The notes: generated by a model from the letters alone, not told the origin. 63,188 nucleotides of DNA, filler included, from Rhabdomonas costata (GCA_019059605.1; 10 parts of 10 records of this genome joined end to end with filler, not necessarily neighbours in it), one strand, 5' to 3'; counted from the whole stretch's first letter, positions 1 through 63,188 are shown. A program made the numbers and translations.

Positions 1-50
1 TCCCGCTATTGTTATCACTTTCAGCCGCTCCTCCTTTAGTTAGCGATAAA

Positions 51-2631
51 ATGATTCGGTGCTGCCGTCCATTCTCCAGAAGACAAAAGACGGCCGGCAA
101 AGCGCTGACATCTGGTGCGGAGACGCGGAGGCTGCGATCGTTTTACTTGCAAGCCTTTGACCTTAGGAAGTTAAAAGCAATTTCGGAGAGGCACTTTTCT
201 CATTTGTACTCGTTGGAACCCAATTTCTGTTTGTGCCTCTGAGTGCTGATGTTATGCAAAGATTTTTTTCCAGCTTTTTTTTGGGGGGGGGGTTAGGGGT
301 GAGTCAGGTTTTTGAGTTCACTGCCCTAGTAGTGAATGTGATAGAATAATCAGGTCCAGTCAAATGCCGTTGTTTTTTTTTTGACAGTGCAAACACCGAA
401 TTGTACACTCGAGTCAGTTCGGTGCCAATTGCACCCCCCGCGTCTAGCCGGACAGTCTCTTGTGCGTTTGTCTTCCAGAGGATTATCATACCAGCTGTGA
501 CTGCGCACCTTCCTCGTCTTCCTCCTCCTCGCACTCCACGGTGGTCGGAGCGGTGCGACACCTGGCGGTAATCATGGATGGGAACCGGAGGTATGGGCGG
601 CAGCGTTACGGCGTGGCCTCGCGAGGGCACTACGACGGTGGGGAGGCCCTTGTGAGGTTCATTGATTGGTGCCTCGAGGCAAAGGTCTGCACGGGAAGGG
701 TTGGTTGGAAGGAGGGAAGTGAGTTGGCTATGATGAACAGGATTGTCATTCCCAGCCCGTCCCTGATTCTGTGCCTGACGTACTCGTCGTTTGAATCGGT
801 GGAGTGCCGGGCTGCTATTCTAAAATTCTAATTTTTGTAACATTCAAGAACCTTTTCTAGTTTCCCGTGCCACTCAGGTGCAAAAGTGAGGGTACCGGTA
901 TTTCACGGTGGGCAAATGCGTTAATTAACATCCGGACGGAGCACTGTTTCGAAAATTGGGTTGGGGTCAACGCTGGGTTGCACCCTGTCGCATTGCAAAA
1001 AAAACATTGTGCACCACGTTTGGTTTAGCACACGTATGTATACCCATTCACACACCTGCGGCCCCTGAACCCTGACCCGCTGCTTGGGCTGCTGTAGGGG
1101 TGTGAAGTTCAACCTGCTGGCTGCAGTGCGAGGTTATATGCCATGCAAATGTACGCAGGTGGAGATCCTTACGGTGTACGCATTCTCCACGGAGAACTGG
1201 AAGCGAGACCCGGTGGAGGTCAAGGTGCTGATGACAATCTTTGAGGAGTTCTTCGAGAGGGTGTGCTCTGTGCCTGCGTTTCGGTGGACTTTTTTCCTCT
1301 TCTTCCTGAAGCATCACTGCTCACACAGACCAACCGGGGCTGCGCGATAATGCAGGGTTGGATGCCCACTGCTGTTCATGCACATTACAGAAGTCTCAGG
1401 ACCTAGACTGTTTCGGATCTTCTTTTTACCTCGGTACTCATCGTAGGGGTGATTTTTTGCGATTGTCTCGGCAGCATGGGTTGCTTTTTTCTTTGCTCGG
1501 GTGTTTCTGCATCCGCTTGCTGCTTCCATGTGAATTGGAAGGGAGGTTGTCTCTTCATTCTTCGGGAGCTTTGGAGGTGGCGGGCGGGTTTCAGATCCGA
1601 AAGGACTCAATCGCGAAGGGCGTTCAGGTGCGATTTCTGTCATCCTCCCCGGAGCTTCTGCCTCCACACATCCGCTCCTTGGCTGAGGCCCTGGAGCAGG
1701 CCACCGCGATGCCGGTGCCAGAGACTCCGCCCACCGCTGCCGCGGCCTTCCCCGCGCTCACTCTGAACGTATGCCTGAGCTATGGCAGCCGGGCGGAGAT
1801 TGCGCGGGCCTGCCAAGGGGTGTGCCGAGCTGTGCTGGCGGGGGAGCTCACCGCGGAGCAGATCGACGAGCGCGTCGTGGAGTCCTTCCTGCTAACTGCG
1901 GGGACTCCTGACCCGGAGCTGGTTATTCGCACCTCAGGTTGATTGGGCTATCTCAGCTTCCAGATAAGGGAGGAGTTGTAGTTAGTTAGACCCCTCCCCT
2001 CCCCGTTGCGCTGTTAACTTTGAAGGCGATGAAAATGAGAATGGAGCCCCCCTCCCGCATCAAAACTTTTTTGGGGACCACAGAAAGACGTGAACGTGGA
2101 GGCGTATGAATCGACCACTTGCCTGCTTAGTTGTGCGTGGTGGGAAGAAAAACAGCACCCAATAAGGCTAGCATTATTGTTCAGTGTCACTTTGAGCAGT
2201 GAGCTGCTTTTGCTGTTCACAGATAATTGGAGCGAACGTCTCTCAGGATATTTTGGAACATTGGAAACTCTGCATAAACTTGTTATAGGGAACGGAATTT
2301 TTGCGTGCTTGGGTGGCCATTTACATCGCCCCGGCAAAAAGATGGTCCGATTTTCAGCTTTCCGTAATTCGCCTCGATTCGACTTTGTACACGCTTGGCC
2401 ACAAGTTGACAGGAACACAAAACAGACTCGATCGATGTCCTCCGTCTGCTCGTCGTGTTGCACCCCCATGCTTCGGGTATAGGGGAGTCCCGGCTGAGCA
2501 ACTTCTTGCTGTTCCAGCTGGCCTACTCGGAAATGGTCTTTGTTCCCAAGCACTGGCCAGAGCTGACTCAGGAGGACTTCTGGGGCGTTCTGGAGGCATA
2601 CTCTCACCGGACCCGGAGGTACGGCTCGTGA
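51..2631 (+). CDS. cis-prenyltransferase (UPPS/DHDDS family), complete 5-exon gene: 51-114, 479-684, 1159-1260, 1595-1937, 2483-2631
   Basis: Phase-consistent GT-AG joins give the family motifs [64 protein letters not shown] and a C-terminal RRYGS (RxG) before TGA 2629-2631. Exon 1 is inferred from ATG 51 and a phase match. Confidence 0.93.
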
Positions 2632-3621
2632 GGCTTCCTGACGGGTCAAACCTTTCCTCTTTGGGTCATTGTCTCTGATTGGTGCGTGCAGCTCGGATGC
2701 TCCGCGCCGAGCTCACTCAGGGGGCCGATTTTCCCTTCATTTTAACGCAGCGGTTCACTTTTTCCTTGGTGGTTGTGTTCCTTCTTGCTTGTGAGCTGTG
2801 CTCCCTTGTTTCTATACGTTGCAGTGATTTTTTTTTTGCTTCTTTAGTTGCTGTGCGAGCGTGTGCACACCTTGATTGGTTAGTTGATTGGTTTGGCAAT
2901 GGACGTGAGGGCGTGGAAGCCATGGGTACAGTGGGTACACTGCTGCCGCATCTGTTGTTCCGGCTTCTTGTTCAGAATCCCATATCAGATCAAATAAAAC
3001 TGCTAGCACTGCCACGGGCAGTTCTAGGTGATGAGAAGAGTATGGGATAGAATGGTTGCGCTCATCGCGAAACGTTACTCTCCCTTTGGAGCCTGCCCAT
3101 TACGCTGAAAAACCTGGATCGATTGCATGGCGTGAGGTTTGTTTGGTTTTATGAACGCAGAGAGAGTGTTCCTGATCTTGGGTGCGAAATCAGAAGCCTC
3201 TCTGTGCTCAAGAATGCGCGTTAACGCTCATCGCGCGTGATTCTTTGCCGCTCACGACAGTGTTGGGAAACCGTTATGGAGTCCATTTTCTTCACACACA
3301 CACACGGCACATTTGCCACCTTTCTTCTCTCGGTGTCATTTTTGTTTTTTCAGGAGATTTCTGCAGCTTCGGCATTATATTTTGTGGCCGTGTTTGGGTG
3401 GCTTTTTTGAGGTGTCGATCGTGCTGGGCAGCTGTTATTCATACTTTCGAAGCCGCGAGAGTAATTCCACTCCGAAGCGTTCTTCCTTGCACTCTTTCGT
3501 TTCGAACATCCCGTTTGTAAAGCTTGGAAGCACCTTGAACAAGCCCAAAACCCGAAGCGGTAGTTTCTCTCATCTCCATTCACCTTCTCACGCGCTAATT
3601 CTCTGCTGCTCCGCCAACGCA

Positions 3622-6313
3622 ATGGCCGCGAAGACTCCGACATCGAGTGGCCCGACTGTCTCGTACGACCCCGGCACTGCCGTGCTCTTCCGGCACCCCA
3701 CCCACAGCTGGGTACTGGCCCGGGTTGGGGCCCCCCAAAAGTCGCCACTTAGCACCGGTAGTAGTGGCGGATCGCGCTCCACCTCTCATGCGGGCACTGT
3801 CACCGTAAAAGTCGAACAAAGCCCATTGGCGGTGGCGAAGGGCAGAGACGGCAAAAGGCTTCCTGTGGAGGATGAGGAGGAGTTGCTGTGCGTGGCGCAG
3901 CCCGCAGATCTTGCCCCGGTGCTGCCTGGCACGTTGACCCCGGTAGACGACCTGCTGAATATGGTATGGTCTCTCTCCTAGGAGATCCCATCATCGTGTC
4001 GTATGTGGAAGTTTTAATTAAATTATGCATTGGGCCAATTGCCGGCTGAGTTTATTGTCCCAAGATCCCGAAATAACATGGTACATTTTTATCCTAACTG
4101 ATGGCAGCGAGCATCCGTTGTGATGTGCGATAGCATGTCTCTTTCGACGGACAACTCCACTGTTGGTATCCTATGGAGAAGCAATCCTTCTGTAACTTAC
4201 CGCTGAGTGCAGCTGCTATAAACCTATGTTGAGAATTTGAATGGCCAGAGTGGGTGGTCGCCCTCTGTGTTAATGACTCACAGCCAGATGCAAAACCAGA
4301 GTGAAGGAATACTGTTGCGTTTTTTATGTGTGTGTTGGGGGGTTCCCTCGTCCGCAGCCCTACTTGCACGACTCCGCACTTCTCTACCACATCCGCCGGA
4401 GATACTTCGAGGGCGACATGTACACCGCGATTGGTACGTACACCTCAACTTCGATGCGTGTCCACAATGTGTCATTCAAAAGCGCTGCGCACAGCATGAG
4501 AATTCAAATCCGCTCACCAATTCCGATTTCGGACTAAGTTGCGGTGTGTCGCCCGCAAATGGCTGTGCATTGAGGGCATCCTTAAAGTAGAGTCTGGTAG
4601 TGCTGAAATGGTGGTCGATAATCAATTTGACCGGCGATGGCACCTTCGGTTTCCCGATCTTTTCCAGAAGAGGAGCGCGTCATCGTTATTCCGCAAACCG
4701 GTCGACAGCTCGCCTTAACACTCTCCCGCACCAATTCAACCAAATATTTCTTGCACTCCGCACTCCTTTTCCCCCGGTTTCTTTCTCTTCCGCCTCTTTC
4801 ACTTTTTGGGTACTGCTTCTCGTTTTATCCTTTTTTTTTACTGCTGAGTACTTCGACCATTTGGACCTTTCTTTCCTTTCTGCCATTTTCCCGCAATGGG
4901 ATGAATAACTCTCCGTCTGAAGTTGTGTTTGCTTCTTTATGCCATCGGCATATCGGCATGAGGTGTGGTTGGTGCTCAGGGCCCATCCTAGTCTCTCTCA
5001 ACCCGTACACCTGGGACATCCCGGAGTACCAGGACTCCAGAATGGCGGCGTACATCGCCCGAGGGGCCTCGCTATGCTACCACGACAACGCCCACAAGGG
5101 GATAACTCAGACCCGGGGCACTTTTCCTACACAGCCCGAAGCCACTGGAACCGACTCCTCTGTCCCCCTGCCTACGCACTGCTGGGAGACTGCCCACTCC
5201 GCGTACTGGAGCCTGCGCACCACGGCAACCAACCAGACCATCCTGGTGACTGGAGAGAGGTGGGCCCTAACCCCTGACCACAGAACCTGCACAGCACGGC
5301 ACGGCATATCCACCGATGGTTGCAAGAAGTGCTGCGAAGGCGCGCACAGGCACGCAATGCCGTTAGTCGTGCTTGTTGCTCTTGGGATCTTTGGAGCACC
5401 TCTTAGGGGTCGAATTCCTACTGCAAACTTGGTGAAAACTGCGTGAAAGTTGTTTCGTGAGATCTGGGATGCTGGAGGCTGGAAGCAAGAATCCGGGTTT
5501 GCCTTGTTGGCTGCATTACAAAGCAAGTTCGAATCGGAAGTGCATAGAGTCGTTTAGCCTGATGGAAAAATCAGACAGTGTGATATTTTGGTAAGATGAA
5601 GCTGAGACGTACATAGGGGCAAAAGTTAGTCAACAACGCAGCGTAAACGTATTGGTTCGGGCACACCCACGCACACCAACGCCACGCACACCAACGCCCA
5701 AGCAAATTCTCATACACGCACGCAGTGGGGCGGGCAAGACCGAGGCGGTGAAGATCGTGCTGAGGTACCTCTCTGCTCTCTCCTCCGCAGCGGCGGCAGC
5801 TGCAGGGGACGCCACCTTAGCCGCGGCTCGGAGGCAACTCACGGAGGTTCACCGATTAAACTAAAACCCACACCCACAAGCACCCTGCCTTTTTTCTTTT
5901 TAAAATTCATTGCATTATTTGCAAACAGAAACCCAGAGGAAGCGGAAACCAATGTACACCCGTCAAATGATAATGCAGGTGCAATGTAAAGAAAGATAAC
6001 CAAATGTCGCAAATGTCGGATACTTCACTGTATGATGCATCCCCACTATCCGTTTGGGGACTATGCCTCTGTCAGACGCACTTTATGCGCCCGTGCCCTC
6101 CCGGCGGATGTCACATTGTAGCCATCCTCCTGACCACCAGCCATTTCTCGTTGTACCTGCGGCACGGTCATTGCTTCCAGATAGCATAGATAAATCAGAT
6201 AGCATAGGAAGAATGCCGTGGTGAACGATGGATTTTGGGAGTCCTGGTGTCTAATAAAATGCAGCGACTTGAGGCGGCTTCGCCAATCCTGGAGGCCTTT
6301 GGCAACCCCACAC
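3622..6313 (+). CDS. Myosin heavy chain, N-terminal region and start of motor domain, truncated by contig end; exons 3622-3963, 4358-4433, 4980-5259, 5726-5846, 6265-~6306
   Basis: Spliced product contains VDDLLNMPYLHDSALLYHIRRRY, YTAIGPILVSLNPY, NQTILVTGESGAGKTEAVK (P-loop split by an intron) and ASPILEAFGN. Confidence 0.95.
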
Positions 6314-6413
6314 NNNNNNNNNNNNNNNNNNNNNNNNNNNNNNNNNNNNNNNNNNNNTTAATTAATTAANNNNNNNNNNNNNNNNNNNNNNNNNNNNNNN
6401 NNNNNNNNNNNNN
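6314..6413. other. Artificial contig linker N44-TTAATTAATTAA-N44; identical linkers at 12490-12589, 18671-18770, 25575-25674, 31712-31811, 37823-37922, 45042-45141, 51102-51201, 57134-57233
   Basis: Identical 100-bp spacers with stops in all six frames; genes break at these points. Confidence 0.99.
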
Positions 6414-9400
6414 GTGGTGTAAGGGGCTGGGCTGCCATGACCTCTTCGGAGGAACCCTCCCTTGAACGCTTGCGGTGAGATGATGTGGCTCCAGCAGAGC
6501 AAGCCCCCTCTGCTACGACTAAATTCAACTGAGGTGCATTAGTCTCGGTCGACGCTTGGGGAGTACAGGAAAAACGCGCAGCCGCTGAGGAGTCATGTGA
6601 TGAGAAACTATTGCTTGGTGATGGCGCACGGCATCGGCGTCTTTTGAGGGCCGGGTGGGGAAGCGAGGAATGCTGATCCACTACTTCCTCTTCGGAGTCC
6701 AGGGTTGTGGTGCTCACCGGTGGCACGTCCAGTTCTCTGCTGGGTGGGATGGCTGCGTAGAAGTGCAAGCCCTCCCTCGGCACGGCGGCGACCTCAATGT
6801 GAAAGCCCACGGCTAGGCCTGAGCCATGACAAAGAGGGACAAGCTGACCCTGGCTGAGGCTGGGGTGCTGCTGGATTGCGGAGTAGCCCCAGGGGCGACC
6901 ATTGAGGAGTCCGACAGTGCAGCGTCTGATGGCATTCTGCAGGGCACGGGACTGTGCCTTGCTCACGGAAAAGCTCCAGGGAGGCCGGAACGGCGCCCTT
7001 CCATTACATGAGAGCAAGGGACCACGAACGGTGTGGGTGAGAATCTGCATCACCAGAGCGGGGTGATAGGCTTGCACCATGGCTTCAAAATCCCGCTGCA
7101 CCACGGAAAGAGCAAGGCGTTGGATGAATTTAACCACCAGGGACCGTAAGAGGTTTCGGGCAACACGGTGCAGCTTTGGCTGAAGGGGGCCTTCCTGATT
7201 ACTCATGTCCGCAACGTCAACAAGAAAGGCATAGTAATTCTCCTCGGGACATCTCCGCAAACGCTGCGCGCCACAGGAAGCGTTGACAGCAACTTCGTCA
7301 TCCACTGAGATTCGGCTTTGGTTCCTGTCGTCAGGCGCGAGTTCAGGCACGGCCTCGAGCTCAATCTCGTCCTCCTCACCATAGGAAAAAGACATCCCTG
7401 ATGACGAACACCCGCTCTCCATTGTTGCCGAGTGGAAGTCACCCCCATCGCGGAACCCGAACTGCCCAGAGGTGTAGCTGTCACCGAAAATAAAAGAGTC
7501 ATCAGCAACCGAGACGCTGGCTTGCTGCGAGGCAGAGGAGCATCGGACTCCTTCAGCTGGGCGAAGCAAGATCCTTGTTCCCCGATACAAACAGAACGCC
7601 AACTGTTGTTCCCCCAAGTTTACGGTGGTGTTGTTGATAGTCCCGTCGGGCCGAGAGACAGTGACCCTTCTCCCGTAGACATGCACTTGGAAAGTTCCCG
7701 GCATTTCTCCAGCCAGCTCGTAATCCAATTCGGTGTTCAGAGAGGGATTGGTGCACCGGTGGAGTCCAAACTGAAAAGCAGAGTTCCAGCCCTTGCTCTC
7801 GAACCCGAACCTGTGACACCCGTGAGGCAGCTGCAGGCAAACAATGACAGGCCCATTTGAATCCAAGGCAATCTCCTGCCCATGCACAGCAACTGGTTGC
7901 CCACAGCGGCTGGGATCAAAAGAAGGACTTGCACTGTCATCTTCTTCACTCAAATCAGCCGCGGCTTCTCCCAAGTAGGATTTTGGAGAAAGAGCTATCA
8001 CGGTATGACATGAATCGCTCAAGTTCAGACACCGACCTTGCGCCTGCAGGGTAATGGCGAAGACGTATCGTCCTGTGCTGCAAAAGTGGGTATAGCTGGT
8101 GGTTGTGTTGCGAAGAAATCGAACCGACCCCGATGAAATGGCTACTGATAAGGAGCACCCCTCGGTAACATCGCGGAAAAAGACAACCTTGTCCCAAAGC
8201 TTCACTCCAGGGGGGCTTAAGTCAGGCAAAGACCGCGTGGACGGATTCTGCTTCTCAAGGCATTCCACTGGAAGCAATCCAAAGTACAGCACTCCGTTTA
8301 AATGACCAAGCTTCAGCAGTGATATCTCAAAGTAGCTCGTGGAATCGGAGGTTGGGGCATGACTGAGAATGAACGTCTGTGTGGTACCACCGTGTCCCCA
8401 GCACAATACCCTGTCTTTGCACAGAAGACTGCAACCCACTGCAGAGCTATATCCGTCTTCTGAAGGCAGTTTGAAATGGAGAGGAGAGGGAAAACTTGCA
8501 AACGCCGGAAGATTGAAAGCAGAGAGCTCGCTCTCCCATTGACCATCATCTTCACTGAAGGCAGAGGACTGGGCTGACCGGGCCAAGCTCGCGGTAAAGC
8601 CTCCACTCGATGAAGGCAGAAGCAGCCGATTCGTATCATACCAGTACCAATCACCATCGGTAAGCTGCACACGGGCAGTGCCACCACGGTCGGAGTTGAC
8701 ACTTGTAATGGTTCCAATTTGTCCACAATAGTCGCGCATAATATCGGTGAAGCCTTGAGGCTGGTCTTCCAAAGCTGACGCCTGGGGGATCAGACACTGC
8801 ATCCCTTCTCGCCAGTACTCGGCACCAGGTTGCATGTCAGACACCCTTCCAGTTTTGGAAGCACCATTCCCCAAAGCCCACTCTGGCGGGGCAGGACTGT
8901 CTGGAATTGTGAGCTTTGAAGACGCAGACAGGACAGAGTATAATAATAACATCTTCGTTTCAAGCACGGCTGGATGGGAGTCGAATGGCGCTTTCGATGC
9001 CGCCAGCCGAATGAGACCATCCAGAGCAGTCAGAACCACTGGACCCTCCAACACAGGTGGAAAACTGCAAAGCACACGAAGAGTCATTCCAACAAGGTGC
9101 CACAAAACCTCCTTTCCCGAAATCATTCCAGCCTGAAACCCACCTTCGCCCTCCAACTCATCACCGACCAGTATATGCCCCATCATCTTCAACAAGTCCA
9201 GCACAACGCCAAGCGTTGTCAAATCTAATGAATGTGAACCAGGCTCAACCAAGGTTAGTTCTGTGCAGCGGACCTCAATCAGCCTTCCAGAAAAATTCAC
9301 CACGTGACAGCATGGAAGAGCAGGATGATAAGTTTCCACCAAAACGTCACTGCCTTGAACGATGCACCTGGCACCAGGTCGCAGGACCTCTCCATAGCCG

Positions 9401-11995
9401 CCCAAAACGGCAAGGGCAGCACCGGCTTGTTTCCACTTTTGGCTCGCAGGAGACTCCGTCATCCACCCAGTGGTGACAAGCGCGGCAGCGCACTCCTCCG
9501 ACCTGACATTTTCCAAACGTTGAAGAAGAAAGGCTCTAATGCCATCAGAGGAGTCAAACTCCATGGCAATCTGCAAGGTTCGAATCACATCAAAAGCAAG
9601 CTGTAGGTCCAGGAAAACTGTATCCAAAGGTCGACCCTTCTTTTCGAAAGGGAGAAGAGCAGAAACAATTCCAAGTAACGCGTCGATCTCAGTATTTTCA
9701 AGTGAATCCAACAATCCATGAAAAATGGCTGACGAGGGGAGCTCCAGCAACTGCCGTCTGATGGCTGGCGAAAGGGCAGGGTTGCAAGCCAGATGAAGCA
9801 GCTGCCTCACAAACTGAACGAGAGGCTCTTGGATAAGCGAAGAAGCAACACCCACAATTACATGCAAGGGTCTCAGTAATGGAACGGATGCATACTCAGC
9901 GGACGTTTGCTTCACCTGACCCTGAAGTTGCAAGGACAAAGCCGCACACAAGGTACTGACGGCATCGCGGAAATGGCTCTGGACTTGCGGTCGCTCGGAG
10001 ACCGTCTTCGCTGATTTAAGCAGAAGATAGCTCAAAAGATCAACCGCAGTGTCTCCGAGGACAAGCATACCATTGGAAGACTCAGAGTTTTCAGTGATTG
10101 AGGCAGGATCAAACAGGAAGGGCTCCTGCCCAAAGTTGGCCTTAATGGTGGCCGGGCTTACAAAAAGAACGCATGGCACCCAATCCTGTGAGCTTGCGCA
10201 AGCCGTCTGCCCCCAAAGGGCACCGTTCTTCGTGAAAAATACTGTGAGTTCCGGGGAGGACGCGAGGCGAATGACACCCACACCCACAGTGTCACCTACG
10301 CACAACCCAGGCGCGAAGTCTCTGGCGAGCTCGCCGCCATCGTCAGTGCGCAGACGCGACAAGGACCCATCGTAATCATTATAAATCATCACCTTTGATC
10401 CGCTTTGGGTGTTGACGGAAGTGACCTCCGGAAGTTTTGTCAGCCCTATCCAGGGGCTTTTCTTAGGGTCGAACGCTTTCAAACAAACTTCATAGTAGCA
10501 CACTGGACATGAGGACGGAATGCCCCGCGTCGCGAACACGGCAAGCCCCTTTCGATTTTCCACATCACAATGAAACGTGAGTCCATCTGCATGAGTCGTC
10601 AGCGGGGCTACCGGGTCAGCTCTAAACGTATTCCAGGCGTAGGGCGGGGCCTCCGGTCGAGCGACTCCAGCAGAAAAGGTAACCATTTCAGCCAACACCC
10701 CTGCCTCGATGAGGCCGTCCAGTTCAGCACTTCCGCGCGAACCCACAAAGGCGAAAAAGCGCAGGCAGAGCCATTTCGTCGCAAATGTGGTGGCAGGAGA
10801 TTTGAAGATGCTTAAAACAGCGCGCAGAACACCAACTGACTTTTCACGAAGTGCTGCTTTAAGTTCGGGACCACAGCAGACGTCAGCAAAAAGCCCCATC
10901 ATTGAAAAGGATTGGGCATCATTCGGAGGCAGCAGAAGAGCGCGTAAAATGTACTCTCGGATTTCAATGGGATTCCCTCCATCGGCAGGACCAGTGTGGC
11001 GAAAGTTGATTGAAGAGGCCGAAAGGAGCGTTTCAGCGAGTTGCAAACACAAGCCAATCTGGCAAGCAGCCTTAAAGTGGCCGAGAAGCGCAGACTCACA
11101 CACATCAGGGTCCACTGTTGAGTCTGTAATAAAACCCAGCAGCTTGTCCACACGCTCTGCTAAGGCATCTGCAGGAAGACCCATGGTTTTGCGCACCTCG
11201 GAAGAACTAGCAGCGGATACCGCTCGGGCGCATGCAGGCAAGTCAGAAAAATCCCACGACACATCTGGGGACGGCTGTACCGGGGAAATGGGATGCAAGC
11301 ATTCCAAAACAAAGCGAGCTCGCTTCCCGGTGCGCTGGAGGGTCTGGGTGGACCCCTCCCGTTGACCCTGGTACAGGGCCTGAAAGCTCTGCCACAGCTG
11401 AGCCACTTTCCGAAATACCGTCGCCAGAATGGGGCTTGCCTCCTCCCCGATTTGAAGGGGTACCCCGCAGTGCCTCAAGGCGGCCGCCAGCACAACGCAA
11501 AGCACATGCTTGACAGCAGGGGCTAAGAGATGACCCCGAGGAAGTGGTAGAACTGAGGCGACCCCCTGCCAAAGGAGCTCGGCCACGCGGGCGGAAGCCG
11601 CGGAAGGAGGTGGAGCTGCTTCATCGGACAATGGGCAAATCCTGCAGAGGGCTGCAAGCACATCAGAGTCGGCGCTTTCAGGCTCAACAGCGGAATGAAC
11701 AGGCTCACCATCTGTGGACAAATTAAAAGGAGGACAAGGAAAATAACACTTTTACCATACAGTACCGTGCGGGATCTGCGCGTATCTCCTTATTTTGGAT
11801 GATACAGGCGGATCGGTGACAAAAGAAGAATTGAAAAGGCGACAAAACGCGGTGGTCGCAACATTCGAAAAGGCCAGGCACTCAAAAACAACGCCAAGAT
11901 GTACCGCGTGTGATCTTCCGTCCTCGGCCACGAGCCGTACGAGCACCACCCCGGTGAGCTGCCCGGCCCCGTCCACTGCACTTCTGCTCCTGCAT
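6414..11995 (-). CDS. Giant SPRY-domain protein with HERC/HECTD4-like features, 3'-truncated; exons 11995-11905, 11788-11756, 11711-6414
   Basis: Open exon of about 5.3 kb. SPRY motifs YYEV..WIGL..VGDTVGVG..VFFTKNG..IKANFGQEPFLFD; an AALAVLGG motif; a Mind-bomb SH3-like segment (GFTDIMRDYCGQIGTITSV..ARVQL); a probable second, degenerate SPRY (SYFEISLLKLG..LYFGL). Two small 5' exons join in phase through 116-nt and 44-nt GT-AG introns. No HECT or RING domain is visible here. Confidence 0.75.
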
Positions 11996-12589
11996 GGCGT
12001 TCTCAGACGCTTCAAAAAGCGGTAACCATCCCGAATCAATCGAACACACACCTAATTCAAAAAATGCACTCTTCCATCTTACTTTCATCATCTGTTCCCT
12101 GCATGCAACCAAATCAGGAGCAGCTGCGGGCAGTGTACACTTCGTAATTTCTGAAAGGGAGCGGGAGAGGGGAAAGGGGAAGCCCCCCCCCCCGAGGAGT
12201 TGACTGGTGCCGGCATACGCTTCTAGATTGTTGTATGTGTCGGTCGATTTCCAGGAGAGATCGGATAGATGAAAAGCACGATCAGAAACCAGCCTTTCTT
12301 CGAACTTTTGTGTGGAAAGACAACCCTCTAAATCTCCAAACGATGAGCAATATAAGCATGACGGGGTGTGCCTTTAAATTTGGGCGGGAAAACTCTGTCA
12401 GCGTGTCCGCTTCCTGCCTTCCGGCAGACACGTGATTTGAGCGAGATGGTCACATCTCCTTAACTGCATTGCAGTTTAAACCCAACCACNNNNNNNNNNN
12501 NNNNNNNNNNNNNNNNNNNNNNNNNNNNNNNNNTTAATTAATTAANNNNNNNNNNNNNNNNNNNNNNNNNNNNNNNNNNNNNNNNNNNN

Positions 12590-12860
12590 GGTGGTGTGGT
12601 CCGCCGAGATTTGTGCCGCCGCCGCCAACCTCACCTTCATCCCTTTAGGAGTTGACACATGGCGCGCAGGGCGGCACAGCTTTGACCAAGCTGTTCAGCC
12701 GGTATGCCAAGCGCCTCTCCACGGAGGGTTTGGAGCGCTTCCGGGTCCAGCGGCAGGCGGAGTGCTGGCAGCGGTTATCGGTTGTTTTGCACAAAGGCAT
12801 CGCAGCTCAGCTGAGCTTCGCCCTTCTGGGGGGACCCTATGCGGAGCCGCGCGACGTGCT
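12590..12860 (+). mobile_element. Decayed 3' end of a restriction-like-endonuclease non-LTR retrotransposon (CRE/SLACS-like)
   Basis: AEICAAAANLTFIPLGVDT, a frameshift near 12660, then GAQGGTALTKLFSRYAKR..ECWQRLSVVLHKGIAAQL. This matches the C-terminal pattern F.P.A.ET.G..G...QRLS..LQ.GNA of CRE-clade elements. Confidence 0.7.
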
Positions 12861-13888
12861 TTACGGGCTGGTACTCTGCTCCCTGCACCCCCTTCCTCTC
12901 CGGGATTTCTTATTCAAAATGGGAACTTTTTCATTTAAGATGAGGCTTCGACCATGTCAATATGATAAATCTTCTGGACACCGAAAGTTTGCATTGTGGA
13001 TTGATTGTGCTCAACTGTGAAGCAAATTTCGCAAAGAAGATTCCTTACGGGTCCACAAATTCTCACCGTCAGCTAATTCTTTTCACTTTCATGCAATTTT
13101 CACTTCGACTTCGATTAAAGGAAGACCAAATTTCAATAGTACCAGAATGTTTTCAGTTTCCGCTGAACACAAGCGCACAGAGAACTGGGTGTCGTAGAGG
13201 GAAATCAGATTGTCTTCAACGTGCGTTTTTATGAACAATTTTGGATGTTTCTACAGTCCTCCTTTTATTTTGGCATATTGATATTCTGCAAGAAGGCTTT
13301 ATATCATAGAGGGTAGCTTACTTTCGGGACCTGCATTCGAAGTAATGCTCGGGGCGTGCCGCCACCTCACTCGACGGGTGATTACCAGGCAGAGGTGTGT
13401 GGCTGCGCGTGTCCAACTTCACGTGTCCAACTTCTTCTCAGGTAGCAATGGCTTGGATGAACATTCGTCTTTTGTCCAAGCATAAGGCCGAAGATTGAAC
13501 ATTGGGGTGGAGAAGAACTGTGGCATGAGCCCCAACGTTTTAGTGAGGGCTTTCGAAAGGGTTCTCAGTGCCATCTGAACGCCACCGAGACCGACCATGT
13601 CCTGTCCTGGTCTTCCTGTGTTTTTGAACTGTAAACTGTAACCTGATATGCCAACCCAAGCCTCACCACTTCCCTGTTCGCTGCCCACTCCCCGTTTTCT
13701 TGTTTCTCGTTTCTGACTCAGCAGACTCATGTTGTTTGTGTTGGCAACTAACTTCGGTCAAAATGAGCTCAGTGCTCACATTCAGTGTTCAACCAAACAC
13801 TCTGAGTGCTGAAGTGGTGTTTTAAGGTTCGCTAGGATGGAAGTGGTTCGGATCGGTGCACGTGAAGTCCATTCCTTTTTATAAACAG

Positions 13889-16800
13889 AGATTTACCTCC
13901 CACCACCATTTACCAGCGCCGCTGTTTCGGGTTGGTGGCTTGGGTGCCCACCTCACCTGCTGATGTGGACGCTTATTTGGACTCCGTATCTCGGGAGTAT
14001 GAGAAGTTTCACCTTGCCTTTGAGAACCACTTCTGGTCGACGAAAATGAACCTTCCTGGATGCAGTGTAGATGAGCTCACGCGCACCAAGGAGGAATATG
14101 AGGCATACCTGCGAGACCCCAAAACCCTGTCTGAGCTTCAGAGCAGACTGAAAGCTGCAGAAGCGGCTGGGCTGGTGAACGGCTCTCAGCGGAAAGTTTT
14201 TGCGTTGATGGAGAAAACTTTCAAGTGTTACGGAACACCTGGCGGGGAAGCTGATGGAATCAGAACCGAAATCACCAAGGTCTCTTCTTTGTCTGTTTGT
14301 TGTGGGTCGGAATTGTTTTCGGTTGCTGGTGTTTGCTTCCCTGGGTTTCTCTCGGTGAGTGCGCTTACTGAACTCTGCGTTTGACCTTATCAGCTCGAAG
14401 GTGACCTGGCCATGGCTCGCAATAAGATGGAGCTGGGTTACATTGATCCGCACACCAAGGTTTTTCAGAAGTGCAGCTCTCAGCTTCTTAAGGTAAAAAT
14501 GAACACAAGCTCGGAGGAGCCCTTGCGTAAGGCGTGCTATGAGGGTCTGCGCACCATTGGCCCCTTCGTGGCTCCCCAGCTGGGGGAGTTGGTGAAATTG
14601 CGCAACCGCTATGCCCGGAAACTGGGGTGTGTTGCGCGCGGCACTTTCTCGTCAACCCTTCTTTAATGCTTGCTTTAGTAGTTCATAAGACTGACCATGA
14701 CCGTGAATATTATAGAGAAATAATTTACACGCTTCTGCACGCTAATATGATTCACCAGTTCCACCAGATGTCCAATGGGATGGCTGTGAAAATCTATTCC
14801 GTCTTGCCCATTCATCCCATCTGGATTCACTCGTGAGTCGTGAGATTTGAAGCGAAGTGATCGAAAGCCCGGAAGGAAAATAGGCTCATCACAAGGCGAA
14901 ACGAGGCGAAACTCCTGTTTTGCGGGCTGTGTCATTTTCTTCAGCTTCGTGGACTTCTATGACTACAAGGTGACACAGGCGGAGGGGTTTGACAAAAAGA
15001 CTCTCTTTGGCATTTTGGATGGTCTTGAGGAGCAAACCCGACCTCTTTCGAAGGTGAACAGTGCTGGGGGGGGGGGAGTTTCTTTGCAACTCGGATTTTT
15101 TGTACACAGCCGCACACAGCTCGTTGAAGCTGTAGAATGCCTGTCAGGTCGAATTCAGCGTATTGAGGGTTGATTTACTTCACTTGATGGGGAGATTATT
15201 TCCCAGTTAAGTGCGACTTTTGAGGCGGGTGCCTTCTTATGGGTTTTTGTGGCAGGTTGCGCTGGAGCAGCTGGCGCGCGAGAAGGGTGCTTTTGCAGTG
15301 CTGGCGTGGAACCGTGGCTACGTGACGGCTGGGGAGTCCACCCGAGAGAAGGACCCGTATATGCCCTTCAGTGAGGCACTGGAGCGCTGGGGGCGGAGCT
15401 TCGAGGCCTTGGGGGTGTGCGTCCGTATGCGTCCCCCAAGAGCAAGAGGCTTTGACCCTCCTCTCAGCATGCGCAATCCACTTTGCTCTTGCTTTGCTGG
15501 AACAGACCTTAGAATTGGGGAACTTTACGCTTCTGGTGGAAGACATTTTTCATGGATGGCCAAAGAATCTTTGCCTGTTACTTGGCTTTACGCGTGTTCT
15601 ATGGATGCGTATATCCTCAGATCAACCACAAAGGAAGCACAATGCAGCTGGACTTGCTCGACCGCTTTGGCAAGTACAGCAACGGGTTTTGCCATTGGCC
15701 CCAGCCTGCCTGGCGCACTGCCTCAGGGGAGTGGATTCCCTCGCGGGCCAACTTTACCAGCCTAGCCTCCCCCAACGAGGTGGGGTCAGGGCAGGTTGTG
15801 CCCCTAGTGCGAGCTGTTTCTTTCGCAACTTGGCTGGCAGGCGCTATCGGCCTGATAGATTTCTTTGCATTTCGATATGCTGCTGGGACGATGCAAACAT
15901 CATGTTGACGTTTTTGCGCGAAAGAAGTAGCACGCCGTCATGAGGGAAAGAAGGAACTGAAGGTGAAATTTAAGGAACTGAACGGGATTGCGTGTGCTGC
16001 ATATTCAGGAGGCTCTGCGGACACTCTTTCATGAGGCGGGGCATGCGGCGCACATGGCCAACATCGACCAGCGCAGCCCCTTCTTCTCCCAGGAGCGGGC
16101 ACCCATGTCGGTGGCATATGCTGAGCTGCAGAGCATGTTCCTGGACTCAATTATTGGAGACGCCGAGTGGCTGGGAAGGTTGCCTACTTATCCTCTGTCT
16201 CCGGCACAAGTGTAAAATTGCCGAAAAGTTTCCATTTTCATAACTATCAGCTCCTCTACTCGTTGCAGCCGCAGAAGTGCAGAAATGTCCGATGGTCCGA
16301 CGTTGCGGTTGAGTGTAAGAGTCTAAGAGAGGCCACCCCTCGTGAAAGGGCGAGCGCAAAGGGTTGCCTAGAACCAAAGTTTAATGCGCTGTTGAGGTTC
16401 CTGAAGAACCTCCGCTCAGCAGAGAGGTGTTCCACACCCTAAGAAGCGGTCAGGCAGCGGGAGACCATTTGAGATTCCGCTGGAGGCAGAAATATCCACC
16501 ACCAAGACAATGCCTTGTGCGCGTTGTGTGTGTGTGTGTGTGGGGGGGTCATTTAGGTACGCATTTAGCGCTGATGGCCACGTGATGCCCTGGGCGCTGG
16601 TGGAGAAGCATCTCCGGGCCACGCACAAGTATAAGGTACTGGCGCTACGCTCCCTGATTTCCGTGCCATACTTCGAGAAGGCTCTGTACGAGCTGCCTGA
16701 CGAGCAGGTTACTGCGGAGCGCATCCAGGCCCTGGCCGACGAGGTGGAGACCAAGCTGCAGGTGCCTCCCCCCATCCCCGATTCCTTGTCCTTCCGTTAA

Positions 16801-17717
16801 GCCGTCTGAACGTTCTGGAAACGGCTTTCGGAAAGGGGCACCACCTGATTACAACCAGGACTTGCCCAATTTAGCTTTTGCGTCCCAGTCCTGATTTGGT
16901 CTGAGATCCACATCTGGTGTCTTCCTTTGTTTGTTAATTCCCTGCATAACCTGCATAACCTGCATAACCTGAGCCTTACCACCAGTCAATGTGCCACGAT
17001 CTTACTTTCTTCCGCCAAACAGCCATATTTGAGCTCAGAAGCAACTGCTGACTGGATACTGAGGGTTCACCATTCTGCGGTTTTGGCAGAGACCTCTGAT
17101 TTTTGTGATACGGTTTCCTTTGGTCTGTGTGCGTTCAGGGGGGGCCTGCTCCGCTGCCTCTGCTGTTTATCCCCCATATCCTCGCGGACGAGAGCAGCTG
17201 CTACTACCACGGCTACGTTCTTGCTCAGATGGCGGTTGGCGGAGTGGGAGAGAGTGGAGTCTGGCCGTGATGTTTGTGGGCGTGGGTCGGGACCGTGATG
17301 CCGTAATATTTTTGAAACTTGTCCTCCCTTTAAAATCAATCACGGCTGGCTATCAGGTAATCCAGGTGAAAGTCGCTAGTTATATCAATCAAGCAAGCAA
17401 AGAGTTGGATATTGCAAAGTCATCTTATTCTGTTCGCGTGATGCGAGCATGGGTACAATTGCATGCGGAATTGACCGAACACACCGTTTTGCTTCCCATG
17501 CTTGGGTGCCTTATGTGCAAACGTCTCCCCACTTCAGGTATTCCAGACGCGGCGGTACTTCCTTCGCAGCCTGGGGCGAATCGCGGATGAGCCCCGGGTG
17601 GGCCAGGCGCTGACCGAAGTGTATTGGAAGCCTGGCAGCGGGGAGCCCTTCTTGGGCCTGGTCGCGAAGCTAACGGGGGGCCCGCTCTCCGCGGACGCGT
17701 GGGTGGAGGTCCTCAAG
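13889..17717 (+). CDS. Peptidase family M3 (oligoendopeptidase-like Zn metallopeptidase); exons ~13889-14279, 14394-14626, 14945-15053, 15256-15414, 15621-15794, 16009-16178, 16557-16761, 17139-17234, 17538-17717; start and final exon unresolved
   Basis: HExxH motif TLFHEAGHAAH with third ligand in AYAELQSMFLD; also RFGKYSNGFCHW, PHIL..YYHGYVLAQMA and KLRNRYARKLGFVDFYDY. All joins are phase-consistent GT-AG. Confidence 0.92.
16942..16971. repeat. Intronic tandem repeat (CTGCATAAC)x3
   Basis: Read directly. Confidence 0.9.
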
Positions 17718-18236
17718 GTTGCTGCTGAGCTTCCTTGCTTCCTTGCTTCCATGCTCTTTCGTGGCGTGTCCAGAGAAATGCAACCAAGTGCCCGAATAAT
17801 GGCTATAATACCCATTATAGGCATAATACACGGCGAACAAAAATTCAGGTTAGTCTTTTCTTTTGTAAACACCTTGGATCTTGGGCCACTCCGCTGCTCT
17901 CCTGAAAAAACCGCAGGGAAAATGTGCATCGTCTCCTAACCCTCTGCAAAATCTTCTGCTGGAATCCCAGGGGTCCGCATATATGTATGATGTGTATAAT
18001 GTGTATAATAGCTATTTTTTGACATCACTGCAAAGCGAGACGATTCGAGCGAGTATTATATAACGGGTTGTTGTAGCCATTGTGCTGTAATGATATTATA
18101 GCATATCACAGCATACTATTGTAATATCGTCATACTGTATAATGGTATTATACGAGGCGTGTAATGGTATTTTACACTATAATATCAGAGAGGCGGGGAG
18201 CAGGGGGGGGGGGGGGAGCTCGGGAAAGGGATCCGA

Positions 18237-18428
18237 GCCTCATTATTATATTATACTCTAATTACAAAAAGATATAATCTATTTGTAATTAGAGTATAAT
18301 ATAACGACCGGCCAGGGGTGAAACGACCGGCGGCAGTGGGTCCATCTCTGCAAAGGCTGCCGCAGCAGCCCTAAATTGATTAATTATGAAAATCTATTTG
18401 TAATTAGAGTATAATATAATAATGAGGC
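18237..18428. mobile_element. AT-rich MITE/foldback-like element with 32-bp perfect terminal inverted repeats
   Basis: GCCTCATTATTATATTATACTCTAATTACAAA (18237-18268) is the exact reverse complement of 18397-18428. A further partial right-arm copy lies at ~18277-18304. No target-site duplication (TSD) seen. Confidence 0.65.
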
Positions 18429-19011
18429 CAATTGATTAGTTTTTCTTTTCTTAAATTTTATTGACTGCTGTAGAGGGCTAAGCCAAGCCGAAGAGTTAAT
18501 TGATTATAATATATTGAAATTGTGTATATATTGATCAATATATCAATATCATATCAATATATATTTGACACTCCTTTCGCAGTGACCCTTTTTTTCCTTC
18601 CCTTATATTTTGTTACTCATGTTGAAAGTTATGCCATATATTTTTATATGGCAGGACTCCAAATGACCAANNNNNNNNNNNNNNNNNNNNNNNNNNNNNN
18701 NNNNNNNNNNNNNNTTAATTAATTAANNNNNNNNNNNNNNNNNNNNNNNNNNNNNNNNNNNNNNNNNNNNTGGTCGTCTAACATCGAAAGCGCCACTGTG
18801 GTGGTTAATTTGGTACCTTTGCGCAGCTGAATTTGCCCCCCACCCCCTTGTTTCACCTGACCCCAATCCACTGAATTTCATGTCAGTCTGTCTTCCATTC
18901 CACAATTCAGTTGGTTTATTCGATCCTCTTCCTGTACTGGGCCCGCAGGGGCATGAGTGCTCTGAAACTTCACCACGAAAACCCCCCGGACCACTCCTTT
19001 TCATATCGCAG

Positions 19012-22000
19012 GGGCATGAGTGCCTTCGTGAAGTACGTGCCCCGGGACGTGGTGAGACAGATGCTTATGGGTGAGCTGGGCGTGGGGAGCCACATGGAGC
19101 GCCGCGTGGTGACCATCCTGTTCATGTATGCTCCACTTCTCTACTCAACTCTTCAGCCACCCACCCTGTCACCGACCAGTGTCCAGTGGCGTGCTGATGA
19201 CAGGCAGCTTTTGATCGCTTTACTTTAACGTGCTCCTGTGTGCCTGGGCTTAGTGCACTTGTGCTCCCATCCAAATGCAGCCTTTGGGACCCAGTGGAAG
19301 TAAATCCTTTCCACCGCCTTAAACAACTGGCACCTCCGGAATTTAGATGTGGGCCACCCTCTCCCCTTTCACGAGTGTCAATCTGAATGCTACCTAGAAA
19401 AGGAAGGGGAAGTTTTCGACGCATCGATGTCTGGGTCTTTCAGTCTCTCAAGCAGGAGCACAAGGCCTGAGCACAACATACTCCGCCGGTACCTTTCCTG
19501 GTTTACCGCAGTGGCCGAAGCATGAGATCTCGAGATGCTGAATGGGAGGCCCTGTGACTTTTCTCTGCCAGTTTTTGAAATGGTGTCAGTTTCATTGGGA
19601 CCACCAGACTGCAACCCCTCTGCAGGGACATTGCCGGGTTCAGCTCCCTCAGCGAGGAGCTCGACCCGGAGCCCTTGATTACACTGACCACGGAGTACAT
19701 GCAGGCCATGTGTGATGTGATCGTCAGTTACAGCGGGACCCTGGACAAGGTGTGAAGGGGATTGTGGAATTCTAATCCTGGGCAAATCGGGTTCTCCTTT
19801 CAATTCTGTCGTGAGAAAGTGTGTGGGACGTTCGACACACAGAACATGTGTTTCCGAGCAAAAGGTTGTGACCGAGTCTCGTCCTCCTCCGCTGTGGAGC
19901 AGCAGAAGGAGAGGAGGGACTGGTAGGCTTCATGGTTCCCGTGATTGAGGCAGCGCGCTCACTCAGCTGGCTGGGGTTGTGCCACATGTTGGTGAAGGTG
20001 CAGGAGCGGTGTTGAACGGAGACGGGCTGAACGGGATTTGGCACACAGATGACCCATTAGCGGCTACTAGGAGGAGGACAAAGGGGTCGCAGTCCGCCTC
20101 TGTTACGAAGAGGGTGGCAGATGGCGGCAGATGGGGCTCCTCTGTGACTCTCTGAGCTCCAGCGAAACAGTGCAGCTTGAGTGCGGGGCCTTTAAAAAGG
20201 GTGGTTGCAGGCTTGCCAGAAGGGAGATCAGCAGTGAGGAAGTTGGCGTTCCACTAAAACCCTATAAAAAAAAGCAGCCGGCATCCGTTCACACTTTAAG
20301 TTAGAGAGTGCAAAAGGTTCTGGTGAACAATGCGTATGTGGGTGTGGGGTGGTATTCAGTTTATTGGGGACTGCATCATGGCGCTATGGAACGCACCACG
20401 GACGCTGAGGCAGCACGCCAGCTCTGCTGTGGCGGCGGCGCTGCGTATGCAAACCGAATTGCTTCCCCTGTGGGACAGCTGGGCCTCCAAGGACTTGCCC
20501 CCGATCCGGTGTGTATTTGTCTTATGAACACAACTCTTCCTGGTGGTTAGCGCGCGTTTGGTCCGAATGCACAGGAAATAGGAAAGAGCACCCCACGGAC
20601 CGACAGAGGATGCCAGAGGAGAGCTCTGCTGGGGTCATCCCGCACTAGATCAACTGGTACTGCCCCAATGGTTTCCCCTCTTGCAACCCTGCTTGCCCCC
20701 ACCCCTACCACACTGCTCCTTTTGTAGGTTTCGGGTTGGGATCAACACTGACTCTGTCTTTGTGGGGAACTTCGGGTGCGATCACCGCATCAGTTACACG
20801 GTGTGCGTGTGTGTGTGTGTGTGCAAAGCGCACGTGTATGAAAAGCGCAGTGCAGAGAAGTCGGAAATACGGTTGGAAGGACAGGTTTCTATTTTTGTAG
20901 CGGCTTAGACAGACGCTAGAGAAAACGACATCGATGCCGTCATGAAGTAGCAAAGGAGCTTAGCGAAGAAGGGCCAGCAAAGGCAAGGAGGAGTGAAGAG
21001 GACCGGTTATGGGACAGGGGAGGGAAAAGGAAAGAAAAGGAGCAGCATGAGGGAAATCGACAGAAAAGGGAAAGTGAGGAAAAAAGAGGAGGGGGAAAGA
21101 GAGCCCAGTCCTGAAATAAAAAAGAGGGTCCAATCATAGAAAAAGACCCATAAAGTTGGTGATAATAACGGAACTGAAGAAGGCGGTCACAACTTAGGAG
21201 CAATGAGCGGACTAGTCCCTGGAAACAGCAAACAGCAGATGTAAGTCCCTGGTTCAGGGCCATATAAAGCCGATTTCTCCGGAACCACCAGAACCGGACC
21301 GATCGTTATTCTTGACAGACTGGCAAAACTGAGAATCCCCCCTCGGCGCACAGTCAAGGAGGTAGGCCAGACTCAGACAGCCACAGCGAACAGACGGACG
21401 CCCCAAGAATCACTATTCTAATGACTTCTTCGGCCTAATCTGCAATGGAGATGCAGAGGAAAGAACCCGGGCAAGTGCGCAAATATGGAGCTCAGTAAAG
21501 TGGAAAGAAGAAGCACAGTGGGCCGGACGCACAGGAATGGCTAAAATGGACAGTGGAGCTCCGGCGCGAGGGCAGGCGGTTCTGGCGAGCAGTGGCGAGT
21601 GGCAGCTAGCAGCGAACACTGGACTCTTCGTGGTAAGAAGATGATGACCTAAAGATCCTTGGCAGAAGAGAATGTGACCGATTGATAAGCAGACCGTGCG
21701 AGCGCAAGTGTGTTGGTGCTTCCAAGAACCGTGACACTGAGGTCTGAGGTTTCCCAAGAACCGCTCCCTGCAGCAGGGGGTATTCCGTACCCTGAGAGGC
21801 CAGGCAGTGGGAGAGTATTTGAAAGCCCGCTGGATGCAGAAAAGCCTCCACCTTAGCAATACCTTTTGCTTGTGTGTGGCTGCAGAGGGCCTGATCTGGC
21901 ACGTCTTCCATGAAAGCTTCTTGTGGTGATTGTCATTTACCTGCTTGTCCAGCACCGTTGGGTCAGTTCTCTTTTTTCAGGTGCTAGGTGATGGTGTGAA

Positions 22001-23516
22001 TTTGGCCAGCCGCCTTGAGGGTGCAAACAAGGTTCCACCACCAATACCACACCCACACAATTTCTTGTTCCGGGCCCACAGCCTGCCATGCCGAGGCCTT
22101 TGTGGGGCTGGAGCCTTTTTTATAACTAGCTAGAGTGGAGGGAGGGTCCGCGCTTATTTTTGTGGGATTGTAGTACTCCTGAGATGAATTGGTTAGCCGC
22201 TTCCTGGCCTGGAACTCCTCTTCGCAGAGATCTGGGGCTTTTGGGGGGCATTTTGGGCGTTGTTCGGGCCTTTTTTCGACTTACCCGCATTTTTAAGGCC
22301 TAGGGAAGCTCTTTTTGACCTTTTCAGGCTGTCTTGCCCAAAACAACCTATTTAGCCCTAGCTGTGCATTGCCCGGGTATGCTTTGCCTACGTAACCGCA
22401 TCTCAGGAGTACTTGCTGCTGACCTCCTATGCTTGCCTTTCTACTTGCTTGAAAAGAGAATGCTGACCAGTCTGCACTGGCGCAGCGGAATTGTTGCAGA
22501 CAGGGGTTGGTTGGTTTATGTTTGTTTCGAGTGCTGAGGGTTTTAGTTTCTGAAAAAGAGGCGCCAGTTGCTCACGACTTGTGGTTTCTCATGTGTGTGT
22601 CATCTCATGAAACCATGGGTTCATTTTCTGAATTACCGCTTTCCAATGGACTTGCAAGGATCGCCAGCATGCAAGTGGTATTGCAAAATTCCTTTCATAT
22701 CCTTGTGGTCATCTTTTGGGTGAACCCTTTACCCTGCTCCCTTGAACGCGCACCTGCAGCCCTTCCGGACGGTTGTACTGATCAGCGAGAGAACGATGAC
22801 ACAGGCCCGCCCAGACTTTCACTTCCGTGCCTTGGGCAAGATCACGGTGCCTGGCAAGAGCACTGTGGTGTCCGTATACGAGCCGCTTTTCGCGGTGCCT
22901 CAGGACCCCGCATTGTCCCCGACGCAGGGAGACAGCCTAGGGGCGGGGGAGGTCCTACTGAGCCGCGGCCCCGCTTCAGTTGGGTCGGAAAGAGAGGGTT
23001 TGTTTTTGAATTGCCTTCTTTCTCACCTGTGAATATTGGTTTGGAACCACGCCCCCGCAGCTTTACTTTGGGGCTTTGGGATCACCTGGTGAATTTGGAA
23101 AGTACTTCAATTGAAGATTCGCGAAAGCCGAGAAAAGGTAACCTGCTGCGTTTTTGTTCAACACATAACGTTAACTTTGTGATTTGTGTTTGCAGTCCGA
23201 AGTCAGCTGTTATAACGATTTTAGAGTTTATTCGCAAAAAAAGAAGTATGAGCTTGGTTGGAGTACCTGTTGCTGTACGGCAAAACCTTCCACCTTTTTA
23301 GGCGTGGATTGGAAATCTGAGTAGGGAACGCCTTTTTGGTACTCGTACGTCGCTTCAGGTTCGCTCCACTTTGGGCGCTCGGAATTATGTAACCACGGCC
23401 AAGCCTACTTGAGCCCACCTCTACGGCCATCCGCTGTAGAAGAAGACACAGTAGTGTACGGATGGAAGCACGTCCCACGGCCAGTGCTGGTTGAAGTTGC
23501 CGAGCTGTTCGGAAAG
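19012..23516 (+). CDS. Class III adenylate cyclase catalytic domain, 5'-truncated; exons 19012-19125, 19626-19749, 20360-20508, 20728-20800, 21981-22031, 22760-~22951, probable exon ending 23516
   Basis: Spliced motifs FVKYVPRDVV, VTILFMDIAGFS, GTLDKFIGDCIMALWNAP, FRVGINT..VGNFG..RISYTVLGDGVNLASRLEGANK, VLISE and ITVPGK. Both metal-binding Asp residues, the Lys and the Asn/Arg pair are present. Confidence 0.93.
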
Positions 23517-24795
23517 GTTAGCTGCCTCTTTCCCCTCTGTTATGCACGTGCGTACCCTTTCTCAGTCAAAGTCCCGCCGATGCGGTATTGGCAATCGGAA
23601 CTCAACTGCACACTTTTGAGAATTATTTAGCATTTCAATGTGGTCCTTCAATGTAGGGGGCAGTGTTAATTATGATCGGCATCAAGAATTCTTATTTCCA
23701 TTACTGTTCATGATTACCAGTGCCATCAAACCGTCTAACCGGCTCGCCATCCTCAGCAAGGGCCCAGCTTGGGTGCATGAACCCGTGATATAGAATGACA
23801 GTCATGTTTTTTCTTGGTTGTTTCTAGACCCACAATGGCTGCAATTTAACCTCCGTCTTTTCGGAAATACCGTGAGGAAGCAGTTTTGTCTGTCGTCGTG
23901 ACGCTTCTTGTCGCCTTGCATGATGACAGATACGCCTCCAATCTCCGGTCTTCCAGCAACTTGCCGGTCCATCCGGTGTCCCGTTTTGCTGGTGCTGTGA
24001 GTCGGTCCCAGTGTTTATTATCCTGCATTGTACGGTGTTTCGTCTGCCAGGATATGGAGAAAAACAGTGTGCAGCACAGTGGACAGGCCTTGCAAAAAAC
24101 CCACTGCTTCTCTACAGCATTCCGGCTAGCGTGAAAACTGGCTCCCGAGATGCCCACCCGTGTGCAAGTATTTCACCCAATTCTGATTCACTCAGAACCA
24201 GCCTAAGTGAAGTCCTTGGAGAATTTAGGAGATAGAGCCAGAAATTACGGGGTGGCACAGAATATGTGTATGAAAACGAGTTTTTATGAAAACCGAGTGG
24301 GTTCTTGTGCGTGGAGAAGTAAGAATCAGAGAATTGTGTTCAAGATGTTCTCCCACTGTTGGCAGTACGCTCTCAGGTAGTATCACATGCGGCCCTAACC
24401 ATCAAAATCGGCAATCTTTCCGCCGCATCCAGAATATAGGCTCGAGTTGTCCAAGCGAACGTGCAAGGCTGTGGTAAACCTAGATCTTGAGATGTCTCCA
24501 AGCCTAAATTACGGCTCTCCGTGAGATCGGGTGATCTCCTATGCCGCGCAACCTTTCTCTTCTTGAAGGATGTGTCTAAGAATTGCAGCAAACTGCGAGC
24601 AGTGTGTGTCTGTGTGTGTGTGCGGAAGCAACGCGGGGGGTGTCAGAGGCAGCAGCAATTCTGAGAGAATTGCAACAGCTGGGGAGCCACCTGAGCCACA
24701 ATGCTGGAAGCTTTTTGAGAAAGTGGTGGACAAGACGGCTAACTTCGAATCCCACAGTCCACCCAGGTGAAGGAGAGGAAGGTTCAGCGGGCTAA

Positions 24796-25574
24796 GGGGA
24801 CGACACGGAAGCGAAGGCCGACTCTCGGAAATGTGATGGACAGTGCGATTGGAGCAACAAGGATGAAGAATCCATATTGGAAGCCACGGAGCAGCGAAAT
24901 TATGCAGATGACAGGGATGGACTTGGCACGCGGTATGTGAAGAACTTCAATGAAGGAAAGGTGGTCACAGGAGAACCGCTGAACCGGTACGGCCTGTGGA
25001 ATAAGGTTGGTAGAGACAAAGGGAATTTGTGATTCCTCAACGTGAGCCTCCAAGTGATGGGACGAATTCTACCCCGACATGGTCAATGGACAGTGAGCAG
25101 AGGTAAATCCCTGACGCGGGCCCTTGGGGAGACATTGGTCCGAATGTCATGGTTGGGGAACCACTCTATCCTGAACCCAACGAGCTTCCGCAAAGCCGTG
25201 TTTGACGCATTGCCCCATTTTGGAGATGGCGGTCAACACGATGTGGTGGAGTTCCTGGGTCAAGTCTGGGAGGTGCTTCAAAAGGAGGCATTGAGTCCTG
25301 GTACGCCAGTGGAGGAGCATGGACAAGAAAGTGCCGAGGCCAATAATGTGATTAAAGAAATTGTGTACCACGTGGAAGAATCAAGTGTTGAATGCCCAGA
25401 ATGCGGAGATAAGACATCAACAGTGAGGGAAGAGACAGTTGTGCTTATGGCCGTCCCGGAAAGACCTATCGTCGCCATGGATGAGTGCCTGATGGACCAC
25501 TTCGGGGATGAGGTTCTGGACATGGAAAACGCATTCATATGCCCCAGATGTCAACGGAAAGTGCCCACAACAAA
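24796..25574 (+). pseudogene. Ubiquitin-specific protease (peptidase C19) domain with in-frame TGA at the catalytic Cys position (pseudogene or recoded), truncated by contig end
   Basis: Frame reads YGLWNKVGRDKGNL*FLNVSLQV (Cys box; TGA 25030-25032), then LNPTSFRKAV..FGDGGQHDVVEFL, SSVECPECG and MDECLMDHFGDEVLDMENAFICPRC. An in-frame TAA lies upstream at 24793-24795. Confidence 0.8.
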
Positions 25575-25674
25575 NNNNNNNNNNNNNNNNNNNNNNNNNN
25601 NNNNNNNNNNNNNNNNNNTTAATTAATTAANNNNNNNNNNNNNNNNNNNNNNNNNNNNNNNNNNNNNNNNNNNN

Positions 25675-28600
25675 GTTTTTCTTTCTTAACTGTCTTAAAT
25701 GATTACAGTGTTATTGAGCAATTCTGCAGCTACAAGCATGCGTACAACACACAGAAACGTTATATTTCAAGCTTAAATTTTGTACAAGCTGTGGTGCAAC
25801 AGTAGCAGATTATAGTGCCGCAGATTTGTGCTCACGAGCCTGATTGGAATTAAATTCGTTTTATTGCTAATGTTGTAGAAGAGACATATCTAGATGGATG
25901 GAAGTGGCGTGCATACTGAATTATTTGAAACATTAAAAAACTAGCATAATATGAAGTCTTTACATTCTGCAAGTAGACGCTTTTCAGCAAAGACTCTAGT
26001 GATACAATTCTGGAAAGCCGTTGTTAATAGAATATACGGCTTAACTGCACTTTTGTACACATTCTACATGTTTTGCCATGTTGTCTCTTTATGACTTGAT
26101 TTATATTGCAAACTACGAAACTAAACTCTCAAATGGCTTCACAAATACAAGATTGCTCATCTGGTGGAACAGTTATGTCATTTCTGTGGTACCAGGAGGC
26201 CTCCATCCGAGCAGAATGGAAAGCGTGGATTCATCTTCTTCCAAATCTTTCCGGAAAAGCGTAGAGAAGCTGTGTTGCTGTCTTGTGTTGATAATGGAAA
26301 AGTGGAGTACATTTGTAAGGAGCTGTTGCGTTGTAAGACACACTTATTGCACTGACGGTGCTTGGGGACGTTTGAACGAGTGTTTGAATGCAAATGGAGG
26401 TGTGTACACCGGCCATGTTTAGGGTTACGTAAACGAGTTCCATTAGCGGAATAACATGGCTTCTGGTGACCTCTTCGTGAAGCTGAGTGAGAACATCCGT
26501 GATGGCTACTTACAGTGATTTTGGTCTTATTTGTTGATGGTTTTAGTTCAAAAATCCTCCCACCTGCTTGAAGGTATTTCTTGCAGATGGGTTAGGACGA
26601 CTTAAGAGCACATTTGTGGTTGTTCTAGTGGGACCGATCCACCACAGCCTATTTAAAATTTTAGGGAAGTAAAAGTTTGCAGTTATGTCAAATATACAAC
26701 AGACTTACAGATTTATTTGGAGCAAGACATGAGCTACACAACAAAAGTCTGGTCTTTTCATATTGCCATCGAGAAACGTTGTCTTTAAATCAATCAATTA
26801 AGTTCCAATGTTTGCAAAGTTTAGCCTGTCATTATAGTTCTACATTTATATTGCGTTTTGCACTAAATTATGTTCGTCATTGTGGAAACTTAAATCAAAC
26901 ACCGCAACCATTGCAGAGGAAAACTCCTTGGTATGGATGATTTAGAGCTTTCATAAAAACCAAAAAACTATAAAAATGAAAAATGCTTTCGAAGTCTTCT
27001 AATTTTAGGTAAATAAATGTGATCACTGATGAAGATTTATTTAAAAATATCTTCTAAGCGAACCAAATTAAGCACCCAGTTTGAGTTTAAAGATTTGATT
27101 AGTTATTAACTGATGCTAATGTCTCAACAGATCTAAAAAAAAGTCAATTTGAAAAATAATCTTCACCACATTAAAAACTTGCAAACAATATATACCTGTG
27201 TAGAAATATTTTTACTGAGGACTCTTTTGGACCCAAAACATACTGCTTCATTAGCAAAAGGTCAGTTACACCAAGAAACTCAGAAAATTATATGTGACGG
27301 TGTTCCATCGAAGTCTTTTCAGCCTATAGAAATGCCGCTGTTTTGGGACATTTTATGTTATAAACCGGACAGTTTTCTTGACGGGTAACATATAGGGCAG
27401 TTAGGTGTGTGGAATACTTTGTCGAGGGAGCGATTTTCCCCGGTGATTCCGTGAGTGTATTGGTCTTTTGAAGCAAAATGTAAATCTTTAACCGGCTGCT
27501 TGTTGAAAAGGTAAAGATATGGTTTAAAAAATCTATGGTATGGTGCAGTTCTGCGTTTACAGTGTGGCGTACTTTATAACAAAAACATGAGAAAAATGCA
27601 CCAAAAATGGAAAAAAGCGCACACAAAATGGCATCTGACATCACAAAAACATTTGCCATTTATAATTTCAGTACTAATTATTACCAGTTTTTGGGGTTAG
27701 TATTGACATTTCCAATCGGGTATTGAAAAATGAATATTTTGTCAAACCAGAAGTCCCAAGGGCCAGCAAACGAAGATGAAAACCCTCCACTTTAGCAAAA
27801 ACTATACATAAATCGGTTAAAAAGACGGAAAAAAGAGCGCATGTTTGTCTGGAAGCACCGCTTGATTCCTTTTTAAAGAAAAATGCGGCCTGTTGGCATG
27901 ATTTCTTTGCAAAAGCAATGACGGGTAGGCAAAACGAGTTCACAAAAACGAATAACGAGACCATTATGTTTCTAACATCTTGGATAAAGCTGGATTTTTC
28001 TGATTCGAGCGTCTTGGATAAAAGCTGGATTTTCTGAACAGATCCAAATTTAAGACCATGTGTACTCTCGAAAAAGCCCGTTTGTGTCACGGACGATGGC
28101 CTTATAAAAATAGGGTGTAGGAAAATACTTGCACGGAAGTGTTATGTATGCTAACTGTGACGCATTAGGTATTGGCAACACGGTATTAGTTGCTAAATGC
28201 AATTACTGTACGAAGAGTGGAATGAAAATAGGTGTTTTTTATCCTAGGTAATAGTCTGCTCAGGAAGAAACTTGAGTAGGCCACGTTGTTTTTCATGTCG
28301 TTGGTGATTTCTGTTTGTGATAAATGAACCTCTTGGAAGACTATGTAACAAAATGTACCAAGAGTTGACTGCTTTGCTTTGTTGCCTGTATTCAGCAGAG
28401 ATCTGCTTTGCTTAGTTTTAGCACAGTTGCAGTTGCTCTGTGAAATATGATTAAGTTGTAATTGTGCTGTGAATTTCAGCATTAAAGTAATTGCTTTTGT
28501 ACAGAAAGCGAAATAGTGTTGTGTTTATTTTCATTCCAATAAAATATCTGAGAATTTGGAGTAATTGCATTTTCCGTCCAAACGGAGACATATCCAGAAC

Positions 28601-31600
28601 ATAAATGCGTCTCGAAAAGCTGTTGAGTGTAAATTATAGGCATTATGTTGGTGTATTCAAAGACACTTTGGCGCCTCACTACTTCCTAAAAGCGGTGAGA
28701 CGAGAGCCTTGTTAAAGTTTCTTTGAATTGACCTTGACATGTAATTTTCCAGTCAAACGACTTGGCCGCAACACCTTCATGACTATACAGCTGCTGAAAT
28801 GGAAAACAGTGTTTGCACAGTATCCAAGGTTAGGTTGATGGCGGCACAAAAAGAAGAGTTTCAACGATGTTTCATAGGCCACTTTAGACGACTGTGCCTG
28901 ACCCAAGACCGCGTATGGACGTGGGAGTTAATAAAATGTGAGAAAAAAGCCCCAGGTCCAATACACATCCTGTGTAGAAACACATCTTGCACAAACACGT
29001 GCGGCTTCTCTGCACAACCCACCACCGCCTTTGCTCACAATTAACACATCCAACACTCACACAAAGGAATCAGGCTCCGTGAAACGTCATTCCGCTAACT
29101 ATGACTTGCAAGCGTACTGTCGCGAGAATCACTGCTGAACTTGAGGTCCTATACCAAGCGTCCTCCTCATCTTTTGTGGCGCTAATCACACCTCAGTGAG
29201 ACCGCATAAGTGCTCACATGCACCGCTGTTTTTCAAATTACCGCAATACATGCACACGATTCAATTTTTTGTGGTGGAGCGCTTTTCCACAACAACTGAT
29301 ATTAACCAAATTTCAACACCACACAGCCCGCATATTCTGTTTGCTTTTTTACTGCTTAGTTTTCTCATGATCAGGCATTTTTTATCGTTTCAAACGCTAC
29401 GTAGCGTTTGAAAACTCTGGGCATTCTGCTTTGATTCCGTTCAGTTCCGTGGAGAGTACTTTTTACCAGCTCCATAGTTCTTTTGTAAAGACTTTCGCCG
29501 CTTTTCTAGCATGTGTGTATTGAGTGTTTACGCCTTTTACACAAATGTGTCACCACGTTTCTTCCCTATCGTTTACTATGTCTCCGTATGTTCTAGTACT
29601 CAATAATAAGTTTTGTTTTTCTCTCTTAACTGTCTTAAATGATTACAGTGTTATTGAGCAATTCTGCAGCTACAAGCATGCGTACAACACACAGAAACGT
29701 TATATTTCTTTCGAAGTCTTCTAATTTTAGGTAAATAAATGTGATCACTGATGAAGATTTATTTAAAAATATCTTCTAAGCGTACCAAATTAAGCACCCA
29801 GTTTGAGTTTAAAGATTTGATTAGTTATTAACTGATGCTAATGTCTCAACAGATCTAAAAAAAAGTCAATTTGAAAAATGATCTTCACCACATTAAAAAC
29901 TTGCAAACAATATATACCTGTGTAGAAATATTTTTACTGAGGACTCTTTTGGACCCAAAACATACTGCTTCATTAGCAAAAGGTCAGTTACACCAAGAAA
30001 CTCAGAAAATTATATGTGACGGTGTTCCGTCGAAGTCTTTTCAGCCTATAGAAATGCCGCTGTTTTGGGACATTTTATGTTATAAACCGGACAGTTTTCT
30101 TGACGGGTAACATATAGGGCAGTTAGGTGTGTGGAATACTTTGTCGAGGGAGCGATTTTCCCCGGTGATTCCGTGAGTGTATTGGTCTTTTGAAGCAAAA
30201 TGTAAATCTTTAACCGGCTGCTTGTTGAAAAGGTAAAGATATGGTTTAAAAAATCTATGGTATGGTGCAGTTCTGCGTTTACAGTGTGGCGTACTTTATA
30301 ACAAAAACATGAGAAAAATGCACCAAAAATGGAAAAAAGCGCACACAAAATGGCATCTGACATCACAAAAACATTTGCCATTTATAATTTCAGTACTAAT
30401 TATTACCAGTTTTTGGGGTTAGTATTGACATTTCCAATCGGGTATTGAAAAATGAATATTTTGTCAAACCAGAAGTCCCAAGGGCCAGCAAACGAAGATG
30501 AAAACCCTCCACTTTAGCAAAAACTATACATAAATCGGTTAAAAAGACGGAAAAAAGAGCGCATGTTTGTCTGGAAGCACCGCTTGATTCCTTTTTAAAG
30601 AAAAATGCGGCCTGTTGGCATGATTTCTTTGCAAAAGCAATGACGGGTAGGCAAAACGAGTTCACAAAAACGAATAACGAGACCATTATGTTTCTAACAT
30701 CTTGGATAAAGCTGGATTTTTCTGATTCGAGCGTCTTGGATAAAAGCTGGATTTTCTTAACAGATCCAAATTTAAGACCATGTGTACTCTCGAAAAAGCC
30801 CGTTTGTGTCACTGACGTTGGCCTTATAAAAATAGGGTGTAGGAAAATACTTGCACGGAAGTGTTATGTATGCTAACTGTGACGCATTAGGTATTGGCAA
30901 CACGGTATTAGTTGCTAAATGCAATTACTGTACGAAGAGTGGAATGAAAATAGGTGTTTTTTATCCTAGGTAATAGTCTGCTCAGGAAGAAACTTGAGTA
31001 GGCCACGTTGTTTTTCATGTCGTTGGTGATTTCTGTTTGTGATAAATGAACCTCTTGGAAGACTATGTAACAAAATGTACCAAGAGTTGACTGCTTTGCT
31101 TTGTTGCCTGTATTCAGCAGAGATCTGCTTTGCTTAGTTTTAGCACAGTTGCAGTTGCTCTGTGAAATATGATTAAGTTGTAATTGTGCTGTGAATTTCA
31201 GCATTAAAGTAATTGCTTTTGTACAGAAAGCGAAATATTGCTGTGTTTATTTTCATTCCAATAAAATATCTGAGAATTTGGAGTAATTGCATTTTCCGTC
31301 CAAACGGAGACATATCCAGAACATAAATGCGTCTCGAAAAGCTGTTGAGTGTAAATTATAGGCATTATGTTGGTGTATTCAAAGACACTTTGGCGCCTCA
31401 CTGCTTCCTAAAAGCGGTGAGACGAGAGCCTTGTTAAAGTTTCTTTGAATTGACCTTGACATGTAATTTTCCAGTCAAACGACTTGGCCGCAACACCTTC
31501 ATGACTATACAGCTGCTGAAATGGAAAACAGTGTTTGCACAGTATCCAAGGTTAGGTTGATGGCGGCACAAAAAGAAGAGTTTCAACGATGTTTCATAGG

Positions 31601-31711
31601 CCACTTTACACGACTGTGCCTGACCCAAGACCACGTATGGACGTGGGAGTTAATAAAATGTGAGAAAAAAGCCCCAGGTCCAATACACATCCTGTGTAGA
31701 AACACCAACAC
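25675..31711. repeat. AT-rich tandem repeat, period 2722 bp (26987-29708, near-identical partial copy 29709-31711; tail of a previous unit 25675-25768; extra 1218-bp segment 25769-26986)
   Basis: Sequence from 26987 recurs at 29709 with few differences (near-identical ORFs at 27149/29871, 27324/30046, 28186/30908). 25675-25768 matches ~29615-29708. No recognisable protein. Confidence 0.95.
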
Positions 31712-31825
31712 NNNNNNNNNNNNNNNNNNNNNNNNNNNNNNNNNNNNNNNNNNNNTTAATTAATTAANNNNNNNNNNNNNNNNNNNNNNNNNNNNNNNNN
31801 NNNNNNNNNNNTTGTTTTCTCTCAG

Positions 31826-34800
31826 CCCTCGAAGCAGTGGGTCTGCTTTTGTGGGATCGCTGTGTCCCGCCCAGCCCATCAGAGAGGAAGATCTTTCGGC
31901 TCTACACACGTTGTTCAATCCTTCACCGGAGTTTGCAGGAAAGGTTCTTGTGCTTTCAAGTTTTTTGTGTAAACTTTCTTGTTTACTTATTTTGTGCCAA
32001 ACATTGACCCTTGATTCACTACAGTGTTGCTAATTTTGGGCGTGTACTGTCGATTTTCTCGTGCTTTTTTCAGATAAAAGTGCCGACTCTGCACATCTCT
32101 TTGGGCTGGCTGTTTCGTAAGCCCCCAGAACCTCCCGAGGGGGAGTTGCTCACCCTTGACAATTTTCCCACGGTATTTCCTTGTGGACGCAAGCTAAATG
32201 CTTTTCTTATCCTTTTGTCCGTCGTTTTCACGGTTATTCGAGAACCTTGGACGGGGGGGGGGCAAGCGGTCCATGCAAATGTTTCCGGTTCAGCCTTTTA
32301 TTGCAACGCGGTGTTTTTCTTTGACATTTCCGACGGTAAGCAAGTTTGGGTTGAGTTAAATACGCAGATGTGTTGCTCAGCCGAATTTAGTTTGTCAGAA
32401 GAGTCCCCCGAGTTGAGTTTATTTTGGCCTCGCAGAGGGTTAGGGGGTGGCGGATGTGTCCCAGCAGCAATTTTTCTCGCTTCGCTAGAAAAGTTGTAGA
32501 AACCTATAAATTAGAAGAGGTTAAAAAACCACCTTGGGAAAAGCCCTAAGTTACGCTAAGTTACACTTTTCCCCTTTCCAACCACCGTCTCTCAGCCTCT
32601 CCGCGCTTTTGTTAAAAGCTCACTACAACGAAAACGCCAAGGAATTATGCTTAAGCGTGTCCGTCGCTAGTACGCTTTCTTAGACGAAACATGAGAAAAA
32701 AAATTGTGTCCAGCTGTTGGCTGTCAAATGTAATTGTATGTCAGTGCGTTTGTCGACAATTTATTGCAAATATGATGACAATGTTTGTTGAGTTCACCTT
32801 GCAAGCAAACAGGCAGCTTCTCGTTTCTCGGGATGTGGAACCCTGAGAAGGATTCCGTCGTCGGCACTCATGGAGCTTTCCGTGATTTGACGCCGGTGCC
32901 CAGAACGGTTGGATGATGTTGACTTTCCCCTTTGTGTCCCCATGGTTATATGTCTGCACAATCAAAACGTAGAACGTGCAAGAAAGTTGTCAGAAAAAAA
33001 TCCACCTTTCTTTTCCAGGACCTGTTCACCTCCTCCTCGGAAAACTCGGGAAAGGCGATCCGCCGAAGGAGGAGGAGAGTTCTTCTCAACTCTCCCCGTT
33101 CGGTGATCACAGTGCTGAGGTGTGCTTTCGTGGAAGTTCAGTCACCTGTGTAAGCCCTGCCTGAGCCCACGTGTGGTCTCCGTGCTCTCAAGCACAACAG
33201 TGCTCCTTTCCTGTGACGCTTTTCAGCCCACGCGTGTGCTGGAGGTCATGACCTCCCATGCCGTCGTTTTCTCGCACTCCTTCCCCCACTCGTCCCGCAC
33301 CGTGTTACCGTCGTTTCCCCTTCCCTGTGTCCCTAACGTGCTTTCTGCTGTTTGTACTTGCGGGGAGAAAACAACCCAGGGGGCCGGCACCAAACAAAGA
33401 GTTTAAAATAAATGTTTTGGGGTTGGAGCAACGGCACATTTAACCACGTTCATTTTCCCTTGAGCTCCAATCCCAATGGGCTGCGCAAGGACGAAGATAT
33501 CGTGAAGGCGACATTTTTTGCGTGCTTCTGTGCTTCTTTTGAGCGTGTGGCCTGTGTTGAGATATGAGCACGCCACACGACTCTTTTGAGAGTTTCCATA
33601 CATGTGTCCAAGCTTTTTGTGAATTCACCTCAGGGGCTTTTCTTTTGTTCAGAAACGGAGTTTCGCTTGAAGACCTGCAGGAACATCCTCGCCACGACGT
33701 GGAAGTGGAAGGTGCCTTCTTGTGACCTTGTCATCTCGCTGGATGTTTGCCGTTTTCCCTTGACCTTGACCTTTGGCTTTGGTCACGCTGTACAAAAAAC
33801 CAAAATGGTTACCATCCATGTCCCGGAGGGAAAGAACTGGTGTTTTGTTTGCTCAGCTTGGGCGGTTTTTTTGATTTTCTTTTGTCCCGAAAATTCCGTT
33901 TATCGCGAGGGCAAGGGAAAGAAGCAACCACAGGCACGAATGTTCAGCGCACACGCCGAAAGGCAGTGCCCACTGGGTTTCTATTATGGGGAGGGCGACA
34001 GGGTTATGTGTGTATATTTTAATGGGAATGCCAAGATATCAAACGGGAGGGGTCGGAATGTTGCAGCGTGTGGGGGTGCGCCCAGAGTGAGGGTTCTGCG
34101 GTTCGGAGGTATTGGGGCATGAAGGACTGGGATCAGCACGGGACGCGGGCTTGGGTGTACACGTCCTGCATCCCAGCCCCTTTCGGCGTGAGACTTTTCT
34201 TGTAAAGTACGTTGTGGGTGCTGTCGTAAACCCTCCGCTGCGTGGGACAGAAGCAGCGCAAAAGGGACACGAAAGAGCCGCCAAGGGGAAACGTCGGACC
34301 CCAAGGACCGGCCACACAGCGTTCAGGATGCCAGGCCTAGGCCTGCTTCGGCTTCGCCCCCGGTGCATATATGTTTTTTGTGAAAAAGAAACGTTTATTC
34401 TAAGGAACCAGGTTTTGCCCTGACTACACACGCGCACACACTCTCTCTCACAGGAGCGCTAGCGGGAAGAGCTCCTCATGTGATTCAGATGCGGTACGAG
34501 CACCGCGAGGCACGGAGGCAGCAGCTTCTCGCGGGGCTGCGTGAGCAATACCAGTATGAACTGCTTGAGTCTCTAGTCGCCCTCTTCTTGTCAGCTGTGG
34601 TGCTTTGTCTTTTCCCTGCTATTTCACACCATGTTGAGCGTGAAGTTTCCAGGTTTGAGTCTGTTTTTTTCTCGGGGGGGGGGGTTGTTCCCAGCTCAAT
34701 CTCCGCCCAGCTTTCTCTGGGGGACGTGATGGAGTTCTTCGGGAATTTTGACCGCCTAACCCCGGCGCTGAACCCCAAACTGCCGGGGTCACCTGGAGCA

Positions 34801-34941
34801 GGGGAATCTTCAGATGAGGGCTCCCCTGTGAGCGTTGGGCACAACGACTCTCGACGTTCTCCGCTCTCCTTCCAACCAGGATCTCCGAAATCTTCTCCTC
34901 CTGTTGAAACCAATGCCACCGAAGGTTTGCTGAGAGGAGCA
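31826..34941 (+). CDS. Conserved hypothetical protein, partial; exons ~31826-31943, 32074-32172, 33019-33119, 33653-33711, 34454-34553, 34695-34941, probably more downstream
   Basis: Phase-consistent GT-AG joins give LLTLDNFPT..LNSPRSVITVLRNGVSLEDL..MRYEHREARRQQLL, which resembles an N-terminal motif of flagellate coiled-coil proteins. Function unknown. Confidence 0.6.
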
Positions 34942-36168
34942 GTAAGCATGAAAGAAAAAGCGCACGGTCATTGCGACTCAGACTTCTTGCGTTTTGTTGT
35001 AAACAGAGTGCTCGGTCACTGCAGAACCTCCAGCGGCTCAGCTTCCTCTGGATCATTCGGATGAGCCCACGCAGGACCTTCTTTCGCCTGAGTGTGAGGT
35101 CGCCGCTTTTTTATCTTCTGCTTTCCCCGTTTTTGTTTCTCTTGGCAGCTGTGTTTCTAATTGCTGCTTGCCCGTCTTTCACAAGTTTGTTTGTGAAATT
35201 TTTATTGGAAAGTTGTGAGTGCTGAGTATGTCTCAGCCGGCACCTTGAAGTGCAGAAAAGGCAGAAAAAGTACTCCGAACGCTTTATAAACTTCAACTTC
35301 CTCTTCCAGCTTTGCGCTCCATATGGCACATTTGTACGGAAACTTGGAGCACTCTCAGTTTTACTGTAACAATACAGGGCCTCCCTGCAATTACCGCTCG
35401 GCCAGCCACCCCAGTTCCCCCGGTTGCTCTTCCGACGCAAGGAGTGGCTTCAAAGAACCTGCACGTGTCAGGTGCGCTCTTCTCCATACATTTTAGGGTG
35501 TAATTTCCATTGGGCCCCCCTCCTGCCCCGCGGCTTCAGGGCGCGGCAGAGCGTTGTTGATGATACTTTTCCAACATCACCACGCCCCACCCCTTCAATT
35601 ATCGTTTTTTAAATCCCGTGTACCATGTAGTGGTTTTGGGGTCGCCAGATGTACGGCTACCTAAGGAACCGGTGCAGGACGTCTTTTCCCCCTTTGTGAC
35701 GTGAGAGCCGAGGGTTTATGGGTGAAATCCGTTCTGCTGTTCCTCTGGGTGGATAGGGTATGCTTGCCAACGGGTGATTACTGTGGTGGGATGACAAACG
35801 CACAGCTGCTGAGTCTCCACACTCCTCGAAGCCGACCACACGCTCCCTGACGTCGCTTTCACCTTCATTGACACTCCCGAGCTCCCGATCCACGGCATCC
35901 AAGCTCAGCAGGGCCTTGCAATCTCTGGTGAGCAGAGTCGTCTTGCCTGCCTGCTTGCGAATTGTGGGAAGCAATAAATTCGTTTGCTGGGAACGTTTCG
36001 TTTTTTTTTTTTTGCATTAATTAATAAATGCACTGCATCAGCAGGTTACAGTTTGGAGTGAAAAGAGCTCCGTAGTGTATGCCCTTTTTGAAATTCTGGG
36101 CAAGGCGAATGAGCATGAACGCCATTTCTTGGGCACTCTCAGTTCTGCGAGGCCGTTGCACACCACCT

Positions 36169-36237
36169 CACGAAAGCCTTTCCCCGGGTAACGGCCGTTG
36201 TGTCCTCTCTTTCGGCCACTGTCTGACACCTTGTCAG

Positions 36238-36285
<48 letters not shown>

Positions 36286-37700
36286 GCGTGTGTGAGCAAC
36301 AAATGAAGCCAAATCAGAAAACCACTCACCGATGGATAACGATTTCTGCTTGACCTGATTCTCCAAAGGTCACTGTCGACCGCTCTTGTGCGGAGTGGGG
36401 AAGTCGGCTGGTTTCGGAGTCCACGACTCGGATGGAGAAGCTTCTGTCCCGAACGGTGGAGGCGTCGGAAAGGTCTGCTTATGTGGGCGGGTGCTTGCGT
36501 TTTTTTTTTGAACCTCTTGAACCTCCTGCGCATGCACAAATGTGTGTGGTTGTGTGGTTGTGTGGGTGGCTGTGTGGAGGGGACAGAGAAAAGGGAAGAA
36601 CTAAAGAACGCTTCCAAAAGCGAAGACGCTGTCAGCGCCACTGCGTTCAGCACTTGAGGTGTGGTGTCCAGAGCTTCAGATGGGCTGTCCGTCCACCTGC
36701 CTCTGGTTTTCTCGGTGTATTCGCAAGTTGGGAAAGACAAAGACCATTCATAACAAAAAGGGATGGTGGTGGTCGTGGTGGTGGGCTATTTTAGTGGGTT
36801 TGGGTGTGGGTGTGGATGTGGGGAGGGATCAAAATGGGATCTTTTGGAAGCCTCATATGCTCGCTCTTCAGTCTGGAATACAAAAAAACGGGACTAGGTG
36901 CAATGAAAGGTGTATAAGGTACATTCCGATCGTCCGATCGTTGAAAGGCGCTCGACAGGGGAGGGGGGCACAGACCCTTCGCAGGGGACTTCGATGGGGA
37001 CGGCACGTGGGCAGTCTCCTCTGCGGCGAGGCGAGTGAAGACCTCCGTGGAGGCCGGCGACGGCTTCGCCATTCCACAAAACCAAAACAAAATAGATCGG
37101 ATGACGGATGCAAGGGGAGTGGGCGCTTCGCAGGAAGGGCTCAGCACGACCCGAGAGGGAAGAACACAAACACACTCACAGACAGGCAGGCACGCAGGCA
37201 CAACCTCCGCGCCGCCTCAAAAGCGAAGCAGGCGGGAGCCCGAAGGATTTGAGAAAAAAAAACTGCGGGAGAAAGATGAAGTTACACACAAAGTTAGCGC
37301 AGAGGGGCTCTCGCTCCGCAAGAACTGAACTTGAACCTGAACTATTTTCCCAAAAGCAACCTCCCGCTCCTCATGCGAGATTTTAATCCGATTCCTGGAG
37401 ACCTGCGTGCTCGCCCAGGTACCCGGGTAACCCAGGTTCTGGACAGCAGCTTTCCGGATTCCACCTGTTTGCTCTTCTTTCCACACTCTGATAGCGCCTG
37501 TATACGTACTCCAGGGTCATGCATTTCGGTTACTGCGTGCACGATGAGGAAACCGATGCCAGGCCAGACGTGAGAGAAGTATGTCGCAGCCACGGATGCC
37601 ACCGGTGCATCACCCGTCAGTGCGGTGAGACAGTGAGGTCCTTCAGAAGAACGAGAGCAAAGAAGGCACAGCACAGGGTCTTCAGCAAACCAAGGTCACA
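36169..37700 (-). CDS. Probable 3' exons of an unidentified Ser/Pro-rich protein
   Basis: Several short minus-strand open segments are bounded by AG/GT (for example LSDASTVRDRSFSIRVVDSETSRLPHSAQERSTVTFGES at ~36355-36475). No family motif; boundaries approximate. Confidence 0.3.
36240..36295. repeat. (GT)n microsatellite
   Basis: Read directly. Confidence 0.95.
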
Positions 37701-38900
37701 AAGTCGCCGTGCCATTGCTTCAACATGGCAACGGCTAACGAAGCTTCGAGCCACCCTGCACAAGCACACCAACACAACACCTGAGACAGAAGATCACCCC
37801 AAAACCAAACACTCCCAACTCANNNNNNNNNNNNNNNNNNNNNNNNNNNNNNNNNNNNNNNNNNNNTTAATTAATTAANNNNNNNNNNNNNNNNNNNNNN
37901 NNNNNNNNNNNNNNNNNNNNNNGGTTTTGTTTCGATAGATAAGTATTGTAAAGAATGTAATGAAAAGAATTTCTAAGCATGTTAATAAATTTAAAGAATG
38001 TAATGTGAAGAATGCAATTGTAAAAAACGCCCTTGTTTCTGTTCACTTTTTCACTTCCGCTTGCGCTTTGTGTGCAAGTGCACCATTGCGAAAAAGCCTT
38101 CACGCTGCTTTTCTGTGTCTATTTCCCTTCCTTTTTTCCTTTACTTCTCTACGTGTACGTTAGGGATGTGCCCGCATCACCTTCAGCTAAGGTGTGCGAA
38201 ATGCTGCGTTTTGTGTCGCTGCTGTGTCACTTATGAATTCGGGAGATGCCTTCCAGTGTGGAAACACATTTCCGCGGATATCCACGTCTCGCTCTGGTTA
38301 GGAAAAGAGCTGATGGTGGTTTGGAACAGGAGTGTAGACTAGCGGGGAGGGGGAGATGTGAGTCAAGTGAGTCAAGTAGATTCAGATGGAATTTTACGCG
38401 CGTGAACAAAAGGGGCCGCGTCTTTTGCGACCCTTACCTCTCTTTTATTGTACACTGAGGAGTGTCAGAACAAGAAAGTGAGTTGCTGTGGTCTTGTTAC
38501 GGTGAGTGCAAATATATCGTAAATTGCTTTTTTGGGTTAGCTATTATTGGAAATTTCTGGACGAAACAACAAGTGGAGCAAAAAAACACCTCGCGTGAGC
38601 GTAAAAAACAAATTATAAACATCAGCCCAGGTTTTTTGAAGTGAAGTTCTGAGGTGAGCAAGGGTGGAATTGGCCGTTGAACTTCGGTGACTCGGACCGG
38701 ATAACATCTTTCCCTAGATTTTATTTATCACCCACCGAGTGATTGTGCGTGGGATCCGGCTGTCCCCACCTTCCGTTTTTCTGCCAGTACAGAGAGGCCA
38801 AGGGTGAGTGGACGCGGTGCTCGGTGCGTGGTTCTTCCTTTGTTCATCCCAATGTTCCTTCCTTTCATTGGGCGCAGCCTGCTGGTCCTTCCCCTATGAA

Positions 38901-38945
38901 GCCGATGCCGATGCCGATGCCGATGCCGATGCCGATGCCGATGCC
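38901..38945. repeat. (GCCGAT)x7 microsatellite
   Basis: Read directly. Confidence 0.95.
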
Positions 38946-39120
38946 TTTGGTTGATGCTTGGCTTGCAAACCACCCTCAGATTCCCTCTTTCCTTCTTTCT
39001 TCTTTTCTAGTTCTAGTCATGCTGGGGTTGAGGTGTTCTGAAAACTGCTTGGCAGGAAAGTTTTGGGTGGTGGTTTTTGTGGTCATTTCTTTCCACTTAC
39101 GCACTCACTCACGCGCACAG

Positions 39121-39780
39121 CCGTTCGACCCGTCAGCTCCCGTGGATCCTCAGAAACAGGTGTGACTGTTGGCGGGGCGGTTTGGTCCCCTACTCGCTTT
39201 CGTGACCAGAAGTGATAACGAAGAGAGTAACGAGCGTAACGCTCGTTACTCTCTTCCTTATCGGTTTCATTCCTCTCCCTTCCTCTTTTTCTGTTTGGTA
39301 CCCTGTCGAAGCTTTGACATTGTTCTGCTTTTTCTTGGGTGGTGTGAAAGCCGTTTAAGAAAAGGAAACGTGTCTCTCAATTCTTTGTGTTTCAAGAATG
39401 TTCTTTGTCTTCTTTTCGCACAGCATGAGCTCGGGAAGCACTATTTCTACGGTACGGATGGGAAGACGCAGGAATTCAAGCAGGCACTGAAGTGGTTCCA
39501 GAAGGCCGCCGAGCAGGGCCATGCACCTGCACAGCGCTACCTAGGAGTGTGCTTTTATTTCGGCAACGGGGTGGACAAGGATCTGGCAAAAGCCGTGGAG
39601 TGGTACACAAAGGCGGCCACGAAGGGCGATGCAGTTGCGCAGTACAGCTTGGGAGTGTGCCTCTACAACGGCGAGGGGGTACCCAGGAGTGTTGAGGCGG
39701 CCAGGCAATGGCTTACTCTGGCGGAAAAGCAGGGCAACGACCGTGCCATAGCATTTCTCAAGAAAATAGGGAAGAAGTAA
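39121..39780 (+). CDS. Sel1-repeat protein; last exons 39121-39159 and 39424-39780, 5' exons unresolved
   Basis: Three Sel1 repeats (A.KWFQKAAEQGHAPAQRYLGVCFYFGNGVDKDLAKAVEWYTKAATKGDAVAQYSLGVCLYNGEGV), ending at TAA. Confidence 0.9.
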
Positions 39781-40743
39781 GCCCTCACTCTCCCCTCTGC
39801 GCGGAATAGTGAGGCAGAATGCCTTTGCCTCTCCATGGCTGCGTTTCCTTCGGGGGTTCTGCGCTGAGCATTGTGTGCAATGGTGACGGAGCTGCATAAT
39901 CCGTTTCTTTTTGTGGGGCTGTGCGCTGTGGCCTGTCGGTGAGAGGACATGCAGCTATTGTTCGTGTCTTTTTTTATGGTTCGGCGTTTCCCCGTGGGGG
40001 TTGCCGAAGGGGTGCCGGTGTTGGATGGTGTGTGGGTCTGCAATCGCTCGGCTTTGCCTTTACCAGACGCACAAGTAGGAGTACATGTGAAAACAACCTG
40101 ATGTTTGCCTGTGTTTTGGGCTCGTTTTCTTTTTGCCCGGGTCCTGGGGTGCTTCTGTGGAGTTGAGTAGCATCTGATGGAAATGGGCGAATTTTCAATC
40201 AAATTCGACCCGCCCAGGCTGTGTTTACTTCTTGGCCGTTCTGAATGCAGTGAGATGCCCAAGATTAAAGATTGGAGTTCAGGCTTGCTGACATGCTGAC
40301 ATGTAATTCACGTGCTGACAGTCCTGGCGCGGTGTGCCTCTTCTCATTAGAATGAAAACAAAAGGATTACTGCCCAGTGCTTGGTGAAGGGCTGCGGGGT
40401 TAGGAGGAGGCCATCGGTGCAGCGTTTCTTTTTCACGATGACAACTCACTCAAGCTGCAAGGCAGTCAGGATGGCAGGGTGGGTGTTGGCGGTAAACACA
40501 GGGAAACAGGGTTAGGATTGATGCTGTGGGTTGGGGGAACCTCACAATCAATGCGAAAAAGCATTTACAATGGGCCCATCGGTTAAGCCCGGGGCGCTTT
40601 TATTCTTGCGACCCCCCCCCACACACACACACACGCTTTCTGTGCACAGGCAATTGCTGTTGCTCCTTTCCGGAGTGAAAAGATTTTTTCTGTCGGCAGC
40701 AGATCGAAGAGCGAGCTGGCGAAAGAGAAACAGCGAGAGAGGA

Positions 40744-42972
40744 ATGTGCATTGCATTCTGGTACCATGCTTCCTCCCCGCAGCGGTGCGCGTACCGCGCC
40801 GTGCTGGCCTTTAACCGCGACGAGTCCTTTCACCGCCCCACCGCGGCCCTGTCTGTATGGCCCGCAGAGCCTTCCATGGTTGCCTGCCTCAGATGTCTTC
40901 TGTTTTTGCCTGTGGTTTTTTTTCACGACACAAAGATCGTTTAATAATGAGCAGGCGGCACAGAAGTGGAAGTTCTGTTGCTCAATTGAGCTTCCTGAAT
41001 GAATGAATGAGTGGGTGGAGTGTTTCAGTGTTTAGTTAATTTCGGTGATATTGACACTGAATCGAAAAAAAAAATGGTCGAAGTGTATCTCACTGCACCA
41101 CCGTTGCAGCTTGCTGTTTGGAGAGGAGGCTTGTGTCTTTCACTTGTGGTTTGCCGCACGTCGGGTTGGGATTTCAGGCCCCAATCATCGCCGGCCGGGA
41201 CTTGACAGCTCGTGGCACCTGGTTAGGGGTCTCCCCTTTGGGGCGGTTTGCCTTTCTGACGGCCCATCGCAGCCCAAGCAATGTGGCGCCCGCCATTCTG
41301 CTTTCGGTGTTCTCTGTGGCCTGCCCTGCCGCGGTGGCCTGGCTTCTGCTCAGCGCAGGGTGGGTGTGGGCTGCGGTGGCGGCGGCTTTGGGGGCGATGG
41401 TCAGGCACTGGGTTCGTATGTGTGAGCTTGTACATGTCGAGTGGAGGCAGTTGGCATTGTCAAAGTCCTCAAAAATGAGAACCGTTGGTTACTCTTTGTT
41501 TAGCCACACGTTTTGCTCTCCAATGGCTCAAGCCGTGCCTGTTTTCTATGTCTCACTTTTGACCTGGCTCAACGCATGTTTGTGCAGATGTACGCGCGAT
41601 CTCCCAATTTACAGAATAGTTCCACCAAAAAACGAACATATTTCTACATACATTCCTACATACATATTCCTGAATTATTCTTCCCAATCTTCCCAAATTT
41701 CCTTCCCATCTCTATTTTGAGCTGCAGCAACTCTCTTTGCCTCCTTTCTCTCCCAGGCAGGCAAGGCCCTTGCCTCCGTTCCCAGCCGCGGCGACCTCCC
41801 CGTGCAGTTCCTGAACAGCTCCCTTTCCCCGCGCCAGTTTTCAGACAAGGTGCACCCCCGGCTCCTTGCAAGGTACAACGGGATGCACCTTGTCCTGGGC
41901 AGCCCAGAGGAGGTGGTGTACTGTTCCAACAGTCCAACGCTGGCCGATGGTGCCCCCCAACTTCTGGACCGGGACACGACCTATGGTCTCTCCAACACAA
42001 AGTTGGCCTGGGAGTGGGACAAAGTCCGCCGGGGCAAGCGGCTGTTCAGTGATGCCTTGGATTCGCTGCGCGCTGGGTATGCTAGAATTTAATTCTCGAC
42101 CTGTTCGCCTTTCGAGCGAAGTTAAAGATCCTTGATCTGTCGTGGATATCTGTGGTGTGTAATAGTAGTGGAATTAGTACTTTGACTTGGTAAATGACAA
42201 AAAGTTACATACATTGGTCTTCAACTCCAATTTTCGACGTCAGAAAAGTTCTCGCCCCCGTTTCCTGTTTCGAAGGGGACATTGCTGGGAAATCCCAAAA
42301 TATGTCGTTGCTTTGTTATCATTGCACCATCAAAAGTGATTTTTTTTTGATGATAAACATCTTTTCTCTGGATTTTCCAACTGAGGCTTGATTTCCAACT
42401 GGACCGAAAATGCTGCCGCAAACATGGCTTTAGCCGCACACCTTTGCGTCAGAAGAGGCGATCACAGGTGAAAGGATCCTTTCTGGATGTCCGGCCGTTT
42501 TACGGAAGCTTGCATTCTACCAGTCTCCTCTATTCAACACCCAACGCCTTGCCCACGTTTGTCTCGATGTTGGGTCATTGCTAAGTGTTATTCATATCCA
42601 GTTGGAAAGTATAGGTGCTCCCTGAAACAAAAATCCCTTCTCATTCTGTCGCATCCGCCGCGCAGCTGCGGGGAGGCTGCGTTTACGGATCAGCTCTTCT
42701 CCTTGATGGCTGACAAGGTACCCTCTGCCTCTAAAAACCCTCACTCGGGCACGTGGTGGCCACACCACCTTGAGAGGCACATGTCCGGCATCTTCGTGGT
42801 GCCGCGGCGCATCCCTTTCCTGAAGATGTACGGCACCCGCACCACCACAGTGGTACTACTGGGTTGGGACGGGGCTGTGGTGGCTAAGGAGCGTACTTAT
42901 GACCTTAGCGGAGACTTCACTTTGGCAACGGTGCGGCTCAACGAGGCTCCCACTGCTCCCACGCCGCAGTGA
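40744..42972 (+). CDS. TANGO2: TANGO2/NRDE-family protein, complete; exons 40744-40878, 41178-41411, 41757-42076, 42666-42972
   Basis: MCI start, LAFNRDESFHRPT, IIAGRDL..RGTWLGV..GRFAFLT, SRGDLPVQFL, YNGMHLVLG, YGLSN..WDKVRRGK and YGTRTTTVVL. Confidence 0.92.
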
Positions 42973-44062
42973 GGGCTGTGGGTGGGATCGCGCTGGGGGT
43001 GGGCCTCACACTCCCTACGCGAGCTCGTGCTCGTGGACTCATCACCGGCTCAGTTGATGACAATGAAACAGTGAGTCCTCCAATTTTGTGTTGCTTTCCG
43101 AGGGGAGGGGGTGAGTCCTTTCTGTATTTCGTTCGATCCGTATCGCCATCGGTCCTTAGGGTGTGAGGAACTCCGACACCTCGTGGCATCCTTGAGGCAT
43201 TACTGAACTGGATGAGCAATGGAGCATACTTCCACTGTGCACTGCGGACGATGCGGAAACTCTCATTTCCATTTTTGCACCCTTTGTGTGTATGGGTGTC
43301 CGTGCTGTACCTACTGACACCAATGTGTTAGTCACACTCCAGCCCAGAGTTTGGTGCAACCTGGAATCCAATCCACCCATCTATCCCCCCCTAAAAAATG
43401 TACTGGAATCCAGGGTACTGGTTATCTCCATTTAAATGCGCGCCCAAATAAAAATAAAGCACTGATGCTTATTGGGTGGCATAGGAAAAGGCATCCGAAC
43501 GCTGCGGTGCTTGCAACTGTGGTTGTACGCTTTCTGGCTCTGAATGTTTGAATGTTTGAATGCATACGCCCTTCCCGCGTTGTATACAAAATAACCTCAG
43601 ATTTGCTTCGCTTCCCGTGGCTCAAGGAAATAAAAGGCATTCTGTTTGCTCAGGTGAAGTCTATATTCTCTTTCGTGGCCTCTGGGCCAGTACCCGCTCT
43701 TTCATCCCGGCTCCACCCGCCACCGCTTCGCAAAGATGAAAGGAGGTTCAATGTACTCCGCCTTCCAGACAGGCTCCAACGTGCATCACCAGAGCCTGCT
43801 GATTGGCTCCGGAAACGAGATTATTGTGTATGCTGGACTCCACTGCATTGTGTCTTTCTCAGTGTCGAATTGTTTTAGGACGGGGTAACGCGATTGCTAA
43901 TCCAAGTTTTTCAAGAGGTGTGGGAGTTGCCTCTTAGGGTTCTGTTTTTCGCAGGTTTTCCTGCAGTGTGGCCATGCATTAACCGATTTTTGGAGTCACA
44001 GGAAGTTCCACGGTTTCTTTTGGTGTCGTGACGTGTCTTGGATTGTTTTCTCGTCCGCACAG

Positions 44063-44918
44063 CCATGAGGAGATCTCGACTGCCTCGGACTCCGATCGGC
44101 CTGGCCGCCGGGTCCGCTACCAGCTGCACCCGGTGCGTCCCCTTGGCGACGCCCTGGCCAATGGCTCACAGCTTTCTCAAGGTGACTGTTGACTGTCGCT
44201 CGGGTGGAGGGCGGGTGGTGTCACATGAGGAGCTCTTGCTTTTCTTGCTTGGTGGGGCTTCTCAGACATTGCGAGAATGTCCTCCGACACGGAGACGGAC
44301 ACGATGCGGGTGGAGCGGGCTGCAACGAGGCGCAAGATAGGGAAGAAGAAGATGCGCCGGATCGCCAATGGTCGTCCCTCACCACCATTATTGTTCCATT
44401 TACTTGCTGACATGCTGACATGACCATTTCTTTCACCTTTTTTGTGGTGTATTTTTGCAGACTATTTTCTGGGCTACCAAACGAGTCACTCGGTTCCGCA
44501 GTCAATGGAGGAGGCCAAGCAGGATTGGTCAGCGTCCCTCCCTTTGCCCTGCCCTTATATTCTCCCATATGCCGGTTCAACGTCTTCCGTATTTCAAGGC
44601 ACCAGTGACTCGGGTGTTTTTAAGTTACATATATGGTGCTCTGGTTGAACGTTGCCCCCCAAAAAGGGTGATCACCGAAACCAGACTTATTCGGATTATT
44701 CTCCTTCCCTCCCTTCCAACGTCACCCTGTCTCGCCCACAACCCCATCCCTGTTCGTTTCCCCTTTCGAATTTCATTTTAGGTATGAGCTCTTCGGGAAC
44801 CACCACGAGACCGCCTTCCAGTGGCTTCTCGATGACAAGGACTCCATGCAAAAGTTTAAGCCTTTCCTGAGCATCACCCCAGAGAAGCAAGAGCTGCTGC
44901 TTTCTCAGCTGGACTCGG
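44063..44918 (+). CDS. R3H-associated N-terminal domain protein (R3HDM4-like), partial; exons 44063-44181, 44266-44370, 44461-44527, 44782-44918
   Basis: Phase-consistent splice gives RRKIGKKKMRRIANDYFLG..ETAFQWLLDD..FKPFLSITPEKQELLL, resembling the R3H-assoc pattern. The R3H domain itself would lie beyond the contig end. Confidence 0.55.
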
Positions 44919-45384
44919 GTACGCCCGCGGAGTGCCCGAACTCATCCTAAGACTGAATTTGAAGTGAGGTTTCCACTGGCAACCGGTAAGCGCAGTTCTC
45001 CATACGATTGAGCAAATGACGCGCAGTGTGCAAAAACACCCNNNNNNNNNNNNNNNNNNNNNNNNNNNNNNNNNNNNNNNNNNNNTTAATTAATTAANNN
45101 NNNNNNNNNNNNNNNNNNNNNNNNNNNNNNNNNNNNNNNNNGGGTTTGGGATCGCCGTTTATCAACAGTAAAAAATATTTGGGGAGGGGGGCTGAGCAGG
45201 GCGAGGGGGATCCAAGCTTAAGAAAAACGTTTCACAGAAATACCTAGATGCTTTTGACATAAATTCCAAGAATTTATGGAAACTTTGGCGGAAGGGTAAC
45301 CGCAACCCGCGGTACAGAAATACAACACCAGAATCAAATTGGGAACCGAAAGACCAACGGTGGAAGGGAATCTCATAGCAGAAC

Positions 45385-48300
45385 TCAAAGGGACAAGAAC
45401 GGGAGTCGTGGGACCTTCTCTGAGGGCTCGAGCCTTTGCGGAGCACCCGCAGGGAGCAGATCTCTCCTCTGTCTCTGCTTCTTCCGCGCGGGTAGGGCGT
45501 ACGCCATGGGCCGGGGCCTCCAAGGCGCCCTCCCTTGACCGCCAGCCGCGAACCTCGGGAAGGGTGGACCTCGAACGAGCCCCGCTCGCACTGGAAAATC
45601 AATATTGAAGTCATATTAAAACGTACATACCCCAATACGGGCAAAATCGTCTTCACAGTATCAGTGTAACACACTCCGCCCAACGCGGTCAGGTGAGTCG
45701 ATTATCACCAATTTACTTCTTCACATAATTAGAGCGTTGGATGACCAATACTGGGCCACTATTGGTAAATCCGAGCGCACCTGCAATTCGCGATCACGGA
45801 GAAGAAAGCTAAACCATCTGAGAAAAAGCGCTTGAAGCTCTTTTCTTTTGGTCGTAAGCCAAACAGGCCACAAACATGGCCACATGCCGCTCCGAAGCAT
45901 ATTTACACAGAAGAACGCCGTGGCAAGGCCGCAATGATACAAAATGACATGTGACCTCCAGGGGGTGCAGCTCTGCACTTGGCCCAGTACTCGGCCTCCT
46001 CCTCTCTGTGGGTCAAGCAAACGGAGGCAGGTGGCTGCTCCATGTCTCTTTCTTGCATTGCCGAGTGAAAATGATTACGATCGTATAGGGTCAAGGCAAA
46101 GACATGGAAGCCATCACTCACAGCGTATCATGGAGAACGCTTTCCAAGAGTATCACAATATGCAACCAACGTCACACATTGGGCCTTTCTGCGCTTCTTC
46201 TCAACTGAACACGTGGTGCCAGAAAAAGTGTTCTGATTTGTGGTGTATACCAGTGTGTTTTTCCAGTGAGTTGCCTTTCTGCCCTAGCAAATTCCCCAGC
46301 AAAGAAGACAAACGAGCACCTGCTCAGAACGTGAAACTGCTCCGCAAACCCAGAGGCCTGGCACTGCTCCGCGGCCCTTGCCAGCGCTGCTTCTGTCCGG
46401 AACCGGACATATATTGGGCACAGCAGCCTCGCGTTGGGGGACTTATCGACAGGCCCTGCGAAAAAGGCAGCGAATGGGGGGTGAGGGATGCAATAGCGCA
46501 GAACCTGCTCAGAAAACAACGATGAAACCACGAGATTTTCATCATCCCACCCTCCTGAAATTCCACCATTTTCCTTCTATCCACGAGGTGAATGACCAAC
46601 GAATTTTTGACGTCTTCTCCCCCATCCAACGTGGGTATCTCTTTGCCCCAGTGTCCATCCTCCCTATCGTCAGATTACTCCTATCTCATACCTACACCCC
46701 TTCTGCATTGCATCTTCTCCAATTGTTCTCCCGTCAACCTTTGTGCCCGGGTGTAATTTATTTGCTTTTCGCCTGAACTCTTGGCACCCTGTTTGTGCAA
46801 TCATGCCCCTGTTGTTCTTGTATTCAATCTCTTTTGTACGGTATGCCCACAACACCGCAATACCACGTAACCTTGTGGAAACCTTCCCCTACCTATCAGT
46901 TTGAACACTTATACGATTCAAAAGGGATCATTACACACAGAGATGCAAGTTTTTTGACCGATCTGGATGCTTGTTGAGTCACTTCGGGAGAAGTTCTTTC
47001 CGTTTCACCACTCTTCAACCGCGACGCAAGGGTTGATTACCATCGCGAATTGCAACAGACACCTGAGGCTTCCGACGATGAGCTGCTCGACGCTTCGACG
47101 GCCTCTGCCCTCCCACGGTTGCACTCCCAGAGCCTCACCAGCTCAGCCTCCTCAATGTGCTCCACATCCACAAACGCTACCCCAGGCGCCCCAAACTCCT
47201 GCAGCACTTCCGCCCGGCGCTGCGTCCGAAAGAGCCTCATCCACCGCTTCCGGTGAAAGCCCCCCTGAGCTTCCCCATCCCCAGTCCTCGCTGCGGCTGG
47301 AGCACCACCAGCTCGGGTTTCGGCACCAGTAGCTGTGGAACTCTCCGTGGGTTTCGGTTTGGGGGGTGGCTCGGCCAAGGCTGCAGAGAAGGGGATTGCA
47401 GGTTTCGGAAGGGCGACCCCTGAGTAATCCGTGACCTGCATACCCAGCCTGAAGGGTGGCGGAGGCATCGGTGGCGGTGGAATGGAGAAAAGCAAGGACG
47501 GCTTTCCACTGCCAGCGCAAGCCCCACCTGGAAAAAGGGAGGAGTCCGCACAGTGACTGGGAGCAGACGGCAAGCCCATTCGTTTTGGAGGCAGCGGCTC
47601 AGGCAGACCGGTCCTCATGGGAGGCACACTCTCTGGGAGATTCGTACGTTTGGGAGACGTTGACCCCACAAGATCGTTGGGTTTGTGAGGCACTGGTTCC
47701 GATGTGCTGCTGCTGGACTTGGGAGATGTTGACGTCGGCATCTCAGGGCTCAGAGCAGGAGGCCCAGCCGCTAGGGGTGGAGCGTGTGCAGCATCTTCCT
47801 CACCCAAGTGCGAAGTGGGTCTCACAAACTGCCGTAGCTTCAATCCTTGCAACCGGGCCACCAGCCCGGAGGTTTTAGAGGTAGCTTTGGCTCGAGGTCT
47901 GCACGAAAGAGAAGGAAAGCAAAAACAGGAGACCACAATAGAGCACATGGTGAAGTGATATGTGCATTTTAAAAAACAACATAACACTTGCCAAGCAGAA
48001 AGTGGTAATGGGGGGCACCCTATTAGCATATTTTCCATTCCGATGTAGAACGTACGAGATGGACAATCAAATCATGCATCTGTTAATTGTCCACGGTGAT
48101 CAACGACACAGATACAGAGAAACACGAAACAACGCCACGAAACCCTGGGAGAAACGGAGTTGTTTCCTTTAAAAGGAGAGGTGCGCGCAAGGAGAAAACC
48201 AAAGTGGGGGGAAAAGTGGGCAAACACAAGACGTCGCTTGAAAGTCCCCCCGCCAACCAACTGTTGCCCTCAACGAAAGGGACCCGAAGTGCTGTCACAT

Positions 48301-51005
48301 TTTCCTTTTGTGCCCATTTGGTACGGGGTTGCAAGCAAGTTGACTTTGTGCACAAGAGCATCATCTACACCATGCGGCAGGCACATGGGACCTTCGCCTG
48401 TTGTTGATGTTGATGTTGATGTTGATGTTGATGTCTGGTAGGATGCAACTCACGGCTCTCAACAGTACGAAAGGGTCTTGTATTTCCATGTTTTCATTCG
48501 CGCGTCCACCTTGCTGGTTATTCCTGGTGCCGCTAACACCAAGCTCGCAAGCTCATGAAGTGGCGGGAGTGCGACGACCCAGAGGGAGCTCTCATAAAAA
48601 AGAAGAATCCTCATAAAAATGTGTTGTCTTCTGAATCCACTGCCAGTGTTTCCCACTCCATGTTTGCCGTCTTTTTTGCCCAAATCGATGAATGCATGTA
48701 TTTAACAACCCGAACAACCCGTCAAGCACCCATTCATGTTGGATACATCACGGGTGTTTGAACTCCCGCTTCCCAGCAATAGAACAGAAACCTAAGTGGC
48801 TCGTGAGTCGGCACGCGCTCGGCGCGGCGCGGCGCTGGGGGAGTACCGCGGGTGCTTGCAGGAGGACCAGAGCGGCCTTGCAATGCGTCCACCAGCTCTT
48901 TGTACTCCACCTGAAGACGGATCCACTCGGCCTTCATGATAGCACGCTGGAGGTACCCCTGGGGACCACAGAAAGGTACCGGGGCAAGAAATGGGAGGAT
49001 ATGGACGGAAATAATATAGCGAAAAGTAAAAACGGGGCATACGTGTTGAGCAGCTCGTGTGGCAGCGGTTTCTGCATTGACCTGATCGATGAGGTTCTCA
49101 AGTCCCGAAAAGGCAGTGCTGCATTCCTGAAAGGCACCCGCATACGCAAGCACACAAGAACAGTTTCCGAAAATTTCAGACTATTCACCAAGACGAGGAG
49201 ACTTCATGAGACTGGGCCTCCAGGAAAAGCTCGGGGTGACTCGCAATTCACTGCAAGGTCCAATCAATGCCATGATGTCATGATGTCACAATGTCATCAT
49301 CACACCAGATTCCAACAGATCTGCAAATGGATCCAAAGTGCACTTTCACCAATTGCTGCTCCGGAGCAAAACGCACCTTCTGAATATTTGTCTTCAGCAC
49401 AGCCGTGCGCGCCATCTCCGGGGTGAGAAACTCAATAAAAGCGTACCCACGAGTGGCTGGACCCCTCTTTGGCAGACTCACGTATGTCACTTCCCCAAAC
49501 ACGGAGAAGAACTACAAAAGAAGGCCATCCAGATGACGGCGACGCCAGCGAGAGAGCGAGAGAGAACGGGAGGGGGAGGAGTGCCCAAATACTAGTGATT
49601 AATAGTGAGAACACCATTAACCCACAATAGTGATTGGTGGTGCAATACAGCCTCAACAACCACATCTCATCACAAGAGAGAGCGCTCACCAAAAACACGT
49701 GTGATGGTCAACGCGTCATGGTCAATCGAGAAGAGGCATTTGCCAAACAACGTTGTAAGGTAACCGAAACTCAGAAAATGGTATGCGACAGCTTTCCAGT
49801 CTTTTGGCCTATAGAAATGCCGTTGTCTGGGGACATGTTACGTGATGAACCCGGAAAGGTTTCTTGGTGGTAGACATAAAAAGCATTCAGATATGGGATG
49901 CTTCGAAGAGACCAGAGAGAGCGCTTTTTCCCGGTGATTCCGTGTTTGTGTTTGAACTTTTGAAGCGAGATTGTGAATTCTGTAACCGGCTGTTTATGGA
50001 GAAGGGTGAAATTAGGGTTTACACCAGCCATGTGGAGTGTTACGGTTCTGAGTTTGCGGTGTAGCGTACTTTATAAAGAAGGAAACGGCGATGGCGATAT
50101 TTGCCTCGTAACACCAACTTAAATCCAGGTTTGATATATAATTGTGTGCTCATTAACCTCAACTTTTGAAGTGGGAACGTAGGGAACTGCGGAGAGAATT
50201 TCGACCTTGCCGCAGTAGGGGTTAAAAAACAAATGGGGTACTTGCACCACCCGCGGAGAGCACAGCACACACCTCCTTGAGACTATCGTGGGTGCTGTCA
50301 GGCGGAACCACCTCAACGTAGATGGTCCTCTCCGTGGAGTACTTCGCCCCACGCTCAACAAAAGGCTGGCGGCGTGCTATCAGACGGTGCTCCGGCGGCA
50401 GATCCCCAGGCTGAACCAAGAGCTCCGAGGAGCGCTCCGCCGCCTGGGGTGGAGTGTGGAAGAAAAGACAACCGCAAGCTCATGTCACCGCATTATCGCT
50501 CTAGTAGTTCAGCGGAGAGATGAAAGGCATCGCGATGCTGGTAAAGTGGTGATGTGAGGGTGGAGATCACTCCCACGTCACCGCCAGTGAAGAAAATGAG
50601 ACAGACGGCCCAGACGCGGCACCGCGGCAGATCAACCATCACACATTCAAGGAGGGAAGGAAATTCAAGTTTTTCCTGTGTGAATTGATAAGTTGCCTGA
50701 TGAAAACAGCGTGTATGGTGACTTGCCAATGTCGCCACGGCGTGGGACAGGAAACTGGTGAAATACTGCCTGGAGCAAAGCCCGTGACATTCACCAAGGG
50801 TCGGGAGTAGATGAAGGCGCACCTGTACTACCAGCGTGGGATCGGTGGTGAGCCTCCGCAACTTATTGAAGGTCAGCAGGGTGACGACAGGGGCGCCGCC
50901 CTGGTTTTGCTGCAGGATATCCTGCAAAAACCTGTCCTTCCCCAGCGAGGCATCGGAGAAGTAGAACTCAAGCTGCCGCTGAATGTCACTCAGAAGTGCG
51001 TCCAT
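45385..51005 (-). CDS. LARP7: La-related protein of LARP7/p65 type (La motif + RRM1 + xRRM), complete; exons 51005-50823, 50443-50273, 49511-49377, 49126-49043, 48958-48792, 47898-47063, 46455-46320, 46005-45956, 45590-45385
   Basis: La motif IQRQLEFYFSDASLGKDRFL..LLTFNKLRRL; RRM1 RTIYVE..FGEVTYVSLP..GYAFIEF; helix RAIMKAEWIRLQVEY; xRRM elements VAFVD, YVRF and VLSREEEAEYWAK. All nine exons join in phase. Confidence 0.85.
48403..48432. repeat. (GTTGAT)x5 intronic microsatellite
   Basis: Read directly. Confidence 0.9.
49766..50076. repeat. Diverged dispersed copy of part of the contig-5 tandem repeat, in LARP7 intron 2
   Basis: Colinear shared blocks with 27275-27579: GAAACTCAGAAAAT, GCCTATAGAAATGCCG, CCCGGTGATTCCGTG, CTTTTGAAGC, TAACCGGCTG, GCGTACTTTATAA. 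Confidence 0.85.
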
Positions 51006-51201
51006 TGTATTCAGCGGGCCTCACGCAACAGAAACAACATCCCTTAATCAACAAAAAAGACGACCACCAGCGACAAGCGATATTTCATAGGAAAACACCC
51101 CNNNNNNNNNNNNNNNNNNNNNNNNNNNNNNNNNNNNNNNNNNNNTTAATTAATTAANNNNNNNNNNNNNNNNNNNNNNNNNNNNNNNNNNNNNNNNNNN
51201 N

Positions 51202-51644
51202 GGGTTGGTTTCCGGAGGGTCGATTTTTGACAGAAAATTGGCTTGGCCTTTTTTGGCCTACCTCGGTTCTACCCTGTAAGGGTCGAAAATAGGGGTGTCT
51301 GGGGTGAAAAATCGACCCTCCGGAAATCGACCCAACATGAAGTTTCTGAGGTCGGGGATGCCGAAAAACGCGTTTTTGTGCGGATTTGAGGGTTTTTTGA
51401 GGTTGTGGTGGGGGCTTTTTGAGGCCATTTTCATTGAAAAAGGGGCGTTTTGGACCCAAAAGTACATCAAAAGGGATCAAAATGAGCGAAAATCGACCCC
51501 ATGGGCGAGTGACAAACATGGGAGGTAATTTCAAGCACTCCAAGCCACCAAGAGGAACTTCTCACGTGGGGGTCGAAAATGGGGTGTCTGGGGTGAAAAA
51601 AGCGACCCTCCGGAAATCGACCCAACTTGATATTTCTGAGGTCG
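51202..51644. repeat. Cluster of direct and inverted repeats built on AAAATCGACCC(TCCGGAAA), resembling a DNA-transposon subterminal region
   Basis: Direct repeat of ~74 bp at 51281-51354 and 51571-51644; inverted core copy at 51202-51228; short core copy near 51490. Confidence 0.75.
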
Positions 51645-51666
51645 CAGCGCCCTTGCTTGTACTGAA

Positions 51667-54600
51667 TTGAAAAGTTTTGCAGAAGCTACCGATGGCTTGC
51701 CGATCAGGGACGGGGTACAGTCTGCTCGGAGAATCGAGAGGACATATCTTTTTAGGAACCGGAATCCTCATGGTGGTCATGCGAACCTGGCTATTTCCAG
51801 GAAGCAAAACCCCCCAACGCTCGGACCATCAAATATACTTCCACGAAATTGTGTGGTGGATTCGACGGGCCTTTTGGAGCTTCGTTGTGAGCACGGTAGC
51901 CACGGGGTGGTGCGAGTGCGGCCAGGAGGTGAATGCTCACTCGTTGACTTGGGAAATGGCAAGCTCCAGTTCCGCCGCATTCAAGGGTCCTCAACCGCGC
52001 GCCGTGTTGGAAAGATTGCTATGTTTGACAACTCACGAGGGATTGGCAGCACACTGGCAATTTTTCCGGATCATCGACTTGCGTTTGAATATTTGGAGTC
52101 CCTTCCAGGGTTGACAAGCCTTCTTTCGGAAGGCTTTGTGCTGAAAAAGACTCTAAGCGGTGGCTTTGTTCTTATCATTCCTTCCTGGGCGCCTTCAGGG
52201 GTATTTGGATACTCGTGGTCTTTGCTAGACTGCCGGCAGCTGTTTGGCTTTGGCTTTTCAGAGGAAATAAGGAGCATCTTGACTTTCTTGTGCCAGAGGG
52301 TATATGACCTGTACTGGCGTGGTCGACAAGGGTGTCATCCTTGTCTTGGGAAGCCGCCCATGGATGTGTTTTCTATACTCGAGTGGTTTCGGAATCCTGC
52401 CTGTAACACGTGGACTGCAGAAAATGGTTGGCAAGTTGGGGATGGTCCTTTGGCTTGTGGTGAAGCCCTGGGCGGTTCTTCGTTTGCCGCTTCATATGAC
52501 GAGCAGGCCTTGAAAATGGTTATGCAGCACCACAATGAATTGATTGATTTGTTGCGTGCCATTTTGTCTGAGCTTGAAAAGACAGACCGGCGACAGGCTT
52601 TTGACGAGATCGTGCGAAAGGTGGTCACACCTGCTCAGCAGGCATACCTGCAGCCTGACTTTGAGCCCAAGCTCCGAAGATTGCTAGTTGGGGTTTCAAA
52701 CCCGGAGAACAGACTCAAGTTATCTGACATTCTCCTTGGCAGGTATTTGCGGAAGGAGTTCCCGCAGATCTTTTTGCCGTCCGTACTTTCCAACATCTTG
52801 TCCGCGCTTCAGGGGTTGTCCTTCGGAGATGGTTTGTGTGAAAGTTCTGGAACCCCACCTCAAAGCTTTTTGGGCGCGCCTTCGGAACCGGTCAACTCAG
52901 GACTGGATCTTCCTGCCAGTGATTATAGTGACGCTTCATCGCAGCGCAGTCGAAGTGATGTGGATGTTGATCATCAGACGTTATCTCAGGGGTACACGGA
53001 CACCTTGGCGGATTTGACAACCACTGTGTTTCCGCGCGAAGAAGGTTTTGGTTACGCAACTGTGAAAGTCCATGAACTTATAGACGCTATGCCATCGGAA
53101 AGCTTGGAGAAACCCGCGCTAATCACCATTGCGACTTTCATGCTCTCAACTTCGCGGCATAAGAACACCTACGATTCGTGCAATGGAAAGGTTCTTGCTT
53201 ATTTGTTCGACAGCAGAGTTGCCACAAGGGCTGTCCAACAAACTGCGGGGTTTTCCGGACGAACTGGAATCGGTCTCGATCGAACTGCGCTTGTGCCAGG
53301 TGACCTGAAGCGCCGAATTTATGGCTGGCTGGCTGATGTTCTGCGATCTCCACTTGACACCTCATGGAGGGCTGTTTTCTTTGACTATTGTGTGTCTGAA
53401 TGTGTCGGCTGTTTCCCAGTTGTTGAAGACAGCGTAGTTTCCCGGCAAATGTTTGTTGTCGCCTACTGCCTTGCGCAGGCATGCCCTTGTGAGCATATTC
53501 GAGACATGCTCGTCCGGGGTTTCAAGCCCTTTTTGGACAGGCGAGGACAGTTTTGCATTCGCAAAGATGGGCGTTACGGGGTTCAGTTTGTCGATTGCAG
53601 GTTATCAAAGCAGTTGGACAACGTTCAATTGCCTTTTTGTGATTGTGATCTCTCCGGTGATTTTGCATCCAAGGTTGAAGACGAGGTTCTTTATTCCAAG
53701 ATCGTGCAATGCTTTGCCGAGGTAACCTGCTTTGTTTACGTGCGGGGGCTCCGTTCTATCAGCGATCGGCTGCTGAAATGGATTTGCGAGTACACCGAGA
53801 GATGCCCATGGAGATTTGTGATGCTGGAAGCCACTGACTGCACCTTCAATTTTGCTGAAAACCGAGACCGATGCACCTTCCACTTCTACAACCCCGAATC
53901 AGCGAGGCTACCTACAACGGAGGTGGACTTCGCGCGGTGGGACAGGGAATACGCTGATTGGAAGGATACGGCGGGAATTCTTCGTACCTGCTTTGGGGAA
54001 GACAGCGTGGTCTTCAGTACTGAGCAGAGCGATCTGCTGAAAAACTGGGAAGATACAGTGCAAAAGCATTTGATCGTGGATGATTACGCCTTGGTGTATC
54101 TAGTTTCACCTCCAGGTGCCGGAAAGACTTTTTATCTGGAGAATGTGATACAGAAAGAGGTAAACGAGCAGAGAAGGCTGTACAAGCGGGTGGACTGCAG
54201 CAGCGACGAACTGGTGGAGCGAAGCCTTACGGAAATCCTGGAAGAGGCGTTTCCTTCGAAGCAGCCTGGGCTGCTGGTGGCTGACGAGTGGCACATGCTT
54301 TCTTCACAAATGAAGATGGAGCTTCTGCATTGGGTGAGCGCTCGTTCGGAGTTGCAGGCAGTACTGGTTGCCAACCGCACTGTCGGAGAAGATGACACCC
54401 TGTTGGCGGAGTTCCGTGGCTTTCGCCAGTCCATGGGTTGCCCCAATGATGTTGCGACGGTGCATGCCAGGCTACCTGTTGAGAAAATGGTACAAATGTA
54501 CCGGGACTCTTCTGATGGGTCAGAGGCAATGCTTTTCGAGCGCTTCTGTTGTGCCGCCCGAGGCATGTTTGGAGATGGTGCACTTTCCTTGCGAGATGTC

Positions 54601-57108
54601 GCACCCTTCGAGCGTGCGGTGAAACCCGCCCCTGCACAGGATCGACTCGAGGCCCTTTTGTTGCATAAGTTACCTATGGTTGGGCCTTACCTTGGCCATC
54701 GATTTGTGGAGATCATGCTCTCGGAGAATGTCGCGTCACATACTCCGGTGGGCTTGCTGATATGGGCGGCGCTCCTCGACCGCGAGAGCAAGGCGTTGCC
54801 GTACCCCCAGTTCGCACGTAAGCTCAAGAGAAGCCACCAGTTCCACCCGATTTTGCGTCTGATGGCATGGGTGACCTATCTCTGCCAGCTGTACAGGGAG
54901 CCCTGCCCATGCCTCGAACGGCTCGCTCATCTTCAGCTGACTGATCAAGTGGATTTCCCTCGTGTTCAGGGGGAAGGCAGGGCCGCCTCCCTTTCATGTT
55001 GTCAAGCATTTTATAACCCTGGGGAGTACACGGACTTGCTGTGGATGGTGTCCGCCTTGCAGCACGGTCAGGCCATTGACTGGAAGAGCGTGCGGGAGGA
55101 TTGGAGGTTTTTATTTGTTTTCGATTTTTCTGGTTTTTTTTTTGCATTTGATGAAAATTTTTTGTTTACCGTGGCGTTTTATTTATTAGCAAGCGTTACC
55201 TCTCCGACGCCGGAAGGGTTTCTGACCTCATTCACGTAGCCGCTGATCCAGCGACGGTTCTTCGATGCATCGAGAACTTGAACCTGTGCAACCTGATTCG
55301 AATAAGTGAAGGCCCACGGTTGAGTTGCCAAGTGATTGAGCATTACGAGGGCGTGGGTGTGGTTATAGACATGAATACGGAAAACTCGCCGCTTCTGCTA
55401 GCGGCATGGCACGTTGTGCGGCACACGGGTGCCGTGAATGGCCGCTACACTTTCGAGGCATGCTTTCGCGGTGCTCTGGAGTTCCTTTGGTATTTTCCAA
55501 AGTAGTTTTTTCCGCTTATGTTTGTTGATACCCACAATTAGTCAGCGGTGCTAAAGCGGTTCTGTAAGGGGGGCGGGGGTGGGGGGCAAGGGAAGTGCAG
55601 TGCAATTCCAAGTTAGAATACAACAACCCCCCCCCCGGATGTCGTTCTCTGGTTGTTTGTTGTTCGCCTTGCCATAGGATCTTCGACAGAGACTTGAGAA
55701 ACATCGCGTCACTATCCTCGACGTTCTGGTGTGGGCGAGCCGATATGCCTTCCATGTGCTGGACGTCCCGGACGATGTGGAGGGTCGGGAGAGAGCCCTG
55801 AGGCAGCTTCTCGCTGAAGAAACTAACTCTGCTGACACGCGATCCGCGGGATACGTCTCCCAAATGGTATGCCTGGGGCATTGTGGTAGTTTTTTGCCAG
55901 CTTCAGAGTTGCTGGATTCTAGTGCGAGTTTTGGTGTCCGAGTGGGTATTCAGGCTGATGATACCTTTGTTTACTTCGCGCGCGCGCACGCACACACACA
56001 CACACATACACAAACATTTCTTTCTCAACAGGTCATGCTAAAGGGCTTCCTCCCTAGGCCCCCAGCATCGAAGGGAACCCCACCACAAACACGAGTGGGC
56101 TACTTCACCAACTTCCGTGTTTCCACATACACTGGGGATCCATGTCCTACATAATGGCCCATGGGTGTAGGCCCATATAAGGGATCCTTGAAGTGCCCCT
56201 TTCTGGCTTAGCTTCCACAACCCCACAGCCTTGTGTGTTGTTCCTCCTATAGTTTTGTGTTTTAGAGTTTAGAGTTTTGAGATGTTTATGGGTCATAGAA
56301 CTTTGAGGGGTATAGGCCATAGAACACCATGGTCCAGCCGGACTGTAGGCTGGTTTATGGGGCCTATATGCCGGATAGTGGCTACCTCCGGTCTATCTAG
56401 CTCTGTATTTAGGCCGGGGAAGTTGGTATTACTGCACCCTCCACCCCAGATGGTGTGTGTGTGGGGGGGGGCACAACCCCCGGCTTTACTTTATTCCAGC
56501 GACCCCTTCCAAGAAAACTCAAGTTAAAAGCATGAATGTCAAAGCTATCTGATCTTGGAGCTGCACTGAAAAAACTTTGCTTCGGAAATTTTGGATGGAA
56601 GCCTGTGACCATGCCATGCCCTCTTTTGCCATACCCTCCCCCTGGTTTCTGCCAGGTGGACTTGTGGAGCGGCTTGTTCTGTCACCTCTTGCGGCTGGGA
56701 CGCCCTTCCGACGCGAAGCTCGCGGTGAGCTACCCTGTGGCCTTCTTTCTGGCCCGGTCGCAGCACCCACCGCGCAAAGAGTGGCCCGCCTTTGTGCAGC
56801 ACCTCTCTCACGTTCTGCATGGCAAGGCCTCTGCGGAGGATGTCGATAAGCTGTTCGATGAGAAGGCCTGCTTCTGGACGTCTCGCTCACCCGGTGGCAG
56901 TGCCGAGTTAGATGTTCCTGCTCAGCTCTTGGAATGCTTCCTGCGTCTCCGCGGGGCAATGCTCTCGGTCCGGTGGCAGGTTGAGCTGCTTCAGTCCTCT
57001 CTGACTTTATCCCTGCCAGAGGGCGTGGAGTTGTTGGAGGTTAAGAAGCTCTTCACTCCAGGACTGAAAAGGTTGCCCTCCAAGGACAATCTTACCGTCC
57101 TGGAGTGA
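51667..57108 (+). CDS. Large AAA+-type P-loop NTPase protein, paralog A; exons <=51667-55106, 55190-~55500, 55678-55866, 56656-~57108 (start, exon 2/3 join and 3' end uncertain)
   Basis: Walker A SPPGAGKT (~54106-54129), Walker B LLVADEWH and sensor-1-like VLVANR; extensive colinear similarity to the minus-strand gene at 58527-63182. Confidence 0.8.
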
Positions 57109-57238
57109 AGAGCTTCTTAACCTCCAAACAACANNNNNNNNNNNNNNNNNNNNNNNNNNNNNNNNNNNNNNNNNNNNTTAATTAATTAANNNNNNNNNNN
57201 NNNNNNNNNNNNNNNNNNNNNNNNNNNNNNNNNTGGGG

Positions 57239-57381
57239 GGGTTGGAAATATCCGGTGATTATCCATGCACAAAAGCGGTAAGACCTCTTTTAACAATTAT
57301 TCTGCCACCGGAGGGCAATGGTACAATGGCAAAAGGTCTTACCGCTTTTGTGCATGGATAATCACCGGATATTTCCAACCC
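57239..57381. mobile_element. Perfect 48-bp inverted repeat with 47-bp spacer (MITE/foldback-like)
   Basis: 57239-57286 (GGGTTGGAAATATCCGGTGATTATCCATGCACAAAAGCGGTAAGACCT) is the exact reverse complement of 57334-57381. Confidence 0.65.
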
Positions 57382-58526
57382 ACCTAGCTTTCATCTCTTC
57401 GCCCGGTAAAGCCCAGGTTCCATTTTTGCTCCATGTTTCGGCGGTGTTCGTCTTTCACCAGAACACAGGGCGATACCCATTGTTGATTAAAAAACGGATA
57501 AAATATCTGTTGGAAATTGAGGCCGCCTGCTGAAATCACAGTCAGCACAGGAAGCCCTTATATTGAGGAATCCGGAATCCGGAAGCAGCCGACGCTAGGT
57601 GAGAACACCGGGAAGCGCGGGGTCCACATGCGACGTGCGGAGGACGTACATCGCCTCCTGAGAAAGAGGAGGAGCACATCATCCTTCGCAGCTTGGTGGC
57701 GTTGGACCCGAGCGTCACGAGAGCCGTCCGGTGGTCGGGTGATAAGTGTAGATCTCTTTCGCTTAACCCCCTGCTGTGGAGGAGGGAGGCACGGAGGTTG
57801 CTTTGGCAATGCGGCCACAGCCAAAGCAACCTCCGTGCGGCCACTGCGGCCACTGCGGTGGTTCTTCCAGGAGGACAGTAATGGCTCCACCACCGGTGTA
57901 GATTCGGAGCAAACACCTGCGGATCTTGTTGCAGGGCGGAAACAGCCCAAAAAGCTCACGGGATAGCAGACAAAGACGCAGTCGGAGGAACAGGTAGAAT
58001 TGTGGTGGGCCCGAAGATCATTTAACACAGCCATTCAACGAACATACAAACAGACGAGTAAAGGCACCGGAAACATTCGGATGGACCACTTCAAAGCAGT
58101 TCTCATGCCCTCCTTTTGGTCTGTTTTGATTTGACGGCCCTAAAGTAGCCTTGAAAAGGGAACAGACTCACGCCAGAACAGACCCTTACAGAAAGCTATT
58201 GATCTATCCATATTCCTGTGGCCAGCAGGTTGATTGTCACACAAACAAAGCCCATTTTATGCCCATTTTATCTGTCCACGGTCAACTTCTCTGTGGCTCC
58301 GCAGGCGAAAAGTTGATTCGCCCAACCTGGGGTAAAGCAAGTGAAGCACCACAACAAAGATCCAAAGGTAAACGCAGAAACCCATATACACTCTAGAGCG
58401 CAACGTTCTAGATGCCGACCAGCGCAACGGTGGTACTACACACTCGCCAGTGATGCAAATCAGCAGATAAAGCATAACAAGGATGGTTCCACAAAAAGGA
58501 AGGTTGCGGAGCGGAAATATCTCAGC

Positions 58527-61500
58527 TCACTTGAGGCTCTTCTCGTTTTGGGTGAAGGCCTGGAGCAGCTGCTCCAAGTTTGTGGACTCCAGAAATTTCC
58601 CCTGCCCAGCGGTTGCCATTTCTTGTAGCTCAGTGTCCCTGCGGCGTCGGATCTCGTCGCCGAAGCTAATGGTGAAGAACTTTACCTTCATCTCTTTGAT
58701 CAGCTGCAAGATCTCGGGTTGGTCGTGATGAACGGGGTCACAGAGGATGTATCTACATGAGCGGCCCAACACATCCTCCGCAGCACGCGGAGGGGCACCA
58801 TCACCGTCGATGCCATCGGACAAAAAGATGACAACGGGCTTCACTTGCATCGAGGCTTCCGACGACTCACCGCGTCCTAACTTCTGGTGCAGAAGCTGAA
58901 CGACCGGAAGAAACCTGGTCTCGTTCGAGATTTTCTCTCTAAGAACATCGGTTCTTCTATGAAGAACTTGAATTAACGGAACCCGATCCAGCACCAAATT
59001 GGGCTGGTCATTAAATGTGATCACTGTAGCAAGATCTCCGCTCACTACGGCAGAACGTTTTTGGGCAAACTTACCAAGCACCCCCACCACTGCGCCGTAG
59101 CGGCCGTTACAGGCGTGGGTGCGATCGTAATCAGAGCTATCCTTGCTTGTGGCAAAAACTCCCTGAGTGGGAAACCTGCGGATATCCCCGTCTGTGGGCT
59201 GGATATCAGTCTTTCTCATCGATCCACTCTTGTCGATCACAAACAGGAAGTGAAACTTCTGCACTTCACACTTCAATGTGACCGCTGGTGCCCAGGCCTC
59301 CGCGTCGATGGGGGGCCATAACTGCTCATAGGCTGCCTTAAGAATCTCATTCAAGGGCCCAGTCACCCTAATGTGGACCTTGGACGGGAGACGTTTCAGA
59401 CCCGGAGTAAAAAGCTTCTTAATGTCCATCACGTCGGCTCCCTCCGAGAGTGGCAGCGCGACATCCGACTGCAGGATGGCTTCCTGCCAGCGAACAGAGA
59501 GCATTCCTTCCTGAAGACTCAAAAAGCAGTGTAAAAGTTCCGGAGGAACACACAGAGCGGTGTCTGGAGCCCAAAAGCACAGGTGTTCATCAAACAGAGC
59601 ATCAATGTCCTGGGCCGAGCCTTTCTCATGAAGAACGTGGGACAAGCGCTGCACAAACATGGGCCACTCCTCACGCGGGGGGTGTTGCGAATGAGCGAGC
59701 AGGAAGGCGGTGGGGTAGTACTGCACGGCTTCACTGGGACCCAAGCAGAGCAAATGGCAGAACAAGCCACTCCAGAGCTCGACAATGGTGGAGCTGTATC
59801 TCGGGTCCTCAGGGTCCAGGGCGTTGGTTTCAGCGATCAAAAGACGCTGCAGAGAAAGCTCTCGGCCCCCCGGGTCATCGGCCACGTCCAGAACATGGAA
59901 GGCGTTCCGGCTCGCCCAAACCAAGACATCAACTAGGCGAATTCCGTGCTTCTGCACCCTGGTGGGGAGGTCCTGCAGGAAGGAAACCAAAAGGCCGGAG
60001 AGGAACAACGTCGCATTTTGAGCTCGGTGCCTGGAGTGCAGTCTCACTGATTGCGAAGGAAAGGAGCTCAAGTGAACTCAGGGGGGGGGGAGGTGTTCAA
60101 CGGAACAACGTTGCCGCAGGATCATGGCCGAAAACTTGGGCTTTATAATTAACCACTTTTCACTGGCTGAAGCAGTTACTTGCTGGATTTGGTGGATGAA
60201 TGGGGCAGAATATTTTTGGGCACGACTGGGTGGCTGAGACGGCAAAGAAATTTTGCTGCACGAAAACGAGCTCATTAAGGCAAAACCAAATTCAACCTCG
60301 ATGTCATAAACGCCGTCCTTGTTTTTCAAGTGCCGTAGCAGGTGCCACACAGCAAGCATAAGCGGGGAGTTTTCGTAGTCCATCATAGCACTGGTGCCAC
60401 CGGTGTAGTGCTCCACCACCAGGCTACTCAGGCGCGAGCCTTCGCTGATTCGGATCAGATTGCAGAGATTCAAGACGTCAATACACGAGATGACCCTCGC
60501 AGGATCAGGAGCGACGTGAAGCAGATCCGCGAACTTCTCAGCGTCGGAGATGTAGCATTTGCTACAAACAAAATGACATTTGACTTAGCTTGAAAAAGTG
60601 ACGACACATCACTGACTGCAACTGACAGAAACACGAGAAAGTCTATGGCATCTGTTCCCTCGAACAACGCTCGAACTACGGAGGAGGGGTGGCTGCGAAA
60701 CCACATTTAAGTTCGAGTTACATAAGATTCCTGTGGGGGTACTGCTTTGTCATTTACGTAGCCTTTTCCCAGGCATGAAAGCCCACTCCAACAAACTGAA
60801 TTTGTCCAAAAACGTGGGCGCGTAAAAAAAAACTGACCTCCACAGCTCGCGGGCGCCTTTCCAGTCAATGGCTTGGCCATGCTGCAAGGCCGAAATGATC
60901 CAAAGAAGGTCCATATAATCCCCAGGCTGGTAGAATGCCCGGCAGGAAGTAAGCGACGCTACCCTGCACTCACCCACAATCCGTGGAAAGTCGACCTGGT
61001 CAACCATCTGAAGCTGACACAGAAGCTCAATGGGAAGGTGGTCGCGGCGGTAAAGCCCGCACATGTAGATGACCCAGGCCATCAACCGAAAGATGGGATG
61101 GTATTTGTGGCTACCCTCCAAACGGCGCGAAAATTGCGGGTACGACAACGCCTTTTCCTCCACGTCAAGTAGTGCAACAGTAACTAAGACGCCAAAGGCA
61201 GAGTCCGCCGAATCCACACTTGCTCGCACGAGGGAAACAAAGTGATGTGCTGTGTACATGCCTATCATCGGCAGCTTTCGAAGCAAAAGTGCCTCTAGGT
61301 GGGCTTGTTCTGATGTGGACTGAACAGCGTCCTGAAATGGCCTAATGTCTCTCAGAGACAACGCGCCGTCACCGAACAATCCTCGGGCAGCACGACAAAA
61401 GCGTTCAAACAGCTCAACTTTGGGGCCACCGCCAGCAGCCCGGTAAAGCTTCGCCATCTTTTCGACAGTCAGCCTAGCCTCCACAAGTTGAGCCATCGGA

Positions 61501-63182
61501 TAGCAGTCTCCTCTACTGGTGCAGACCTTTTCCAAGAGCTTGGTGTCGTCTCCGATAGTGCGGTTTGCTACTAAAACAGCTTGCAGCCCAGGCCTCACAC
61601 CTACCCATCGTAGCAGCTCCTGTTTCATTGGAAGAGAAAGCATGTGCCACTCATCAGCAACCAGCAGTCCAGTCTGAGTTGACGGAAAGGCTTCCTCCAA
61701 TATGTGGGTCAAACTGAACTCCACCAACTCGTCGCTGCTGCAGTCAACACGTTTGTACATTCGGCCCTGCTTGCTCACCTCTTTCTGAACAATGTTTTCC
61801 AGGAAGTAGGTCTTTCCCGCTCCCGGAGGTGAAACCAAGTAGACCAAGTGGCACGAACTGGACACAACCAAGTTGAAAACAATACTTTCCCAATCCTTCT
61901 TCACGCGAGTCAACTCTGGACGGAAGATCAAACTTTCCTTTCCAAAACAGTGCAGCAACGCCTTGTGGAAGCTTGCAGTATCATTTCCAAGGGCAGACCC
62001 CGAGTCCCACCTGGCGTAGTCAACGTCTGTAGTCGGTGGCGGTGAAAGATCGGCATGAAAGAATCGGTAAATGCACCTGTCACGATTCTCAGCAAAATTG
62101 AAGATGCTGTCGGTGCCCTCCAGCATAACAAATCGCCACGGGAACCGCTCCGTGTACTCACACAGCCACTTAAGCAACCTGTCACTGATGAAAGCCAAGC
62201 CTCGAACATAAACAAAGCACGTGAGCTCTGCGAAGCAACGCGTGATCTTCGAATACAGAATTTCGTCCTGCACACGTGAGACAAAATCAACGGAAAGATC
62301 GCAAGTGGAGTGAGGCAATCCAAACAGAGCCATCTGTTTGCATGTGAGAGAATCGACAAAGTGGACTCCGTACCGCCCGTCTTTCCGAACACAGTAATCC
62401 GCCCGCCTGCCAAGGTGTGGCTTGCAGCAACGGACGAGGATATCCTGTGTTTTCGCAACCGGACACGCCTGTGCAAGACAGTATGCGATAAGGAACATTT
62501 GTCTTGAGATCACATCCTCCTCCGAGGAATCCGGGAAGCTTCGAATGCAGTCCGAAATGCAGTGATCAAAAAACACCGATGTCCACTTCCGGTCGAGTGG
62601 GGAACGCACAATGTCAGCCAGCCAGCCCAAGACGTGGTATTCAAGATCAACACAAGTACTTGAGGAACCCCGAGCAACGGCACACTCGGCAACCTTGCTG
62701 TCAAAAAGAAACGCCAAAACCTTCCCGGAGCACGAATCGTATGTATTTTTGTGCCTGGATTTTGAGAGCACGTAAAAGGTAGGCACAATGTCCGAGCCAT
62801 CTGCATCCTCGAAGCCTTCTGTTGGCATTGCGACGACAACTTCACCCAATTTTGCCGTCGCTTTCCCGAATCCCTCTTCATTTTCTGGAAACAGGATGGA
62901 AATAGCTCCTTTTTTCGATTCGCAAAGGCTGCCCGGAGATGTAAAACTGACTTGCTCCGAATCAACGGGATCCTGGTTATCGGTAGGACTTTCGCAGAGA
63001 ACATCAGCCGTAAAAAGACGCGCCAGATCCCCGTCATCGCTGTCAGGTGCGTCGGCAGCAGAACAGTCAAAACCTGAGTTAACGAGTTCAAATCCCTGCT
63101 TCTCAATAACCTCAGGAGAAGGTATCGGACTGATGTCATCGTTCTGAAAGGCATCCATTTTCAATTTCTGAACCTCAGACAA
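58527..63182 (-). CDS. Large AAA+-type NTPase with C-terminal vWA domain, paralog B, 5'-truncated; exons >63182-60838, 60561-60180, 59972-58527
   Basis: Walker A SPPGAGKT, Walker B LLVADEWH and VLVANR; vWA domain with complete MIDAS (FLFVIDKSGSM, NETRF, VIFLSDG, FFTISFG). GT-AG joins are phase-consistent. Confidence 0.85.
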
Positions 63183-63188
63183 AACACC

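Follow-up and report, generated by a model that had tools for sequence, protein, structure and literature searches.

The window analysed here, meaning the whole stretch of 63,188 nucleotides, is composed of ten contigs with N44-TTAATTAATTAA-N44 spacers between them. Two of the contigs carry related genes, which we refer to as copies A and B, with the following features.

51202-57133: contig 9, which carries copy A
51640..55106, plus strand: large exon of copy A, 5' boundary provisional
53848-53874, plus strand: NFAENRDRC motif of copy A
54106-54129, plus strand: Walker A of copy A
54271-54294, plus strand: Walker B of copy A
54361-54378, plus strand: sensor 1 of copy A
55107-55189, plus strand: intron 1 of copy A, at the same position as intron 1 of copy B
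55190..57108, plus strand: downstream exons of copy A, exon 2 beginning at 55190
55678-55866, plus strand: coding block of copy A
55867-56655, plus strand: extra intron of copy A, 789 nt, not in copy B
56656, plus strand: start of the last block of copy A, with a TGA at 57106-57108
57234-63188: contig 10, which carries copy B on its minus strand
60838..63188, minus strand: exon 1 of copy B, 5' end cut by the contig end
61977..62399, minus strand: pre-AAA alpha/beta domain, family-specific (model residues 95-235)
61272..61904, minus strand: AAA+ core and helical lid (model residues 260-470)
61809-61832, minus strand: Walker A, SPPGAGKT
61644-61667, minus strand: Walker B, LLVADEWH
61560-61577, minus strand: sensor 1, VLVANR (ANR)
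61470-61481, minus strand: conserved arginine (EARL)
61350-61367, minus strand: SLR
60834..61271, minus strand: helices after the lid, then an element of three strands (model residues 471-616, by DSSP)
60562..60837, minus strand: intron 1 of copy B, GT..AG, 276 nt, phase 2, read from the sequence
60180..60561, minus strand: exon 2 of copy B, 3' end provisional
59972-58530, minus strand: third block (exon 3) of copy B, with a TGA stop at 58527-58529
59316..59972, minus strand: helical domain in exon 3, the usual C-terminal domain of the family
58530..59264, minus strand: vWA domain in exon 3, in continuous frame with the helical domain
within 59217-59243, minus strand: putative MIDAS DKSGS, placed by alignment to five vWA domains from relatives
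58911-58925, minus strand: putative MIDAS threonine of NETRF, from the same alignment
58812-58826, minus strand: putative MIDAS aspartate of FLSDG, from the same alignment

Copy B, truncated at its 5' end, encodes approximately 1,350-1,390 aa that include a complete AAA+ site and, at the terminus, a vWA. No stop interrupts its frame between the contig end (63188) and a GT donor at 60837/60836, and this first exon covers everything from the conserved pre-AAA domain through the AAA+ module to the post-lid region. The tblastn alignments of 15 long relatives (see below) all end between 60825 and 60849, at the donor AG/GTCAGT, and the relatives run on at consecutive residues across intron 1 into exon 2. 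There are two candidate donors for exon 2 (CAA/GTAACT after 60180, or GGC/GTTTAT after 60312), and the candidate splice models score almost equally by HMM (199.0 to 193.1); likeness to the relatives ends near residue 93, and similarity between copies A and B in this region reaches ~60280. With the CAA/GTAACT donor the three blocks total 4,176 nt, or 1,392 codons, in agreement with the partial protein of about 1390 aa proposed in an earlier, sequence-only reading of this DNA, whose P-loop motifs are located as listed above. The same reading had joined the vWA to the long helical region, and the two do lie in a single continuous frame. An in-frame intron within the insertion in the vWA was considered and dropped, the sole GT..AG pair being 13 nt apart. 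An unrelated hairpin is present at the start of contig 10.

Copy A is on the plus strand of contig 9, and the upstream part of its large exon aligns with relatives at approximately residue 2,200-2,550. Reading of the sequence revealed no in-phase GT donor for intron 2 of this copy. Its frame stops ~18 residues short of the usual family end, with 25 nt of contig left (to 57133), and positions 57105-57106 read GT, possibly one more donor. The two copies are 54-58% identical (54% over 766 aa by tblastn, with more matches in the later exons), so that the proposed paralog on a separate contig is borne out; none of the remaining eight contigs gave a match, and an Rfam scan of the whole window gave no matches. 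Because the frames are open for 3.6 kb and 2.4 kb, dN between the copies is 0.34 with dS saturated, and there are 243 relatives, the loci are not chance open frames. By these substitution rates (LWL85 dN/dS ~0.19 or less) the copies are an old duplicate under purifying selection, which accounts for the 'strong divergence' described earlier.

An exhaustive search identified 243 relatives at E<=1e-3 and 58 at E<=1e-30. Many of them are 3,100-4,900 aa long with the match beginning at approximately residue 2,400-3,300, and the order of exons 1, 2 and 3 of copy B is collinear in the relatives. The loci very probably represent the C-terminal parts of two in-paralogous genes of an unnamed family of giant eukaryotic proteins, ~2,700-4,900 aa in length and patchily distributed. 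For annotation purposes, contigs 9 and 10 hold gene fragments and the real genes would be about three times longer. The N-terminal regions are homologous among relatives (20-25% identity, up to ~1,800 aa), at least 2,000 N-terminal residues are conserved across supergroups, and Pfam recognises no domain in the N-terminal two thirds of 11 long relatives; the main activity of the giant proteins may reside there. The rear module has a constant order, with the alpha/beta domain followed by a single AAA+, the post-lid region and a helical domain of ~300 aa that is normally last, and the C-terminal tails beyond it vary among relatives.

The named members are from Monosiga and other choanoflagellates, Bodo saltans, Kipferlia, Symbiodinium and Balamuthia, and all are uncharacterised; members thus far fall in choanoflagellates, Amoebozoa, kinetoplastids, metamonads and dinoflagellates. 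Public records name the members 'hypothetical', 'PAT23' or 'GT2 protein', and full-text literature searches found no description of the family. A lineage-expanded family had been suggested, and our results support this: a quick tree pairs copies A and B with each other (SH-aLRT 99), the paralogs of Bodo saltans number at least 10, some on a common contig, and on one Monosiga scaffold two members have locus tags that follow one another. Together, the spread and the tandem expansion raise the question of whether the family was present in the last eukaryotic common ancestor. A word-based search at near length gave three matches with P0003 and none with residues 36-516 of P0002, and in its 'longer' mode P0003 gave seven, the closest full-length relatives included.

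It had also been proposed that the genes were possibly acquired or mobile, and a recently acquired, mobile or virus-derived gene would be in keeping with the patchy distribution among eukaryotes, with the very long exons, and with the first Atlas row for the AAA+ module, an unnamed cluster with some viral members. We consider such an origin very improbable. The GC content of the loci is 0.52, close to that of seven of the other eight contigs and matching the neighbouring ones; both copies have spliceosomal introns, with intron 1 at a common site; the duplication is old; and within the contigs neither a transposase or integrase nor terminal repeats border the loci. Motif scans, which have limited sensitivity (a 6-row alignment, with two peptide patterns each), gave 29 pattern matches in 185,579 GTDB species genomes and 64 in IMG/VR, and no relative among either; a scan of metagenomes identified 21 loci. 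An unrelated open frame of 5.3 kb is present on contig 2, and multi-kb exons are thus not special to this family.

The NTPase of copies A and B is an AAA+ module. SPPGAGKT, LLVADEWH and VLVANR are present in both copies, and an AF2 model of the region (pLDDT 91.4, pTM 0.90) has the fold of the superfamily, with an alpha-beta-alpha P-loop core, the strand order 5-1-4-3-2 and a C-terminal helical lid. The catalytic columns are conserved in two alignments, A1 and A3, and in long relatives the motifs are at the expected site in 44/46 (Walker A), 43/46 (Walker B) and 45/46 (sensor 1). Three arginines, R403 (after beta-5), R433 and R444 (the SLR of the lid), are invariant in A3 and are candidates for an arginine finger and sensor 2. 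The family profile matches Cdc6 and RFC1 over ~160 aa with E ~1e-3, and the module is probably insert-less, catalytically complete and of clamp-loader / Orc-Cdc6 grade. Conservation across the family peaks in motifs of the preceding domain (in copy B, D..LLKW..EYT...PWRF at 62118-62177 and NFAENRDRC at 62073-62099), and these columns are invariant in A3 and conserved in A1. Here the model has a beta-alpha-beta pattern by DSSP, with pLDDT mostly 87-97. The rear-module consensus of the family is LLKW..EYT..PWRF and N[FY]xENRDR, followed by SPPGxGK[ST], hhhhDE[YFW]H and [AG]NR, then a conserved arginine past beta-5 and the SLR of the lid. Fold searches barely covered the post-lid range of copy B (model residues 471-616), and a homodimer prediction for residues 95-480 yielded no usable answer (score 0.00).

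The modelled beta-alpha-beta pattern invites a second explanation, in which the pre-AAA domain, and perhaps domains upstream, are degenerate AAA modules that complete a cryptic ring of the midasin, dynein or RNF213 type around one live site, with the MIDAS docking onto it. Foldseek aligns ~500-600 columns of the model to the tandem-AAA proteins p97, Rix7 and NSF at a TM of 0.21-0.25, and hhalign matches the pre-AAA strands, in correct succession, to beta-2, beta-3 and alpha-3 of the core of the AAA+ module, although with a probability of 0.5% and E of 0.11 in this single comparison. The overall layout, with a huge N-terminal part, AAA, helical linker and C-terminal MIDAS, also resembles that of midasin. 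However, the 46 long relatives each have one conserved P-loop, at approximately residue 1,320-3,900; Pfam scans of the window proteins and long relatives gave no AAA_5 match, and among 57 members there is one, with E 0.0028; and the model places a single helix (residues 350-361) between beta-3 and beta-4, which is not the MoxR/AAA_5 arrangement of pre-sensor-1 beta-hairpin and helix-2 insert and would leave no such hairpin. PDB sequence searches with P0001 and P0002 gave spurious matches alone (E 0.012-0.13), and two full-length relatives (the Monosiga protein and P0183) gave none. We regard a cryptic ring as quite unlikely. The protein had been described as lacking the six AAA modules of midasin and as not recognisable as VWA8, and the single P-loop, the near-absence of AAA_5 and the lack of PDB sequence matches in relatives agree with this. 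Orthology to RNF213, which has a dynein-like core of six AAA modules and then an E3 module with a RING finger, compared by Pfam, PDB and structural match lists, was likewise not recognised: the window proteins and 11 long relatives have no RING or other E3 Pfam match, and the match lists for the AAA+ model contain no midasin, dynein heavy chain or RNF213 among the best 50 of each.

The last 254 aa of copy B in isolation match Pfam VWA_2 with 30.4 bits (E 6.3e-7; gathering cut-off 27) and fall just under the cut-off for Pfam VWA (23.5 against 23.8 bits), and the closest homolog, P0107, passes both. The best ten Atlas rows for this domain are VWA clusters or unnamed clusters. At the sequence level, the aligned MIDAS columns place the DxSxS, T and D residues, the predicted metal ligands, all in position, and the terminal vWA with its full set of MIDAS residues stands as first described. 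The AF2 model of this part, made from a 13-row alignment, has a pLDDT of 30-45, and the domain has no match to PDB sequences at E<=1. It starts ~20 residues past the usual family end, and P0107 shares the layout of helical domain followed by vWA. An AAA+ with a C-terminal vWA is also found by Pfam in P0011, P0013, P0030, P0038, P0192 and P0193, and with an HMM built here in P0049 and P0050/P0182. The vWA is present in 7/43 long relatives, and it is not a defining trait of the family; most relatives stop exactly where that of copy B is attached. The proposed AAA+-vWA fusion is correct in that both domains are present, but it is the rear third of a protein of ~3,000-4,900 aa and a vWA is shared by a minority of relatives. 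Because jackhmmer and BLASTP comparisons of the copy B vWA with those of relatives found P0107 alone, with the P0013 vWA at E 2.5, it is of a divergent type, which may have been acquired independently of the 'long-tail' vWA seen in P0011 and P0013.

The pattern of the family raises the question of a conflict or surveillance role in protists, and the role in defence or proteostasis suggested earlier is conjectural. STAND NTPases have a triad of NBD, helical domain and winged helix and are matched by family-specific Pfam models, and one reading is that the giant proteins are a STAND-like surveillance or immune hub, in which the AAA+ oligomerises on ligand recognition, the variable C-termini are sensor or adaptor cassettes, and the expansions are the outcome of an arms race against viruses or bacterial prey. 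Nine of the ten best rows of an Atlas feature search are P-loop NTPase clusters (scores 0.91-0.93), seven of which carry nSTAND3 or nSTAND_NTPase5, some with Mrr_cat, and there are weak Pfam matches to nSTAND_NTPase5 in 7/57 members and to nSTAND3 in 4/57. The variable tails, the Bodo paralogs on shared contigs, the consecutive Monosiga pair and the in-paralogy of A and B are also as expected of such a hub. Yet every nSTAND match is under the Pfam cut-off, and AAA_22 (29/57) and AAA (26/57) are commoner; the conserved lid SLR arginine resembles, in our reading, an AAA+ sensor 2; Pfam finds no repeat-type sensor (LRR, WD40, TPR); the long N-terminal part is conserved rather than variable; the A-B dN/dS gives no sign of diversifying selection; and PADLOC gave no meaningful match, with one weak hit (mad8, E 0.0015). 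We regard a STAND-like hub as rather unlikely. The giant proteins are like STAND NTPases (NLR/Apaf-1, bacterial Avs, nSTAND3/nSTAND5 of Kaur et al. 2021, eLife, PMC8195603) in being large and multidomain with a switch NTPase at the centre, with variable terminal modules, lineage-specific expansions and proximity in feature space, and unlike them in their sub-threshold Pfam matches, lack of a repeat sensor and conserved giant N-terminal part.

Our preferred explanation remains that these are members of a giant single-AAA+ family, and taken as a whole, identity and mechanism together, we give it a probability of roughly 0.55. The single ATP site would act as a nucleotide-gated switch, presumably with ATPase activity, and its nucleotide state would alter the giant scaffold in conformation or in assembly. 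In copy B the terminal MIDAS may clamp an acidic side chain of a protein ligand via a divalent cation, such that ATP turnover would control ligand capture, release or pulling through coupling of the ATP site and vWA, and the cellular role is possibly surveillance. This combination of ATP switch and MIDAS clamp is tentative, and we hold it at clearly below even odds. The clamp cannot be the core function of the family, since most members do without a vWA. In a broader and unlikely scenario the family would be an ancient eukaryotic one that animals, fungi and plants have lost, while free-living protists kept it and multiplied it in tandem as a surveillance hub resembling NLRs. The 'ENRDR' domain and AAA+ would form a new intramolecular switch, with sensing and recruitment set by swappable C-terminal cassettes; copy B would have a MIDAS vWA as its cassette, and other members either a second, unnamed domain or no cassette at all.

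Among the closest known systems are VWA8, the MoxR-vWA pairs (RavA-ViaA, CbbQ-CbbO, NorQ-NorD), the D subunit of Mg-chelatase, and midasin (Rea1/Mdn1). In midasin, which is very large, an AAA+ motor is joined through a long helical linker to a MIDAS-type vWA at the C-terminus, and copy B likewise has this set in one chain; ATP-driven movement on a MIDAS-held ligand is a logic that the two likely share. Unlike midasin, whose N-terminal region carries six AAA modules in tandem, of the AAA_5 (MoxR/dynein) type, the proteins of this family have one P-loop each, at approximately residue 2,400-3,300, and the C-terminal MIDAS is found in copy B and a minority of relatives but not in most of the family. 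In structure and profile comparisons the ATPase core and lid are matched best by the RFC clamp loader, Orc1/Cdc6 and DnaA, which share the insert-less core, and the sensor-1 'IANR' resembles the 'GIAN' motif of Cdc6/Orc1. However, with E ~1e-3 and 12-18% identity the copies are not sequence-level members of these groups, and they have no replication-related partner domains, the AAA+ being set within a giant protein with conserved flanks. To our knowledge, the known AAA+/vWA machines (midasin, VWA8, MoxR partners and chelatases) all use one AAA+ clade; here the pairing sits on an RFC/Cdc6-like module inside undescribed proteins of 3,000-4,900 residues.

The two Rhabdomonas costata gene copies, copy A and copy B, belong to a real, unnamed and widely scattered family of giant proteins with an unusual AAA+/vWA combination. 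An exhaustive HMMER scan of 1.84 billion representative proteins with the copy B fragment as query identifies 243 relatives at E≤1e-3, 148 at E≤1e-10 and 58 at E≤1e-30. Many of these are 3,100–4,900 aa long and match at about residues 2,400–3,300, and what the window contains of each gene is therefore just its last third; the partial protein described in the sequence-only reading is thus the rear part of a gene of this size class. Homology among many members, at 20–25% identity, extends over 2,000 or more N-terminal residues, in which Pfam scans of 11 long relatives identify no domain. One relative (P0183) is a single 3,952-codon frame filling an 11,946-nt metagenome contig. We looked up names for 30 of the 150 listed clusters, and a search for longer proteins added a source label and Balamuthia; no animal, fungal or plant names are present among the clusters looked up, and all of the named members are uncharacterised:

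Monosiga brevicollis: A9VB62 and A9VB63, consecutively tagged on a single scaffold
Barroeca monosierra and Salpingoeca infusionum: the other choanoflagellate-named rows
Bodo saltans: at least 10 distinct proteins, with CUG93875-93877 together on a 42-kb contig and CUG90391-90392 on a second contig
Kipferlia bialata: a family member
Symbiodinium, four species: labelled 'PAT23'
Balamuthia mandrillaris: labelled 'GT2 protein'
EukProt transcripts: GEMP01... and EG_transcript_22

We note that the public labels 'PAT23' (P0017 and P0157-P0159, from Symbiodinium) and 'CAZy families GT2 protein' (P0192, from Balamuthia) appear to be transferred mis-annotations; the Pfam matches of P0192 are to AAA and vWA domains only. 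Full-text literature searches returned no publication that deals with the family or with its accession numbers, and there is no mention of it in the passages returned from the Bodo genome paper or from Kaur et al. 2021 (PMC8195603).

The window is composed of ten contigs of ~6–7 kb each with N44-TTAATTAATTAA-N44 spacers between them, and the two copies are in the last two of these. The relevant features are:

51202-57133: contig 9
within contig 9, plus strand: copy A open frame of 1,199 codons
55107-55189, plus strand: copy A intron 1, at a position homologous to copy B intron 1
55867-56655, plus strand: extra copy A intron of 789 nt (ATG/GTATGC ... ccag/GTG), where coding is continuous in copy B
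57234-63188: contig 10
63188 (contig end) to 60750, minus strand: first open frame of copy B
donor AG/GTCAGT after 60838 to acceptor tag/C before 60561, minus strand: copy B intron 1, 276 nt, phase 2
cag/GAC before 59972, minus strand: acceptor of the third copy B block

The first open frame of copy B is followed by frames of 168 and 516 codons, the latter with a TGA at 58527-58529. Two candidate donors for intron 2, at 60312 and 60180, have nearly equal family HMM scores, and use of the second (CAA/GTAACT after 60180) gives three blocks totalling 1,392 codons, in agreement with the ~1,390 aa estimated at first reading. The predicted splicing is supported by both the alignments of relatives and the family HMM. 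All tblastn alignments of 15 long relatives stop at 60825-60849 in copy B, which is the intron 1 donor, and in copy A the relatives' alignments mostly stop at 55095-55107, again at the intron 1 donor; for several relatives the alignment picks up again in exon 2 with the following residue (e.g. P0010, 3012 to 3013; P0013, 3037 to 3039). Exons 1, 2 and 3 map to family HMM positions 3–363, 361–437 and 443–655 respectively, and all three blocks occur in the same order in the closest full-length relatives. No splice is needed to join the helical and vWA domains of copy B, which are in one uninterrupted frame, and the order of helical domain then vWA recurs in P0107, an independent protein. For intron 2 of copy A, a search of the sequence for an in-phase GT donor found none. 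The copy A stop codon at 57106-57108 is ~18 residues before the usual family end, and there is a candidate donor at 57105.

Several other features of the contigs were observed. A ~55-nt unit present in two copies upstream of the large copy A frame (51202-51640) is probably a short interspersed repeat within an intron. At the start of contig 10, ~1.1 kb downstream of the copy B stop codon, there is a 54-nt inverted repeat (57236-57289 and 57331-57384; 96% complementary, 41-nt loop) that may represent either a hairpin of MITE type or an artefact of assembly where the contig ends. Contig 2 has a minus-strand frame of ~1,780–1,797 codons (6358-11751), open across nearly the entire contig and with no Pfam match at E≤0.01; it is another very long exon of a large protein, unrelated to the giant AAA+ family. 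Contig 5 (25675-31711) has a GC content of 0.38, compared with 0.50–0.54 in the other nine contigs, and a directly repeated sequence (period ~2.7 kb), in which frames 27324-27659 and 30046-30381 have identical translations; this contig may be repetitive or have a different origin.

Over 766 aa, tblastn aligns copies A and B at 54% identity, and their later exons match as well, bearing out the paralogy first proposed; the other eight contigs have no tblastn match to either copy. The 789-nt intron was gained or lost between the two paralogs. The dN/dS comparison that had been suggested could be made for this pair and gives a dN of 0.34 and an LWL85 ratio of 0.19, with dS saturated (undefined by NG86; 1.79 by LWL85), and we therefore regard the copies as products of an old duplication, kept under purifying selection. 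A quick maximum-likelihood tree of 60 rows, leaving out near-identical cluster mates and rows with fewer than 250 of the 363 columns, places A and B as sisters (SH-aLRT 99), joined next by the fragment P0009 (99). These group loosely with the homologue P0190, EG_transcript_22 and P0183, and adjoin a vWA-bearing group of the Balamuthia protein, P0193, P0011 and P0013. The Bodo proteins are in two species-level clusters and the two consecutively tagged Monosiga genes are in deeply separated clades, and the family therefore includes subfamilies that are old as well as local expansions that are recent, in keeping with the lineage expansion suggested earlier. A mobile or acquired origin, also proposed at that stage, is less likely: the GC contents of contigs 9 and 10 are like those of neighbouring contigs, and scans of 185,579 prokaryotic species genomes and of IMG/VR, each with two peptide patterns and of limited sensitivity, detected no member of the family. 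We see no sign that the gene is mobile or was acquired recently.

Pfam matches to the NTPase are weak and generic (AAA_22, E 1.2e-4 in copy B and 1.4e-6 in copy A). An AF2 model of residues 170–785 of the copy B fragment, built with a 57-row family alignment, has a pLDDT of 91.4 and a pTM of 0.90, and its best Foldseek matches are all AAA+ proteins. The family profile also matches Cdc6 and RFC1 over ~160 positions (E ~1e-3). Two domains flank the modelled AAA+ module:

model residues ~95–235: pre-AAA alpha/beta domain, before the AAA+ module
model residues 471–616: post-lid region, of helices and a three-stranded element

The family's most highly conserved motifs, D..LLKW..EYT...PWRF and N[FY]xENRDRC, are in the pre-AAA domain; its strands are in the same order as those of the AAA+ block by hhalign, with a probability of 0.5% that is not significant. 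In the modelled AAA+ module there is one helix between beta-3 and beta-4 and the helix-2 insert is absent, and as modelled it is therefore of the insert-less grade (clamp loaders, initiators and related STAND proteins), not of the MoxR/dynein/midasin grade. Walker A, Walker B, the sensor-1 N, the R after beta-5 and the SLR arginine of the lid are invariant in close relatives and conserved family-wide, which is compatible with an active ATPase, as far as activity can be inferred from sequence. The main rival to a nucleotide-controlled scaffold is a STAND-like surveillance hub, for which nSTAND neighbours in feature space, sub-threshold nSTAND Pfam matches, an Avs5 match and the tandem expansions and variable tails all speak, although the N-terminal part is conserved, Pfam finds no repeat sensor and dN/dS is low.

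The copy B vWA domain has marginal scores of 27.3 bits with VWA_2 and 19.9 bits with VWA when the whole exon-3 frame is used, and 30.4 bits (cut-off 27) and 23.5 bits (cut-off 23.8) respectively when the last 254 aa are isolated; its Atlas neighbours are VWA clusters. In an alignment with the vWA domains of five relatives, the MIDAS columns are occupied by DKSGS, the T of NETRF and the D of FLSDG, so the complete MIDAS first described is upheld as a sequence-level assignment, the AF2 model of this part being unusable (pLDDT 30–45). A ~45-residue insertion after DxSxS is in part common to P0107; it is not intron-like in appearance and was rejected as an intron. Most long relatives stop within 60 residues of the helical domain. 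Our own HMM identifies a C-terminal vWA domain in seven of 43 long relatives (P0011, P0013, P0030, P0038, P0049 and P0050/P0182), and others are in P0192 and the 2,263-aa P0193. In the vWA-bearing long relatives ~350–400 residues, including a second conserved domain, separate the helical and vWA domains, and copy B and P0107 have the vWA immediately after the helical domain. This second domain (~210–270 aa, no Pfam match) is at ~11130-11755 in L001, the locus encoding P0183 (residues ~3700–3907), and also in P0015, P0011, P0013, P0030, P0038, P0049 and P0050; it lies between the helical domain and vWA in 'long-tail' members and forms the C-terminal end, without a vWA, in P0183 and the Monosiga protein. 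Copy B continues exactly where its nearest relatives P0190 and P0088 end in the tail alignment, and its vWA has no detectable similarity to those of the 'long-tail' members; it may have been gained separately.

Beyond the domains, intact catalytic motifs, conservation and fusion that we observe, the mechanism we propose is drawn from AAA+ and MIDAS domains elsewhere. By this analogy the single ATP site would be a switch on a giant scaffold and the terminal MIDAS of copy B would hold an acidic residue of a protein ligand via a metal ion, so that nucleotide state would control capture, release or pulling. A cryptic midasin-like ring is less likely, with one conserved P-loop per long relative. 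The clade-defining features tested for midasin, VWA8, MoxR-vWA pairs and ChlD are not found in the giant AAA+ family, which therefore falls outside all four, and the initial view that it lacks midasin's six recognisable AAA modules and is not recognisable as VWA8 stands. What the family has in common with these systems is the pairing of an AAA+ ATPase with a MIDAS domain.
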